64,000 bases of DNA, taken from contig BDTY01000050.1 of assembly GCA_002897955.1 (NCBI GenBank), positions 2,641 to 66,640 on the forward strand. The letters run 5' to 3'. This document shows positions 1 through 64,000 of this stretch, piece after piece. The notes below the pieces were generated by a model. It had not been told where the DNA came from. It saw only the letters and a list, made by a program, of their open reading frames with translations, and made no database searches. A program made the translations under genes and the position numbers. The number at the start of each line of letters is the position of its first letter. Position 1 is the first letter of the stretch. This DNA is from an archaeon BMS3Bbin15 (GTDB lineage: Archaea > Hydrothermarchaeota > Hydrothermarchaeia > Hydrothermarchaeales > BMS3B).

Positions 1-384
1 ATGGTTGTTCCTCATGCTATTTTTACTGGTCCTCAGCTTGCGGGAGTTGGATTAACAGATGAACAGGCAATTGAAAAAGGAATAAAATGTAAATGCAATA
101 CAGTTTCTATGGAATTAGTCCCGAAAGCCCTGGCAATTAAGAATACAAAAGGTGCTGTAAAAATGGTTGTTAATGCCGAAACTGATGAAATCACAGGTAT
201 CCACATTTTAGCACCCGAAGCAGCTGACTTAGTACATGAAGGAGTCATGATTGTCAAAAACAGAATGAAAATTGATGATGTAATAAATACATTACATATT
301 TTTCCTACACTATCTGAAGCAATAAAAATCGCTGCTCAATCATTAAGAAGAGATATAACTAAGATGAGTTGCTGTGTAGAGTGA
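1..384 (+). CDS. merA: mercuric reductase MerA, C-terminal 127 aa (5' end lies outside window)
   Basis: C-terminal interface domain of a pyridine nucleotide-disulfide oxidoreductase (FTGPQLAGVGLTDEQA). It ends in the vicinal Cys pair ...KMSCCVE that is diagnostic of MerA. Confidence 0.6.
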   Translation: MVVPHAIFTGPQLAGVGLTDEQAIEKGIKCKCNTVSMELVPKALAIKNTKGAVKMVVNAETDEITGIHILAPEAADLVHEGVMIVKNRMKIDDVINTLHIFPTLSEAIKIAAQSLRRDITKMSCCVE

Positions 385-520
385 AAAATAAGATTAAGGG
401 AGAACATTACAATTTAAGGAGAAAATGATAAAAAAAGTATAGAGCAATGCTTATATGTCTGAATTGCAGACTATAGCTAGCTTTTTGGAATTTTTGGACT
501 GCCTTTCCGCCTGAAATGCT

Positions 521-832
521 TCAGGGCTTATAGTGCCTCTCCAGCTGATTGTACCGCTTGATTATAATGGTTTTGAAATCTTCCTTAGATTTCATTATCT
601 TTCTGGCAGTTGTCTTATCACCCAGATATAAAACCCAGCTGGCAATCCACTCCGCCTCCTGTGTTGTGAAGTTATTGATATTATCTCTGAGCTCTCTGAA
701 GTTTTTTATCACCTGCTCATCCTTATAGTAGGGATTTTTCCCATCAGCTTCAAAAAGCTTCCTTGCTATTTTAGGTAAGGTTATCCTCTTTCCAATACCT
801 TTCGACCTGCCCCTTTTCTTTCTAAAAGCCAA
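521..832 (-). CDS. hypothetical small basic protein (K/R-rich N-terminus)
   Basis: 103 aa ORF with no recognisable motif. It sits between merA and the glycosyltransferase gene. Confidence 0.3.
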   Translation of the reverse strand: MAFRKKRGRSKGIGKRITLPKIARKLFEADGKNPYYKDEQVIKNFRELRDNINNFTTQEAEWIASWVLYLGDKTTARKIMKSKEDFKTIIIKRYNQLERHYKP

Positions 833-867
833 AATGTCACCTCCTATTTCTTGAGTTATCTTCCTTT

Positions 868-2043
868 TTATTGCTTATAAAATTTGATGTATCTGGATGC
901 TATAGTGTTCCAGTTGAAGAATTTTCTGGCTGCCTCCTGCCCCTGTTCACCCAGGCTTTTTACGCCCAGTGGGTCATTTATTATATAATTTATTCCCCAG
1001 GCAATCGACTCGGGGGTTGGGAATACCTTGATGCCATTTACAAAGTTGTTGATATTTTCTCCCAGCCCACCTACATCTGTGGCTACCACAGCCTTCCCGG
1101 CAGACCAGGCTTCAAGAAGCACAAGGCCAAAAGGCTCATTTCTGCTGGGAATGCATACAATATCACTGGCATTTAGAAGCTCAAGATATTCCTCATCTGG
1201 AATATATCCTAAAAACTGAACTGCATGGGAGACACCATTTTTTCTGGCAAGGTATTCAAGATGACCTCTCATGCCGCCGCCGCCTGCAATAACAAATCTT
1301 GCGTCCCAGCGGTGTCTGAGCACATGTGGTATGGCATTCACCAGAAGGTCTGGCCCCTTCTGGGTTACCAGCCGTCCTATAAAAAAGATTAGGGGTGCAA
1401 GGGGATGAATTCCATACTTTTGCTTAACCCTGCCGGGGTCAACCTCCCTTTTAAACTTCTCTGATTTTATTCCGTTGGGAATAACATCCACTTTCCAGTC
1501 AGGAATATTGTATAACCCGCCCAGTTCATTCTTCATTGTATTGGAAACAGTGGTTATTCTATCAGCGACGTAGCCACCGTACCATTCCCTGCCGGAAATT
1601 TCCCTGAATTCATACCATTCCCCGAAGGCATTCCCGTTCCTTCCCCATTCAGTAGAGTGGTAGGTTAGAATAAATTGATATCCCTTTTGAAGTTTCAGGT
1701 GGTTCAGGGCATTTATCACATGCCAGTCATGGCCATGCAGCACATCAAATTTTCCTTCCTTCTCAACTTCGTAGAACCTCTTTACCATGGAATCTGCCAT
1801 CTTATCGCAGAATTCCAGAATATTGCCGGCAGGGTCAAAGGCGCATCTTTGATATACAACACCTTCAATTTCTTCTCTGACTGGCTGGTTGTCTCCTATC
1901 CTTGTAAACAGATGTACCTCGTGTCCTTTATCTGCCAGGGCTTCGGACAGATATGTTACTGCGGGTGCCATCCCACCGACTCTGATGGAGTAGAGGGACT
2001 CCCAGGAAAACATAGCAATTTTGAGTGTCTCCATAGATACCAC
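868..2043 (-). CDS. GT-B fold glycosyltransferase (family 1 / GT4-GT5, glycogen-synthase-like)
   Basis: 391 aa. It has a C-terminal EPFGLVLLEAWSAGKAVVATDVGGL motif (E-X7-E type GT-B signature) and an N-terminal KIAMFSWES..GG pattern. Confidence 0.6.
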   Translation of the reverse strand: MVSMETLKIAMFSWESLYSIRVGGMAPAVTYLSEALADKGHEVHLFTRIGDNQPVREEIEGVVYQRCAFDPAGNILEFCDKMADSMVKRFYEVEKEGKFDVLHGHDWHVINALNHLKLQKGYQFILTYHSTEWGRNGNAFGEWYEFREISGREWYGGYVADRITTVSNTMKNELGGLYNIPDWKVDVIPNGIKSEKFKREVDPGRVKQKYGIHPLAPLIFFIGRLVTQKGPDLLVNAIPHVLRHRWDARFVIAGGGGMRGHLEYLARKNGVSHAVQFLGYIPDEEYLELLNASDIVCIPSRNEPFGLVLLEAWSAGKAVVATDVGGLGENINNFVNGIKVFPTPESIAWGINYIINDPLGVKSLGEQGQEAARKFFNWNTIASRYIKFYKQ

Positions 2044-2105
2044 AATTATCTATTCACTGTCTATTATAAATAACTTTCAATAATCAGAGTAGGGGTATGT
2101 AATTT

Positions 2106-3470
2106 TCAGAAAAGGAATTTTCTGGCCCTCACAAATCTCCATATCTGTCCGAGTTCACTTATATCATGTGTTTTAATGATATACTTGAATTCATTTAATA
2201 TCCTTCCTGGTCTCAGGTAAAACTGGGTGTATGCCTTTACAAGTAGGTCTTCGAGTTCCTCCGGTTTTAAATACTCTGTATTCATCACTCCGTGTGTGCC
2301 GTCCAGAAATTCCAGGTTTTTCCTTATTATTCTGTTATGCACCTTCTCCCAGAGTTCTGTTCCCGGTAAAGGCGTAAGAATGGAGAACTGGGCAACATCA
2401 GGGTTCAGAGTTTTCGCAAATTTTATTGTATTCTCTATCATATTTCTGGTTTCTTTAAACTCTCCAATGATGAAGCTTCCTATAATGCCCATTTCGCTGT
2501 CCTTCAGGATTTTAAAGGCCTTCTTTATCATCTCCACATTTGTTTTCTTGTTATAGCTTTCCAGCACCTCCTCATTGACGCTTTCAATGCCCATGTAAAC
2601 TGCTGTGCAGCCTGCCTCTGCCATATCCTCTACCATCCAGGGGTTTTTTATAATTGTATCAACTCTGGACATGCAGCCCCATTTTATATCCACACCCCGC
2701 TCTTTTATCTCGTTGCATATCCCCTCAACGCGTTTCGGGTCAAGGGAAAAATTGTCATCCACAAAGGAGAGTGCCTTGTATCCATACCTGAACCTGATTT
2801 CCTCTATTTCTTCCGCCACATTACCGGGACTTCTTGCCCTCCACTGCAGTCCATTCAATCTGGAAGCTGAGCAGAAGCTGCAGCCGAAGGGGCAACCCCT
2901 GCTGGAGACAGCTGAGGCCACAACTTCACCATCCATCTTCATATATCCCTTTGCTTTAAGATTGAAAAGGTGCCTTGCAGGGAATGGCAGGGTATCAAGG
3001 TCTTTGATGAAGGGTCTGTCTTGATTGCGTTTAACCTCTCCATTGGCACTGTAAGTAAGCCCCTTTATTCCTCTGAAATCCTGACCTTTTTCCAGTGTAT
3101 CTATAAGCTCAGAGAAAGTATATTCACCCTCTCCTCTGACTGCAAAGTCAAAAACATCAAAGGCATTATCATCTACAAAAGATGCATGGGGTCCGCCTAT
3201 AATCAGAGGTATGTCCGGTTCGTTATCTCTGATTCTTTTGGCGACCTTCAGGGCTTCCGGATATGTGGGTGTGAGGCTTGTTATTCCCACCGCATCATAG
3301 CTGGAAAGCCCATTATCATTCCATTTTTCCACAGATAGGTCAAGGATTTTGACATTGTGACCCCTTTTCTCCAGCACAGCGGCTATGTAACCAAGACCTA
3401 TCGGTGGCAGGTTAAGGTTGAATTCTTTGAAGCCCTTGAGAAAAGGTGGGTTAATTAGAAGCACTTTCAT
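2106..3470 (-). CDS. B12-binding domain radical SAM protein
   Basis: The N-terminus (MKVLLINPPF...IGLGYIAAVLEKRGHNVKILD) is a cobalamin-binding Rossmann-like fold. CPFGCSFC is the CxxxCxxC radical SAM motif. The likely start is the internal Met, because the ORF track begins 16 codons upstream. Confidence 0.65.
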   Translation of the reverse strand: MKVLLINPPFLKGFKEFNLNLPPIGLGYIAAVLEKRGHNVKILDLSVEKWNDNGLSSYDAVGITSLTPTYPEALKVAKRIRDNEPDIPLIIGGPHASFVDDNAFDVFDFAVRGEGEYTFSELIDTLEKGQDFRGIKGLTYSANGEVKRNQDRPFIKDLDTLPFPARHLFNLKAKGYMKMDGEVVASAVSSRGCPFGCSFCSASRLNGLQWRARSPGNVAEEIEEIRFRYGYKALSFVDDNFSLDPKRVEGICNEIKERGVDIKWGCMSRVDTIIKNPWMVEDMAEAGCTAVYMGIESVNEEVLESYNKKTNVEMIKKAFKILKDSEMGIIGSFIIGEFKETRNMIENTIKFAKTLNPDVAQFSILTPLPGTELWEKVHNRIIRKNLEFLDGTHGVMNTEYLKPEELEDLLVKAYTQFYLRPGRILNEFKYIIKTHDISELGQIWRFVRARKFLF

Positions 3471-3539
3471 ACCAGAACCCCCTCTCGTACACCAGCAGTG
3501 TAAGCTGGAAAATACCATTCTGCAACTCTATTAAATAGT

Positions 3540-5570
3540 ATAACAATCTCATGCATACTTTCCCCTCCTTTCAGGACTGCCACGAATCTGCTTTTATTTC
3601 TCTTTTGTTTTTGCTGTGTTTATCCCCTGATATTGATTTATCGAGCTCCTGCCCGTAAATCAGCAGCATATATCCCCCTTCCCTTCCTATTCCTTCCTTT
3701 ACTTTTTCCCCCATAAAAATACCTCCATATTGTACATATATATCCTTTTTGTAACAATTGAAATGTTGGAACCCATATTTCCCACCCCTATAATACCGAA
3801 CTCTGCGATTTATCTGTCATCTTCCACTGGCCGCAATAGATATCTGCAGTAAAGCCAGACATTTCTACCACCCGCCGTTGGTTGTTTGTTAGTGGTTTTG
3901 ACAGCCAGATTGTCATCTGCCCTTTGTGAATCATATATAGGACAAGGATACCAGAAAGGACGGTTTGAAGAGCATAAGAGGTTGGTTTCTTGGTTTTTTG
4001 CCGGTTGAGCCCTCTGATAGGTTTTTCATCCTTTACTGCCAATGCCATCCTTACCCGCCTTTCCCACAGAGTGTAGATTACAGCGGCCATCATCAAGACA
4101 TATCCAAGGGACGCAAGACGTTCCTGTTTCTTTAGACAGAAAGCACCTATCCATGCAGGGTTCTTTATGAATTTGAATATCCGCTCGACATTTCCCTGAC
4201 CTTTGTATTTCTCCAGAACCAATCTTGCAGGGTACTTTTTCGCATCCATCAAAGTTGTTATCAGCACGAACATCCCGCACCGCTCTAAAGCGTTATTGAC
4301 TGCGTCCTCTCTCACTAACAACCTACCGCTCAGATAATACCCTGTCTGGAATTGACGTACATCGCCCTTCTTCGGCCTTCCTCGTTTTGTCCGCTTGAGA
4401 GCCTCCGTTCTCTCTTCTATATTCCATTCAATATCGTGGTAGCCCATCTGAAAATCGGAATTATGTCTGTTGATTTCAATATATGCGTCTTCCATGCAGG
4501 CAAATCGCCTTTTCAACAGTTTCTGGATGCGTTTGCTGTTCATATCGAATTCTTTTTTGACAGACCGCTCTACGGCCTTTGTTTTTCGCTTGTCCTTGTG
4601 GTCGGAGTGGACAACCACGAACCGATACGTTTGGCCGTCTATCTCGCCGCTGGTATCCCAGACCTTGTAGGATGCGGCATCTTTCTCCTGCGAGAGCTTG
4701 CCGACAGGAGTCCATTCGTCGGTGTTGAACGCCTTCTTCTTCAGCTCATCTTCGATTCCGAATCTTCCTGGCAATCGCGAAATGATATCTATATTTGCCT
4801 CCTTGCGTATTCTGAGGTTGTTTGTTGTCACCGCTGAACTGTCGGCGATGTAAAGTAGGAATTCATCATCTTCCTCTTTTTGCATTATGTTCCTGAGGTT
4901 CTTGACCCAGCGTCCGTTGAGGGTCATGTCCGACTCGTTACCATTGGCCACTTCACCAATGATTGGAACCCCGTCTGCGGTCGTGCCCACCCCGAAGATC
5001 AATTGTTTCAGGTCTGGCCGATGGTCCTTGGAGTAACCAAGGTTGACCTGCGGAACTGTTTCGTCCTCAAAATCATCCTTGTAGGCACCATGGAACGACT
5101 TCGAGGTGGTGTCTACATGGACGGCATCGGTTGAAAGCCCATGGACCGCTATCGCGGAATTGACGACCGCCCCGAACACTTGTTGAGGGTTTGCCTCCCA
5201 TAAAGCGTCCAGCACCCTTCCAGCACGGTCATCGTTGATATCTACAACGCTAAGATCAGGTTTCCAGGGAATAAGGAGGGGGAGGGCCTTGTCTTTGAAG
5301 AACTCGTCCATTTTGTACATCTTGATGTTGACATCACCCAATATGTGATGTATGAAAAGCCCCACATAAGTCCCTGCATCGACGTTTACCTGTGTGTCGT
5401 AGGGCTGGACGATGCTGTTAATAGTCCCTGCCAGACCAATCTCTTCCATAAGTTGGCCCAATATAGGGTAATAATCCGCCCTGAGGGCATGGATGTTGCC
5501 ATATTTTTCAAACATAGTTGAATAATGCAGCCGGAATATTTAAACCTTATGACCGTTATTAGGACATAAT
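3540..5570. mobile_element. insertion sequence (IS1634-like), ends approximate
   Basis: A single transposase ORF flanked by non-coding sequence. I could not identify terminal inverted repeats by eye, so the boundaries are uncertain. Confidence 0.35.
3788..5515 (-). CDS. DDE transposase, IS4/IS1634-like family
   Basis: 575 aa. It carries the GYSKDHRPDLKQ signature that I associate with IS1634-group transposases. The size fits that family. Confidence 0.6.
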   Translation of the reverse strand: MFEKYGNIHALRADYYPILGQLMEEIGLAGTINSIVQPYDTQVNVDAGTYVGLFIHHILGDVNIKMYKMDEFFKDKALPLLIPWKPDLSVVDINDDRAGRVLDALWEANPQQVFGAVVNSAIAVHGLSTDAVHVDTTSKSFHGAYKDDFEDETVPQVNLGYSKDHRPDLKQLIFGVGTTADGVPIIGEVANGNESDMTLNGRWVKNLRNIMQKEEDDEFLLYIADSSAVTTNNLRIRKEANIDIISRLPGRFGIEDELKKKAFNTDEWTPVGKLSQEKDAASYKVWDTSGEIDGQTYRFVVVHSDHKDKRKTKAVERSVKKEFDMNSKRIQKLLKRRFACMEDAYIEINRHNSDFQMGYHDIEWNIEERTEALKRTKRGRPKKGDVRQFQTGYYLSGRLLVREDAVNNALERCGMFVLITTLMDAKKYPARLVLEKYKGQGNVERIFKFIKNPAWIGAFCLKKQERLASLGYVLMMAAVIYTLWERRVRMALAVKDEKPIRGLNRQKTKKPTSYALQTVLSGILVLYMIHKGQMTIWLSKPLTNNQRRVVEMSGFTADIYCGQWKMTDKSQSSVL

Positions 5571-5867
5571 ATGTTCGGAACGCTTATCGCATTCAGATTG
5601 AGACCACCCCAAGACCCAAACGAAGCCAGCAAGCTGGTCAAGAAATTATATGGACAGAAAACAAGCAGCCACAAAGGCCGATATCATTATCGAAGAAAGG
5701 GCATTCTTGACGAGATACCGGCACATAGGTTGATCCGGGGAGTTATTGTGGTTAGAAAGAAGGATGAAGAAAGGATACTCTCATTTCTGAGGGAATATGA
5801 CACTGAGATATTCGTCAGAAAGGTAAAGTTGACCGATGATGATTTGACGGTAATGGAAATCAAATAA
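5571..5867 (+). CDS. hypothetical protein
   Basis: 98 aa ORF immediately beside the IS. No motif recognised. Confidence 0.25.
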   Translation: MFGTLIAFRLRPPQDPNEASKLVKKLYGQKTSSHKGRYHYRRKGILDEIPAHRLIRGVIVVRKKDEERILSFLREYDTEIFVRKVKLTDDDLTVMEIK

Positions 5868-6155
5868 CAAAAAGGGAAGGTGAAAAAATATAGAAGTTTG
5901 TTCAAGAAGGGTGCGAAATGTAGGTTATAACGTGTAAGAAGCCCATTTCTGATGTCTTCGGGATTCTTGAAATCAATAAACCATGCTGAGTGGATAATGT
6001 GATTTCTGTGTTCCCCCAGCTGAACGATGCGTTTAAATACGTTGTCCAGCACTTTGGTTTCTACCGCGTATAACTCCTGTGTCTCTGCAAGCAAAGTAAC
6101 AAAGAACGGCGCTTTTTGACGTCAGCTGAATTTGAATTGTTAGAAGTTTTTCTCT

Positions 6156-6896
6156 TTATTTCTTTCTTTTATCTTTTAAATAAATTACCTTTGATTGTCC
6201 ATCGCCAACAGCTCTTTCTTCGATTTGGAATAACTTTGTTGCTGATGCAAGTTCCCCCAACTTTTTGTAACCATAGTTTCGTGGGTCAAACTCTGGTGCC
6301 TGCTTGGCAATGTTACTACCCACGGATGCAAGATAAGCCCAACCAGAATCGTCTGAAGATGCCTCAACAGCGTTTCTTAATAAATTAACGAGTTTCATGT
6401 CTTTATTAAGTTCACTGGTTGTCTTGCGTCTTATTTCCTCACTATAATCATCTTCGGAGCGCAGCACTTCAGTAAAAATAAACTTATCACACGCAGAAAC
6501 GAATGCTTTAGGGGTTTTTCTCTCCCCGAATCCATATACAAAAAGACCGGCTTCCCTTATCCTTGACGCTAACTTAGTGAAATCACTATCGCTGGATACA
6601 ATGCAAAAACCCTCAAATTTGCCAGTATAAAGTAAATCCATTGCGTCAATTATCAATGCACTGTCGGTTGCATTTTTCCCTGAAGTATATCCAAATTGCT
6701 GTATGGGCTGTATTGAATACTGTAAAAGAACTTCCTTCCATCCTTTAAGGCCTGACAGCGTCCAGTCACCATAAATCCTTTTTACATTAGCTGTCCCATA
6801 CTTTGCGATTTCCGATAGTAGCCCGTCAACAATAGAAGGTTGGGCATTGTCTGCATCTATTAATACAGCCAATTTTTCAATTTTTCCGTCTGACAT
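6156..6896 (-). CDS. NYN (PIN-like RNase) domain protein with C-terminal OST-HTH/LOTUS domain
   Basis: The N-terminus (LAVLIDADNA ... SGKNATDSALIIDAMDLL ... IVSSDSDF) matches the NYN/LabA fold. The C-terminus (LVNLLRNAVEAS..GWAYLASVGSNIAK) matches OST-HTH. Confidence 0.6.
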   Translation of the reverse strand: MSDGKIEKLAVLIDADNAQPSIVDGLLSEIAKYGTANVKRIYGDWTLSGLKGWKEVLLQYSIQPIQQFGYTSGKNATDSALIIDAMDLLYTGKFEGFCIVSSDSDFTKLASRIREAGLFVYGFGERKTPKAFVSACDKFIFTEVLRSEDDYSEEIRRKTTSELNKDMKLVNLLRNAVEASSDDSGWAYLASVGSNIAKQAPEFDPRNYGYKKLGELASATKLFQIEERAVGDGQSKVIYLKDKRKK

Positions 6897-7434
6897 ATTT
6901 TCCCTTTTATGATTTTAACGACCAAGCTCACCAGCCACTGTAAAGTGCCGGCAAATAGCGGTCCAGTTTAGCGCCTTGCTAGCGCTTTATATACATATAT
7001 GTTCCTTTATATCCATTGTAATGATATCTGAATCAGTCAATGAAACTGATGATTATAAATGTCTGTTTAACAAGCCCAAAAAACACATTTTTTGATTGTA
7101 AACCATCTAATTATTCACAATTGCCCTTTTTTAAATATCGACTACACCCTCATTTGACCTAACTAAAAAACTAAAATTGTTTTCATAAGATGATTTCGAT
7201 TATCTACGCAAAACAGACATTTAAAACGTAAAAGGACAATAGTTATATTGCGTATAACCATAATTAAGCAGGATTACATTATTTCTATGAATTTCAAATA
7301 TTTTCCAAAGACAAACAACACATATCTGATAAAATTCTTGTATTCTTCACATTCAATAATTGTTTTGGGGCCATTCACTTTCTTAACATGACCTTTCATT
7401 TTTCCTTCTTATTCTTTCAATCTCCTATCCATTT

Positions 7435-9276
7435 TTAATCACTAAAGATTCTTGAGCCTAATTTCCTGAGGTTATCCAAACCTTTTGGTTCGTTGTCAAG
7501 TAAAGGAACCATAAATAATGGTGTTTTGAACCTATTTTCTATTTCTGCCAGATATTTTTCTTGCTGTTTTCTTCTACTATTGAAAAATTTGTTTTTTCCG
7601 TAATTATTCGGTAGCAAGTAATTAACTGCAACTAAACTGGTTTCTATGCCAACCTGTTTTTTCAAGTCTTCTGATGCCCGCCATGCTTCGATTATTGGAG
7701 TATATTCGGGATATACCACAAAAACAAAAGTACTTTTTTCCTTGTTTCGCATAGCTTCTATAACATTGGCATACTTGTTTTTGGTTTCGTCAGACGTTTT
7801 CTTTGTTAATGTTCCTAAATCAATGAATCCCTTCCAGTCTGAAGGAAGCTCCAGCAATCTAAGCGTGTGCCCTGTCGGTGCTGTGTCAAAAATTATTACA
7901 TCATAGCCATCTAATTCAAAGTAGCTCATGAACTTCTCAAATGCTGCCATTTCTTCAGAGCACGGGGAGTTTAAATCTTCCTCTACTGATTTCTTTGTTT
8001 TTTCACCTTTGTCTTTAACCACTTCCAATATTCTTTTTTTATACTCTTCCAATGCTTTCCTTTGGTCTATTCTTGCAGCAAACAGATTATCCAAACCTTC
8101 AATTTTGGTGGGTTCATGCCCTATATTATCTCCGAAAATGTCGTGCAAATGAGATGCAGGGTCTGTTGTGACTATTAATGTTTTAAACCCTTTCTCTGCC
8201 AAAAACACAGATGCCGTGCAGGCAATTGTGCTTTTGCCGACACCACCCTTGCCTATAAAGAAAACATATCTTATTCCATTTAGAGGTGTAAGCATGTTAT
8301 AAACATTTTTAGCTTTTAGATTGTCTTTAAAATAGGATTTTGTTATTGTTTGTTCTTCAGATAAACCAATTTCAATAGTTTGCTTTTTATTCTCATATAA
8401 GGAATCTCCTATTTGTTTCAATAGGTTTAATCCAGAAACTTCAGATTCTAAAAGAGAGAAAAACATCATTTGAATGCCCTTGAATTCATTATTAATTCTT
8501 TTTATTGCTTTTTGTTGTTCTTCTCTTTTCTTTTTGAAAAATTCGTCAGTACATACTTCTTCTGGCAATATTCCATTTACTATCAGAATATTTGTTTTTA
8601 TTCCCAATTTGACAAGTTCTTTTGAACTTCTATTAGTTTCTAAAATAGATAAGTTTTCAGGCCTCATGACAAAGACGAAAGATGTCTTATCATTGTTTTG
8701 TAGGTATAAAATTGCCTTTTCATATTTTGATTTTGCACTCTGCAAAGAAGCGCTGGGACCAATGCACGTAGAACCGCCTTTTTCTAACTCTGCACTCCAA
8801 CCGGCTGGAAGTTCCAAAAGCCTGATAGTATGGCCTGTTGGAGCTGTATCAAATATAACAACATCATATTGCGGGTCATCCATAAATCCTATGAATTTAT
8901 CAAATGCTGCAACCTCTTCAATACAAGGACTATTTAATTGCTCTTTAATCACTTGTAGATTCCTTTCATCGAGAATCTCTTTCATTGGAGCAATAATTCT
9001 TTCTCTGTATTCTTCAGAAGCGACATCAGGACTTATTTCAATTGCAGACAAATTTTTAATTCCATTTATTTGGGTGATTTTATGGCCAATTTCTTGAGCA
9101 AACATGTCTGAAAGATTAGGAGCAGGGTCTGTTGTAACAATCAATGTTTTGTAACCTTTTTTCGCAAGCCACACAGCAGTAGCACAGCTCATTGTACTTT
9201 TACCAACTCCCCCCTTACCAGAGAAAAATATGAACTTTGTTTCACCTTTTGGGGGCATTATGCTCTCTTCAATCAT
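7435..9276 (-). CDS. arsA: arsenical pump-driving ATPase ArsA (two fused ATPase halves)
   Basis: 613 aa. It has two Walker A boxes (GKGGVGKST twice) and two DTAPTGHT metalloid-site motifs. Confidence 0.85.
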   Translation of the reverse strand: MIEESIMPPKGETKFIFFSGKGGVGKSTMSCATAVWLAKKGYKTLIVTTDPAPNLSDMFAQEIGHKITQINGIKNLSAIEISPDVASEEYRERIIAPMKEILDERNLQVIKEQLNSPCIEEVAAFDKFIGFMDDPQYDVVIFDTAPTGHTIRLLELPAGWSAELEKGGSTCIGPSASLQSAKSKYEKAILYLQNNDKTSFVFVMRPENLSILETNRSSKELVKLGIKTNILIVNGILPEEVCTDEFFKKKREEQQKAIKRINNEFKGIQMMFFSLLESEVSGLNLLKQIGDSLYENKKQTIEIGLSEEQTITKSYFKDNLKAKNVYNMLTPLNGIRYVFFIGKGGVGKSTIACTASVFLAEKGFKTLIVTTDPASHLHDIFGDNIGHEPTKIEGLDNLFAARIDQRKALEEYKKRILEVVKDKGEKTKKSVEEDLNSPCSEEMAAFEKFMSYFELDGYDVIIFDTAPTGHTLRLLELPSDWKGFIDLGTLTKKTSDETKNKYANVIEAMRNKEKSTFVFVVYPEYTPIIEAWRASEDLKKQVGIETSLVAVNYLLPNNYGKNKFFNSRRKQQEKYLAEIENRFKTPLFMVPLLDNEPKGLDNLRKLGSRIFSD

Positions 9277-9602
9277 TTTTCTCTACCGTTTAAAATTGTT
9301 TTTAGTTCATCGTAATTCAGATATTTTTGTTTGGAAGCTATCTTTCCATTGAGGGTTATTATTGGAAGTATGTCTGGACCATTTTCTTTAACTAATTGAG
9401 AAATCTCCATGTTTTCAAGAAACATATTTATGTTGAAGGATATGCTTGCCCTTATTATTTCTATGTCCTTGAATTCCATTCGCAGTTTCTTCAATGACTC
9501 ATTAAATTCTATCAGCTCTTTATCCGGCTCTGGACCACAAACTCCTGTTGAACAGCACATTGCTCCTTCATAAATAATTAAAACATTTTTTATCATACTC
9601 AT
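9273..9602 (-). CDS. arsD: arsenic metallochaperone/repressor ArsD
   Basis: The N-terminal MCCSTGVCG motif matches the ArsD Cys12-Cys13-Cys18 site. The gene overlaps arsA by 4 nt. Confidence 0.7.
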   Translation of the reverse strand: MSMIKNVLIIYEGAMCCSTGVCGPEPDKELIEFNESLKKLRMEFKDIEIIRASISFNINMFLENMEISQLVKENGPDILPIITLNGKIASKQKYLNYDELKTILNGREK

Positions 9603-9781
9603 ACCTCAACAATTTGATTTTTTTAATCAATTTAGGATATTAGTATATGCGAATATATAACTATCTTTCGGTTGGTTGTAAAATAAACTACTGCTCCAGC
9701 TTTTTATAGGCACGAAAACTTTGTTGCCTTTGGTGAAAACTTCTCATGAGCCCGATTTTATACGCATCAATAAAAGTTAGT

Positions 9782-9905
9782 TCACAGTACCTTCACCTTC
9801 CAATCAAATATATCATTGGCACAAGTTATTCCTGAAATTGCAACAGCTTCAATTCCACCGCCGGGGAAAGTTGATGCACCTGCCAGATACAAACCCTTTT
9901 GCGGA
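9782..9905 (-). pseudogene. remnant of a phytoene-desaturase/amine-oxidase family FAD oxidoreductase (C-terminal ~35 aa only)
   Basis: The ORF fragment ends ...LYLAGASTFPGGGIEAVAISGITCAND, the conserved C-terminal FAD-binding motif of the CrtI family. The upstream reading frame is unrelated. Confidence 0.3.
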
Positions 9906-10232
9906 TTTGAGGAATTACAAGAAGTAAAGAAATTGCAAAAGGAATAACCACGCCTGACCTGTTTCCCATGCCGCACAGTATCCAGTAAACAATCCATGGA
10001 ATAAAAGAAACAAGAATGTAAAGCATCCCCGGCATTTTTCTTTTATTCTGCATTGTTCCAATGCCCATAATTATGTTCACCCCCTCTTTATTATACCTTT
10101 ATACTTTTTTACCTATTTGTTTATCTGCTTACTTATACTTTATTTTACTCACGTGCATATTCATATTATTGTGATTGTTAATCGAGCTTTCTATGAAAAC
10201 TTTCAAGATGTTAGAATAAAGGATAAGAATAT

Positions 10233-10306
10233 GCGGCCGTAGTATAGCCTGGCTAGTACACGAGCCTGCCACGCTTGTAGCCCGGGTTCAAATCCCGGCG
10301 GCCGCA
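10233..10306 (+). tRNA. tRNA-Gly (GCC)
   Basis: Cloverleaf readable by eye: acceptor GCGGCCG/CGGCCGC, anticodon loop CTGCCAC, T-arm CCGGG-TTCAAAT-CCCGG, discriminator A. No encoded CCA. Confidence 0.85.
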
Positions 10307-10318
10307 TTTAATTTATAC

Positions 10319-10648
10319 TTAAATAATGCTGAGAACCTTCTTCAAATTTTCATCTTTAAGCTTATAATATCTCCACTTCCCTGCCCGTCTCTCGTTCACG
10401 GCATCAATCTCTTTGAAGCTTCTCAGATGGTGGGAAACAAGCGTCTGGTCTATTTTTAAAGCTCTTTCGAGTTCGCATACGCAGCGCTCTTTATTTTTTA
10501 TCAGAAGGGCAATCTTTAACCTTATAGGGTTTGAGAGCAGCCTGAAAATTTTCAAAAACTCCTCCACATCCGCGACTTCCAGCTCCGTATCTTCAACAGA
10601 ACACATATCCATAATATTAGATTGATGCAAACATTTAAATACTTTCAT
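10319..10648 (-). CDS. arsR: ArsR/SmtB family metalloregulator
   Basis: A winged HTH with the CVCELERAL metal-binding motif ahead of the recognition helix. It is divergent from ACR3. The real start may be the internal MDMCSV. Confidence 0.75.
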
Positions 10649-10662
10649 GTGACAAAAGCTTC

Positions 10663-11724
10663 ATGTGTATTGCCATGAATAGTAATGTTACAAACAAACT
10701 TTCATTTCTCGACCGCTTCCTCACATTATGGATTTTTCTTGCCATGGCAGCAGGTGTATCTGCCGGTTACTTCATACCCAATATCGAGTCGTTCATAACC
10801 AGTTTTCAGGTAGGCACAACAAACATACCCATCGCTCTGGGTTTAATTCTGATGATGTATCCGCCACTAGCAAAGGTGCGATATGAAAATCTGGGAGCTG
10901 TATTCCGAGACAAAAAGATCCTGGGTTTATCGCTTGTGCAGAACTGGATTATAGGACCAATACTCATGTTTTTGCTTGCCATAATCTTTCTGCACAACTA
11001 TCCACAATTCATGGTTGGTTTAATAATGATTGGACTTGCAAGATGCATCGCCATGGTGATAGTGTGGAATGAGCTTGCCAGAGGTGATACAGAATATGCC
11101 GCAGGTCTGGTTGCCTTTAACAGCATCTTCCAGGTTCTCTTCTACAGTGTATATGCCTGGGTGTTTATTACAGTTCTACCACCCCTGTTTGGACTCAAAG
11201 GTAGTCTGGTGGATGTGAGCATGGCACAGATTGCAGAGAGTGTTTTTATATATCTGGGCATTCCCTTTGTTGCAGGTATACTCACCCGTTTTCTGCTTCT
11301 GAAACGTAAAGGTATAGACTGGTACCAGAGAAAATTTATTCCAAAAATCAGCCCGATTACACTCATTGCTCTGCTATTCACAATAGTGGTAATGTTCAGT
11401 CTGAAGGGAAAGCTCATTGTGCAGATTCCAATGGATGTTGTACGAATAGCCATTCCTCTTCTGATATACTTCGTAATTATGTTTTTCGTCAGCTTCTATA
11501 TGGGAAGAAAAGTCGGGGCAGACTACTCTAAAACAGCTGCTCTGTCTTTCACAGCAGCCAGCAATAACTTTGAGCTTGCAATTGCTGTTGCTGTTGCTGT
11601 TTTCGGAATAAACTCTGGCGCAGCATTTGCAGCCGTGATTGGACCGCTGGTAGAGGTACCTGTGCTTATCAGCCTTGTCAACGTATCCCTGTGGTTTCAG
11701 CATAAAATTTTTATAGATAGCTAG
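10663..11724 (+). CDS. acr3: arsenite efflux permease, ACR3 family
   Basis: 353 aa, about 10 TM segments. The N-terminus ([20 protein letters not shown]) is typical of ACR3/ArsB of the BART superfamily. Confidence 0.8.
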
Positions 11725-11844
11725 GGCAGAATCACCATTTCAATAGCAATTACAGTGCTTCCTGAGTTAATTTTATATTCTATACAACCTGTATCTTTAG
11801 ATGATTTGATGGAACTGGATATTGAAGAACAAAACCTGAAATGG

Positions 11845-12597
11845 ATGATTGAAACCACAGACCTGACAAAAAGATTTGGTAATTTTACTGCAGTAAAAAA
11901 TTTAAATCTCAGAGTGAAAAGAGGGGAGATATATGGATTTTTAGGCCCCAATGGTGCAGGTAAAACTACCACTATTAAGATGCTCAACTGCCTTTTAAAT
12001 CCCAGCAGTGGAAGTGCAAGGATTGCTGGTTTCGATATAAGAAAGGATGCTCTCAATGTAAAGGCGATAACAGGCTATCTGCCTGAGACACCCCTTCTGT
12101 ATGACAAGCTTACAGGAAAAGAATTTCTGGATTTCATTGCAGAGCTTTATGGTGTGGACGATGCCCGAAAGGAAAGAAAAATAAACGACCTTCTCAGGAT
12201 GTTTACCCTGACAGAAAAGGCTGACAGCCTGATTCAGGGATATTCTCATGGCATGCGGCAAAAAATAGGGATTGCAGCAGCCCTTATTCATGACCCGAAG
12301 GTTCTGTTTCTGGATGAACCTACCATGGGTCTTGACCCGAAAAGTGCCAGAATGGTAAAGGATATTCTGAAAGAACTTGTAAAGAGGGGAAGCACAGTTT
12401 TTATGTCCACCCATGTTCTGGAAATTGCGGAGAAGATGTGTGATGAGGTGGGAATAGTAAATCATGGGACTCTAATAGCCAGCGGCTCCATAGAAACATT
12501 ACGTAAGTCAGAACAGGGCAATTCACTGGAAGATATCTTCCTTGAGCTCACTGGTGGGCCTGAATACCAGGATGTAATGAGATATCTGGAGGATTGA
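11845..12597 (+). CDS. ABC transporter ATP-binding protein
   Basis: Walker A GPNGAGKTT, signature YSHGMRQK, Walker B LFLDEPTMGLD. The start is taken at MIETTDLTKRFG. The ORF track allows an earlier start at 11755. Confidence 0.7.
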   Translation: MIETTDLTKRFGNFTAVKNLNLRVKRGEIYGFLGPNGAGKTTTIKMLNCLLNPSSGSARIAGFDIRKDALNVKAITGYLPETPLLYDKLTGKEFLDFIAELYGVDDARKERKINDLLRMFTLTEKADSLIQGYSHGMRQKIGIAAALIHDPKVLFLDEPTMGLDPKSARMVKDILKELVKRGSTVFMSTHVLEIAEKMCDEVGIVNHGTLIASGSIETLRKSEQGNSLEDIFLELTGGPEYQDVMRYLED

Positions 12598-12598
12598 T

Positions 12599-14212
12599 AT
12601 GGGCGCCTCCCTGACCATACTTAAATATGAGCTAATATCTTTTCTGAACAGCTACCTTAAAACAGAGTGGGGATTAATAAAGGCAGTCCTTATCGGGATA
12701 GCTTCTTTTTCTATTGCATCCATATCCTTCATATTTTCATGGTTATTCTTCATGGGACTGAAACTTTCCACAAAAGGCGTGTCCATAGAGTCCAGTTTTC
12801 TTTCCATCTTCTTTCTTATTGTATTCACATTTGTGATACTGCAAGGCTTCTCCATTGCTCTTTATACCATGTTTCTCCAGTCAAATATTATCTTCCTCAT
12901 GAAGGCACCGGTTTCCATTGGAGCCATATTCAAATCAAAGCTCGTTCAGAATGTGGCGCTGAACTCTCTCATCCCTTTCCTTTTCGGTATACCGGCTGTT
13001 CTTGCATATTTTATTTCGTTTAATTTTCCCATTATTGCCTATGTTCTTCTTTTTCCTGTGTTTTTCGCTGTGATTGTAATACCTGCAGGAATAATTATGG
13101 TGCTTATCACGATTATAATGAGGTTTATCTCGGCTAAAAGAGCAAAAGAGTTTCTGGGACTTGCGGGAGCATTTGCTGGCGCTATGTTATATATTTTAAT
13201 AAATGTTTCAATGCCAGGTAGAATAGCTTTGAACTTTAAATCTAACATGAATATTCTAAAAACTGAGTTTTTACCAAGTTCATGGGCAAGTAGCCTGTTT
13301 TCCTCCTTAAAATATGGCTCGTGGAATTCCATTCTTTATGCCTTTCTATTATTCGGGACTGCCTCTGTTGTGGTAATAATCTCCCTTCGTACAATGGAAA
13401 AACTCTTTTTTCAGGGCTGGACTGAGAGCAGGGTCTCCACGTTCAAATCTAAGAGCTCTAAAAAATCATCCTACCTAAAAAGATTGTACAGCTTTCTGCC
13501 CAGGCCTGTTCGTGCCATAGCAATAAAAGACCTTAAATCCATGCCCAGGGACATTCAATTCTGGTCCAGGATGTTTTTCCCTCTGGCACTGATGATAATC
13601 ATTATAATGAACCCTGGCTTCAGCGGCAAAACAGGTGAAATGCAGTTTTTTTTAGACCTGCTTATCCTGGGTTTTGCTGCTATGACTTTCTCCAACAATC
13701 TGCTGACAGCATCAGTTGGTAGCGAAGGCAAAGCCTACTGGATACTTCACACTTCACCTGTAAAACCAGAGGCTATATTGAAGGGAAAGCTTTCAGCCGG
13801 CCTTCTTCCCTTACTTACTATCATTTTCATAATGGCTTCGATTATTGGTTTTCTTTCAAAGTTAGGATGGTCACAATTTGCCCTGCTAATACCTGTTTCA
13901 TGGTTTTTAACCTTTGGAATCTCCTCCATATCCATAGGTATTGGCGGAGCCTTTGCAAATTTTGAAAGTGAAAATCCCAGAAAGAAGGTAAATTTTCTGG
14001 GCTCAATTGCTTCGATGGTTCTCCCAGGTGGCTATCTCATAATTGCAGTTATTCTTCTTGCATCTCCCTATATTGCCAGATATTTCGGAAAAAATATACC
14101 TGTTCTCTATATTATATCCTGGGGCTTATTATTCCTCATGACCATTTTCATAAGCTATGTTTCCATCAAAATTGGGGCAAGAACACTGGGGACACGGGAA
14201 TTTAATTTCTGA
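12599..14212 (+). CDS. polytopic membrane protein, putative ABC-2 type permease partner
   Basis: 537 aa with more than 12 hydrophobic segments. It abuts the ABC ATPase with a 1-nt gap. Confidence 0.5.
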   Translation: MGASLTILKYELISFLNSYLKTEWGLIKAVLIGIASFSIASISFIFSWLFFMGLKLSTKGVSIESSFLSIFFLIVFTFVILQGFSIALYTMFLQSNIIFLMKAPVSIGAIFKSKLVQNVALNSLIPFLFGIPAVLAYFISFNFPIIAYVLLFPVFFAVIVIPAGIIMVLITIIMRFISAKRAKEFLGLAGAFAGAMLYILINVSMPGRIALNFKSNMNILKTEFLPSSWASSLFSSLKYGSWNSILYAFLLFGTASVVVIISLRTMEKLFFQGWTESRVSTFKSKSSKKSSYLKRLYSFLPRPVRAIAIKDLKSMPRDIQFWSRMFFPLALMIIIIMNPGFSGKTGEMQFFLDLLILGFAAMTFSNNLLTASVGSEGKAYWILHTSPVKPEAILKGKLSAGLLPLLTIIFIMASIIGFLSKLGWSQFALLIPVSWFLTFGISSISIGIGGAFANFESENPRKKVNFLGSIASMVLPGGYLIIAVILLASPYIARYFGKNIPVLYIISWGLLFLMTIFISYVSIKIGARTLGTREFNF

Positions 14213-14284
14213 AATTTTCTTTCATATTAACATAATGGAAAATGGATATAGAGGTTAATCTTTGCCTTGATTTAAGGTGCTGTA

Positions 14285-14563
14285 ATGGTTGATGAAGAGA
14301 AGATTATTAATGCCCTCAAAGAAGTCATAGACCCGCATACAGGCACAAGTGTTTATGAAATGGGGCTTATCAGAGATTTGAAGGTTGGAGAAGATGATAT
14401 CTCGCTCACTTTTGTACCTTCCTCGCCATTCTGCCCACTTGGCGTGCAACTCTCCATGCAGATAAAGGAAAAGCTTCAGACTCTTGAGGGTATTGGGAAG
14501 ATAAATATTAAAGTCGAGGGTCATATTCAGGAAAAGGAGCTTAATGAGATGCTGTCCAAATAG
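14285..14563 (+). CDS. DUF59 (MIP18/FeS-assembly SUF-type) domain protein
   Basis: 92 aa with the pattern IDPHTG..V.EMGLI..L......SLTFVPSSPFCPLG, typical of DUF59. Confidence 0.55.
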   Translation: MVDEEKIINALKEVIDPHTGTSVYEMGLIRDLKVGEDDISLTFVPSSPFCPLGVQLSMQIKEKLQTLEGIGKINIKVEGHIQEKELNEMLSK

Positions 14564-14568
14564 CTGAA

Positions 14569-15806
14569 TTATGCAACCAGATATGTTGATTTTGCAGTCT
14601 TCACAGTTACTTCCCTGAATTCTCCAATTTTGCCCTCTCTGACAACCACCTGAGTATAGAAACCACTCCTTGCCAGTAATGTGTTATTCTTTCCGGGCTT
14701 TGTTATGAGGACTTTCAGCCTTTTCCCGATAAATCGCTTATTCTTCTCATAACCTATTTTTTTCATCAGTTCACTGAGCCTTCTTGAACGTTCTTTTTTG
14801 ATATAATCATGAAGACCCTCGAGTTCTGCTGCTTCAGTACCCTCTCTGGGAGAGAATCTTGTTATATTTATAATCTCTGGCTTAATCTCTTCAATCAGAC
14901 CCATAGTCTCCCCAAAGGATGCACTGTCCTCCACAGGATACCCCGCTATAATATCTGTAGATATACTGAATCTCCGGAAGTTATCTCTGAAAGTTTTCAC
15001 AATCTCCCTGAAATCCTCAACAGAATAGCCACGCCTCATATGTTTCAAAACAGTGTTGTCACCACTCTGCACAGGCAGATGAAGAAATTTGTAAATCTTT
15101 CTGTTTTTATAAATCTCCACAAGCTCATCAAGAATTTTCAGTGCAAAAGCAGGGTTCATCATACCAACCCTCACTCTGAAATCACCATCAAGATTAACTA
15201 TTTTATGCAGCAGTTGAGGAAGTCTATCATCCCTACCATCATAACCATAAGCTCCCGTGTCCTGAGCCGTAAGCTGTATCTCCCTATAACCCTGAGCTAT
15301 AGCTTCTGAAACTTCGGAAACTATGGTCTTCTGAGGAAAACTTCTGAGACTTCCTCTGGCAAGCCTTGTTGCACAGTAGCTGCATCTTCCAAGGCACCCT
15401 CTGCAATTGGAATTATTGCTATAGAGCTATTCTCATACCTTATCTTTGGATATTCATTCCTGGCCTTTTCCCTGCTTTCAATAATTTCAGAAGAATCAAG
15501 TCTGTGATTAACAAGGAAAATTTCATGGGGAGTGAGAATAGAATCGGCACCAGCTTCAATAACCTTTTCGGGAGCATATGCAGACAGACACCCTGCAACA
15601 AGCACATTCTTGCCCTGAGCCCTGAACTCCACAATTTTCCTCAATATCTTCCTCTCAGTAAAGCCCACAACAGCACAGGAGTTTATAATAACCGTATCGC
15701 TTTCCTCAATCTCACATATTCTGTGTCTCTGCGCTACCAGACCTTTAAGTATTTCTGTATCGCCATGATTCATGGTACAACCGTAGGTTAAAAAGGAGAC
15801 CTTCAT
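14569..15806 (-). CDS. MiaB-like tRNA methylthiotransferase (archaeal MtaB/CDKAL1-type) carrying one -1 frameshift
   Basis: ORF 15321..15806 is the MTTase N-terminal domain and ends at IPIAEG. Shifting by 1 nt there gives CLGRCSYCATRLARGSLRSFPQKT..., the radical SAM CxxxCxxC motif. That frame runs into ORF 14569..15174, which holds the rSAM barrel and the TRAM domain. The shift lies in a GGG/CCC run near 15397-15399. Confidence 0.65.
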
Positions 15807-15856
15807 TCTGAATTTTAAAAAGCTCTAACGAGGGCAACTATAAAAGAAGTTCTGTT

Positions 15857-16639
15857 ATGAATGTCGAGATTTTTCCTATTTCAAATTTCCCACTTGTAAG
15901 AAGAGGAGATAATATAATAAAGCTCATAGTCGATTCTCTTGAAAAATCAAAGCTGGTTCTGCAGAATGGAGATATCGTGGTAGTTACTGAGAAGATAGTT
16001 GCAAAAGCTGAGGGCAGGGTTTACACACTGAGCAATATAAAACCGGGTTCAAAAGCTTTAAAAATAGCAGAAATTACACATAAGGAGCCAGGGCTTGTGG
16101 AGCTTATTCTCAGAGAGACCGAGAGTATTCTCTATCTTGGAGAAGGTTTTCTCCTTGTGAACACAAATCAGGGTTTTGTGTGCGCCAATGCAGGAGTTGA
16201 CATGAGCAACGTGGGAGAAAACAGAGCCAAACTACTGCCAGAGAATCCTGACATAAGTGCAGAGCAGATAAGAAAAGCTCTTGAAGATATGTTTAAGATT
16301 AGAATAGGGGTGGTTATAGCTGACTCTTTTGGAAGAAGTTTCAGAGCTGGCTCCGTTGGCGTTGCAATAGGCTGCTCAGGCGTTGCAGCCCTCCAGGATA
16401 GAAGAGGGAAAAAGGACCTTTTCAGGAAAGAGCTGAAAATTACAAGAGTGGCTATGGCTGACAATATTGCCTCAATGGCAAATGCTGTAATGGGGGAAGG
16501 GAACGAAGGAATAGCTGCAGTTGTTATCAGGGGGCTCGATGTTCTGGGTGAGGGCTCTGCAGGAGACCTGAGAAGAGATATAGAGAAAGATGTTGCCTTC
16601 AAATGCCTGAAAGAAAGATATAATTACAAAAATAGATAG
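15857..16639 (+). CDS. cofE: F420-0:gamma-glutamyl ligase CofE
   Basis: 260 aa. Motifs GDIVVVTEKIVAKAEGR and CANAGVDMSNV, plus the overall architecture, match the CofE family. Confidence 0.6.
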   Translation: MNVEIFPISNFPLVRRGDNIIKLIVDSLEKSKLVLQNGDIVVVTEKIVAKAEGRVYTLSNIKPGSKALKIAEITHKEPGLVELILRETESILYLGEGFLLVNTNQGFVCANAGVDMSNVGENRAKLLPENPDISAEQIRKALEDMFKIRIGVVIADSFGRSFRAGSVGVAIGCSGVAALQDRRGKKDLFRKELKITRVAMADNIASMANAVMGEGNEGIAAVVIRGLDVLGEGSAGDLRRDIEKDVAFKCLKERYNYKNR

Positions 16640-16694
16640 GTGTAGGAGATTGCCATCAGGACATGCTTCCAGCCATGCGATGTTATACTGAACA

Positions 16695-17234
16695 CTAATC
16701 CAGCACTTTTACTCTCAGCTTTGTAAAATCTTCCTTTATCTCGACATTGAACCCCATATCCTTAAAAATCTCTTCAAGAAAAGTTCTTATAAACTTTCTT
16801 GCAGTCTCAGAACCGAAAATAAGAGTTAAATCTTTCTCATCAGTATGGCTGAGTTTAAAGAAATTACAGGCTTCAAGACGTTTTATTAATTCATAGGGTG
16901 TTCTTATCTTCTCCTTCAGCTGTTCCGCATGTGAACTTGCAACTCTACAGTGAGCTTCCCAGAACTCCTCCTGCCCGGCATCTTCACCAATGAGCCCGAG
17001 AAATAGCTGCCAGTGGTCAACATCAAGTATAACATGCTCTCCATGAGCAAGCATATCTATGTATGTTTCGACCCTGCTCTTCTCAATATCCCTGCCTTTC
17101 CTCTGCTCTGCAAAGTGCCTGAGAGCTCTTCTGAGAAGTTCACTCTGAGATAACTTTGTCTCAGCTTTAAGCTCTTCAAGAAGCTTACTTGTTTCCTTAT
17201 CAAGAGCTATGGTGATGCGAACTGGATTACGCAT
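16695..17234 (-). CDS. ribbon-helix-helix (CopG-like) domain protein
   Basis: The N-terminus (RITIALDKETSKLLEELKAETKLSQSELLRRALRHF) is an RHH motif. The remainder is unknown. Confidence 0.4.
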   Translation of the reverse strand: MRNPVRITIALDKETSKLLEELKAETKLSQSELLRRALRHFAEQRKGRDIEKSRVETYIDMLAHGEHVILDVDHWQLFLGLIGEDAGQEEFWEAHCRVASSHAEQLKEKIRTPYELIKRLEACNFFKLSHTDEKDLTLIFGSETARKFIRTFLEEIFKDMGFNVEIKEDFTKLRVKVLD

Positions 17235-17352
17235 AGATATTACTTCTCACAGGCTGCCTATTTAAAAATTTCTTCTCATTTTATGTTATTGATGAGTTAA
17301 AGCTGAATCAGACGTAGAAAATTATAAGTAATGTCAATTTTAAATTAAGCTT

Positions 17353-18075
17353 ATGAGAACTAAGGGTATCATTCTTCTTCTCATTATTATTCTAATTTCA
17401 GCAGGTTGCCTGCAGACAAACAGTGAGGGCTCATCAGGTTATTCAAAATCAAACACCACAATTTCTGTTTCAGGTGAAGGCATAGTTACGGGAGTGCCTG
17501 ACAGAGCTGTGCTCAACCTTGGCGTTGAAACCAGGGGGAATACCTCAATGGAAGCCTCGGAATCAAATTCTAGACTGAGCAGAAATCTTGTGGCGGTATT
17601 TAAGGGCATTGGAATTAATAGAACAGAAATCAAAACCTCCACTTTAACTATATCTCCAGTTTACACTTATATCAAAAAGGAGCAGAAAATTGTAGGTTAC
17701 AAAGCCATAACCAGCTTTAAGATAACCCTTAAGAATCTGAGTCTCGCAGGAATGGTTATAGATAAAGGGCTTGAAGCCGGTGCGAACAGGATGCAGGGAG
17801 TATCCTTCAAATTCAGCAAAAATAAATCAAAAGAACTTAAGGCTGTTGCTCTTAAAGAGGCTGTGGAAGATGCAACATCAAAGGCAGAAGTTATAGCTGG
17901 TGCCCTCAATGTTACACTTGGTAAGCCCATAAAAGTAACAGAAAGTTACTCATATAATCCTGTTCCCATCTACACCCCAATGACTGAAGCAATGAAAGGA
18001 GTAACTCCAGTGGAGCCCGGAGAAATGAAACTTAAAGCAGGAGTAAATATAGAGTATTCCTTCACTCAGTCTTGA
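17353..18075 (+). CDS. SIMPL/DUF541 domain lipoprotein
   Basis: A signal peptide with a lipobox-like SAGC is followed by ISVSGEGIVTGVPDRAVLNLGVETRG, which is typical of the SIMPL family. Confidence 0.6.
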   Translation: MRTKGIILLLIIILISAGCLQTNSEGSSGYSKSNTTISVSGEGIVTGVPDRAVLNLGVETRGNTSMEASESNSRLSRNLVAVFKGIGINRTEIKTSTLTISPVYTYIKKEQKIVGYKAITSFKITLKNLSLAGMVIDKGLEAGANRMQGVSFKFSKNKSKELKAVALKEAVEDATSKAEVIAGALNVTLGKPIKVTESYSYNPVPIYTPMTEAMKGVTPVEPGEMKLKAGVNIEYSFTQS

Positions 18076-21000
18076 GGAAATCCTTCAAACTCTTCTGCTC
18101 ATTACTTTCATCGTCAAAGAGGGAAGCTATACTCATTCTGAGAATCTCCACCCTCTGTTTCAGATAGCTCTCCAGAGAATATCGCTGAATAAGGTCTTCT
18201 GTGATATTTAAATACTTCTCCACACCTCCTCTCGACACAGTGAGAACAAGCTTGCCTCCACAGCGCCTGCACTTGCCTGTCAGAGGTATTCTCCTGTATT
18301 TTGCATTGCAGTTAACACACCTCACCCTCTGTGTCGAGAATGCTCTCAGATTGCCTGCAAGGTCAGGTAAAAAGTGTGTCTCAATCACCCTTCTTGCCAC
18401 ATCCTGTTCATCCACTGCCCTAATCTTTTTTGCAAGAGCAAGCTGTTTCTCAAGTTTCTCAGTCATCTCTCCAAGGGTTTTGTATGCAGATGTAAGGGGA
18501 GCAAGATTTATATCACTGGTATCATGGGTAAAGCCAAGATTATGGTAAGCTTCGTCAGTTCCCAGGCGGGAGGACACTGTCTCTATAATATCCTCAAATT
18601 CCTGTGGCCTTGCATACCTGAGTGTTGCCTCATAAAATTCAAGAGGGTACCCTGAAACAATGTCTATGTTATGAGCTTCATGGTCCACCTCACTTGGATC
18701 AAGATGGGTTGTAAGAACAAGAGGAGCATCCATTGTACTCCCTCTTGTTGAGGGCAGAAACTTCCTTGAAAAGTTAAGAAGAGCATCCATGAGAAGAAAA
18801 ACTCCATCCTCATCGCCATCACAGTTGTAGGCAAAGATATTATTTACAGGTACAATATGAGAGGGCTCCACATTCAGAGAAATCACATAAGAGGAATCTG
18901 ACGGAGCTGTCCTCTTCTCAACTATTTCATCAAACCAGACCTCACCATTTCCTTTATCCACTCCCTTAGGAGAAATAAGTAATTCTCCAACCTTCATATC
19001 CATTGCATATTTCTCCTCAATCTTATTCTTGAAGAAAACAGGAAATTTGTGGTCAGGGGTTACTCTGATTTCTCTACCACTGTGGGTTTTAAGATATATC
19101 AGATAATCTGGTGAGGTATGAATAGAAACCTCTTTTACTTCACCTTTAATAATTCTTTTTTCAGATAAATTATAAGAAGAAACAAAGATTCTATCTTCAG
19201 GCATAAGTATTCTGGTTCCAAAACTATCCTCTGATTTCCCACTGCAATAGCTCACCAGATGTCTGAGACTGATATACCCTTTTCCATACACATAAATTTT
19301 TTCATCAGGATGAAAACAGTTCCTTCTCTTTGCTGCATGAAAATAGGGATGGGCATAGCCTGCATTGGCTTTTGAGAAACCAGCAATCCTTCCGAGAATG
19401 GCTGCTGAAGTATGAGGTGCAAGCCCCAGCACAAGATGCCCGACAAGGTCTTCTTTATTTTCAGCCCTGTAGTATGGCTCAAGTCCATAGAACTTAACCA
19501 GCAGTTCGTCAATAAACTTTGTAACTTTAAGAAGATAATCTGCACCGGAAAGAGGAAGTATAATATCCTGAGGCTTGAGCTCAAGAATCTGCTCCTCATC
19601 CACAAGAGGTTCACCCTTATTATCCCTGTCATAACCAAGCATTTTCAGTATCTCAAGACTTACCATTACCTCTCTGGGTCTGAAGTGTGTCAAAGGTATA
19701 TCTGTAGAGTCAAATCTTATTGTACCATCCTTGAAAACATATACTCCATGCCTGGCTCTGAGAAGCCCTTTCTCAATAGGCTCTGGAATCTTATAGAGAG
19801 ATGTCATTCCTATTATACCTTTGACAACCTCTCTACCAGAGCTGCCCACTCTTGCTTTTGCTCTTTCGTATAGAGTTTTAATGTCAATTTCACGTTCAGA
19901 ATACAGGTTCAATCTGGAGCTGCATTTCGGGCATGTGCTCTCCCTTATATCCCCTGTATATCCACAACTCTGGCATTTTCTTTTAAAAACTGTGGGCTCA
20001 CCACAGCGCTGGCAGAGAGTTGTTATACCTACCTTTGAACAGCTCTCACAGTATCTATACACAACTTCAATCTTAATTTTACCCTTCCTGACTGCCTTCT
20101 CTACCTCCCTTGTTTTTCCTCCATTTCTGCCTATGGGAAAGAGAACATTTACAGCAGGAGACATCTTTCTTTCTTTTGCCTTTTCAGGTCTGCCCATCCT
20201 GAGACCTATGTAGCTCGGTGCCTTCTCCCTTACCTTAATTCCAAAGGAATTCACAAGTTCCATGGTGCTCTCTACCTTTGAACATGCCTCCTCAAAGTTT
20301 CCATTTACCAGACCAAAACAATAAAGAAGGGCTTTAAATTCCTGAAGAACAATATAGCGAGCTTCAACCCTGTGGGGCACACCAAGAAACTCAAGAAGAC
20401 GCTTTTCCCGACTCAGAGGAACATAGAGTTCTTCATCCCTGACCTCACCCTTTTTTAGCATGTTGTGGAGCAATTTCATGTCTTCAAGGGTTAAGTCATG
20501 ATAGAAGTATGTATAGCGCGGATGAAGAGGGATTCCAAGCTCTTCTGAAATTCTGATGGCAATTTCTTCATCAGGAATATTTTCAATGTCCAGATATTCT
20601 GTGTACTTACTCTTTTTCTCTCTCTCAAGCTCCTGAACCCACCACTCCTCACAGTAACCCGCAGGAATTAAAATATGATTGTTTTCAAGGAAATCCCCAT
20701 AATTCACCAGAATATCCCCCATGAAGAGTATCTCGTCCACATCTTCTCTTACTTCTAAAGCCTGAGAATAGCTCTCAACCCTTAAAACACTTCCATCCTT
20801 AAGCCTGACTATTGGCCCATCAATTGTATCACAGGGAGTAACAGCTGTGCCCTTACCAGGCCTCTCAGTCTTCAGCTGAGTGCCTATAGCTATAAAGTCA
20901 TCAGTCAGAACCATAGTCGCAGGATGCATGCTCATGGCAGCGAAACCAGAGTTTCTGCTCCTGCCATAGCGAAGTCTGAAGCCTCCCTTTTCCGAGGGAT

Positions 21001-21916
21001 GGGAGAGTACAGGTCTGCCTGCCACAAGTTCTTTAATATACTTGAAGCTGGGCTCTATTTTAACATCCTTCTCTTCACTGTCATCTGTAACTCTTGAGGC
21101 AGCAAACTCGCCAAGCCATTCCCAGCTTTCAAAGCCCAGCTTATTCACGTACTTCAGAATCTTGCCTACCTTCTGGAGCACACCCTCAGCAAGAACAAGC
21201 ACAGCCCCTCCTCTCAGAGAATTGGTTTCAATCCTCTCAAGATTTCTGTAACCACTCACCTCAACCTTTTCGGTTGGCTCCCCTGTTATCTCCACAGGTA
21301 TGTTTTTTACAGCTTTTCTTATATCCTGCGGTTCTGGATGATACTGCAACCTTGCAGCCTCGGTATTGTAAAGGTCAACCTCCTCAACAAACCTCTCTAT
21401 CTCATCATCAGTCGGTTTATAAGATTTAAGACCAAGACCCACTCTTATGGCATCGCCTACAAGCACAGCAAGAGCCTGAGCAGAGCCACCTGCCGACCTT
21501 ATGGGCCCTGCAAAGTATATGGCAAGGTAGTCTGTACCATCATTATTTTTTTTAATCCTCACCTTTACTATACCCTCAAGCGGTGCAGCCACAATTCCTT
21601 CCGTTATCAGGGCAAGAGAAGTTCTGAGAGCCTGCTCGGCAGTTTTTTCCATGCCTTCAAATCTTCCGAATTTTCCCTTAACAATCTCTCCAGCTATCTT
21701 TATTGCTGCCTCCTCATTACTCATCTCCTCCACGAGCTCTCTTATTCTGGGTGCAACCCCTTTCGGCCCAACCAGACCTTCAACACGCTCTGCCATATCC
21801 TTTGCAAAGGGTATCTCAGGCTCAAGCTCCGGGTCAAAACCTCTACTTCTGGCTTTCAGAGCTATACTATGTGCTCTCTTCACCCCTTCTTCCAGTGAAC
21901 GAAAATAATCTTCCAT
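18062..21916 (-). CDS. polC: DNA polymerase II (PolD) large subunit DP2, intein-containing
   Basis: 1284 aa. It has the DP2 N-terminus and Zn-finger clusters. The catalytic motif HPYFHAAKRRN/CDGDED is interrupted by a 165-aa insertion. Confidence 0.9.
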   Translation of the reverse strand: MEDYFRSLEEGVKRAHSIALKARSRGFDPELEPEIPFAKDMAERVEGLVGPKGVAPRIRELVEEMSNEEAAIKIAGEIVKGKFGRFEGMEKTAEQALRTSLALITEGIVAAPLEGIVKVRIKKNNDGTDYLAIYFAGPIRSAGGSAQALAVLVGDAIRVGLGLKSYKPTDDEIERFVEEVDLYNTEAARLQYHPEPQDIRKAVKNIPVEITGEPTEKVEVSGYRNLERIETNSLRGGAVLVLAEGVLQKVGKILKYVNKLGFESWEWLGEFAASRVTDDSEEKDVKIEPSFKYIKELVAGRPVLSHPSEKGGFRLRYGRSRNSGFAAMSMHPATMVLTDDFIAIGTQLKTERPGKGTAVTPCDTIDGPIVRLKDGSVLRVESYSQALEVREDVDEILFMGDILVNYGDFLENNHILIPAGYCEEWWVQELEREKKSKYTEYLDIENIPDEEIAIRISEELGIPLHPRYTYFYHDLTLEDMKLLHNMLKKGEVRDEELYVPLSREKRLLEFLGVPHRVEARYIVLQEFKALLYCFGLVNGNFEEACSKVESTMELVNSFGIKVREKAPSYIGLRMGRPEKAKERKMSPAVNVLFPIGRNGGKTREVEKAVRKGKIKIEVVYRYCESCSKVGITTLCQRCGEPTVFKRKCQSCGYTGDIRESTCPKCSSRLNLYSEREIDIKTLYERAKARVGSSGREVVKGIIGMTSLYKIPEPIEKGLLRARHGVYVFKDGTIRFDSTDIPLTHFRPREVMVSLEILKMLGYDRDNKGEPLVDEEQILELKPQDIILPLSGADYLLKVTKFIDELLVKFYGLEPYYRAENKEDLVGHLVLGLAPHTSAAILGRIAGFSKANAGYAHPYFHAAKRRNCFHPDEKIYVYGKGYISLRHLVSYCSGKSEDSFGTRILMPEDRIFVSSYNLSEKRIIKGEVKEVSIHTSPDYLIYLKTHSGREIRVTPDHKFPVFFKNKIEEKYAMDMKVGELLISPKGVDKGNGEVWFDEIVEKRTAPSDSSYVISLNVEPSHIVPVNNIFAYNCDGDEDGVFLLMDALLNFSRKFLPSTRGSTMDAPLVLTTHLDPSEVDHEAHNIDIVSGYPLEFYEATLRYARPQEFEDIIETVSSRLGTDEAYHNLGFTHDTSDINLAPLTSAYKTLGEMTEKLEKQLALAKKIRAVDEQDVARRVIETHFLPDLAGNLRAFSTQRVRCVNCNAKYRRIPLTGKCRRCGGKLVLTVSRGGVEKYLNITEDLIQRYSLESYLKQRVEILRMSIASLFDDESNEQKSLKDFLKTE
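18824..19318 (-). other. mini-intein (about 165 aa, no homing endonuclease domain) in DP2
   Basis: The insertion starts with Cys (CFHPDEKIY...) directly after AAKRRN. It ends ...NIFAYN and is followed by the +1 Cys of CDGDED. The resulting extein junction reconstitutes the canonical DP2 catalytic motif. Coordinates are from codon counting and are accurate to about 1 nt. Confidence 0.75.
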
Positions 21917-21917
21917 A

Positions 21918-23396
21918 TCAGATGAACTCCATTTTCACAATTTTGAGAGTCTGAAGGTCAACAACAGGTATTTTTCCAGGTGTGGGTTGAAGATTTACCT
22001 TTTTCTGGAAGGAAGTCTGTGACTGAAATGTGCCAGAGTTTATTACCAGAGTATTTCTGTAGGTGAGATGGTCAAAGGTATGAACATGACCCATGTGAAG
22101 AATTTCAGGCAACTCTTCAAGTATGAGGTAATCAGTATTTTCTGGGGCCAGAGGTACTTTTCCTCCATAAATTGGAGATAGATGCCTCTTCTTCAGAAGG
22201 CTGAGCATGGCTTTGGCCGGCTTTGTATAGCTCATGCCAGGTATGGCTGAAATTATATCATCAAGACTCCTCCCATGGTAGCTCACCACTCTAACGCCGT
22301 GAAGCTCTGCAGTTAAGGGGTTACCTGTCATGTGAATTCTTGGGTCTTCATAGTACTCCTGGACAAAATCTTCACTTATAGCAGGCTGAGGTTCAGCCTG
22401 CCTTGTGGCATCGTGGTTGCCTGGCGTTATAATAATTTCAATATAATCAGGAATCATACTGAGATATTCATAGAATTTAGCATACTGCTTATGAATATCC
22501 CTGATAACAAGTTCTTCCTTCTGTTCAGGGTAAATCCCAACTCCATCAACAATATCTCCTCCAATAACGATATACTTAACCTTCGAGGCAAGCTCTCTCT
22601 GGGAACTATTACCCTCTTCCATGCGAAGCCATTTTATAAATCTGAGAAAAACGTCGTCGAGGAATTTGGCACTTCCTACATGCACATCTGAAATAAGAAC
22701 TGCAACAACAGGGTCGGGGCTCTTTCTCACCTCCCTGTTAATAGGAACATCGGGGAAGAAAATCTCATTAACAATGAAGAGACCTCTGCCATATTTTCCT
22801 TTCAACCCTATTATTTCATCTGTTACTATCTCAGTGGAAATCTTTTTTAAATCTTCATCTCTATTCAGTATCAATGCATTGGATATTCCACTGGGGTCTT
22901 CAAGCTCAATTAAAATATGCCCCCTTTTTGTTTCCTTTTTATTATTCACTATACCGATAATGGAACTCTCAGAAGGAGAGTGATTTTTCACAATCTCAAT
23001 TAGATTTGAGCCTGTAAGAGCCTGCCTGTTTTTCAGAACTTTACCAAGAACCTCGTATCTATGATTAAAAAATTTAACAAAATTGTTTATATTGCCTGAA
23101 GTGAAACTTTTTGAAGTTATGTCCTTACTGCGACTTATTTTTATATCAGCATCATATTCTTCAGCTGTTACCTTTTTTCTCCCTTTAATTATAACCTCAG
23201 TTTTTTTTTCATTTCCATTTTTTATTTCATCAAGAAGTTCCTGGGTTACGACGGAAGTGCCCTTCCGCTTTGTGATATCCAGAATCCTGCTCATATCCAA
23301 CTCTGAAGAGCAAAGCTGTCTCAGTTCTCCGAGTACAGAGGGATGGATATTGATATTACAATCAAGAAACCTGCATAGAATTTCAGTTTTATTCAT
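21918..23396 (-). CDS. polB: DNA polymerase II (PolD) small subunit DP1 (3'-5' exonuclease, calcineurin-like phosphoesterase)
   Basis: 492 aa. It carries metallophosphoesterase motifs (GDIVDGVG, GNHD). It sits directly upstream of DP2 with a 1-nt gap. Confidence 0.85.
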   Translation of the reverse strand: MNKTEILCRFLDCNINIHPSVLGELRQLCSSELDMSRILDITKRKGTSVVTQELLDEIKNGNEKKTEVIIKGRKKVTAEEYDADIKISRSKDITSKSFTSGNINNFVKFFNHRYEVLGKVLKNRQALTGSNLIEIVKNHSPSESSIIGIVNNKKETKRGHILIELEDPSGISNALILNRDEDLKKISTEIVTDEIIGLKGKYGRGLFIVNEIFFPDVPINREVRKSPDPVVAVLISDVHVGSAKFLDDVFLRFIKWLRMEEGNSSQRELASKVKYIVIGGDIVDGVGIYPEQKEELVIRDIHKQYAKFYEYLSMIPDYIEIIITPGNHDATRQAEPQPAISEDFVQEYYEDPRIHMTGNPLTAELHGVRVVSYHGRSLDDIISAIPGMSYTKPAKAMLSLLKKRHLSPIYGGKVPLAPENTDYLILEELPEILHMGHVHTFDHLTYRNTLVINSGTFQSQTSFQKKVNLQPTPGKIPVVDLQTLKIVKMEFI

Positions 23397-23422
23397 ACTG
23401 TTATCCTGAGAAATATTAACAT

Positions 23423-24658
23423 TTATAGCAATAGTTTCTGAGTGATTATATAATTCCTCAGACTGCTGAGCCTGACATCTTCAAGAATACAATCTTTTAT
23501 TCTTGAGATTGGCACTTCAAGCTTTATCTCCTTTGTTCTTCCATATCTTCCCTTGCTTATTACCTTCGAGTTGAGAATACCAAGAAGATCAAGCTCTGAA
23601 ATTAAATCCGATACTCTTCTCTGAGTAAGCGGGTCTATGGAAACATACCTGCACAGACTCGTGTAGATATCGTAAATTTTACCTGTGCTTATAAACTTCT
23701 CCTTCCTCTCCTCGAGGTAAATCACGGCATAGAGTAAAAGCTTTGACTGGGTCGGAAGTGTCTGGATAGCTTCAACTATATTGTCCGATTCAATCTTGCT
23801 GTTAGCTTTTCTGACATGCCTTTCTGTAGCTATACTTGCATTCTCCCTTTCAGCCACCTCTCCACTCACCCTCAAAAGGTCAAGGGCCTTTCTTGCGTCA
23901 CCATGGTCACGAGCTGCAAGAGCGGAGCATAGAGGTATGACATACTCATCGAAAGAACCTTCCAAAAAGGCGAGCTCAGCCCTTCTCTTGAGAATATCCT
24001 CAAGCTGCTTTGCATTATAAGGCTTGAAAATTATTTCATCTCTTCCGAGGGTGCTTAAAACTCTATTATCCAGATAATCAGTAAATTTAAGGTCATTTGA
24101 TATACCTATAACACTCAATTTCGAATTTTTTAGTTCAGAGTTTATTCTTGTCAGGTAATATAAAACTGAATCTCCATGTTTACCTACTATTCTATCTATT
24201 TCATCCAGAACAACTATTATAATATTATTCTCACTATCCGCTCCCTCCTTAAAAGAGTCATAAACTTTATCTGTAGGCCAGCCTGTAAAGGGAACATTCT
24301 TTCCAAACTCATTTGCAAGAGTGCAGAGAATTCTATACTGGGTGTTTACAAGTTCACAGTTTATATATACAGTTTTTATATTGAAATCAACTTTCGAGCT
24401 TGCTCTCTCAAGCTCACTGCACACAAACTTTGTCACTATTGTTTTCCCTGTTCCACTCTTGCCATATATAAGCACATTAGAAGGGGTCTCCTCTTTAAGC
24501 GAAGGAGCTATAAGAGAAGCCAAATATTTTATCTCTTCCTCCCTGTGAGGCAATTCATCTGGAGTATAAGAATGTCTTAATACCTCCCTATCTTTAAATA
24601 TAGGCTGCTTCTTTAAAAAAGGTTCAAATATTCCTGTAAAAGAGCTTTTGCTATCCAT
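23423..24658 (-). CDS. cdc6: Orc1/Cdc6 replication initiator
   Basis: AAA+ Walker A GKSGTGKT, Walker B VVLDEID, C-terminal winged helix. It is adjacent to the polD genes. Confidence 0.85.
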   Translation of the reverse strand: MDSKSSFTGIFEPFLKKQPIFKDREVLRHSYTPDELPHREEEIKYLASLIAPSLKEETPSNVLIYGKSGTGKTIVTKFVCSELERASSKVDFNIKTVYINCELVNTQYRILCTLANEFGKNVPFTGWPTDKVYDSFKEGADSENNIIIVVLDEIDRIVGKHGDSVLYYLTRINSELKNSKLSVIGISNDLKFTDYLDNRVLSTLGRDEIIFKPYNAKQLEDILKRRAELAFLEGSFDEYVIPLCSALAARDHGDARKALDLLRVSGEVAERENASIATERHVRKANSKIESDNIVEAIQTLPTQSKLLLYAVIYLEERKEKFISTGKIYDIYTSLCRYVSIDPLTQRRVSDLISELDLLGILNSKVISKGRYGRTKEIKLEVPISRIKDCILEDVRLSSLRNYIITQKLLL

Positions 24659-24959
24659 AACTGATATCTCCTCGACCTAATTAGCATTGATAAGAGCAGG
24701 TATTCTTTTGTAGTCAGTATATATATTACTTATGTCTATCCAAGCTTTCTTTCTTGTAGAGTCTGCTTACCACACTATCACAGAGACCCCATTATTTCTA
24801 CTGGAAACATTATTGTGAAGTATGTTATTGCAATATCTGTTCAAAAGATTTATATATGATAATATCGTAAATTTCAGATGGATATTTTATTACTCCTTAT
24901 TTTTATATCATTCTATTTTATTACTCCTTTTGTTCTATAGGAAATATAGGGGGTGGGTG
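24659..24959. other. putative replication origin (oriC) region upstream of cdc6
   Basis: A 300-bp AT-rich intergenic region with ORB-like elements (TCTACTGGAAAC at about 24794; GGAAATATAGGGGGTGGG at about 24948). It has AT-rich unwinding stretches and a 16-bp direct repeat ATTTTATTACTCCTT at about 24884 and 24914. Confidence 0.5.
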
Positions 24960-25487
24960 TCAGTACTCCAGATTATCGAGAAGTTTTCTAATTTCTCTTA
25001 TATTCCTCATAAGTCCTTCAAATTCTTCAAGATAAACCTTCTTTTTTAGACTTTTATTTAGGTTTATATTGAAAAAAAAGCTGTAGTAATTATGATATTT
25101 TATTGAAATATCAAAATATTTCTTTTCTAGGTTTTCTGGAGTGTCATAGAGCTTTATTATTTCAATCTTAAGATTTTTAATTTCTTTTTTTATATCTTCT
25201 TTCACTCTTCTCATCAATCTATTCCAGTAAATATCGTTTATATCTCTCCTTCTCTTCCCTTCCAGTAATATTCCAGCTTCTTCTGATTCTCCATACGGAC
25301 CAGGAATAAAAGTTTCTTCACTTATCCTGTTCTCTTCTTTTTTTAAAAGAAGTATTTTATTCTCTATAATTAATGTGTTTAATAAACTTTCAAGTTTTTT
25401 ATGTGGAATACTCTTAGCTATTACCTTCAAATCATCTGGCTTTAAATAATTTAAAGAATTTACAGTAAAGATAATATCTTCTTTCAT
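24960..25487 (-). CDS. hypothetical Lys/Glu-rich protein
   Basis: 175 aa, very AT-rich coding sequence, no recognisable motif. Confidence 0.3.
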   Translation of the reverse strand: MKEDIIFTVNSLNYLKPDDLKVIAKSIPHKKLESLLNTLIIENKILLLKKEENRISEETFIPGPYGESEEAGILLEGKRRRDINDIYWNRLMRRVKEDIKKEIKNLKIEIIKLYDTPENLEKKYFDISIKYHNYYSFFFNINLNKSLKKKVYLEEFEGLMRNIREIRKLLDNLEY

Positions 25488-25744
25488 ATTTTTATAGTTT
25501 CCAGTTCGCTGCTGACATTCCAGATGAGAGTTCTGGCATGCAGAGGCAGGTTTCTATCATTGCTTATCTCTTCGAGAATATATATAGCTGAGCTGACTCT
25601 TACTCCCATGTCTTTACCCTTATTGAGAAGTGTAGTTCTTGCTTCTTCTGCAGCTCTTCTGATATTCCTGGGAACTGAAGTATCTTCAATTAACTGGCTC
25701 AGCACCTTACATATCTGTTCAACTTTAGTCTCTTCATCAGTCAT
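25484..25744 (-). CDS. small conserved archaeal protein (UPF0147-like)
   Basis: 86 aa. The motif SVPRNIRRAAEEA recalls the UPF0147 family. This assignment comes from memory only. Confidence 0.35.
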   Translation of the reverse strand: MTDEETKVEQICKVLSQLIEDTSVPRNIRRAAEEARTTLLNKGKDMGVRVSSAIYILEEISNDRNLPLHARTLIWNVSSELETIKI

Positions 25745-25834
25745 ACCTATTCCTCCTTATATCAAAAATCGTCTGTAAGAATTACTATCTGTAAGTTTTA
25801 ATTATTATAAAAGGTTAACGTTTAGATTTATTCT

Positions 25835-26155
25835 ATGGTAGAAGATTCTTCTATAAAAAAGATGGCAGAGTATCTCCTTTCTGGAGCAACCATGCTGGCA
25901 TATCACTGCCCGAACTGCAGCCTCCCGATTTTCAGGAAGGATAATAAAGCCTTCTGTCCTGAATGTGGCGAAGTTGTTATTGTTAAGGAGGGTGAAGAAG
26001 AAAAGAAGAAGGCCGTGGAATCTGACGATTCTGGCTATTCTAAAGTTATAGTTTCCAAAAGAGAAGAGCTTCTGGAACGCCTCAAGACCGAAAAAGACAT
26101 CAGAATAATCAATGAAATTCTTGATGCTATAAGGAAAATTAATGAGCTTCTTTAA
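25835..26155 (+). CDS. zinc-ribbon protein (UPF0148 / Sjogren autoantigen-1-like)
   Basis: 106 aa with two Cys pairs, CPNCSLPIF...CPECG, forming a C4 Zn ribbon. Confidence 0.45.
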   Translation: MVEDSSIKKMAEYLLSGATMLAYHCPNCSLPIFRKDNKAFCPECGEVVIVKEGEEEKKKAVESDDSGYSKVIVSKREELLERLKTEKDIRIINEILDAIRKINELL

Positions 26156-27836
26156 TATCTCTGAACTTCAGGTCTCCATCTACAAGCTTTTTAACAAAAG
26201 CTGGAACTTCATCTATTTTAACTCTAACCTGTTCGGTTGTGTCTCTATCTCTTAAAGTAACCGTTTTACTTTCTATACCATCAAAGTCGATGGTTATGGA
26301 ATATGGAATTCCTGCCTCGTCGCTTCTGGCATATCTTCTTCCTATGGAATCATTCTCATCATAGTAGGTAAAAATACCTTTTCTTTTCATTATGTCAGAA
26401 ATATCCAGAGCAATCTCCGGCAGAGGTTCCTTCTTCACAAGCGGGAAGATTGAACCTTTCATCGGAGCCAGTGCTGGAGATATTCTCAGAACATTTTTCC
26501 CTTCCCTCTCAATGTAAGATGTTTCAAGTATGGAATAAAGAATTCTGTCTATACCAAAGCTGGGCTCAATAACATGAGGATTAAATTTTTCACCAGTAAT
26601 TTTCTTTTTAGTCTCTTTTATACTGAAGTACTCTCTACTGATAGTATAAACCTCTCCTTCCAGTTCAATCTTTATATCATCTTCAGCCTCTTCCGGGGAG
26701 AGATTTCTTATTTTTTCTGCAATATCTCCTGCCTTTGATTTGAAAGCTGGTCCGAGCTTATTCATCAATGGTTCAATCTTAATTTCTCTGACAATTTCTG
26801 GTTGGGCATATTCTCTGAAAGCTTTTAGCTCCGTTCCACTCCCTTTTTCATGTGCCTTGAGGTCATAGTCTGTTCTGTCAGCAATACCAACCACTTCAAT
26901 CCAGCCAAATCGCCTTGTGTAAATCTCTGCATCCCAGCAGTCCCTCGCATAATGTGCCATCTCTTCTAAAAGATGCTGTCTGAATCTTAGCTTTTCTTCA
27001 GGAATACCACAGGCAAGCAGGAAATTTTTGGTGTGTACAATATAATAGGATAGGAATTCATGAGCGATAATTTCTCTGTCAACAGATTCTCTTGCAGTGA
27101 TTTCAATAGTATTATCTCTATCTCTGGGCAGAAGCCTTACCTTCTCCTCTGCATACTGCTGAAATTTTGTGTGATTATTATTTCTGGGGTCAATAAATAT
27201 TTCAACTTCAGCCTGGGTAAACTCTCTCAGCCTGATAAGACCCTGCCTGGGCGAAATTTCATTTCTATAAGCCCTGCCTATCTGAGCTACTCCAAAGGGA
27301 AGCTTTCTTCTGTAGAAGTTGTAGAGTCTTGTGAAAAGTATGAACATACCCTGGGCAGTTTCAGGACGAAGATAGCCAACTTTGCCTTTTCCTGGGCCTA
27401 TGTAGGTTTTGAACATTAGATTGAAAGTTTTAACCTTACCCAAGCTGCCAGGACACTCAGGACACTTTATATTCCTTTCTTTTATTAAACTGTCTATTTT
27501 ATCGGGGCTGAGCCCTTCTGCCTCTATGTCACAGGACTGAAGAAGATGGTCCGCTCTGAAGAAGCTACCACATTTTGTACATTCGACTATAGGGTCAGTG
27601 AAGTTGCCTGTGTGCCCTGATGCTATAAAAACTTCTTCTGGCGATATTGTGGGTGAGGATATTTCCAGAAAGCCCTCCTGAAGGCAGAAGTAGTTTCTCC
27701 ACAGGTCCTCTATATTCTTTTTCAGGAGTGCACCGAGCGGGCCATAGTCATAAAAACCGCTCAGTCCTCCATAAATTTCAAAACTGGGATAAAGGAAGCC
27801 TCGTCTGACAGCTATCTCAATAATTTTTTCGTGCAT
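26139..27836 (-). CDS. glyS: glycyl-tRNA synthetase (archaeal/eukaryotic alpha2 type)
   Basis: 565 aa. The N-terminus FLYPSFEIYGGLSGFYDYGPLG and the class II motifs are present. Confidence 0.85.
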   Translation of the reverse strand: MHEKIIEIAVRRGFLYPSFEIYGGLSGFYDYGPLGALLKKNIEDLWRNYFCLQEGFLEISSPTISPEEVFIASGHTGNFTDPIVECTKCGSFFRADHLLQSCDIEAEGLSPDKIDSLIKERNIKCPECPGSLGKVKTFNLMFKTYIGPGKGKVGYLRPETAQGMFILFTRLYNFYRRKLPFGVAQIGRAYRNEISPRQGLIRLREFTQAEVEIFIDPRNNNHTKFQQYAEEKVRLLPRDRDNTIEITARESVDREIIAHEFLSYYIVHTKNFLLACGIPEEKLRFRQHLLEEMAHYARDCWDAEIYTRRFGWIEVVGIADRTDYDLKAHEKGSGTELKAFREYAQPEIVREIKIEPLMNKLGPAFKSKAGDIAEKIRNLSPEEAEDDIKIELEGEVYTISREYFSIKETKKKITGEKFNPHVIEPSFGIDRILYSILETSYIEREGKNVLRISPALAPMKGSIFPLVKKEPLPEIALDISDIMKRKGIFTYYDENDSIGRRYARSDEAGIPYSITIDFDGIESKTVTLRDRDTTEQVRVKIDEVPAFVKKLVDGDLKFRDIKEAH

Positions 27837-27850
27837 ATAAAAACCTGCAG

Positions 27851-28693
27851 TTAAAGTACAGCCTTAATAAGGTCACTATCTCTTACAATTCCTATAAGGT
27901 CTCCTTCTGCATTTATAACTGGAATCTGTTCTATTCTATTTTTTGCCATTCTTTTTGCTGCTTCACTTATAGCTGTCTTTTTCCTAACAATAACAACCTT
28001 ATCAACCATAATATCCTTTACGACCCTGTCAGGAAATTCAAGACGTTTTTTTGTAATATATATTATATTCTTGGTATCCCAGCCCCATTTATCGCCTTCT
28101 GTACCTCCTGAGAGCTCGGATTTAACTGTACTTTCACTAACTTCAAGAACTTTAAGAAGGTCAGTATCTCCAATAATTCCAGTAAATTTACCTTCATCAT
28201 TGAGAACAGGTAGGGCCCTTTCTCCAGAAAGATTCATAATTTCGTAGGTTACCTTCAGGGGGTTTTTCTCCCACATGCTGGTTATTCTGCTTGCCATATA
28301 CTTTTCAACCGGGTCCGTAAGACCAAGTTTTGAGATATAACGCCAGACAATATCACTCACTGTTATTAACCCCACAAGCTCTGAATTCTCAATTACAGGA
28401 AGTCTTCTGAACTCTCCACGGGAGAATATTTCTACAGCTTCCCTGATATCAGCCTCTGGTGAAATAGTTCTCACATCTCTTGTCATCAGAAGAGCCAGCT
28501 GTTCCTCTTCCGGATTTCTGGCAAAATCCTCTCTTGTAACTATGCCAAGAAGTTCTTTTGTACCTCTCTTCACAACAGGTAAACAGGAGATATTCTCTTT
28601 TAGTATTGTCTTTATAGCATCAGCCCTGCTTCCAGGAATTTTGACATAAATTACCGTATCTGTCATAATTTCTCTGACTTTCACGGATTCCAC
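27851..28693 (-). CDS. CBS-domain protein (four CBS repeats)
   Basis: Repeated hydrophobic/G pattern typical of CBS pairs (V.EIMT..V..V......LPVV...G.L.GIVT..D). Confidence 0.7.
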
Positions 28694-28699
28694 CTCGAC

Positions 28700-29134
28700 T
28701 TATTTGTGTACGACCAGGACAGGACAGGGAGAGGTTCTTATAATCTTTTCTGCAACACTACCAAGAAGAAATTTATCTAAACCTGTTCTTCCAGAGGTAC
28801 CCATAACAATAAGATCAGCCTGAATTTCCTTAGCTGTTTTTACTATTTCCTCAGCAGGAACTCCTTCTTTTGCAATTTTTTCAAACTTTATTCCATTTTC
28901 AGTTGCTTTTTTCTCTATGTATTTCATGGCGGTATCACTTTCAGCTTTCAGTAAATTTTTCATATTTTCCCATACTATCTCCGTCGGAAGACCTGCAAAA
29001 GCGCTTATGTCAACCACATATATGGCATAAAGTTCTGCGTTCAGAGCCTCTGCGAGGTTGATGGCATGGGTAACTGCCTTATTAGCTGTATCTGATCCAT
29101 CCGTGGGTATAAGAATTCTTCTGTACAACCTCAT
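28700..29134 (-). CDS. universal stress protein UspA family
   Basis: ILIPTDGSD ... [35 protein letters not shown]. Confidence 0.75.
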
Positions 29135-30195
29135 TCCTCCATTATAATTTTAATAATATCACTTTTTTCGAATCTATGTATAATTCCTAATGTCGGATTA
29201 TATATATATCTATTGTTTCTGAATACAACAAAGTCTGCAATGTTGCCCTCTTCAAGGGAATTGTCATCCAGCTTCAAAATTTTTCTTCCGTTAATCGTTG
29301 CAGCTTTGAGCACCTCGGTTGCACTGAATCTGTAATCTCTGCTCTGTGCCCTTGCTATTTTGAATATAAATTCAGCCTCTCTGAGCATACTGAGGGAGTT
29401 GACCATAACATTGTCTGTGCCAATAGCAGTGAGAGTATTTTCAAGAATATCCTTAATTCTTGGCAGGCCAACGGCAAGTGTGGCATTGGCTCTTGGGCAT
29501 AATACAGCTTTTGTCTTACTTTTAAATATCTCTTCAAGACTTTCTTCATCTGCCTGGGTCAGATGGACAATAAAATCAGGCCTGAGCTTTAAAGCTTCTT
29601 TTATGTCATCTTTAACTTCGCCTGCATGCAGTGCAAAGAGTTTTTTTCCATTTTTTGCAAGTTTTCGAAGATTTTTGAGTGTATTAAAGTCGTATGCATC
29701 AGTGCTACTTATTCCAAAACCATGGGAATATTCAAGGACTTTTTCTGGATTATCTCCATTCAATCTGCCGAGGATTATTCCCTTTATTTTTATTTTATCG
29801 AGGGCATCTTTCAGGAGTTTTACTCCTTCTATTCCTCCCTCTCTGAAGTCTGCAAAGGCACCCGTACCCTGCGATTTCATCTCCTTCAGGGCATACTCTA
29901 TGCTAGCCTTAACTTTTTCTCTGTCTTCGATGACTCTGAATTTTAATCCTTCTGCTCCTACTCTCTCCTCGATACTGTTATAAATGCCGTAGTCCTGGGC
30001 AGAGGTATCTCCTGTATGAACATGAGCATTTGTGAAGCTCGGGCATACTATGCCTCCTTTTAAATCTTCAAAGCTCTTTGAAGGTCTACCTTCTCCTATC
30101 TCCTTAATTTTTCCATCTCTTACTACAATGTATCCTCGAGTTATTTCGAAGTCACTGCCATCGAGGATTATAGCATTTCCATATATTTTTTCCAT
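29131..30195 (-). CDS. amidohydrolase superfamily metal-dependent hydrolase
   Basis: HxH metal motif (SFTNAHVHTGD), LHAGE, and the later His/Asp motifs of the TIM-barrel amidohydrolases. Confidence 0.6.
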   Translation of the reverse strand: MEKIYGNAIILDGSDFEITRGYIVVRDGKIKEIGEGRPSKSFEDLKGGIVCPSFTNAHVHTGDTSAQDYGIYNSIEERVGAEGLKFRVIEDREKVKASIEYALKEMKSQGTGAFADFREGGIEGVKLLKDALDKIKIKGIILGRLNGDNPEKVLEYSHGFGISSTDAYDFNTLKNLRKLAKNGKKLFALHAGEVKDDIKEALKLRPDFIVHLTQADEESLEEIFKSKTKAVLCPRANATLAVGLPRIKDILENTLTAIGTDNVMVNSLSMLREAEFIFKIARAQSRDYRFSATEVLKAATINGRKILKLDDNSLEEGNIADFVVFRNNRYIYNPTLGIIHRFEKSDIIKIIMEE

Positions 30196-30308
30196 TATAT
30201 GCTATTGAGCCTTTAATTGGATTTAAATTTGTGCCTGTTCTCTACAGCTGACGAAGTGGATTATTACCTTGCAGGTGGAAAGAAAATCATGTAAAGTTAA
30301 AAAGAAGA

Positions 30309-30381
30309 TGGACCCGCCGGGATTTGAACCCGGGGCCTCTCGCATGCCAAGCGAGCGATCTACCATCTGAGCTACGGGCCC
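30309..30381 (-). tRNA. tRNA-Ala (GGC)
   Basis: The reverse complement folds as a cloverleaf: acceptor GGGCCCG with a G3:U70 pair (the Ala identity element), anticodon loop TTGGCAT, T-arm CCGGG-TTCAAAT-CCCGG. Confidence 0.85.
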
Positions 30382-30450
30382 TACGTGAATTTTTGGGAGT
30401 TAGCAATAGTAATCATTTATGAAAAGAAATATATAGACAGTGAAGGAAGT

Positions 30451-31428
30451 ATGGATAAGGAGGTTGAAGAAATAATTCGCCTTGGTAATGGAGTGGAGCT
30501 TTTTGTTGATGGCACCAGAATACTGCTCGACCCGAGAAGGGCAGAGGGTTTGAGTTTTGTTTCCCATGCTCATTCCGACCATGCACCTTCGAAAGTCTCT
30601 GGCGAGGTAATTTCCACTGAAGAGACAGGAGAGTTACTCTCAAGACACTTTTCCACTCTTGCATACGAGCAGAAATTTGAAAACCTTGGAGTCAGCTTCA
30701 GGTTAATACCTTCGGGGCACATGCTGGGTTCTTCTCAGGTGGTTATAGAGAATGGCTTCAAGGTTATTTATACAGGGGACCTTCATCTTGAGGGAGGAGC
30801 AACCTCTGGCATGGGGGTTGTTGAAGGATGCGATATCCTTATAATTGAATCAACTTTCGGAAGCCCCTTCTATATTCTGCCAGACCGTGAGTATGTTTTG
30901 GGAGAGATTAAAGACTGGATTGAAGACTGCTTTTCAAGGGGTGACGTGCCTGTACTTCTTGGTTACTCTCTGGGCAAAGCTCAGGAGATAATAAAGCTTC
31001 TCTCAGGGGATTATAAACTCGGGCTCCACAGAGCAGTTTATGAGAACTGCAGGAAATATGAAGCTCTCGGCGTAAATCTTGGCAGCTATGAGCTTTATTC
31101 TGAAAACATAAGAGAGGAAAAAGAGGATAGAGTTCTTATCTTTCCGCCAGCAGCGAGAAATTCTCTAAAGGGAAACTTCAAGAAGGCGCTTCTCAGCGGC
31201 TGGGCACTGCATGGAGCAACAAAATTTAAATTCAGAGTAGATGAGGCTTTTGCCATAAGCGACCACAGTGATTTCAATGGCCTTGTAAATTACGTAGAAA
31301 AGGCATCGCCTCAGGTGATTTATACTTTACATGGCTTTGCCGAGGAATTTTCAGATGAGCTTAAAGCAAGAGGTTTCTATGCCAGCCCTCTGACAAAGAA
31401 GCAGACAGGACTAAACCATTTTCTTTAA
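30451..31428 (+). CDS. metallo-beta-lactamase fold hydrolase (beta-CASP-like RNA-processing exonuclease family)
   Basis: HxHxDH motif SHAHSDHAP. The start is set at MDKEV because the upstream part of the ORF overlaps the tRNA-Ala gene. Confidence 0.6.
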   Translation: MDKEVEEIIRLGNGVELFVDGTRILLDPRRAEGLSFVSHAHSDHAPSKVSGEVISTEETGELLSRHFSTLAYEQKFENLGVSFRLIPSGHMLGSSQVVIENGFKVIYTGDLHLEGGATSGMGVVEGCDILIIESTFGSPFYILPDREYVLGEIKDWIEDCFSRGDVPVLLGYSLGKAQEIIKLLSGDYKLGLHRAVYENCRKYEALGVNLGSYELYSENIREEKEDRVLIFPPAARNSLKGNFKKALLSGWALHGATKFKFRVDEAFAISDHSDFNGLVNYVEKASPQVIYTLHGFAEEFSDELKARGFYASPLTKKQTGLNHFL

Positions 31429-32283
31429 TCTGTGATATTTTGCAAGAACCTTGAAGATTATTTTTGATGCAAGTACAGGTGTGTAGCTGTCATAGCGTGG
31501 TGCCACCTCTGTGATATCAAGGCCTGCCAGATCAATCTCACCCAGAAAGGCAAGCATCAGAATAAAGTCGAAGAAGAATATTCCGGGGGGCTCGGGATTG
31601 CAAACTCCTCTGGCATCCTTCGGGTCAAAGAAGTCCATATCTATTGACATATAAACTTTTTTTCCCTTTAGCATTTTTGAAAGCCTTGCCACAAGCATTT
31701 CAATATCGTAACACTCACCGAAGGGAATAAATTTAATTCCTTCCTCTCTGACAGCGTCAAGCTCCTCTCTGCAGGCGCTTCTCACACCAACAGCCAGAAC
31801 ATTATCCTTCCCTGTTATCTCTGAAACTCTCTTAAGCGTGCAGGCATGGGAATATCTATTACCCAGGTAATCTTCTCTGAAATCAAGATGAGCATCAAGG
31901 GAAAGAAAAAACGGCTTTTTCTTAAAACCTTCAAGTGCAAAAGCGGAGATAGTATGTTCACCTCCAAGGATAACAGGCTTTGCTCCTCTGCTTAAAATCT
32001 CAGCAACAGTTTCCTTCACTCTGGTTTTTGTCTCCTTTACATTTCCAAAGGAAACTTCAACATCACCTATATCAGCAATTTTTAGGCTGAGAAGGTCAAA
32101 ATCTTCAAGGAGGTCATAGTCCTCCACCTCTCTAGAGGCTTCCCTTATTGCTGCTGGTGCTTCTCGAGAGCCTCCTCTAAATGTCTCGCTGCTGTCAAAT
32201 GGCACACCAAATACAGCATACTCGGCTTCTTCCAACTCAAGCTCTCTTCTTGCGAAAGTGAAAGGAGATGTGAACAGATTCAT
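31411..32283 (-). CDS. speB: agmatinase (arginase/ureohydrolase family)
   Basis: Mn-binding motifs GGEHTIS, SLDAHLDF and SIDMDFFDP. It is adjacent to aIF5A, as is common in archaea. Confidence 0.75.
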   Translation of the reverse strand: MNLFTSPFTFARRELELEEAEYAVFGVPFDSSETFRGGSREAPAAIREASREVEDYDLLEDFDLLSLKIADIGDVEVSFGNVKETKTRVKETVAEILSRGAKPVILGGEHTISAFALEGFKKKPFFLSLDAHLDFREDYLGNRYSHACTLKRVSEITGKDNVLAVGVRSACREELDAVREEGIKFIPFGECYDIEMLVARLSKMLKGKKVYMSIDMDFFDPKDARGVCNPEPPGIFFFDFILMLAFLGEIDLAGLDITEVAPRYDSYTPVLASKIIFKVLAKYHRLKKMV

Positions 32284-32285
32284 TT

Positions 32286-32684
32286 CTACCTGACACGCAT
32301 AATCTTTCTTCTTCCCAGCGTCTGTATATACTCGACTTCTGCGCCCTCAATAATATCCTTACCTTCAAGCTCCTCCTTACTAGGAACTGTTGTCTCGAAG
32401 GTTTCATAGTTTAAAAGGTCCATAATCTGGACAGTATCTCCCATTATTGATAGCACCTGTCCTGCCTTCCTTTCAATCATGGGAAATTCAATCTTGGCAT
32501 CAGTGGGAGCAACAAGGCTCCTTTTTTGATTGTCAAATAATCCTATTCCGACAACATTTGCTTTTGCATGACCATGCTTTCCTGTCTTGGCTGTTGTGAA
32601 ACTTACCACCCTGCAGGGCTCACCATCGATAATAATATACTTACCAATTTTTATCTGATTTACTTCTCCTTGTTTCACAGACAT
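32286..32684 (-). CDS. eif5a: translation initiation factor 5A (aIF-5A)
   Basis: 132 aa. Hypusine-loop TGKHGHAK. Confidence 0.85.
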   Translation of the reverse strand: MSVKQGEVNQIKIGKYIIIDGEPCRVVSFTTAKTGKHGHAKANVVGIGLFDNQKRSLVAPTDAKIEFPMIERKAGQVLSIMGDTVQIMDLLNYETFETTVPSKEELEGKDIIEGAEVEYIQTLGRRKIMRVR

Positions 32685-32840
32685 TTTAATCCTCCTTATA
32701 AAAGTTTACCTCATATACTATATAAGTATATATAAAAAGTTTAGGGTGAGTATAAACCACCCGGTGGATATTTAATATATATACACACATGGACTTTCAT
32801 CTCTGGAAAGGTTTATAAATAACAGAAAGGTTAGACGTTT

Positions 32841-33455
32841 ATGGACAGGAATGATGTAAGGAAGCTTTATTCGATTGGTAATGCAAAATGGTATGACCCT
32901 TTAAGGCGTATATATGGTAAGTCATTTCTTTCTAAAGCAGAGGATGACCTGGCTACTTTTTTAAAAGATAATTTGGATGGAAGTAAGACTGTTCTGGAAC
33001 TGGGTTGTGGCACAGGAGCAAACTTAGAAAAGATATACTCTCTTGACATTGAATTTAAAAAGTACCTGGGTCTGGACTTTTCACCATACATGTTGAAGAT
33101 TGCGAAGAATAAATTCAGGAATAACTCCATAGTTGAATTTAGGGAGACAGACATTACAGAGCTGGATGACATAAAAGAGCAATTTGATATTATAATCTGT
33201 ATTATTGTGATATCCCATCTCCAATCCAGGCCAGATTTTGTTAATCGGTCACAGAAATTATTGGGTAAAAACGGGAAATTTTTTTTAATTGTACACACAG
33301 AGCCTGAATGGTATATCAATTTCTGGCTATCCCCTTTTATATGGCTATCCAGAATGAACCTGATATCGGATGATGAAATTAAAAAATTTGAGAATGTAAA
33401 GGCCATAAATAAATATTCAGGAAGTCTGATAACAGCAATTGAAATTCATAGATAA
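32841..33455 (+). CDS. class I SAM-dependent methyltransferase
   Basis: Motif I VLELGCGTGAN, motif II DIIICIIV. Confidence 0.65.
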   Translation: MDRNDVRKLYSIGNAKWYDPLRRIYGKSFLSKAEDDLATFLKDNLDGSKTVLELGCGTGANLEKIYSLDIEFKKYLGLDFSPYMLKIAKNKFRNNSIVEFRETDITELDDIKEQFDIIICIIVISHLQSRPDFVNRSQKLLGKNGKFFLIVHTEPEWYINFWLSPFIWLSRMNLISDDEIKKFENVKAINKYSGSLITAIEIHR

Positions 33456-33541
33456 TAATTTAAACCTTAATTAGTAAATGGATATAGTTCTTCTTGGCTT
33501 ATACTTGAGATATATTTATCAAAATAAGGAGTAAAATTGTT

Positions 33542-35809
33542 ATGTCACCAGGACAGAGAGGTCAGAATTCGGATATTGAGGTCAAACTGAATAGGGACCT
33601 TGGCCTCTTCGATATAACAATGATAGGTATTGCAGGTATGATTGGGGCAGGCGTTTTTGCCTTGACCGGTATTGCAGCGGGGGTTGCGGGTCCTGCTCTT
33701 ATTCTCGTTTTTTTGTTTAATGGAGTTATAGGTCTTATTACTGCTGCATCCTATGCTGAACTTGGTTCTGCCCTTCCCGGTGCGGGAGGAGGTTATGTCT
33801 GGATAAAAGAGACATTTCCGTCATCTTTCGGGTTTCTTGCCGGCTGGATAGACTGGTTTGCACATAGTGTTGCCTGCTCGCTATATGCTGTGACCTTTGG
33901 AGTTTTTATGGCAGCGATTCTTTTTCCAGCTATTCCCCTGCCCAGAAGTCTGCTTGCCAAAGTTTCGTCATTCATTGCAATCTCCTTCCTGACATATATA
34001 AATTATAGAGGAGTTAAGGAAACAGGAAGGGTTGGTGGTTTCGTTACTGTCTTAAAAGTCCTCATTCTTGTCGTGTTTGTTAGTTTCGGTATTTACAAGA
34101 CTCTTGGCAGACCGGACTGGATAATGCAATTCAGTAATCCTTCTTTCACCCCTACGGGCTTGATTGGAATTCTTGCTGCAATGGGACTCACATTTATCGC
34201 CTTCGAAGGTTTTGAGATAATCGTTCAGAGCGGTGAGGAGGTCAAAAGTCCTGCAAAGAACATACCCAGAGCGATCTTCATATCCTTATTTGTGGCTATA
34301 GTGGTTTATGTTCTGGTGGCTTTTACAGTCTTGGGAGCTATTAAAACACCGAATGGAAGTCCGAGCTGGGTTTTTCTTGGCAAACTTGCAGAAATGGGGT
34401 TGATAAACGTTTCAAATCAGATAATGCCTTATGGAACATTTGTACTCCTGATTGCTGGACTGATTTCTACAATAAGTGCGATGAATGCAACAATTTACTC
34501 ATCCTCCAGGATATCTTTTGCCCTGGCAAGGGATGGCTATCTTACCAGCAGGCTTGCACATATCAATGAAAAAACAAAAACACCCCATGTTGCAGTTTTC
34601 TTTACATATATTATAATTACGACAATAGCTCTACTTCTTCCAATAGAGGCTGTAGCTGCTTCGGCTGATATAATGTTTATCCTTCTGTTCATTCAGGTGA
34701 ATCTTGTGCTCATAATCCTTAGGTTTAGAGCTCCGAATCTTAAAAGGACTTTCAGAGTTCCCCTTGTCCCATATCTTCCTATAATAGCAATCTCTCTTCA
34801 GGTAATTATCGCATATTTCATGGTAACCAGGGTTGCAAATGGATTTATGGCTTTTGTAACTTCTATTGCATGGATATTTCTGGGTGTTATTATTTATTTC
34901 ACATATTCCAGAAAGAAAGAAAGAAAGAAATTGGAGAAAGAATTTAAAACAGTATTTGAGGAGAAGGCTGTGAGAAAGGTTGCATACAGAATTCTTGTGC
35001 CAGTTGGTAATCCTGCTACAGCAAAAAAGCTGATAGACTTTGCGAACCTGATTGCAAGGTCAAGAAAAGGTGAGATTGTCTTACTTTCAGTATTAACATT
35101 ACCCCAGCAAACACCTCTTTACGCAGGGAAAAAATATGTTGAAGAGAGAAAGAATTTTCTCAGAAAGCTCATAAGTGAGGCTGGAGATGTTCCCACCAGT
35201 GGTATTCTGAAGGTTGCTCACAGTACCTCTGAAGCTATCCTGAATACAATCGAGGAGGAAAAGATAAATCTCGTAATTCTGGGGTGGAGAGGAAGAACTT
35301 TCAGAAGGGATTTCATTCTTGGAAGTACTATCGACCCTATAATTTTAAAGGCATCCTGTGACGTTATGGCTGTGAGATTTGAATCTGGCTTTGAAGCAAA
35401 GAAGATAAAGAAAATCCTTATTCCGACTGCGGGAGGTCCCCATGGGTACATGGCAGCAGAAATTGCCAAGGATTTACAGAAGGTTACAGGGGCGGAGGCG
35501 GCACTAATTTATGTGGCAGGTGATGAAAGGGGCATGAAGCTTGGCAGAGCTTATGTTGATGATACCAGAAGGGCAGTAGGAATAGAGGCTGATAGTATAG
35601 TTAAATTATCGGATGACCGCATCGGTACTATTGCTGAGGAGATTAAGAGGTATGACATAGTTGTAATTGGAGCAACACATGAGACTTTCATGAAAAACTT
35701 CATAAAAGGTGTTTTTCCGGAGAGAGTTGCAAGAAAAACTGAAAAGACTGTTGTTATGGTGAGGAGAAAGCTTAAGATAAAAGATATTTTTTGGAAGTGG
35801 CCTTTTTAA
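33542..35809 (+). CDS. APC-family amino acid permease fused to tandem C-terminal UspA domains
   Basis: About 12 TM segments with an APC-type N-terminus. The C-terminal 280 aa contain two Usp-like modules. Confidence 0.7.
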   Translation: MSPGQRGQNSDIEVKLNRDLGLFDITMIGIAGMIGAGVFALTGIAAGVAGPALILVFLFNGVIGLITAASYAELGSALPGAGGGYVWIKETFPSSFGFLAGWIDWFAHSVACSLYAVTFGVFMAAILFPAIPLPRSLLAKVSSFIAISFLTYINYRGVKETGRVGGFVTVLKVLILVVFVSFGIYKTLGRPDWIMQFSNPSFTPTGLIGILAAMGLTFIAFEGFEIIVQSGEEVKSPAKNIPRAIFISLFVAIVVYVLVAFTVLGAIKTPNGSPSWVFLGKLAEMGLINVSNQIMPYGTFVLLIAGLISTISAMNATIYSSSRISFALARDGYLTSRLAHINEKTKTPHVAVFFTYIIITTIALLLPIEAVAASADIMFILLFIQVNLVLIILRFRAPNLKRTFRVPLVPYLPIIAISLQVIIAYFMVTRVANGFMAFVTSIAWIFLGVIIYFTYSRKKERKKLEKEFKTVFEEKAVRKVAYRILVPVGNPATAKKLIDFANLIARSRKGEIVLLSVLTLPQQTPLYAGKKYVEERKNFLRKLISEAGDVPTSGILKVAHSTSEAILNTIEEEKINLVILGWRGRTFRRDFILGSTIDPIILKASCDVMAVRFESGFEAKKIKKILIPTAGGPHGYMAAEIAKDLQKVTGAEAALIYVAGDERGMKLGRAYVDDTRRAVGIEADSIVKLSDDRIGTIAEEIKRYDIVVIGATHETFMKNFIKGVFPERVARKTEKTVVMVRRKLKIKDIFWKWPF

Positions 35810-36131
35810 TAGTTGATTTTACTGTCGTGTTTAAGTTATTGCATCAGGGAAAATTTATATTTTAGGCAAAGATGTGCACTGGAAAAGAAAAAGATAGTAT
35901 ATTCTGCTACCTCTTCCAGAGCTGATAATTTATATACACCAGCATTATTTAAAGATATTACCAGACATAAAGAGGCCCTTCATAGACCCAGGGTCTCTGT
36001 TTACAAATAAATCAATCGCATGTATCCAACGTTTATCACTACATCACCTAAAAAAAGACTGTTTTTAAAAAATATAACTATATCCGAGAGCATGGAAAAA
36101 GTAAGCCCGGCCAAAAAGATGGCCGGTTTTT

Positions 36132-36207
36132 ATAGCGGGGGGTCGATTTGAACGACCGGTCTCCGGGTTATGAGCCCGGCGGGATGGACCTGGCTACCCC
36201 ACCCCGC
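36132..36207 (-). tRNA. initiator tRNA-Met (CAT)
   Basis: The reverse complement has the A1:U72 acceptor pair, three consecutive G:C pairs at the base of the anticodon stem (CCGGG/CCCGG), and anticodon loop CTCATAA. These are archaeal initiator features. Confidence 0.8.
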
Positions 36208-36595
36208 TTCAGAACTTACAGGGGGTAACCGGATTTATAAAGAACTTTCCCGAGTGCAGTGTTTTTGAAATTGCACTTCAGGCATGAAAATATCTGTACT
36301 GTTAAAGTAGATGAAGTTAGGGTATGCGGAATGCATGCTACAATATATACATAACTATTTGATTTACGTAAGATTTTTAAACATGTAAATCAACCTAACA
36401 TCTTACCTATAATTATAACGGAAAGTATTTAAGTATTGAATTGGTTTAAACATTTGTTAAAGTTTGTATATAGCTCTCGGTTCATATGGTGATACAATGC
36501 TCAGATTATTTGTTTGCAGTTGCATGAAAGTTCATGATAATTCAGATGGAACTATGGAGGAGAGTGAGGTTACATTATGACAAGGAGAGATACTT

Positions 36596-37198
36596 ATGTC
36601 CATGGAGCAAGTTGAAAAGATAGTTAAGAAGATTAATGAGGATGCCGAAGCAGAAGCTTCAAAAATTCTTAATGAAGCAAGGACTCAGGCTGAAAAGATA
36701 AAAAGAGATGCCAATGTGGAAGCTGATGAAATTTATAGTGAGATACTTCCAAAATATGAACGAGAGGCTGAACAGGAAAAGCAGAGAATTGTGGCCAATG
36801 CTAAGCTAAGGGCAAGAAAGGCTGTACTTGATGCAAGGGAAGATGTAATAAAGCTTGCTTTCAATGCGGCTGGGACAAAGCTACAGAAACTGCCAAAAAA
36901 AGATTACACAAAGGTCCTCGAAAAGCTAATCCTCGAGGGAGTTGAGGCCATTGATGCCGATACGGTTGTTATAGCAAGAAAGGAGGATTCAAGGGCTATA
37001 ACTTCTGCCCTTCTTAAGAGGGTCTCAGAAAAGACAGGTTTCAAAGTGACCAAGGCCAGAGAGTATATCAATGTCATGGGTGGGGTTGTACTCAGAAGCA
37101 GCGATGGCAAAATTGAGGTAAACAACACATTTGAGACAAGGCTTGAGAGGTTCAGGGATGAGCTGAGAAAAGAGGTTGCTGAGGTTCTTTTTAGTTGA
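36596..37198 (+). CDS. atpE: A-type (A1A0) ATP synthase subunit E
   Basis: 200 aa. Charged N-terminal coiled coil EAEAEASKILNEARTQAEKI and a globular C-terminal domain. Confidence 0.8.
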   Translation: MSMEQVEKIVKKINEDAEAEASKILNEARTQAEKIKRDANVEADEIYSEILPKYEREAEQEKQRIVANAKLRARKAVLDAREDVIKLAFNAAGTKLQKLPKKDYTKVLEKLILEGVEAIDADTVVIARKEDSRAITSALLKRVSEKTGFKVTKAREYINVMGGVVLRSSDGKIEVNNTFETRLERFRDELRKEVAEVLFS

Positions 37199-37207
37199 GG
37201 TATATCT

Positions 37208-37525
37208 ATGAAAATTAGTATTGTTGCTGACTTTGATACAGTCACTGGCTTCCGTATTGCCGGTGTCAGGGAAGCCTTTGTTGTATATTCTCCTGAGGAT
37301 GCCCTTGAGAAAATAAAGCATCTGATTAAAAAAGAGGATATTGGCATAGTTATAACAACAGAGAGAATTCTGGATAAGATAAGGCAACAGGTTGCAGAGT
37401 TGCTGGAAGGTAAAAATTTTCCTCTTATTGTTGAGGTACCTGATAAAGACGGCAAGATAGAGAAGAAGGTTGACCCTATTAATGAACTTATAAAGCGTGC
37501 AATTGGAGTTGAAATTAAAGTTTAG
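37208..37525 (+). CDS. atpF: A-type ATP synthase subunit F
   Basis: 105 aa. MKISIVADFDTVTGFRIAGV. Confidence 0.8.
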   Translation: MKISIVADFDTVTGFRIAGVREAFVVYSPEDALEKIKHLIKKEDIGIVITTERILDKIRQQVAELLEGKNFPLIVEVPDKDGKIEKKVDPINELIKRAIGVEIKV

Positions 37526-37536
37526 GAGGTTAGACT

Positions 37537-39306
37537 GTGGCAGAAGGAAAGATAGTAAAGGTTGCAGGTCCCGTTATGAAGGCTGAAGGAATGCGAGGGG
37601 CTATGATGTATGAAGTGGTAAGAGTGGGCAATTATAAGCTCATGGGTGAAATCATCCAGCTTGAAGATGATATAGCCACGATTCAGGTTTATGAGGAAAC
37701 TGCCGGTATAAAGCCAGGTGAACCGGTTATAAGTACAGGTGCACAGCTCAGTGTTGAGCTCGGTCCTGGAATTTTGAAGCAGATTTATGATGGAGTGCAG
37801 CGCCCCCTTGAGGTTATAAGGAAGGAGAGTGGCACTTTCATTGCCCGGGGTATCGAGGTTCCCAGCCTTGACAGAAATAAAAAGTGGGAATTCACTCCTC
37901 TCGTTAAAGTCGGTGATAAGGTTGAAGGTGGCGATTTTCTTGGTGAGGTTCCGGAGACAGAGCTTATAACCCACAGAATAATGGTACCTCCTGGCATAAG
38001 CGGAGAGGTTGTTGAGATAGCTCAGAAGGGTAGTTATATAATTGAGGAGATAATTTCAAAGATAAAAACTGAGAAAGGGGAAAAAGAGGTTAATATGTAT
38101 CAAAAGTGGCCTGTGAGAATACCACGACCACTGAAAAAGAAACTTGACCCCGAGACACCTCTCATATCAGGTCAGAGGATTCTTGATACATTCTTCCCTG
38201 TAGCCAAAGGCGGCACTGCTGCCATACCTGGGCCATTTGGCGGGGGTAAGACTGTAACCCAGCACCAGCTTGCAAAGTGGTGCGATGCGGAGATTATAGT
38301 CTATGTTGGTTGCGGAGAGCGTGGTAATGAGATGACAGAAGTGCTTGAGGAGTTTCCGCACCTCACAGACCCCAACTCGGGCAAGCCCCTCATGGAAAGA
38401 ACTGTACTCATTGCAAATACATCAAATATGCCAGTCGCTGCCAGAGATGCCAGTGTTTATACAGGAATAACCTTTGGCGAATACTTCAGAGATATGGGTT
38501 ACAATGTGGCTTTGATGGCAGACTCAACCTCGAGATGGGCAGAGGCCATGAGAGAGATTTCAGGCAGACTTGAGGAGATGCCAGGTGAAGAGGGTTATCC
38601 TGCTTACCTTGCATCGAGGCTTGCCAACTTCTATGAAAGGTCAGGAAGGGTTGAAACTATAGGCACAAATAAGAGAGAAGGTTCTCTAACTGTTGTGGGT
38701 GCGGTTTCTCCACCAGGCGGTGATTTTTCCGAGCCTGTTACACAGAACACTTTGAGAATAACAAAGGTTTTCTGGGCTCTTGATGCCAGTCTTGCTGATA
38801 GGAGGCATTTCCCTGCAATTAACTGGCTGAGAAGCTATTCTCTTTATCTTGACACAGTGAGAGACTGGTGGGAGAAGAAAGTAGATGAGAGATGGTATGA
38901 GTTCAGAACAAAGGCTATGGCTCTGCTCCAGAAGGAATCTGAACTTCAGGAGATTGTTCAACTCGTGGGTCCTGATGCCCTGCCTGAGAAGGAGAGAGTT
39001 GCACTCGAAGGAGCAAGAGTTATAAGAGAAGATTTTCTGCAGCAGAATGCTTTCCATGAGGTTGATACCTACTGTAGTGTAACAAAACAGTTCAAGATGC
39101 TTGATATAATGCTGGAGTTCTATGACCGTGCCAATGAATCGGTTAACAGAGGAGCTTCAGCCAAGGCTATTGCAGAAATGAGTGTCAGGGATGACCTCTC
39201 AAGGTTGAAGTATGTTGAAGAGAGTAAAGTTGATGAGGCTCTTGCGAAAATCAGGACAAATATGAAAGCTGAATTCGAAAAGCTTGTTACCAAGGTGGTG
39301 GCATAA
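37537..39306 (+). CDS. atpA: A-type ATP synthase catalytic subunit A
   Basis: 589 aa. P-loop GPFGGGKT and the non-homologous region typical of A/V-type A subunits. Confidence 0.9.
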
Positions 39307-40700
39307 TGGTAAGTCATATTAGAGAGTATACTTCAGTTACAGGTGTTGCAGGACCTCTTATGATTGTTGAAGATGTGGAGGGCGTGGCTTACGGTGAAAT
39401 TGTTGAGATTGAGACACCACAGGGGGAAAATAGAAGAGGTCAGGTACTTGAGGCATATGAGGGTAAAGCCATTGTTCAGGTTTTTGAGGGCACGGGAGGT
39501 ATAGACACCAAGGTTACAAAGGTCAGATTTACAGGCTCAACACTTAAGCTTGGTGTAAGTATGGACATGCTGGGCAGAATTTTTGATGGCACTGGCAAGC
39601 CCATAGACGGTGGCCCAGAGATAATTCCTGAGAAGAGTCTGGATATTAATGGAGAGCCCATGAACCCTGCCTCGAGAGAGTTTCCAAGGGATTTCATTCA
39701 GACAGGCATATCAACAATAGATGGAATGAACACACTTGTCAGAGGTCAGAAGCTTCCAATTTTCTCTGGTTCAGGTTTGCCCCACAATGAGCTTGCTGCC
39801 CAGATTGCAAGGCAGGCCAAGGTTCTTGGTGAGGAGGAAGAGTTTGCGGTGGTCTTTGGTGCTATGGGTATAACCTACGAGGAAGCAAGCTTTTTCATGA
39901 CAGATTTTGAGCGTACCGGTGCTCTTGAAAAGGTTACAGCTTTTCTGAATCTTGCAAATGACCCTACCATAGAGAGAATTATCACTCCGAGAATGGTGCT
40001 GACAACTGCAGAGTATTTTGCATATGAGAAGGATATGCATGTACTTGTGATTCTCACAGACCTTACAAACTACTGCGAAGCCTTGAGAGAAATTGCGGCT
40101 GCTCGTGGTGAGGTGCCTGGAAGAAGAGGTTACCCGGGTTACATGTACACAGATCTGGCAACCATGTATGAGAGAGCTGGTAAGGCAGCTGGTTCCAGAG
40201 GCTCTATAACCCAGATGCCAATATTAACCATGGCGGATGATGACATAACCCACCCTATTCCAGACCTCACTGGTTATATTACTGAGGGTCAGATTGTTCT
40301 TTCAAGAGAGCTTCACAGGAAGGGCATATACCCTCCAGTTGATGTTCTTCCAAGCCTCTCAAGGCTGATGAAGGGAGGAATAGGTAAAGGAAAAACAAGA
40401 GAGGACCATGCCAATGTGAGTGACCAGCTCTACAGTGCCTATGCTGAGGGCAGAGACCTCAGAGACCTTGTTGCTGTTGTGGGTGAAGAAGCTCTCACAG
40501 AAAAGGATAGGAAGTACCTTGAATTTGCTGATAGGTTTGAGAGGGAATATGTCACTCAGAGTAAGGATGAAGACAGGGATATCTTAAGAACCCTCGAGAT
40601 AGGATGGGACCTTCTGAGCATTCTGCCTGAGAGAGACCTCAAGAGAATCAAGGAAGATTATATCAAGAGTTATCATCCTAAATATGTGCAGGAGAAATAG
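39306..40700 (+). CDS. atpB: A-type ATP synthase subunit B
   Basis: 464 aa. Regulatory subunit without an intact P-loop. It overlaps atpA by 1 nt. Confidence 0.9.
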
Positions 40701-40702
40701 GC

Positions 40703-41359
40703 ATGGCAGAGCTGATTGAAGGCGTAAATCCAACCCGAATGGAACTTCTCAAGCTCAAGACAAAGGTAAAGCTGGCCAGAAAGGGACATAGATTGCTTAA
40801 GGAGAAGAGAGATGCCCTTATAGTGGAGTTCTTCAATATCCTTGAGGAAGCTCGTGGAATAAGGCGAAGAGCGGAGAGGTCTCTGGCAGATGCTTTTATA
40901 GCAATTATTCTTGCGCAGTCAACTCTTGGTGTGCTCAAGGTCAGGGAGGTGAGTTTTGCTGTGAAAGAGACTCATGAGGTGAACACTGTTACAAGGAGTA
41001 TAATGGGTGTGAGAGTTCCGGTGCTGGAGATTGAGGATGAGAATAGAACTCTCATGGAAAGAGGTTACAGTTTGAGTGATACAAACTATATGGTTGATGA
41101 GGCAGCGAAGAAGTTTGAAGAAGCTCTGACTGCTGTTGTTGAGCTGGCTGAGGTTGAGAGCAGTATAAGGCTTCTTTCTCAGGAGATTAAAGTTACCAAG
41201 CGGAGAGTGAATGCTCTTGAGAATATTGTCATGCCAAGGCTTGATGCAACAGTTAAGTACATAAGAATGCGTCTTGATGAGATGGAGAGGGAAAACTTCT
41301 TCAAGCTCAAGAGAATCAAGGCATCCCAGGAGAGAAAAGAGGCTGAAGCAACTGCTTAG
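40703..41359 (+). CDS. atpD: A-type ATP synthase subunit D
   Basis: 218 aa. Conserved MAELIEGVNPTRMELLKLK N-terminus. Confidence 0.85.
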   Translation: MAELIEGVNPTRMELLKLKTKVKLARKGHRLLKEKRDALIVEFFNILEEARGIRRRAERSLADAFIAIILAQSTLGVLKVREVSFAVKETHEVNTVTRSIMGVRVPVLEIEDENRTLMERGYSLSDTNYMVDEAAKKFEEALTAVVELAEVESSIRLLSQEIKVTKRRVNALENIVMPRLDATVKYIRMRLDEMERENFFKLKRIKASQERKEAEATA

Positions 41360-41408
41360 TCCTCTTCCCCTCAAAACCTCCGTAGATGTTATTTAGCTAT
41401 GAAATTTT

Positions 41409-41819
41409 ATGGATAGAATTGACAGGCTTCTATCGAGACAGCTTCAGTCTATGAACAGACATCTGGCAAAGGAGAAGAAAGTTCTCGAGCAACTTCTTGA
41501 GGAGGAGAAGCCAGAAGTAATTCTCCGTGATGGAATGCCTCATTTTTTCAATAAAAAGGAACTTGAACTTATTGCCGGGCTTCTGCCAGAAGAGAAGCAC
41601 AGAATTCTCAGGCTTCCAATTTATATAGAGTTGAGCTCTTCAAAGTTTGGAAGGGGTACAGCACGGGTATGTGGTATACCTGAGGTTATGGTTATATCAA
41701 AGCTTCTGGATAAAAAGGCTGAGGGCGATGAAATGTTTATCTATCGTCCAGAGATAAGAATAATAAGAAAGAAACTTCCAACCACAACTCAGTATATGTT
41801 AACCGCAACTTTAGATTGA
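41409..41819 (+). CDS. conserved archaeal protein of unknown function (possibly DUF61/UPF0216-like)
   Basis: 136 aa. The family assignment is from memory only. Confidence 0.35.
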   Translation: MDRIDRLLSRQLQSMNRHLAKEKKVLEQLLEEEKPEVILRDGMPHFFNKKELELIAGLLPEEKHRILRLPIYIELSSSKFGRGTARVCGIPEVMVISKLLDKKAEGDEMFIYRPEIRIIRKKLPTTTQYMLTATLD

Positions 41820-42129
41820 AGTCTTGAAATCTTCTCTGCCTTCTTTTCGCCTATGCCTGGCACCTGCATTAACTCTTTTTTGCGGCAGAGAAAACCTTTT
41901 TAGGCGTACCGAAGTGCATCAGAAGCCTTTATGCCAATTCTGTTCCGATTTTTGACAGGCCTGCAACAAGAAAAAGCTGCCTTTCATAGAACTCCTGCAT
42001 CTTTGGTTTATACCTTATTCTAGTCTTTGTTGTCCTATCTTCTTTATGTTCCCTTTTTGTCAGGCTGAAGATAGCTTCTGCTCCAATTTCTGATAAAATT
42101 TCAGGAATGCCTGAGTTTTTTTGTGCACA

Positions 42130-42903
42130 TCAGCTATTATCTTCATTCCTCACATTCAAAAATGCTGTTGGTGTGGCTATGCTTATATATGTATAAATAA
42201 TAGCCTGGATTAACCTGCCCCCTATAAATAAAATTAAAACAAGAGCGAAGGCTTTGCCCTGCATTTTGGTTATAGAAGCAACAATAAGCATTAAAATAAT
42301 GAGAAGAGAGAAGAAGAGATTCAAAATTATAATCTCCTTTCTGTTTTTCATCCCCATGTTGAAGCTCATAGAGAGAGCTTCAAGACTTCCAAGCCTGTCA
42401 ATTACTGCTGAAGGAATTGCAAAAAAGAAAACTAATGCAAAAATTACAAAGGAAAGGATTGCTAAAATAAAAGAGACAATTATAAGGGATGGAATATTAA
42501 ATACAAGAGCAAGAACAGTAGGGATTAAGATAAAAAACATGGATATGGATATAAAAACAAGGGAAACTATACCAAGTATAAAGAGTACCTTTCCCTGCTT
42601 CAGCGTGTTTATGAGTGCTCTTATGAGGGATATCTCTCTCTCATTGTGATAGTCCTCTGCTATAACAGAGTACATACCGTATATTATCATATCCAGGGCA
42701 AGAAGAAAGATAGAAAACAGGGCAAGAAGTGCAAGCCCCCTGATAATTTGTTCTACATTACCTGCTTTAGAAATAACCACAACCTCTGCTGCTTTCAGTA
42801 TAAATATTGTATATAGGGCTGTTGTAAATACTCTCGGCAGGAAGAGTTTTGGTTCTTCCATTATAATCTTCAGGGACTTCTTAAGAATAAGTAAAATTTC
42901 CAT
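42130..42903 (-). CDS. integral membrane protein, unknown function
   Basis: Multiple TM helices. The start is placed at the internal Met to avoid a 120-nt antisense overlap with sepF. Confidence 0.4.
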   Translation of the reverse strand: MEILLILKKSLKIIMEEPKLFLPRVFTTALYTIFILKAAEVVVISKAGNVEQIIRGLALLALFSIFLLALDMIIYGMYSVIAEDYHNEREISLIRALINTLKQGKVLFILGIVSLVFISISMFFILIPTVLALVFNIPSLIIVSFILAILSFVIFALVFFFAIPSAVIDRLGSLEALSMSFNMGMKNRKEIIILNLFFSLLIILMLIVASITKMQGKAFALVLILFIGGRLIQAIIYTYISIATPTAFLNVRNEDNS

Positions 42904-42974
42904 CGTCTCGAAAACCTTATATATCCACGACTTTAAAAAGTTTACATAGGAAATTCCCGTGAAGGAGGATTTGT

Positions 42975-43403
42975 ATGGTATTCGAGAATATTCTGAAAAG
43001 GTTTCAGAGATATCCTTCGAGAAGTTACACCAATCTTGATGATTATTTTGAACTGGAAGTTCAAGAGAGTTATGAAAGGCAAGGTGCTTCTCCAAGATTA
43101 ATAAAGGTATGTAAACTCAGAAACTTTGCAGATATAAATAGTTCTGCGCGCGATCTGGGTAGTGGTAATGTTGTAATTCTCGATATAAAACCTCTTGCAG
43201 AGAGGAGTATAAACGAGTTAAAACTTGCTATAGATGAGATAAAGGAGATAGTTAAAAGCATGAATGGAGATATAGCTGGTTTAAGTGACTATCACCTTAT
43301 TTTAACCCCACATACCATGAAGATTGAGCGCGGTGAGAAACAAAAAAAAAGCGGTTTTGACGAAGTGATGGAAAACATAAGGAAGAGAACAGGCAATGGG
43401 TAG
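42975..43403 (+). CDS. sepF: cell division protein SepF homolog (DUF552)
   Basis: 142 aa. NVVILDIKPL...LKLAIDEIKEI...GDIAGL matches the archaeal SepF core. Confidence 0.6.
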   Translation: MVFENILKRFQRYPSRSYTNLDDYFELEVQESYERQGASPRLIKVCKLRNFADINSSARDLGSGNVVILDIKPLAERSINELKLAIDEIKEIVKSMNGDIAGLSDYHLILTPHTMKIERGEKQKKSGFDEVMENIRKRTGNG

Positions 43404-43902
43404 TGTATTATGTCCTGCCTGCAGCTCATCAGGGGTACTGCTTGATTTTCATGTCCACACCATTCCCTACTTTGGTGAGGTAATGGAGAGTATTCTGGTA
43501 TGTAAAGACTGCAACTACAGGCATGTGGATGTTCAGATACTTGAGAATAAAGAACCCTGCAGGTATATTCTCGAGGTGAGTTGTGAGGAAGGCATGAGTG
43601 TAAGAGTTGTACGTTCCAGCATGGGCAGGATAATCATACCCAAGCTCGGAGTTGAAATTTCTCCGGGTGGTGACTCACAGGGTTTCATATCAAATATTGA
43701 AGGTGTGCTTGATAGGGTTTCCATGGCAGTGAGGACAGCCACGCACTGGTCAGATGATGAGGAAAAAAAGATGAAGGCAGAAATACTTCTTGGTAGGATA
43801 GATGATATTAAGGATGGAAAGGAGAAAGTTACTGTAATTATCGAAGACACATCAGGTAACAGTGCAATAATCTCTGATAAAGCAATAAAGGAGAAAATAT
43901 GA
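43396..43902 (+). CDS. ZPR1-type zinc finger protein
   Basis: CPACSS ... CKDCNY C4 finger, followed by the ZPR1 beta-sandwich pattern. Confidence 0.65.
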   Translation: MGSVLCPACSSSGVLLDFHVHTIPYFGEVMESILVCKDCNYRHVDVQILENKEPCRYILEVSCEEGMSVRVVRSSMGRIIIPKLGVEISPGGDSQGFISNIEGVLDRVSMAVRTATHWSDDEEKKMKAEILLGRIDDIKDGKEKVTVIIEDTSGNSAIISDKAIKEKI

Positions 43903-44387
43903 ACTTTTCACCACCGACTGAGAGTGAGTTAGAGTTGATAAGGGAAGGCTCTATGGAATATGGAGCAGACATTCTTAGACCTATCAGGGGAAGAAGCCTT
44001 CTTGTTGCGCATGGCAGGAGGGAAGTTTTTCTTGTGTCTGAGGGGGCTGGTAAGCTTATGGAGAATTTAGATGGTGCTTACTGTGCAGGACTCAGCCTAG
44101 GGGAAATTAAAGGTAAGAAGTTCAGGCTTGGGCTTGAAGGCGCTTTTCTGATTGCAAGGGAGGCGGCTAACAGAGTTGTGGTGAATGATAAGGGCGAGCA
44201 GTTATCTTTATATGGTAGAGATATATTTATAAATTCAGTATTACGATATCCTCCTCTTAAGGAAGGCATGAAGTGCCTTATAGTCAACAGGCATGAGGAA
44301 CCTCTTGCTCTGGGAATTTTCAGAGGTGGAAGGGTATTTGTAGAGAATGTAAAAGATAGAGGATGGTATTTAAGAAAAGGCGGATAG
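43899..44387 (+). CDS. Nip7-like protein with C-terminal PUA domain (UPF0113)
   Basis: 162 aa. The C-terminus (CLIVNRHEEPLALGIFRGG) is a PUA fold. Confidence 0.5.
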   Translation: MNFSPPTESELELIREGSMEYGADILRPIRGRSLLVAHGRREVFLVSEGAGKLMENLDGAYCAGLSLGEIKGKKFRLGLEGAFLIAREAANRVVVNDKGEQLSLYGRDIFINSVLRYPPLKEGMKCLIVNRHEEPLALGIFRGGRVFVENVKDRGWYLRKGG

Positions 44388-45142
44388 GAGTTGATGATGT
44401 GGTACTTGAAAAAGGTGATTTTGTCAGGATAAGTTATATAGGAAAGATAAAGGATACCGGTGACGTTTTTGATACAACAATCGAAGAAGTGGCTAAAGAA
44501 GCAGGAATTTACAGTGACAAGGTGACCTTCAGGTCTGAATCTGTTATTATCGGTGCAGGACATGTTATTAAGGGTCTGGATGAAGCTTTAATAGGCCTTG
44601 AGGTTGGAGAGAAGGAGGTAATTGAGGTTCCTCCTGAGAAGGCGTACGGAGTCAGAGACCCGAGTATGGTAAAGACCTACCGTCTCAAAGAGTTCAAGAA
44701 GCATGGATTGAAGCCCCATCCCGGTATGACGGTGGATATTGAAGGAAAAAAAGGCAGGGTTCAGAATGTCAGTGCTGGCAGGGTTGTGGTTGATTTTAAT
44801 TCTGAGCTTGCTGGTAGGGCAGTTACCTATGAAATAAATGTGGAGGAGAAGGTGAATAAGCTTGAGGAAAAGATAAGGCTTCTCATGGAACGCTACTTCT
44901 CCTACATTAATGGTAATGATAGCGATATAAAGTGTGAAGGTGAAAAAGCTGTGATTTTTCTGCCAGACGCTGTCAGGCTACACTCGGATGCTTTCGTTGC
45001 CAAACAGCTTCTTGCAAATGACATATTTACCCATCTTGAGTTGAAGGAAGTCGAATTCAGGGAGATTTTCAGAAAGGAAGAGGAAGAAAAAGAAGTCAAA
45101 GAGGAGGAGGAGGCAGAGGTCAAAGAGGAAAAAGAGGATTAA
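44363..45142 (+). CDS. long-type archaeal FKBP peptidyl-prolyl isomerase with an acidic/basic C-terminal tail
   Basis: GDFVRISYIGK ... VIKGLDEALIGLEVGEK FKBP core with an IF insertion. A GTG at about 44399 (VVLEKGDFV) with an upstream GGAG is the more likely real start. Confidence 0.75.
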   Translation: MVFKKRRIGVDDVVLEKGDFVRISYIGKIKDTGDVFDTTIEEVAKEAGIYSDKVTFRSESVIIGAGHVIKGLDEALIGLEVGEKEVIEVPPEKAYGVRDPSMVKTYRLKEFKKHGLKPHPGMTVDIEGKKGRVQNVSAGRVVVDFNSELAGRAVTYEINVEEKVNKLEEKIRLLMERYFSYINGNDSDIKCEGEKAVIFLPDAVRLHSDAFVAKQLLANDIFTHLELKEVEFREIFRKEEEEKEVKEEEEAEVKEEKED

Positions 45143-45576
45143 GTCTTGGGCCTTAAAGTTACTGCAATAAGCTCAAGGCTGAGGGGGCATTTTATTTTTC
45201 TATTTACTTCTTCAACAATCACTTTTTCGTTTTTCTCCAGACCTTCTGGTCTGCATCTTATATAATTCTTGCATAGCACATTTATACACTCTACAGGTTC
45301 AAAGTTCAGGCTTGCTCTGGGTATAGCTTTCTTTGGCTGAATTGCTGCTTCACTGCTTGCCTCTTCCACCTCGACAACCTTTGCCTTGCCATATATTTTG
45401 CATCTGTGCTCAAAGTTGCGTACATCAACAATTATGTACTTTCTACCAGTGACGAGATTTTTAATGCATACGTTGTAGAGAGAGCAGTCTTTACATTTGC
45501 TGCTTTCATGATAACTGACAAATTTATAACCTTTTTTTGCATGGGCTTCATCTATTAATGTGATAATTCTCTTCAT
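45139..45576 (-). CDS. conserved archaeal Cys-containing protein (UPF0179-like)
   Basis: 145 aa. It overlaps egsA by 4 nt. The family assignment is tentative. Confidence 0.35.
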   Translation of the reverse strand: MKRIITLIDEAHAKKGYKFVSYHESSKCKDCSLYNVCIKNLVTGRKYIIVDVRNFEHRCKIYGKAKVVEVEEASSEAAIQPKKAIPRASLNFEPVECINVLCKNYIRCRPEGLEKNEKVIVEEVNRKIKCPLSLELIAVTLRPKT

Positions 45577-46622
45577 TCAATCACTCCTGTATATATTGCA
45601 GCCTTTTCTGCTTTATCTTTATCAATATTGAGATGTTCGAGTATAGTATATCGATGTGGTTTTATCTTCTTTGCACTGACAAGAGCATCCACAATCAGCC
45701 TGCTATCAATATCAAGCTCCTCTGCAGTTGTTGGAGCGCCTATGTTTTTCAGGGCATCTCTTACTGCACACCAGTCTCCCCCATGAAGGTACATCGTCAT
45801 TATTGACCCTACAGCGCACTGTTCGCCGTGAAGAGCTGGCTTCTCAGCCAGTATGTCCAGAGCATGACTGAACTTGTGCTCTGAGCCTGAGGCAGGTCTT
45901 GATGAGCCTGCAATGCTCATGGCAACTCCACATGAAATAAGAGCTTTTATAACTTTTCTGATAGCAGCCTCTCCTCTTTGAGGTATTTCATTTTCTGCAT
46001 GAACAATAATTTCTGCTGCCATTTCTGACATGGCAATAGAATATTCACTTATCTCTTCATCCTTCACCTGTCTGGCGAGCATCCAGTCTTTTACCGAAGT
46101 ATACTTTGAGATTACATCGCCGCATCCACTTGCTAATAATCTGTATGGAGAAGATTTTATTATGTCTGTGTCAGCAACAACAGCAATTGGAGGCTCGGCA
46201 GCTCTTGAAGTTACTCCTCTACTGTTTTTTATTGAAGCTATTGCACTGGCTATGCCGTCATGGCTTGCTGCTGTGGGAATACTCACAAATTCAAGACCTG
46301 CAATTTTCGATGCAAGTTTTGCAACATCTATTACCCTGCCTCCACCGGCAGCAGCAATGAAGTCTGCTTTAATCTTTTTTGAAATATCAACCACATTTTT
46401 AACACTTTCTTCACTGGCCTCTCCAATCTTCTCCATCTCAACCTCGAAGTTATCATTCATAAGAGAGGCAAGCCTTCCGCCGGCTATCCTGTAAGTTGTC
46501 TCACCAGTTACAATGAGAACTTTTTTTCCCAATCTGAGCTCATCGCATACTTCAGGTACTCTTTCAAGCACATTCTTTCCAATGATTACCTCTCTGGGAA
46601 GTTTCATCACCTTTGCTCTCAT
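45573..46622 (-). CDS. egsA: glycerol-1-phosphate dehydrogenase [NAD(P)+]
   Basis: 349 aa. Fold of the iron-dependent ADH / glycerol dehydrogenase superfamily, and the G1PDH-typical N-terminus LPREVIIGKNVLERV. Confidence 0.75.
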   Translation of the reverse strand: MRAKVMKLPREVIIGKNVLERVPEVCDELRLGKKVLIVTGETTYRIAGGRLASLMNDNFEVEMEKIGEASEESVKNVVDISKKIKADFIAAAGGGRVIDVAKLASKIAGLEFVSIPTAASHDGIASAIASIKNSRGVTSRAAEPPIAVVADTDIIKSSPYRLLASGCGDVISKYTSVKDWMLARQVKDEEISEYSIAMSEMAAEIIVHAENEIPQRGEAAIRKVIKALISCGVAMSIAGSSRPASGSEHKFSHALDILAEKPALHGEQCAVGSIMTMYLHGGDWCAVRDALKNIGAPTTAEELDIDSRLIVDALVSAKKIKPHRYTILEHLNIDKDKAEKAAIYTGVIE

Positions 46623-46738
46623 CGAATTATATTTTATTTATTGAAATATAAAGCTTATTAGAAGTATAATTGTATATTTTCAATATAGTTGAACAATCAA
46701 AAAAGAGAAAGAATTAAAATTAAATAAAAAGAAGCCGC

Positions 46739-48076
46739 TCAGAGCAGCTTGTAGTACTTTTCCAGCTCCCAATCATGGACCTGAACTCTGTATTCGTCCC
46801 ATTCATCCTTCTTGAGAAGAAGAAGGCTATCAAATACATGGTCGCCCATTGTATTGCGCATAAGTTCGGAATTTTCAAATTCAGACATTGCCTCTCCGAG
46901 ATTTGCTGGAAGACTGCCTATTCCAAGCTCCTTCTGCCTTGCCTCTGTCATGTGGAAAATGTTCTCTTCTATGGGGTCTGGAATTTCAAGCTTCTCTTTT
47001 ATTCCAGCAAGACCTGCACTTAGCATGGCAGCAAAGGCAAGGTAAGGGTTACATGCAGGGTCAGGTGATCTGAACTCCATTCTTGTGGCCTTTTCCTTTC
47101 CTGGCTTGTAGAGTGGAACTCTTATCATAGCGGACCTGTTCCTTCTTGCCCAGGAGACATAGACAGGAGCTTCATAACCTGGAACAAGTCTCTTATAGGA
47201 GTTCACCCACTGGGCGAGAACAAGAGTGATTTCCCTGGCATACTTGAGGCACCCTGCTATATACTGTTTTCCGGTATCTGAGAGGTACCACTTGTCGTCA
47301 GCATCAAAGAAGGCATTTTTACCGTCTAATGTAAATAGACTCTGGTGTGTATGCATTCCTGAGCCATTCTCTCCGAAGATTGGCTTGGGCATGAAAGTAC
47401 CATATAAATCATTCTGGCTTGCTATTGCCTTTACAGCCATCCTGTAAGATAGAGCATTATCAGCCATGGTTAAGGCATCGGTATAGCGCAGGTCAATTTC
47501 ATGCTGACTTGGAGCTACTTCGTGGTGGGAGTACTCCACCCTTATATTCATCGATTCAAGGGCAAATATAATCTGCCTTCTAACATCTTCGGCAGTGTCA
47601 AGAGGTAATAAGTCAAAGTATCCGCCTAAATCTGTGACCTCGGGACTTTCCATAGATTTGAATAAAAAGAACTCAAGTTCTGGACCCACATTCATTGTGT
47701 AACCCATTTTCTTTGCATCTTCAACAGTACGCTTGAGTGTATATCTGGGGTCACCTTCAAACGGTCTTCCTTCAGGAGTGAGAATATCGCAAACTATCCT
47801 GCCCACCTTTTTATCCTGGGGTCTCCATGGTAGCAGTGTAAATGTATCAAGGTCTGGCATGGCTATCATGTCGCTCTCATGAATTGGCGTATAACCAAGA
47901 ATGGAGCTTCCATCAAAACCCATACCCTCGTCTATGGCTGTTTCCAGCTCTCTTGCAGGTATTGCAAAGCTTTTCAACACTCCCAGAACATCTGTAAACT
48001 GAAACTTCACAAAAGCTACATCTTTCTTCTCTACTATGTTAAAAATCTTCTGTTTTTTCTCCTCTAAGCTGCTCAT
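46739..48076 (-). CDS. glnA: glutamine synthetase type I
   Basis: 445 aa. Characteristic GS-I motifs (FDGSS, GMHTHQS, NPYLAFAAM). Confidence 0.85.
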   Translation of the reverse strand: MSSLEEKKQKIFNIVEKKDVAFVKFQFTDVLGVLKSFAIPARELETAIDEGMGFDGSSILGYTPIHESDMIAMPDLDTFTLLPWRPQDKKVGRIVCDILTPEGRPFEGDPRYTLKRTVEDAKKMGYTMNVGPELEFFLFKSMESPEVTDLGGYFDLLPLDTAEDVRRQIIFALESMNIRVEYSHHEVAPSQHEIDLRYTDALTMADNALSYRMAVKAIASQNDLYGTFMPKPIFGENGSGMHTHQSLFTLDGKNAFFDADDKWYLSDTGKQYIAGCLKYAREITLVLAQWVNSYKRLVPGYEAPVYVSWARRNRSAMIRVPLYKPGKEKATRMEFRSPDPACNPYLAFAAMLSAGLAGIKEKLEIPDPIEENIFHMTEARQKELGIGSLPANLGEAMSEFENSELMRNTMGDHVFDSLLLLKKDEWDEYRVQVHDWELEKYYKLL

Positions 48077-48237
48077 TGAAATACCTCCTGTTAATCTATT
48101 TCAATCTATTTTTTCAGTAGTATTACTAAATATACAACCCTTTATAAAGCTATTTAAGAGGTGTTATGAAATTTTATGAAAATTCTGATTTGAGTAATAT
48201 ATGATGACAGGCTTTATATACTTAACATGATAATGAT

Positions 48238-48247
48238 ATCATATGAT
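48238..48247. promoter_or_regulatory. perfect palindrome ATCATATGAT upstream of merB (candidate operator)
   Basis: The same 10-mer recurs at about 48977 upstream of the ArsR-type regulator gene. Confidence 0.4.
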
Positions 48248-48284
48248 ACCTTGGTCATTTTTAATGTGGCCGACCATGTAGCGG

Positions 48285-48941
48285 GTGATTATCATGAAAA
48301 GGCTTATGGAGCAAATCGGAGAAGCGGTGAGAGGTCGGATAGGGGAGGCAGAATTAAGCCACCTTGAGAACGAAATCCGGAAATGCATACTGAGGGGGTT
48401 TGCGAGAGGAGGCAGAGCCCCTGCCCCTGAAGAAATTGCGGCAGAGCTGGTTCTGCCCATTGACACAGTCAGCAAAACTATAGAAAAGCTTGGAAATGCC
48501 GACATTCTGCTGAGTAAAGGAGGTCATATTATATCCGCGTATCCTTTCTCAGCTGTTGAAACGCGTCACAGGGTGATTTTTGAGGATGGGCATGAGGTCT
48601 ATGCTCTCTGCGCCACCGACGCTCTTGGTATTCACTTCATGCTGGGTGATAATATAACCATACTCTCAAGATGCCCGGAATGCGAAGATGAGATTAGAAT
48701 TGTAGTCAAGGAGGGCAGGATAACCTCTGCAACCCCTGAGGATGCTGTTGAATTTGTTGGTGATAGGGAGAGGTGCGGATGCACAGCGGAAACCATGTGC
48801 CCTTTCATCAACTTCTTCTGCTCCCAGGAGCATCTGGAGGCGTGGAGATTGAAAAATTTAGAATACAGAGATGGGGAGATTTATTCACCAAACGAAGCCT
48901 TGGAATACGGCAGGTCTATATTTGGAGATTTTGTAAAATAA
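48285..48941 (+). CDS. merB: organomercurial lyase MerB
   Basis: YALCATDAL aligns with the MerB catalytic Cys96/Asp99 motif. CPFINFFCSQEH corresponds to the Cys159 region. Confidence 0.65.
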   Translation: MIIMKRLMEQIGEAVRGRIGEAELSHLENEIRKCILRGFARGGRAPAPEEIAAELVLPIDTVSKTIEKLGNADILLSKGGHIISAYPFSAVETRHRVIFEDGHEVYALCATDALGIHFMLGDNITILSRCPECEDEIRIVVKEGRITSATPEDAVEFVGDRERCGCTAETMCPFINFFCSQEHLEAWRLKNLEYRDGEIYSPNEALEYGRSIFGDFVK

Positions 48942-48976
48942 TTGCGAAAGTTTTATATAATTTATATGATACTCTA

Positions 48977-48986
48977 ATCATATGAT
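48977..48986. promoter_or_regulatory. second copy of palindrome ATCATATGAT, with the ATATGATAC half-site repeated 13 nt upstream
   Basis: It lies directly upstream of the ArsR-family gene, as expected for an autoregulatory operator. Confidence 0.4.
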
Positions 48987-49320
48987 GTATGAATCATTCA
49001 AACTCTTCGCAGGCGTGCTATCCAACCGTACCCGCTTCGACATAGTGATGCTGCTCATGAAGAAGGAGATGAGCGTTCTTGAGCTGTGCAGTGAGAGCGG
49101 TTATGAGCAGAGCAGGGTATCTCACAACCTCAGGTGTCTCCTCAACTGCGGTTTTGTTGATGTGGAACAGCAGGGCAGGAGGCGTGTTTACAGCCTTAAC
49201 CATGAAATGAAGGATTTAATATCAGGAATGGAAAATCATATCCAGCTTTATGAAGTCAGGCTGAGAAAGTGCGATATTCTGAGGGAGGAGGGCATAACTT
49301 CTATCAGGGTGGAAAGATGA
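48982..49320 (+). CDS. ArsR/SmtB-family HTH regulator (probable metal-responsive repressor of the mer locus)
   Basis: Winged HTH MSVLELCSESGYEQSRVSHNLRCL. Confidence 0.7.
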   Translation: MMYESFKLFAGVLSNRTRFDIVMLLMKKEMSVLELCSESGYEQSRVSHNLRCLLNCGFVDVEQQGRRRVYSLNHEMKDLISGMENHIQLYEVRLRKCDILREEGITSIRVER

Positions 49321-49751
49321 AAGGCAGAAAATTAAATCCTGTACTTATTCTGTTCATTTTAGTTGCAGTTTTTTTTGTAGTTTATAATCTGTATCCTTTA
49401 TTCGGTGGAAATAACCCTGGAGAATTAAAAAATTTGAATAACCAGTCATACAGCAGCAAAACACCTGTAATTTACTACTTCTGGCTCCAGTGCACGGAGT
49501 GCGAGTCGACAAATAAGGCAGTGTCGGAAGCTGCTGAACATTACAGGGGGAAAATTGAATTTAGATTGATAAATGTAGTAACAAACAAGAATGCTAAATC
49601 TATTGCAAATATGTTTGGTGTGAAATATGTCCCATACCTTGTATTTTTAGACGGGAATGGAAATCTACTGAAGAAAAAGGGTGGAGAAACGAGTTACAGG
49701 GAAATTACAGAAATTATAGAAAATCTGTATCCCAAAGTTAAGGAAGGATGA
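49314..49751 (+). CDS. membrane-anchored thioredoxin-fold protein (CxxC)
   Basis: N-terminal TM helix, then VIYYFWLQCTEC (CxxC) and a cis-Pro region KYVPYLVFLDGNG. The ATG overlaps the regulator stop in an ATGA arrangement. Confidence 0.5.
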   Translation, partial: KMKGRKLNPVLILFILVAVFFVVYNLYPLFGGNNPGELKNLNNQSYSSKTPVIYYFWLQCTECESTNKAVSEAAEHYRGKIEFRLINVVTNKNAKSIANMFGVKYVPYLVFLDGNGNLLKKKGGETSYREITEIIENLYPKVKEG

Positions 49752-49752
49752 A

Positions 49753-50013
49753 ATGGGAGATAAAAAGAAAAAGCGTGGCATAATTGTAGCAGCAGGTGGA
49801 TTGATTGGTCTGATTACTGCCTCAGCCTGCTGCCTGCCTGTGGTTGCCGTGCTACTGGGTGGTCTTGGTGGAATAAGTCTCGTTATTGCAATTGCAACAT
49901 ACAAGCTGCCTTTAACTCTCCTGGGAATAGGTCTTATACTGTTGAGCCTGTGGTACTATATGAGAGAGGATAAATGTGAGAAGTGTAATCTCGAAAAGGA
50001 GGTAAAAAAATGA
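49753..50013 (+). CDS. MerF/MerT-like small mercury transporter (two TM, vicinal Cys)
   Basis: TM1 carries SACCLPVV, the CC-(L/V)-P motif of MerT/MerF. A second Cys pair, CEKC, sits at the C-terminus. Confidence 0.45.
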   Translation: MGDKKKKRGIIVAAGGLIGLITASACCLPVVAVLLGGLGGISLVIAIATYKLPLTLLGIGLILLSLWYYMREDKCEKCNLEKEVKK

Positions 50014-50708
50014 AATTTGAAATAGAGGTGATGGCTGAGAAGGTTTGCAAAAGGTGTGAAACAGAGGGTATGAAAGTTGTACCTCTAACTCTGGGGGTGC
50101 ATGTAAAGGAGGAGTATTGGGACAAAATAGACGAGGACTTTTACTTCTGTCCTTCACAGGAGTGCGATGTGGTGTACTTCAACAATGTTAAGGATGTTTA
50201 CCTCACAGAGGCTGAGGTTAAAACAAGGGTAGGAATTAAAGAAGATTCTGAGCCAAAGCCTCTGTGTTATTGCAACAGGGTTACGGATGAAATGCTCAGG
50301 AAGGCGATTATCGAGGAGAAGTGCTGTTCCACTCTCGAGGGTGTTCAGGAGGTTACGAATGCGGGGAAGGGCAGGTGGTGCCTGACAACAAATCCCTCTG
50401 GCAGGTGCTGCGAGTGGTATCTCAAGGATATAATAAACTCATATCTGAGTCAGGTGGAGGTTGAAGCTTCGGAGGATGTGAAGAAGGAGAAAGCTTTGAA
50501 GAGGCTGGTGCTGAAGGTTACAGGAATGACATGTCAGGGCTGCGTGGGAGTTGTCAGGGGTAACCTGGAGAGTGTGGGAGCAGGCAAAGTCAGAGTGTCT
50601 CTCAGCGGGGGTAAGGCAGAGATGCTTGTGCCTCAGAGTGATAGCGCTGAAAAGTTTGTGAAGGCTGTCAGGAATGCCGGGTATGAGGCAGAGGTTGTGG
50701 GAAGGTGA
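50010..50708 (+). CDS. CopZ-like metallochaperone: Cys-rich N-terminal domain fused to a C-terminal HMA domain
   Basis: The C-terminus LKVTGMTCQGCVGVV is an HMA GMTCxxC motif. The N-terminal 130 aa carry about 11 Cys (CKRC, CPSQEC, CYC, CCS, WCL, RCCEW). This resembles the Zn/[2Fe-2S] domain described for Archaeoglobus CopZ. Confidence 0.55.
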   Translation: MKFEIEVMAEKVCKRCETEGMKVVPLTLGVHVKEEYWDKIDEDFYFCPSQECDVVYFNNVKDVYLTEAEVKTRVGIKEDSEPKPLCYCNRVTDEMLRKAIIEEKCCSTLEGVQEVTNAGKGRWCLTTNPSGRCCEWYLKDIINSYLSQVEVEASEDVKKEKALKRLVLKVTGMTCQGCVGVVRGNLESVGAGKVRVSLSGGKAEMLVPQSDSAEKFVKAVRNAGYEAEVVGR

Positions 50709-50859
50709 GTTTGTAAAAGTATGGGGGTTGTACTACTAACTATATTTGAATGTAAAGAGGAGCACTGACTAAAATAGTATTTGAAGAGAATATAATAGAA
50801 AGGAGTAGAAATGCTTATAAAACCAGGTATAAAAATATAATGGAACTGGGTGTAAAATA

Positions 50860-51186
50860 ATGTTTATAATAAAGTCTCTGGCCCTCTTTGTCCTTGCAGG
50901 TCTTGCTGAGATTGGAGGTGGATATCTTGTGTGGCAGTGGTATCGAGAGAGTCACAGCATTTATATTGGTGTCCTGGGTGCCATAATCCTTGTGCTTTAC
51001 GGCATAATTCCCACCTTCCAGCCTGCCAGTTTCGGCAGGGTATATGCTGCTTATGGCGGTATCTTCATCGTTATGGCCATATTATGGGGCTGGATGATAG
51101 ATAAAAAGCCTCCTGATATCTTTGAACTAATAGGTGGGGGTATATGCGTGATTGGAGTATTCATAATAATGTACTGGCCAAGGTGA
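50860..51186 (+). CDS. UPF0060 (YnfA) family small membrane protein
   Basis: 108 aa, four TM segments. RVYAAYGG motif identical to E. coli YnfA. Confidence 0.7.
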   Translation: MFIIKSLALFVLAGLAEIGGGYLVWQWYRESHSIYIGVLGAIILVLYGIIPTFQPASFGRVYAAYGGIFIVMAILWGWMIDKKPPDIFELIGGGICVIGVFIIMYWPR

Positions 51187-51283
51187 TCAACTCCTCCGTT
51201 GTTAATGAGAGAAATGGATAACCATGACAGGATTATTTACCAGTGAAACTGAGATGAACAAGCCATTCAATTTAGCCCTCTAC

Positions 51284-51350
51284 TATTTAAATACTTTTTA
51301 AATGGTTACATCTCAGAATAATTTGAGTATTTAAATACTTTATAAATGGA
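51284..51350 (+). promoter_or_regulatory. tandem duplicated TATA-box-like element upstream of tbp
   Basis: The 23-mer TATTTAAATACTTT(T/A)TAAATGG occurs at 51284 and again at 51328. TTTAAATA matches the archaeal TATA consensus. Confidence 0.4.
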
Positions 51351-51362
51351 GGTAACACCCCA

Positions 51363-51902
51363 ATGAGCAATGTAAAAATTGAGAATGTCGTTGCTTCAAC
51401 ATCTCTTGGACAAAAGTTTGACTTAGGATTGATAACAGTCAGTCTTGACAAAGTTGAGTATGAGCCTGAACGGTTTCCTGGTCTGGTTTATCATCTGGAT
51501 GAGCCAAAGGCTGCAGCTTTGATTTTCGGTTCAGGTAAGATAGTATGCACTGGAGCTAAGAGCATTGAACAAGCCACTCTTGCTATTAAGAGGACAATTG
51601 AAAAGATAAAAGGCGCAGGTATAGATATAAAGGCTGAGCCTGAGGTTGTAGTTCAGAATGTTGTGGCAACAGCCAATCTCCATGCTGAGCTTAATCTTGA
51701 TGCTATTGCAATAGCTCTTGATAATACAGAATATGAGCCAGAGCAATTCCCTGGTCTTGTGTATAGAATGAGTAAACCAAAAGTTGTACTCCTGCTCTTC
51801 GGTTCAGGAAAGATGGTATGTACCGGTGCCAAAAGTGTAAATGACGCTGAGATGGCAACTGAGAATGTCAAAAAAACCCTTCAGGAGCTGGGTTTAATAT
51901 AG
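51363..51902 (+). CDS. tbp: TATA-box binding protein
   Basis: 179 aa. Two imperfect direct repeats. IENVVASTSLGQKFDL / VQNVVATANLHAELNL. Confidence 0.9.
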   Translation: MSNVKIENVVASTSLGQKFDLGLITVSLDKVEYEPERFPGLVYHLDEPKAAALIFGSGKIVCTGAKSIEQATLAIKRTIEKIKGAGIDIKAEPEVVVQNVVATANLHAELNLDAIAIALDNTEYEPEQFPGLVYRMSKPKVVLLLFGSGKMVCTGAKSVNDAEMATENVKKTLQELGLI

Positions 51903-51911
51903 GGCGAGAGC

Positions 51912-52553
51912 ATGGCAATTTCAGATTACGACTATAATACTTTGCTGGAAAAAGCATATGAAGAGCTTCCCGAGAAGGTTAAGGAGCATTCCCGTTTTGA
52001 GCCGCCTGTAATATCTTCTATAGTTCAGGGCAAGCTGACAGTGATTCAGAATCTCAGCGAGGTTGCCAAGGCCATAAACAGAACCCCTGACATGCTCACA
52101 AAATGGCTTCTAAGGGAGCTGGGTACCTCTGGTGTTTTTGAAAGCGGACACCTTGTGGTAAAGGGACATTTCAGACAGCACCAGATACAGGAGAAGTTTA
52201 TTGCCTTCCTGAATCAGTATGTTATCTGCCCTGAATGTGGAAGGCCTGATACAAAGATTGTGAAGGAGGATAGAGTCAATTTCCTCAAGTGCGAAGCATG
52301 TGGTTCGAGGCATCCGCTGGGTGGCATAAAGGCATCGACAAGAAAGGTTGAGAAGAGATTCAAACCTTCGGTGGGTGAAGAGATAATTGTTGATATAACA
52401 AGTACCGGTAAGAAGGGTGACGGTGTTGCTCATTCTGGCGATTATATAATATATGTCAGAGGTGGCGTTAGAAGAGGACAGAAAGTCAAGGCAAAAATAA
52501 CAGGCGCTCAGGGAACAAGAGTCTTTGCTCAGGCGATGGAAATAGTGGAATGA
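51912..52553 (+). CDS. eif2b: translation initiation factor 2 beta subunit with C-terminal TRAM-like domain
   Basis: The core has a C4 zinc ribbon CPECGRPDT...CEACG. The C-terminal 60 aa (GEEIIVDITSTGKKGDGVAHSGDYIIYVRGGVRRGQKVKAKITG) match the TRAM fold. Confidence 0.8.
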   Translation: MAISDYDYNTLLEKAYEELPEKVKEHSRFEPPVISSIVQGKLTVIQNLSEVAKAINRTPDMLTKWLLRELGTSGVFESGHLVVKGHFRQHQIQEKFIAFLNQYVICPECGRPDTKIVKEDRVNFLKCEACGSRHPLGGIKASTRKVEKRFKPSVGEEIIVDITSTGKKGDGVAHSGDYIIYVRGGVRRGQKVKAKITGAQGTRVFAQAMEIVE

Positions 52554-53236
52554 TAAAAGCTCTTCTGTTTGATATAGACGATACTCTCTACGACAGCACA
52601 ACGCTTGCTGAAATGGCAAGACGTAACTCGGTTAGAGCAATGATAGACTCAGGGCTGCCGTTTAGAGATGAGCAGGAGCTGTATGAGAAGCTCCTGCACA
52701 TAATCAAAACCTTTGGCTCTAACTATCCGAGGCACTACGACGAACTTCTCAGATATTTAAATATCCCCTGGAACCCTAAAATTGTTGCAGCAGGTATTGT
52801 TGCCTATGAGCATACCAAGTTTGGCTATCTCAAGCCCTTTCCGGGTGTTATCCCTTCTCTTATCAGGCTCAGAGAGAAGTTCAGGCTTGGTGTTGTATCC
52901 AACGGCATAGCAATAAAGCAGTGGGAGAAGCTTATCGCTCTTGGACTTAGCCATTTTTTTGATATTTTTGTTACCTCAGGAGAAGCTGGTGTTGAGAAAC
53001 CTTCAGTTGAGATTTTTACTCTTGCAGCAGAGAAGCTCGGGCTTGACCCGGAGGAGTGCCTGATGATAGGTAATAAAGTTGATGTGGATATAACAGGGGC
53101 AGGGAATGCTGGAATGAAAACTATATGGTTCAGAAGGGAAGAAAATGCTTATCTGAAGCATGAAGGAGAAAGTGCTGACTATATAATAGAAAGCTTCTTT
53201 GAACTCATACCTCTCATAGAAGAGATTATTCAATAA
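52550..53236 (+). CDS. HAD-superfamily hydrolase
   Basis: Motif I LFDIDDTLYD, motif II VVSNG, motif IV GNKVDVD. Confidence 0.65.
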   Translation: MIKALLFDIDDTLYDSTTLAEMARRNSVRAMIDSGLPFRDEQELYEKLLHIIKTFGSNYPRHYDELLRYLNIPWNPKIVAAGIVAYEHTKFGYLKPFPGVIPSLIRLREKFRLGVVSNGIAIKQWEKLIALGLSHFFDIFVTSGEAGVEKPSVEIFTLAAEKLGLDPEECLMIGNKVDVDITGAGNAGMKTIWFRREENAYLKHEGESADYIIESFFELIPLIEEIIQ

Positions 53237-53627
53237 TAACTCCGCCGTCTTTGAGTATGGTTATTTCAATTTTTTCTTTTACAACTCTACCCTGAATTTT
53301 ATCAGGAACACTCCTTTTAATCTTATCAATCAGCGAGAGAGTATTTTCCTTTACCTTTATATTGCATATGGTGGCGCAGGAGAAAACCTCTTTTGGTACA
53401 TTGAAGATATCCTCGCCATCCTTAATTTCAATTACCTTAGGAGAACCGATTTTCCTGAATAGGTCAAGAGTTGCATTTGCCTTCTCTACATTTTTTCTTG
53501 CTCTCTTTTCTGTTATGCTTATATTTGCTCTTGTTGTACCCAGCATACCTGCAATTGCAGCCTGAGTATGTCCCTTTGCTCTCAGTTCAAGAATTTTTAT
53601 CTGCATGGGTGTGAGAAAGGTATTCAT
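53226..53627 (-). CDS. tfx: DNA-binding protein Tfx
   Basis: LTPMQIKILELRAKGHTQAAIAGMLGTTRANISITEKRA matches the Tfx LuxR/sigma-70-region-4-like HTH. Confidence 0.65.
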   Translation of the reverse strand: MNTFLTPMQIKILELRAKGHTQAAIAGMLGTTRANISITEKRARKNVEKANATLDLFRKIGSPKVIEIKDGEDIFNVPKEVFSCATICNIKVKENTLSLIDKIKRSVPDKIQGRVVKEKIEITILKDGGVIIE

Positions 53628-53690
53628 GGCTATTCCTTGTCTTGAAGAGACTTAAAGTTTTCAATAGTTAAATTCAGTTAATATGTTGCT

Positions 53691-54491
53691 ATGCTTACAA
53701 AGAGAATTATACCCTGTCTGGATGTCAAGGATGGAAGAGTGGTTAAGGGCGTGCATTTTAAGAATCTGAGAGATGCTGGTTCGCCTGTGGAACTTGCTCA
53801 GGTTTACAATGAGCAGGGGGCAGATGAACTTGTTTTTCTTGATATAAGTGCAAGCCATGAAGGCAGAAAGACGATGGTTAAGGTGGTTGAGGCTACAGCT
53901 GACCAGATTTTTATTCCTCTTACAGTTGGAGGGGGAATAAGTGAGGTTGAGGATATAAGGGGAATTCTCAAGGCGGGTGCGGATAAAGTTGCCATTAATA
54001 CTGCAGGCATTAAAAATCCTGAGATTCTTTCTGGTGGAGCCAGACGTTTTGGAAACCAGTGTATTGTATCAGCTATTGATGCAAGAAGGGTATATGAAAA
54101 TAGAGAGGATAGAGATGTTATTGAAACTTCCAGGGGAAAATGCTGGTTTGAGGTTTATATATATGGTGGGAGAGAACCTACTGGTATAGATGCTGTGGAA
54201 TGGGCTAAAAGGGTTGAGAAGCTGGGTGCTGGTGAGATTCTATTGACCAGTATGGATGCTGATGGTACAAAGGATGGCTTTGATATTGAACTTACCAGAA
54301 CTATTTCTGAAGCTGTCAATATACCGGTTATAGCCAGTGGGGGTGCAGGTGAACTTGAGCATTTCTATGAAGCCTTTGCTTCTGCGAGGGCTGATGCAGC
54401 GCTGGCTGCTTCAATCTTTCATTATCACGAATATACTGTTGGGGATATTAAGAGGTATCTTAAGGAAAAGGGCATTCCTGTGAGGCTTTGA
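53691..54491 (+). CDS. hisF: imidazole glycerol phosphate synthase cyclase subunit HisF
   Basis: [17 protein letters not shown]-terminus and (beta/alpha)8 motifs. Confidence 0.9.
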
Positions 54492-54495
54492 TAGA

Positions 54496-55098
54496 ATGAG
54501 GATAGCTATAGTAGACTACGGAATGGGAAATCTTAGGAGTGTTTATAGAGCTTTTGAATATGCCGGGGCCAGGCCTGTAATAACTTCCAGTGTCGAGGAG
54601 ATTGAGGCCAGCGATGCTTTGATTCTCCCTGGCGTGGGAGCCTTTGAGGATGCTATGGCAAATCTTCTGCCTCTGAGAGAGGTTATAGTTGATAGTGCCG
54701 GGAAGAAGCCTATTCTGGGAATATGTCTTGGGCTGCAGCTTTTCTTCAGTGAGAGTGAGGAGTCCAGACTGGGAGAGAGTGGGCTGGATATTATTAAGGG
54801 TAAGGTGGTCAGGCTTCCCAAAAATGTTAAAATTCCACATATGGGCTGGAACAGTATTGAAATTAAGAAGGAGAGTAGAATTCTCGAGGGGATTAAGGAT
54901 GGTGAGTACTTTTACTTTGTCCACTCTTACTATGCTGTGCCTCAGGAGGATGTTGTGGTTGCTACCACAGGTTATTCTGTTGATGTTCCTGCTATTCTGG
55001 AGAAGGACTCGGTTTTTGCAACCCAGTTCCACCCTGAGAAGAGCGGAAGGGCAGGTTTGAAAATAATTAAGAATTTCGTGGAGATTGCGAGGGAGTAG
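54496..55098 (+). CDS. hisH: imidazole glycerol phosphate synthase glutaminase subunit HisH
   Basis: MRIAIVDYGMGNLRSV, catalytic Cys in GICLGLQ, HPEKS. Confidence 0.85.
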   Translation: MRIAIVDYGMGNLRSVYRAFEYAGARPVITSSVEEIEASDALILPGVGAFEDAMANLLPLREVIVDSAGKKPILGICLGLQLFFSESEESRLGESGLDIIKGKVVRLPKNVKIPHMGWNSIEIKKESRILEGIKDGEYFYFVHSYYAVPQEDVVVATTGYSVDVPAILEKDSVFATQFHPEKSGRAGLKIIKNFVEIARE

Positions 55099-55114
55099 TT
55101 ACAAGATAATCACT

Positions 55115-56746
55115 TTACGTTCTAAAAAGTTCAATAAACTCGAATTTCTCCACGTCAAACAGCCCTTTATCACTCAGCTTTATTCTGGGAATGACCAGCA
55201 AAGCCATAAATGAAAGTGTCATAAAAGGTGATTTCAGTTCAGAACCAAGAGATTTTGCCATACTATCTACTTTAATATATTTTTCTGCTACTTCCGAATA
55301 GCTCCTATCACTCATAAGGCCTGCTATTGGTAAAGGTAAGACAGCCTCCTCATCAGATACAGCACATATACCTCCATTGTTCTCAATAATCAGATTGACA
55401 GCCCTGCATATATCTCTGTCAGATACCCCGACAGCTATAATATTATGGGAATCATGAGCCACACTTGAGGCAATAGCTCCTTCTGTAAGACCAAAATTTT
55501 TCACAAAACCAGTTCTCACCACACTCTTCCCATAGCGATTCACCACAGCTATTTTCAGTATATCTCTCTCAATATCAGATACAGCATATCCATCAGCTAT
55601 ATATGGAGGAAGAATAAGTTTACCTGTTACAATCTGGCCATCCAGTGCTTCAATAACAACCATATCACCTCTGCTATACTTGACTCTGAAATCCTCTGTT
55701 TTCTTCTCCTCTGCTTTAAAATTATTCATAACTTCAGGGGTTTTTCTGTTGATGAATGTTCTACCTTCTTCTGCCACAATTTCTCCGTTTATAACTGTTT
55801 TGAGTACATTAAAATCCTTCAGATTATCCACAATAAGAAAATCAGCAGAGTCCCCTCTTTTCAGCAGTCCAGCATCCAGGCTGTAGTGAAGTACAGGATT
55901 TACACATGCAACCTTTAAGACTTTTATTGCGTCGATACCATAATTTACCGCCCTTTTCACAATACTGTTAATATGTCCATTTACCAGGTCATCAGGGTGC
56001 TTATCATCACTGCAGAACATAAAGTTTTTATAATGCTCTTCCAGAAGAGGAATAAGCTCCTCAAAGTTACTTACTGCTGAACCTTCCCTGATGTTCAATA
56101 TCATACCAAGGCCTAGCTTTTCTTCTGCTTCATCTCTGGTAAGGCATTCATGGTCGGTTGATATTCCAGAGCTTATATATTTCTCAAGTTTCTGTCCTCT
56201 CAATCCGGGGGCATGGCCATCTACTGGCTTTGAGTATCTTTTAGAAAGGCTGATCTTTTTAATCAGCTCGGGATTGCCTTCCAGAACGCCAGAGAAGTTC
56301 ATCACCTCACCCAGGCATTTTATTTCACCCAGCTTCAGAAGTTCTTCCACCTCCACGGTACCAAGAACTGCACCGCTGCTATCAAAGTCTGTTGCAGGCA
56401 CACAGGAGGGAGCGCTGAAGTATAGTTTCATGAGCACAGCTTTTGAATCTTCTATCATATATTTCACACCCTCTATGCCAAGAACATTGGCAATCTCGTG
56501 AGGGTCGCACACTGCACCAACTGTACCATGAATTACTGCTACTCTGGCAAACTCTGAAGGTGGAAACATGGAACTTTCAATGTGAATATGAGAATCTATA
56601 AACCCTGGAATAATATAATTTTCATAATTTTTCTTTTCCTGTGAAATCTCCAGTATTCTGCCATGAGATATTTTAAGGGTGCCCGGGTAAACTCTGGAGT
56701 TCAGGACATCAACTATATTGCCAGAAAGTGTTTTTATCTTACCCAT
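55115..56746 (-). CDS. ade: adenine deaminase
   Basis: 543 aa. PGFIDSHIHIESSM metal-binding motif, and the size and architecture of the Ade family. Confidence 0.75.
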   Translation of the reverse strand: MGKIKTLSGNIVDVLNSRVYPGTLKISHGRILEISQEKKNYENYIIPGFIDSHIHIESSMFPPSEFARVAVIHGTVGAVCDPHEIANVLGIEGVKYMIEDSKAVLMKLYFSAPSCVPATDFDSSGAVLGTVEVEELLKLGEIKCLGEVMNFSGVLEGNPELIKKISLSKRYSKPVDGHAPGLRGQKLEKYISSGISTDHECLTRDEAEEKLGLGMILNIREGSAVSNFEELIPLLEEHYKNFMFCSDDKHPDDLVNGHINSIVKRAVNYGIDAIKVLKVACVNPVLHYSLDAGLLKRGDSADFLIVDNLKDFNVLKTVINGEIVAEEGRTFINRKTPEVMNNFKAEEKKTEDFRVKYSRGDMVVIEALDGQIVTGKLILPPYIADGYAVSDIERDILKIAVVNRYGKSVVRTGFVKNFGLTEGAIASSVAHDSHNIIAVGVSDRDICRAVNLIIENNGGICAVSDEEAVLPLPIAGLMSDRSYSEVAEKYIKVDSMAKSLGSELKSPFMTLSFMALLVIPRIKLSDKGLFDVEKFEFIELFRT

Positions 56747-56864
56747 AATGCTAGATATAAATTCAGAAATAAAAGCCTGCTGGATATTGATGCTGTGGTT
56801 GTGTATAATATTTTTGTGAGTAAAACATAAGCCAGCATATTCCCATGATTGATATTGACCCTTC

Positions 56865-57533
56865 TTATTCTATCCTGAGTAGATATCCGTTATATCTTAG
56901 CCATTTCTTATAGATTTCATAATCTTGCATTAACGTTTTAACTTTAAGCCAGAATGATTTTGAGTGATTTCTTTCTTCCAGATGGATTAATTCATGAACA
57001 ACAACATAATCTATAACAGATAAAGGCGCCATTATTAAGCGCCATGAAAAGTTCAGGTTGCCATTTGGACTGCAGGAGCCCCATCTTTTCTGAGCGTTGG
57101 TAATGTTTATTCTGCTGTATTTCAATCCTTTTTTGCTGGCATACCACTGAACTCTTTCAGATATTTTTTCATGGGCTTTTTCTTTATACCATTTAATAAA
57201 AATCTCTTTTGCCAGTATTTGATATTCTTTTGAAAGATAAAATCGATTTTCAAATTTTAAAGGAGTTTTGTCGTCCACCAAGGTTAATCTGTAACTCTCG
57301 CCAAGATACAGAAAATCTTCTCCGTCTACAAACTTCTTTCTGGAAAATTTTGGGTTTCTTGATAGGATTTCCTTTTTCTTTTTTTCTATCCACTTTTTAT
57401 GTTTCAAAACAATATTTTCGATGGTGAGTGTATCAATACCAAAAGGTGCTCTTACTATTAAAGTTGCATCATCGGTTATTTGAATTGCAATGCCAGTTCT
57501 TTTCGTTCTTATTATCTCATCTATTTCTTCCAT
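56865..57533 (-). CDS. DUF45 / YgjP-like zinc metallohydrolase (WLM-type HExxH)
   Basis: WGSCSPNGNLNFSWRL and HELIHLEERNHS motifs. The gene is AT-rich. Confidence 0.65.
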   Translation of the reverse strand: MEEIDEIIRTKRTGIAIQITDDATLIVRAPFGIDTLTIENIVLKHKKWIEKKKKEILSRNPKFSRKKFVDGEDFLYLGESYRLTLVDDKTPLKFENRFYLSKEYQILAKEIFIKWYKEKAHEKISERVQWYASKKGLKYSRINITNAQKRWGSCSPNGNLNFSWRLIMAPLSVIDYVVVHELIHLEERNHSKSFWLKVKTLMQDYEIYKKWLRYNGYLLRIE

Positions 57534-57794
57534 TTTATTCTCCGTGTATGTGGCATGCAGGTTCAGCAGTTTCTTTGATTTTATCTCTTTTGTGTGTTAT
57601 TGTTTTTCAAAATCAATCGAGTAATTCCTTCTCTATAAGGTGAGCATGGTGATGACGAAAAATTTATGTGTTGTAAAACCCAATTAGTATAGGAGGTAAA
57701 TATATGAGGTGGGAGATTTGGAATTTGGATGTTTTTTTATTTTATGGATTGTATAATAGTCGTAAAATACAGTTTAAATCAGGAGGTGGAAGAT

Positions 57795-59720
57795 ATGAAA
57801 GAATTTGATACAAGGGGCAGGAGTATAGAGGATTCAACCATAGACCCTGCCAATGTGGAACTTTTGAAAATAGCAAAAAAGGATGGAATAGATACAGCTT
57901 TTGACAGGGTTCAGAAGCAGGAGCCAAAGTGCAAATTCTGCGAGGAAGGAGTCTCTTGCAGGAACTGTAATATGGGCCCATGTAGAATTACCCAAAATTC
58001 ACCCAGAGGGGTATGCGGTGCCACGGCTGATACTATGGTTGCCAGAGGACTTCTCCAGAATACAATAGGAGGGGCGGCATCCCATATGGACCATGCAAGA
58101 CATGTGGCTATACTTTTACGGGAGGCTGGCATGGGTAATGCTCCATATAAGATTAAGGATGAGGCAAAGCTTAGAAGGATTGCCGGGGATCTAGGAATTG
58201 AAGGGGCTGACACAAAGGATAAAAAGCTGCTTGCCATGGAGGTGGCAAACAGGGCTCTGCAGGACCTGGGAAGGCAGCACGGCGAAGATGCCATGGACTG
58301 GATTAAACTGCATGCCCCTGAGGAGCGTATTGATACATGGAAAAAACTTGGCATTCTACCATTCGGTGGAAATGTTGTGGTAAATGAAGGTATGCACAGG
58401 AGAACTATGGGTGTGGATGCAGACCCTGTAAACATAATACTTGGTATGCTGAAAACAGGTATTGTCGATGGGTATGGCGGCCTTGCTATGTCAACGGATT
58501 TGCAGGATATTCTTTTTGGAAGCCCAAGTCCAAAAATTTCAGAGGCTGGGCTCGGTGTACTCAGGGAAGACTATATCAATATTTCCACACATGGCCATGT
58601 GCCCCTGCTCTCAGAGAAGATTGTGGATGCAGCCGAAGAGCTGGAGGAAGAGGCAATAAAGGCTGGAGCAAAGGGTATAAATGTGGTGGGACTTTGCTGT
58701 ACTGGAATAGAGCTACTGGAAAGAAAGGGGATTCCCATAGCAGGAAATGAATTGAATACTGAGACTGCCATTATAACCGGGGCTATGGAAGCTGTGGTGG
58801 TAGATTATCAGTGTATATATCCGGGGCTTGTGCCTGTGGCAGATAATTTCCATACTAAAGTTATCACCACTGCCGATATCGCAAAGATTCCTGGCGCAGA
58901 ACACATAGAGTTCAATGAAAAAGAAGCTGATGAGGTTGCTAAAAAGATTGTGAGACTGGCAATAGATAACTTCAAGAATAGGGACCCGAAGAGGGTTAAC
59001 ATACCAAATGTAAAGTCCAAAGTTATGGCAGGTTTTACCCCTGAGGTTTTGCTGGCGGTACTCTCTAAAATTAACAAAGAGGACCCGTTAAAACCTCTGG
59101 TGGACGCTATCACTGAAGGTAAAATCCGTGGTGCAGTGGCTATTGTGGGCTGTAATAATCCAAGGGTAAAACATGATTTCATGAATGTTGGGATTGCCAG
59201 AGAGCTCATAAAGCGCAATGTACTTGTGATATCTACTGGATGCGTTGCCACAGCCCATGCAAAGTCAGGGCTTATGAATCCTGACACAGCCTATAAGGAG
59301 GCAGGAGAGGACCTTCAGGGTGTATTGAAAGTTCTGGGCAGGGCTGCTGGTATGGAGGCTCTGCCACCTGTACTAAACTTTGGCTCATGTGTGGACAACT
59401 CCAGGATAGGAGACCTTTTGAAGGCACTCTCTGACAGGATTGGTGTGCCAATAAAGGACCTCCCTGTGCTTGCCAGCGCACCGGAATATACAACTGAGAA
59501 AGCACTTTCTATAGGCACATGGGCAGTAAGCCTTGGGGTTACCACCCATGTAAATCCGCCGCCGAGAATTTCAGGCAGCCAGCTTGTGACAAAAATACTG
59601 ACAGAGGATGCGGAAGGCCTGGTCGGGGCCACTGTTTTTACCGGCTCTGACCCTGTGGAAACAGCCAGAGTAATGATAGAAAAGATAGAAGAAAAAAGAA
59701 GAAAACTGGGCTTGAATTAA
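57795..59720 (+). CDS. cooS: Ni-dependent carbon monoxide dehydrogenase catalytic subunit CooS
   Basis: N-terminal Cys cluster CKFCEEGVSCRNCNMGPCRI (B/D-cluster ligands). Length about 640 aa. The start is set at MKEFD, preceded by GGAGGTGG. Confidence 0.8.
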   Translation: MKEFDTRGRSIEDSTIDPANVELLKIAKKDGIDTAFDRVQKQEPKCKFCEEGVSCRNCNMGPCRITQNSPRGVCGATADTMVARGLLQNTIGGAASHMDHARHVAILLREAGMGNAPYKIKDEAKLRRIAGDLGIEGADTKDKKLLAMEVANRALQDLGRQHGEDAMDWIKLHAPEERIDTWKKLGILPFGGNVVVNEGMHRRTMGVDADPVNIILGMLKTGIVDGYGGLAMSTDLQDILFGSPSPKISEAGLGVLREDYINISTHGHVPLLSEKIVDAAEELEEEAIKAGAKGINVVGLCCTGIELLERKGIPIAGNELNTETAIITGAMEAVVVDYQCIYPGLVPVADNFHTKVITTADIAKIPGAEHIEFNEKEADEVAKKIVRLAIDNFKNRDPKRVNIPNVKSKVMAGFTPEVLLAVLSKINKEDPLKPLVDAITEGKIRGAVAIVGCNNPRVKHDFMNVGIARELIKRNVLVISTGCVATAHAKSGLMNPDTAYKEAGEDLQGVLKVLGRAAGMEALPPVLNFGSCVDNSRIGDLLKALSDRIGVPIKDLPVLASAPEYTTEKALSIGTWAVSLGVTTHVNPPPRISGSQLVTKILTEDAEGLVGATVFTGSDPVETARVMIEKIEEKRRKLGLN

Positions 59721-59726
59721 GGACAA

Positions 59727-59754
59727 TTTTTTCCCCCTTTTTTTCTTTTTTTTT
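59727..59754 (+). terminator. oligo-T tract (archaeal intrinsic terminator) after cooS
   Basis: TTTTTTCCCCCTTTTTTTTCTTTTTTTTT immediately downstream of the stop. Confidence 0.4.
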
Positions 59755-60022
59755 AGAACTCGAATTTTATTGAAACTAACATCGGGCTTAAGGGAAGTTT
59801 TGCCGTAGGCAAATTTGAGTGGAAGAAACTACAAGACTTCGCAGTCTCTTAATGCTTGTTATATTTGTCTGAGCGATGACCAAGGGCTAGGGGCGTAGGA
59901 TTTTTTGTTTTTAGAAAAAAGAAAATAAGGGGCATCTTGTTTTGGTTCTTTTTCTAAAAGAACATTTAGGGTGTCTTTAAAAGAGAAAATTTAATAAATA
60001 TGGTGATTATATTATAATTATA

Positions 60023-62818
60023 ATGAATGAAAAAGAAACTAGAGAGCAGTTAATAGACAAACAGTTAAAAACTGCTGGATGGCTTAAGAAGTATATTAAA
60101 GAAGAAGTAAATTCTGTTAAATCTAATTTTAAAACTAAGGAATATGTGCTGTCTCAAGGTAGAGAGGATAATTCTGGAAGATTTATAGATTACTTACTGC
60201 TGGCTGAAGATAATAGTCCAATTGCTTTAATTGAAGCAAAAAAATTCTCTGTTTCAGAAGATAAAGGAAGGGCTCAATCAAGAACTTATCTTAAAAATAT
60301 TGAATCTCAAACAAAGGAGAAAATTCCGATTTTTTTAACTAATGGTAATAAATGGCTTCTTATAACTCAGGACGGAGTTGAGAGTTATGTTAGCGGACCT
60401 TTTTCTCAATCTGACTTAAAGAGAAGAATGGAACTTTTTAGGAAGAGAAGAGACCCGACTAAAATAAACATTGGGAAGATTGTAGATAGACCAAAGAGCA
60501 TTCTTATTGTAAAACAAATGATGGAACATATTCAGATTGGGTATAAATCTGCTTTAATCAATATGGCTACTGGAACAGGAAAAACAAGAGTTGCTATGGC
60601 TGTGATTGATGTTCTTTTAAGGTCAAATATTGTAAGAAATGTTTTATTCATTGCTGATAGAATTGCATTGGCTAATCAGGCAAAATCTGCTGGCTTCAAG
60701 GAGTTTTTTTCTGAGGCAGTTGTTGATTTAAGAGAAAGTCCGAAGAGTTTTCCAAATGGACTATATGTTTCAACAGTTCAAACGTTAAGGAGTGGGAAAA
60801 CTAAGAAATTTTTTGAAAGTTTTAGTCCTGGCTTTTTTGATTTGATTATTTTTGATGAAGCCCACAGGTCAATTTATGATCCAAATAGATTAATTTATAA
60901 ATATTTTGATGCAATAAAAATAGGTCTTACAGCAACACCCTCAACAGCCGAAAGTAGAAACACTTATGAGTTATTTGAATGTGAGGGAGATAAGCCAACA
61001 GTTGAATATTCTTATGATGAAGCTATAAGAGATGGAGTTTTAGTTCCATATAACGCAGAGATGATTGATACAAAGATTCTTTCGTTAGGAATAGACGGGG
61101 CAAGTTTAACAAGACAGCTTCAAGACCAATTAAGAAAACAGGAAGAAGACCCAAATTATACTATGCTTCCAGGTTCTTCATTCGCTAAGGTTTTCATGGA
61201 TGATAAAACCAATGAGTTAGTAATTAGGGAGTTTATGAATAGGTGCTACAAATCTGATGAAGGAAAACCTGCAAAAACGATTTTCTTTTGTGCAAATATC
61301 AAACATGCAGAGCATATCAAGAAAATTTTTAATAAGTTATTTCCTGCTGTAAGTAATGAAGTTCAAATGATTGTTTCTGATATATATAGGTATACTGACG
61401 AGATTTCAAGATTCAAACTTGATTCCGAGCCAAGAATTGCTTTGTCTGTTGGTGTTTTAGATACTGGAATTGATATTCCAGAAGTATGCAATTTAGTTTT
61501 TGCAAAACCTGTTTTTTCAGGAATAAGGTTCTGGCAAATGCTCGGAAGAGGAACTAGAAACTTAAGATCATGTAAACATAAGGAATGGCTTCCAAACAGA
61601 GAGAAAAACGATTTTTTGATTTTAGACTTTACTATTGGCGGACATTCAAATATAAAATATCATCATCTTAAAGAAGCTAAAGAGAGAAAACCTGGAACAG
61701 ACACTCTTACAAAAATTTTCTTGAATAGGGTTGAATTATTAAAGAAAGGATTAAATGCTAAACAGAAAGAATTTGTTGAAACTAAAATTGTTTATGAAGT
61801 TGATTCTTTAGATAAGGATTCTTTTATTGTAAGAGAAAAACTTCCGTTAATTAATAATATTTTAGATACTGTAAAAAATCCCTCAACCCCTATGATTGTT
61901 GCAGAGAGAACTGCTGAATATGGTGAAAAGGTTAAGAAAAGAGTGCAAAGAAAGTTTGATTTAAAAGATTACGTCAATGAATTAAGAAACGAAATTGCTC
62001 CTCTTATTTCATTAAATCCTGGAAAGAATCCTCTTGTTTCTTCATTTATTCTTCAAGTTGAAAAATTGTTTAAGTTTATCTTAGATGATGATAAAGATGG
62101 AATATATAAAATTCAAGAACATGTAAAGGAAAATATGGAGAATATTTTGCAGAAAGATAATTTAGAAGCCGTGCAAGAAAAGAAGGAAGATATTTTGAAA
62201 GTTTTTCAAGAGAATTTCTGGGATGAATTGACTTTTGAAGATGTTGAATTTATTATAATTGAGCTTGCTCCATTGATGGTTTATTATGAAAAAAATCCTA
62301 AGAGGATGCTTCAAGTTGATGCTCCTGATATAATTTTGAAAGTTGAGGAATTCAAAAAAGAAGTCAAGGAAGATGAAGAATTAAAAAAATTCTTAGAGAC
62401 AAACTCTCTTGTTAATAAGATTAGGAAAGGAGAAGGTATTACTCCTTCTGAGCTTCTTGAGTTAGAAAAGCAATTAAGCGCATTGAGACCTGAGATGACT
62501 ATTGACAATGTTCAGAGAATTCTAAAGATTGACTTCTTGCTCTTCATAAGAGAGATATTGAGTTTAAAGCAGGAATATGACCCTCGCGTTTTGATAGAAA
62601 GAGAATTTAATAAACATATTATTGAGAAAAATCAGAATTATACTTCTGAGCAGATTAAGTTTTTGCAGATTTTGAAAAAGGTTTTTGCTCGAACTAAACA
62701 CATTGAATTAAAGGATTTTACTGTTCCGCCTCTTTCTAATGAAAGACCTCTTGACAAGTTTCAGGATTCTGAGTTGCAGAAGATAGTTATTGAGTGTAAT
62801 AAGATTAAGATGATGTGA
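60023..62818 (+). CDS. type I restriction enzyme HsdR-like nuclease-helicase (no adjacent hsdM/hsdS in the window)
   Basis: 931 aa. The N-terminus (TREQLIDKQLKTAGW, then D...IEAKK) is a PD-(D/E)xK nuclease. SF2 helicase motifs I MATGTGKT, II FDEAH, III LTATP, VI QMLGRGTR. The C-terminal 370 aa are K/E-rich and unassigned. Confidence 0.7.
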   Translation: MNEKETREQLIDKQLKTAGWLKKYIKEEVNSVKSNFKTKEYVLSQGREDNSGRFIDYLLLAEDNSPIALIEAKKFSVSEDKGRAQSRTYLKNIESQTKEKIPIFLTNGNKWLLITQDGVESYVSGPFSQSDLKRRMELFRKRRDPTKINIGKIVDRPKSILIVKQMMEHIQIGYKSALINMATGTGKTRVAMAVIDVLLRSNIVRNVLFIADRIALANQAKSAGFKEFFSEAVVDLRESPKSFPNGLYVSTVQTLRSGKTKKFFESFSPGFFDLIIFDEAHRSIYDPNRLIYKYFDAIKIGLTATPSTAESRNTYELFECEGDKPTVEYSYDEAIRDGVLVPYNAEMIDTKILSLGIDGASLTRQLQDQLRKQEEDPNYTMLPGSSFAKVFMDDKTNELVIREFMNRCYKSDEGKPAKTIFFCANIKHAEHIKKIFNKLFPAVSNEVQMIVSDIYRYTDEISRFKLDSEPRIALSVGVLDTGIDIPEVCNLVFAKPVFSGIRFWQMLGRGTRNLRSCKHKEWLPNREKNDFLILDFTIGGHSNIKYHHLKEAKERKPGTDTLTKIFLNRVELLKKGLNAKQKEFVETKIVYEVDSLDKDSFIVREKLPLINNILDTVKNPSTPMIVAERTAEYGEKVKKRVQRKFDLKDYVNELRNEIAPLISLNPGKNPLVSSFILQVEKLFKFILDDDKDGIYKIQEHVKENMENILQKDNLEAVQEKKEDILKVFQENFWDELTFEDVEFIIIELAPLMVYYEKNPKRMLQVDAPDIILKVEEFKKEVKEDEELKKFLETNSLVNKIRKGEGITPSELLELEKQLSALRPEMTIDNVQRILKIDFLLFIREILSLKQEYDPRVLIEREFNKHIIEKNQNYTSEQIKFLQILKKVFARTKHIELKDFTVPPLSNERPLDKFQDSELQKIVIECNKIKMM

Positions 62819-62881
62819 ATTTGTAAACTTAAGTTTACAAATATAAGAAGCTTTATAAAGTACTTTGAATAACCTTCTATT

Positions 62882-63283
62882 ATGGCAATAGAAAAATGGG
62901 ATAATAAGTATGATGTTAAGACGGTATCAGCCAAACTTACTCAAAGAGATTTTTCTCATTTTAAGGATTATTGTGATAAAAAAGGCGTGAAAGTTTCTAC
63001 CCAACTTAAACAATTGATAAAGCAAGAGATTGATAATCCTATTTCTGTTAATGTCGCAGGAAAAAGTTTGTTTGTATATAATCCTGCAAGAGATAATTTC
63101 AGCTGGAGAGCAATTTTAGATAAGGGAATTATATCTTATATTGAAGATGATTTAAATTTTGAGTTTTTATCACAGTTAAAGGAAGCAATAGATAAAGCAA
63201 TAGATGAAAGAAACACATTCATTCAGAAGACAAAAGATGATTCTGTTTCAATACCAGGGCAGATTGTGAGGAGGGGGTTATGA
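62882..63283 (+). CDS. hypothetical protein
   Basis: 133 aa, AT-rich. Its stop overlaps the start of the next gene (ATGA). Confidence 0.3.
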   Translation: MAIEKWDNKYDVKTVSAKLTQRDFSHFKDYCDKKGVKVSTQLKQLIKQEIDNPISVNVAGKSLFVYNPARDNFSWRAILDKGIISYIEDDLNFEFLSQLKEAIDKAIDERNTFIQKTKDDSVSIPGQIVRRGL

Positions 63284-64000
63284 AAGAAGAATTAATAGTT
63301 TCAAATAATTCAATTAAAGATAAAATTCATACAATCAGAGGGCTTCAGGTAATACTTGATAGTGATTTAGCTGTACTTTATGATGTTCCAACAAAAGTAT
63401 TAAATCAAGCAGTCAAAAGAAACATTGATAGATTTCCTATAGATTTTATGTTTCAGCTAACAAAAGGAGAAGCAAAAAACTTGATGTCGCAAAATGCGAC
63501 TTCAACTATTTTTAGTTTAAGGTCACAAATTGTGACCATAAAAAATAAAAGAGGCGCTCATAGAAAATATTTACAATACGTTTTCACTGAACAAGGCGTT
63601 GCTATGCTCTCTGGAATTCTGAGAAGTAAGAAGGCGATTGAAGTGAGTATTCAGATAATGAGAGCTTTTATTTCAATGCGTAAATTTATTTTTCAAAATG
63701 CTGAAATATTTAGAAGGTTAGATACTGTTGAAAGAAAACAATTAGAATCTCAAATAAAAACAGATAAAAATTTTGAACGAATTTTTGAGGCAATTGAAAG
63801 TAAAGAACTTGTTAAAAAACAAGGGCTCTTTTTTGACGGACAGATATTTGATGCTTATAAGTTTGTTTCTGATTTAATAAGAAGCGCAAAAAAATCAATT
63901 GTGTTAATTGATAATTTCGTTGATGATTCTGTTTTGACATTGTTTTCTAAAAGAAGAATTAATGTGGGTGTGGTAATTTATACAAAAATCATCACAAAAC
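63280..64000 (+). CDS. ORF6N-domain protein (phage antirepressor N-terminal-like), 3' end outside window
   Basis: This ORF is not in the supplied track because it runs off the window. ATG at 63280 is preceded by GAGGAGGGGG. The N-terminus (IRGLQVILDSDLAVLYDVPTKVLNQAVKRNIDRFPIDFMF ... RSQIVT...RGAHRKY..YVFTEQGVAMLSGIL) matches the ORF6N/KilA-N-like fold. Confidence 0.55.
   Translation, partial: MKEELIVSNNSIKDKIHTIRGLQVILDSDLAVLYDVPTKVLNQAVKRNIDRFPIDFMFQLTKGEAKNLMSQNATSTIFSLRSQIVTIKNKRGAHRKYLQYVFTEQGVAMLSGILRSKKAIEVSIQIMRAFISMRKFIFQNAEIFRRLDTVERKQLESQIKTDKNFERIFEAIESKELVKKQGLFFDGQIFDAYKFVSDLIRSAKKSIVLIDNFVDDSVLTLFSKRRINVGVVIYTKIITK

Follow-up and report, generated by a model that had tools for sequence, protein, structure and literature searches.

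A type I restriction-modification operon of an uncultured archaeon with embedded cargo and a predicted ribbon-helix-helix controller

An AT-rich block (~30% GC) closes the stretch of DNA analysed here, 64,000 nucleotides of archaeon BMS3Bbin15 that we call the window. It holds an intact gene for a 931-aa HsdR together with genes for a 133-aa protein (p133) and an ORF6N-domain protein. Our overall best reading, at a probability of roughly 0.75, is an ordinary type I restriction-modification (R-M) system with hitch-hikers and a ribbon-helix-helix (RHH)-type controller, the latter previously undescribed. Almost certainly the locus is a complete, ordinary type I R-M operon that leaves the window. 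The part within the window is best explained as the 5' two-thirds of an AT-rich, horizontally acquired operon in this uncultured archaeon. Within it, as judged from sequence comparison, p133 appears to act as a DNA-binding operon regulator of a kind not described before.

The type I operon and its boundaries

GC content was 0.28–0.34 over ~59750–64000, compared with 0.43–0.49 in cooS and ~0.41 for the whole window, in agreement with the sharp fall from the cooS terminator onward given in the preliminary description. A T-rich run (59727..59755, + strand) lies just past the cooS stop codon (59718–59720) where GC drops. It is likely an archaeal oligo-T terminator and is the left boundary of the AT-rich block. 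Homology between the window and a sister-strain contig is lost at ~59752 and regained at ~59979. The final ~70 nt upstream of hsdR are common to both in the alignment and include the TATA-like element TTTAATAAAT (59990..59999, + strand), which is located 33 nt 5' of the hsdR ATG and is a putative hsdR promoter. A motif search found no copy of the predicted p133 operator (see below) near this element.

Re-reading of the sequence matched the earlier open reading frame calls: 931 aa, 133 aa and an ORF6N gene with an ATGA overlap that runs out of the window. The first of these, hsdR (60023..62818, + strand), encodes a type I restriction subunit. The HsdR-type PD-(D/E)xK nuclease and SF2 motifs I, II (DEAH), III and VI previously ascribed to it were all read directly (D56...E71-x-K73, GTGKT184, DEAH278, TAT303 and QMLGRGTR505). 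Pfam assigned ResIII (2e-31), SWI2_SNF2 and Helicase_C domains, the PADLOC type I REase model (REase_I) spanned residues 2–892 (9e-91), and the HsdR of PDB 3H1T matched at 7.5e-33. The C-terminal 370 aa had been called unassigned. This does not hold for residues 786–927, which match Pfam EcoEI_R_C (2.8e-9). An identical protein is present in GenBank as 'type-1 restriction enzyme R protein' (GBE54551.1), and the same proteins of archaeon BMS3Bbin15 are already annotated there as type I R and M.

No hsdM or hsdS was found among the open reading frames of the 64-kb window, as had been stated. Two readings had been offered: a type I system in which accessory genes separate hsdR from an hsdM/hsdS pair beyond 64 kb, or a stand-alone nuclease-helicase defence module with an antirepressor-like ORF6N partner, independent of any methyltransferase. 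Extension of the contig had been proposed as the check, with canonical hsdM and hsdS downstream speaking for the first. Contig L001, with 99.98% identity to window positions 52882–64000, extends into both genes and is arranged exactly as the first reading describes. Directly after the ORF6N gene, beyond the window, is hsdS (L001 11322–12455), whose product has two target-recognition domains, seen as two Methylase_S stretches, and a full-length PADLOC Specificity_I match (1.8e-49). It is followed by hsdM (L001 12449–13918, likewise just outside the window; N6_Mtase 1e-66, HsdM_N 8e-13, PADLOC MTase_I 2.6e-179), with an NPPF motif at residue 283. The five genes hsdR, p133, ORF6N, hsdS and hsdM, in this order, are intact and share a strand, with translational coupling of the last four through overlapping start and stop codons. 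Because L001 carries hsdS and hsdM after the ORF6N gene, the 'lone' HsdR is the first gene of a full type I operon. Taken by itself, the gene content of the 64-kb window favours the stand-alone module. Set against it are the start/stop-overlapping hsdS and hsdM on L001 and the R...S-M order, with p133 between hsdR and hsdS, in every one of 71 metagenomic p133 loci long enough, most of which lack ORF6N. The probability of a stand-alone module is negligible, and contig extension rules it out.

HsdR, HsdS and HsdM, assigned with Pfam, PADLOC and NCBIfam profiles, are the three subunits of a standard type I system akin to the EcoAI/EcoEI group (families IB/ID). Features in common with this group are an HsdR with nuclease, SF2 helicase and EcoEI_R_C, an HsdS with two target-recognition domains, and an HsdM that combines HsdM_N with an NPPF-containing N6_Mtase. 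The window HsdR scored 239.8 bits against the EcoAI/FtnUII equivalog NCBIfam NF046051 (cut-off 550) and is thus related to, but not an equivalog of, these enzymes. Unlike the EcoAI/EcoEI group, the present lineage has R-x-S-M order, a predicted internal promoter, an archaeal host, the extra p133 gene and three cargo slots.

The ORF6N-PLD protein

The ORF6N gene begins within the ATGA overlap with p133 (63280..64000, + strand) and ends at window-equivalent position 64206, so that 240 of its 308 codons lie in the window. Its product comprises an ORF6N DNA-binding domain (Pfam, 9e-32), a long helix and a PLD-like domain. The C-terminal half is predicted to fold like a phospholipase-D-type nuclease, with FAM83, a pseudo-enzyme, as best structural match. 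The family motif is H265-D-R267-x4-D272-x7-G280-A-S282, in which His, Asp and Gly are invariant. Compared with the canonical HxK(x)4D(x)6GSxN of PLD nucleases (Nuc, NucT, BfiI, NgoAVII, the SauUSI nuclease domain and Zucchini), the resulting HxR(x)4D(x)7GxS has Arg for Lys and lacks the Asn of GSxN. Further differences are the fusion of the PLD-like domain to an ORF6N domain and the lack of any sequence-level PDB match for it. The protein would most likely act as a DNA-binding dimer with PLD-type phosphodiesterase or nuclease activity.

End to end, the protein corresponds to the PADLOC candidate PDC-S05 (PDLC04869, 3.1e-123; residues 4–307 against model positions 9–300 of 306). Defence candidates embedded in type I R-M loci, as here, are a described phenomenon that defines the PDC set (Payne et al., 10.1101/2024.01.29.577857). 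The single PDC-S05 representative tested was reported in a preprint to protect E. coli and was described with a RhuM domain. A domain profile search of the present protein gave no RhuM match, and the ORF6N plus PLD-like architecture worked out in this analysis differs from that description. Members of the family also sit between the hsdM and hsdS genes of other type I systems, an arrangement seen at no fewer than 13 of the 80 genome loci. Our comparison shows the ORF6N gene to be variable cargo in one of three insertion slots and a catalogued PDC-S05 member.

We put the chances at about even that it is an independent nuclease-type defence effector, merely sharing expression with the operon. 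A less probable alternative, at perhaps one chance in four, is that it serves the type I enzyme as a functional accessory, or is an antirepressor left over from a mobile element and without a defence role. Matches to PHROG phage anti-repressors (4e-25) agree with this alternative, as does the genomic setting of the family: an R-M-like neighbour is lacking at about half of the 80 loci, and others adjoin MTase-SNF2 fusions or Lhr-like helicases. It is opposed by the very strong conservation of the family (53–68% identity across archaeal and bacterial phyla), the invariant PLD-like motif, recurrence in the M/S slot of unrelated type I systems and the phenotype reported for the RhuM-containing PDC-S05 representative.

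p133 and its genomic company

The p133 gene (62882..63283, + strand) encodes 133 aa, with an RHH domain at the N-terminus and, at the C-terminus, a domain of ~80 aa that is specific to the family. When the family profile was compared with the PDB, ParG (0.0056), DinJ (0.013), AvtR (0.013) and SvtR (0.015) were matched, followed by NikR, CopG and Arc, all within profile positions 2–64. RHH-type Pfam matches in 80 members of the family included DUF6290 (17 members), RHH_1 (8 members), RHH_5/7/9 and RelB. Each is weak alone (E 0.006–0.1), with the window protein below the Pfam curated cut-off, yet they are mutually consistent, and we assign the p133 N-terminus to the RHH fold from this agreement of profiles. 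The predicted structure was poor (pLDDT 62). This strand-helix-helix relates p133 to CopG, Arc, ParG, NikR, the archaeal-virus regulators AvtR and SvtR, and the antitoxins RelB, DinJ and ParD. It differs from them in its orphan C-terminal domain, which is conserved in the family and for which a family profile search detected no relative, and in the linkage of its gene, which is with an R-M operon and not with a toxin or plasmid.

The gene upstream of p133 was visible in 57 of the 71 metagenomic loci. In all 57 an hsdR homologue lay 5' of p133 on the same strand, either adjoining it (44 loci) or separated from it by one or two cargo ORFs (13 loci). Often p133 was coupled directly to hsdS, and ORF6N came next in only 4 of the 71 loci. 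No p133 homologue was found in the 80 ORF6N-family genome loci, and the partnership implied earlier between the 133-aa and ORF6N proteins is not borne out. The operon lineage has three insertion slots, and at any given slot about half of the loci are empty of cargo. With or without ORF6N, p133 is thereby shown to be a conserved fourth gene of this type I lineage.

These counts also bear on whether p133 and the ORF6N-PLD gene were inserted as a unit, a toxin–antitoxin (TA) or abortive-infection cassette with an RHH antitoxin preceding a PLD toxin. The layout does resemble a type II TA module: p133 is small, of RHH type and has RelB/DinJ/ParD-like matches, and the gene downstream is ATGA-coupled and nuclease-like. 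However, >90% of p133 loci are without ORF6N, p133 is often joined to hsdS instead, and the families differ in size (>8000 ORF6N relatives against 111 p133 clusters). The two genes lack the conserved co-occurrence of a type II TA pair (4/71; 0/80), and we consider such a cassette very unlikely.

Predicted operator, promoter and regulation

No perfect palindrome in the window is longer than a 24-bp element with the halves ATTTGTAAACTT and AAGTTTACAAAT (62819..62842), the predicted operator of p133. Its motif has no other exact copy in the window or in L001; one unrelated match with three mismatches occurs at 50850–50869. A TATA box, TTTATAAA (62852..62859, + strand), follows 30 nt 5' of the p133 ATG, a position kept in relatives. 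Among 56 non-identical loci, a TATA-like octamer begins at -31 to -29 in 50, and exact repeats of 7 nt or more were present in 37 of the 56 upstream regions, compared with 7.8 ± 2.5 in shuffles. The TATA box would be an internal archaeal promoter, yielding a leaderless p133-ORF6N-hsdS-hsdM transcript.

Among the 56 loci, four operator classes map onto β-strand motifs of p133. GTAAAC..GTTTAC is found with the strand KTVSAKL, two copies of GGTTAACC with NKVV(M/L)AKL, GTCAACC..GGTTGAC with YKSISAKI, and TTATCTTTAA.. with FKSVTTKL. Two loci are outside all four classes. Locus L067, filed by pattern under the GGTTAACC class, combines direct repeats of GGTAAACC with VKTVSTKL, a strand resembling that of class A, and so obeys the half-site/strand rule rather than its class label. 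The repeat class upstream of p133 is thus shown to track the strand predicted to read DNA. Common ancestry partly confounds operator/protein co-variation. RHH proteins typically bind repeats, whether inverted or direct.

The palindrome could instead be an RNA hairpin or terminator of hsdR, with p133 a structural or assembly subunit such as an HsdR-binding adaptor or restriction-alleviation factor. The repeat adjoins the hsdR stop codon in tightly packed loci, p133 is 3' of hsdR on the same strand wherever the upstream gene is visible, and its conserved C-terminal domain has no assigned role. In the 13 loci with inserted cargo, however, operator and TATA box remain beside p133 and the repeat is not found after hsdR. 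The fixed spacing of ~9 nt between repeat and TATA box (at -30) suits a promoter element, one locus has direct instead of inverted repeats, and the p133 N-terminus is RHH-like. We therefore consider a hairpin with a subunit role for p133 improbable, at about one chance in ten, and judge it probable that p133 is an operator-binding, autoregulatory controller of the operon.

In this reading, p133 would bind the operator at 62819..62842 through its RHH fold, as a dimer or tetramer, and autoregulate the internal, leaderless promoter. This promoter would drive p133, any cargo, hsdS and hsdM, and may thereby govern how much of the methylase/specificity core is made; modification and restriction both depend on this core. 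The sign of the effect is not readable from sequence. Since the majority of RHH autoregulators act as repressors, we favour repression by about six to four. The operator sits 5' of BRE/TATA, a place where archaeal activators often bind, which speaks against repression.

Small regulators are known from other R-M loci. RptR represses type I R-M defence islands with embedded cargo in Gammaproteobacteria by binding repeats in the promoter that serves both its own gene and the hsd genes (PMC12255303). Like p133, as predicted here, it is a small dedicated DNA-binding protein tied genetically to type I R-M. In contrast to p133 (133 aa, RHH plus an extra domain, between hsdR and hsdS, archaeal TATA promoter), RptR is an all-helical, HTH-like protein of 79 aa whose gene comes first in a bacterial operon (PMC12255303). 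The C proteins of type II R-M, reviewed together with a C-family gene of the Mycoplasma gallisepticum hsd locus, are autogenous regulators that the R-M unit itself encodes, and their palindromic operator lies immediately 5' of their own promoter (PMC12707154), as predicted for p133. C proteins are of Xre-type HTH fold and usually precede and control the R gene, whereas p133 gave RHH-type matches only and lies downstream of hsdR and before S-M. By these comparisons p133 is a predicted functional analogue of C proteins and not a member of their family.

A more speculative and unlikely extension is that the p133 C-terminal domain senses a signal (e.g. free HsdR, unmethylated DNA or infection) and switches the promoter of hsdS-hsdM and slot cargo, or that ORF6N-PLD does not act alone but in mechanistic cooperation with the translocating type I enzyme. 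If p133 were such a signal-sensing switch, defence genes would be exchangeable parts on a regulated 'chassis' formed by this type I lineage, which is archaeal and largely DPANN-type.

A complete type I operon across the window edge

GC content falls from 0.43–0.49 in the upstream carbon-monoxide dehydrogenase gene (cooS) to 0.28–0.34 from about 59750 (window mean about 0.41), and three co-oriented reading frames follow where the preliminary description had placed them. These encode a 931-aa HsdR-like protein (60023–62818), a 133-aa protein termed p133 (62882–63283, + strand) and an ORF6N-domain protein (Pfam, 9e-32), whose gene starts at 63280 in an ATGA overlap and continues past the window end. 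The nuclease and helicase motifs reported for the 931-aa protein are present (D56..E71xK73, GTGKT, DEAH, TAT and QMLGRGTR), with Pfam matches to ResIII, SWI2_SNF2 and Helicase_C. The protein also matches the solved HsdR structure 3H1T, and a PADLOC type I REase model covers residues 2–892 (9e-91). Its C-terminal region had been called unassigned; residues 786–927 match Pfam EcoEI_R_C.

An exact-sequence look-up of p133 retrieved a 71,962-bp metagenome contig that extends the locus beyond 64 kb. In the stretch of it that was analysed (L001), the initial 11,119 bases correspond to window positions 52882–64000 at 99.98% identity. Here the complete ORF6N gene (308 aa, L001 10399–11325) is followed directly by hsdS (377 aa, two Methylase_S stretches, L001 11322–12455) and hsdM (489 aa, L001 12449–13918). 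The latter carries HsdM_N, N6_Mtase (1e-66) and an NPPF motif, and matches the PADLOC MTase_I model at 2.6e-179. All five reading frames are intact, with 4–7 nt overlaps among the last four genes. The low-GC block coincides with this operon (L001 about 7000–14000), and GC is higher again beyond it. The locus is therefore a complete type I restriction-modification (R-M) operon truncated by the window edge. It was also already annotated: database entries of 'archaeon BMS3Bbin15' for identical proteins carry the names 'type-1 restriction enzyme R protein', 'ORF6N domain protein' and 'putative type I restriction enzyme M protein'.

The preliminary description had weighed two readings, and had proposed contig extension and a PADLOC query as checks. 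Its first, a type I system with accessory genes between hsdR and an hsdM/S pair lying beyond 64 kb, is borne out by the extension, and PADLOC returned type I REase, MTase_I and PDC-S05 models. Its second, a stand-alone nuclease-helicase and ORF6N module, is refuted by hsdS and hsdM directly downstream. As flagged, then, the locus is an ordinary, annotated operon carrying one catalogued hitch-hiker. Its R, M and S genes belong to the EcoAI/EcoEI-related type I group as ordinary members, although HsdR falls under the NCBIfam equivalog cut-off.

Several features were observed around the operon. Downstream, two reading frames of 134 and 105 aa (L001 14259–16252, equivalent to about 67140–69133 and outside the window) align with a single PADLOC type III Mod model (PDLC03633), the former with its N-terminal part and the latter with its middle. 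They flank two MNT/HepT toxin-antitoxin pairs (matches to PDC-S09), as if a type III mod gene had been split, or had decayed, where the pairs inserted. In three sister-strain contigs compared with window positions 55000–64000, identity is about 95% in the flanking genes (adenine deaminase, cooS) and 99% in the R-M genes. Between cooS and hsdR these contigs are longer by about 1 kb, which contains two small reading frames on the minus strand, and between hsdS and hsdM they have an additional 178–188-aa gene lacking a family match. This pattern suggests that the R-M block was recently exchanged, or that cargo has turned over.

Just upstream of cooS, a 0.33-GC patch holds a YgjP-like gene (PF01863, 56865–57533, − strand). 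YgjP-type peptidases are frequently linked to type I R-M islands. A comparison case for a peptidase near a type I system is the RptR-RMS-DarTG-M48 island (PMC12255303). The YgjP-like gene may be left over from the event that brought in the operon. A search of the extended loci for tRNA genes found none, and none of the called genes had a precomputed Pfam label for an integrase-type family, so no mobile-element border could be defined.

The ORF6N protein as variable cargo

The full-length ORF6N protein matches PADLOC model PDLC04869 (PDC-S05) end to end (3e-123), which identifies it by sequence as a member of this catalogued hitch-hiker family. PDCs are candidates defined by their embedding in BREX, DISARM or type I R-M loci (10.1101/2024.01.29.577857). 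One PDC-S05 representative, described with a RhuM domain, reportedly lowered T7 and T5 plating about 1000-fold in E. coli; no RhuM match was obtained for the protein of this locus. No mention of PDC-S05, ORF6N or RhuM turned up in the supplements of the two PDC papers, and a literature search for ORF6N together with type I restriction gave no finding; further papers on ORF6N had no bearing on the locus.

The family is large (>8000 relatives), and its best 80 genome matches (53–68% identity with the query) span DPANN archaea, Methanosarcinales, Bacteroidota, Campylobacterota, Desulfobacterota and candidate-phyla bacteria. In the protein, a long helix links the ORF6N DNA-binding domain to a PLD-like domain, whose catalytic motif is a conservative variant. 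This variant, H265-D-(R)-x4-D272-x7-G-A-S, is invariant in the family and occupies the HKD motif position. A PDB sequence search with the family profile returned nothing at E≤10, so the PLD assignment comes solely from fold comparison. Since PLD nucleases such as Nuc and BfiI build one active site from two subunits, the most economical mechanism would be that of a dimeric, DNA-directed phosphodiesterase. The architecture thus gives PDC-S05 a concrete biochemical hypothesis.

About 13 of these 80 matches lie between hsdM and hsdS of other type I systems, and about half have no R-M-like neighbour. Only those 13 or so are bona fide M-ORF6N-S-R embeddings, the neighbour count being inflated by iterated 'HsdM' and 'HsdR' profiles that also catch 1800-aa MTase-SNF2 fusions and Lhr-like helicases. 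In Bacteroidota, the ORF6N-PLD gene lies 0.4–4.6 kb upstream of ~1800-aa N6-methylase and SNF2-helicase fusion genes; in DPANN and Methanosarcinales archaea it adjoins Lhr-like helicases. Examples outside type I loci are L130 (12067–17481) and L087 (4746–7601), with similar arrangements in L122, L132–L138, L088, L090 and L157.

A ribbon-helix-helix gene conserved in the R-M lineage

Profile matches assign the N-terminal ~45 residues of p133 to the ribbon-helix-helix (RHH) fold. For the protein of the window there are matches to a RelB model and to DUF6290 (2.7e-4). In a set of 80 diverse members, 17 match DUF6290 and 8 RHH_1, and there are further matches to RHH_5/7/9, RelB and RepB-reg. Against the PDB, the family profile hits ParG, DinJ, the archaeal-virus proteins AvtR and SvtR, NikR, CopG-family proteins and Arc, all on one N-terminal stretch. 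The C-terminal ~80 residues contain nearly invariant G60, Y66, F73, W75, R110 and P125, and no relatives of this region were detectable. The family forms 111 clusters at 50% identity among 1.84 billion representatives, and a limited literature search found no description of it.

In the first contigs with p133 homologues, the preceding gene, wherever identifiable, was hsdR with EcoEI_R_C; the next was hsdS, a DUF1016/YhcG nuclease or unknown genes. A metagenome scan then yielded 71 p133 loci (32–100% identity), in 57 of which the upstream gene is visible. All 57 have a co-oriented hsdR homologue upstream, directly adjacent in 44 and separated by one or two cargo reading frames in 13, and hsdS-hsdM then follow. 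Many loci are tight R-p133-S-M sets. ORF6N follows p133 in only four loci of this set, and p133 is absent from all of the best 80 ORF6N-family loci. The pairing of the two proteins implied by the preliminary description thus does not hold; by gene neighbourhood, p133 is the conserved fourth gene of this R-M lineage and ORF6N is variable cargo.

Cargo occupies three slots: R|p133 (13/57), p133|S (23/46) and S|M (17/35). At least 50 unrelated families occur in them, many lacking a family match, and they include GNAT, DUF3800, Bro-N, YhcG, RusA and AlbA_2 ATPase. Several slot proteins in the metagenome loci (L016–L086) are predicted membrane proteins. The lineage is a compact source of further embedded defence candidates.

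A predicted operator and its proposed role

A perfect 24-bp palindrome (ATTTGTAAACTT and AAGTTTACAAAT halves, 62819–62842), the longest in the 64-kb window, directly follows the hsdR stop codon. A TATA box (TTTATAAA, 62852–62859) begins 9 nt past it, with the p133 ATG 30 nt after the start of the element. By the established geometry of archaeal promoters, this box, whose centre is about 26 nt ahead of the ATG, is consistent with a leaderless transcript. No other exact copy of the palindrome motif occurs in the window or L001, including upstream of hsdR; the sole other match (50850–50869, three mismatches) is at an unrelated site. A search for a second operator upstream of hsdR found none. There, hsdR appears to have its own TATA-like promoter element (59990–59999), lacking a p133 site. 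A scan for sigma-70 promoters and intrinsic terminators gave 41 matches versus 33 expected and was uninformative for an archaeon.

The operator and TATA layout is seen again across a set of 56 non-identical upstream regions. Of these, 37/56 contain an exact repeat of 7 nt or longer, compared to 7.8 ± 2.5 (maximum 14) in 200 dinucleotide shuffles, and 50/56 have a TATA-like octamer whose first base is at −31 to −29. The palindrome could alternatively have been an hsdR terminator. This was rejected, as in the 13 loci with a 0.6–0.9 kb cargo gene between hsdR and p133 both repeat and TATA box lie directly upstream of p133, not after hsdR. These elements therefore belong to the p133 promoter.

Four repeat classes track the predicted DNA-reading β-strand of p133, with two of the 56 loci outside all classes. 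Class A (20 loci) pairs TTGTAAAC-N4-GTTTACAA with the strand (V/F)(K/R)TVSAKL. Class B (25 loci) pairs GGTTAACC-N3-GGTTAACC with NKVV(M/L)AKL and includes, filed by pattern, one locus (L067) with GGTAAACC twice as a direct repeat; its class-A-like strand, VKTVSTKL, is in line with its GTAAAC core. GTCAACC-N2-GGTTGAC accompanies YKSISAKI in class C (7 loci), and TTATCTTTAA..TTAAAGATAA accompanies FKSVTTKL in class D (2 loci). Direct repeats would be hard to reconcile with an RNA hairpin. Two loci (L068 and L070) have a second, different palindrome (TAGCAACTTAAGTTGCTA) between class-D repeat and TATA box, a possible sign of a further binding site or of another regulator. The four operator classes and matching strand motifs offer ready-made natural specificity variants.

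We propose that p133 binds the predicted operator and autoregulates the promoter driving p133, cargo, hsdS and hsdM. It would thereby set the level of the M2S core, which is needed for modification and restriction alike. A repressor would allow a fast methylase burst when the system enters a new host, and homeostasis thereafter. Activation, in the manner of type II C proteins, is a credible alternative because the site lies upstream of BRE/TATA.

A 2025 review found "surprisingly little information" on type I transcription (PMC12707154), and dedicated regulators are known but few. They include RptR, a 79-aa HTH-like repressor heading gammaproteobacterial islands, described in 2025 (PMC12255303), and a C-family HTH gene of Mycoplasma gallisepticum (PMC12707154); one archaeal R-M review mentions no controller. 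In its proposed role p133 would act like these two regulators. It belongs to neither family, and it differs from both in its RHH fold, its position between R and S and its archaeal TATA promoter. The novelty is modest and lies in two things, the candidate RHH controller together with its predicted operator, and the way domains are arranged in the PDC-S05 protein. Together, a small RHH family, a co-varying operator and a putative leaderless archaeal promoter provide a testable model for the expression of archaeal type I systems and their cargo.
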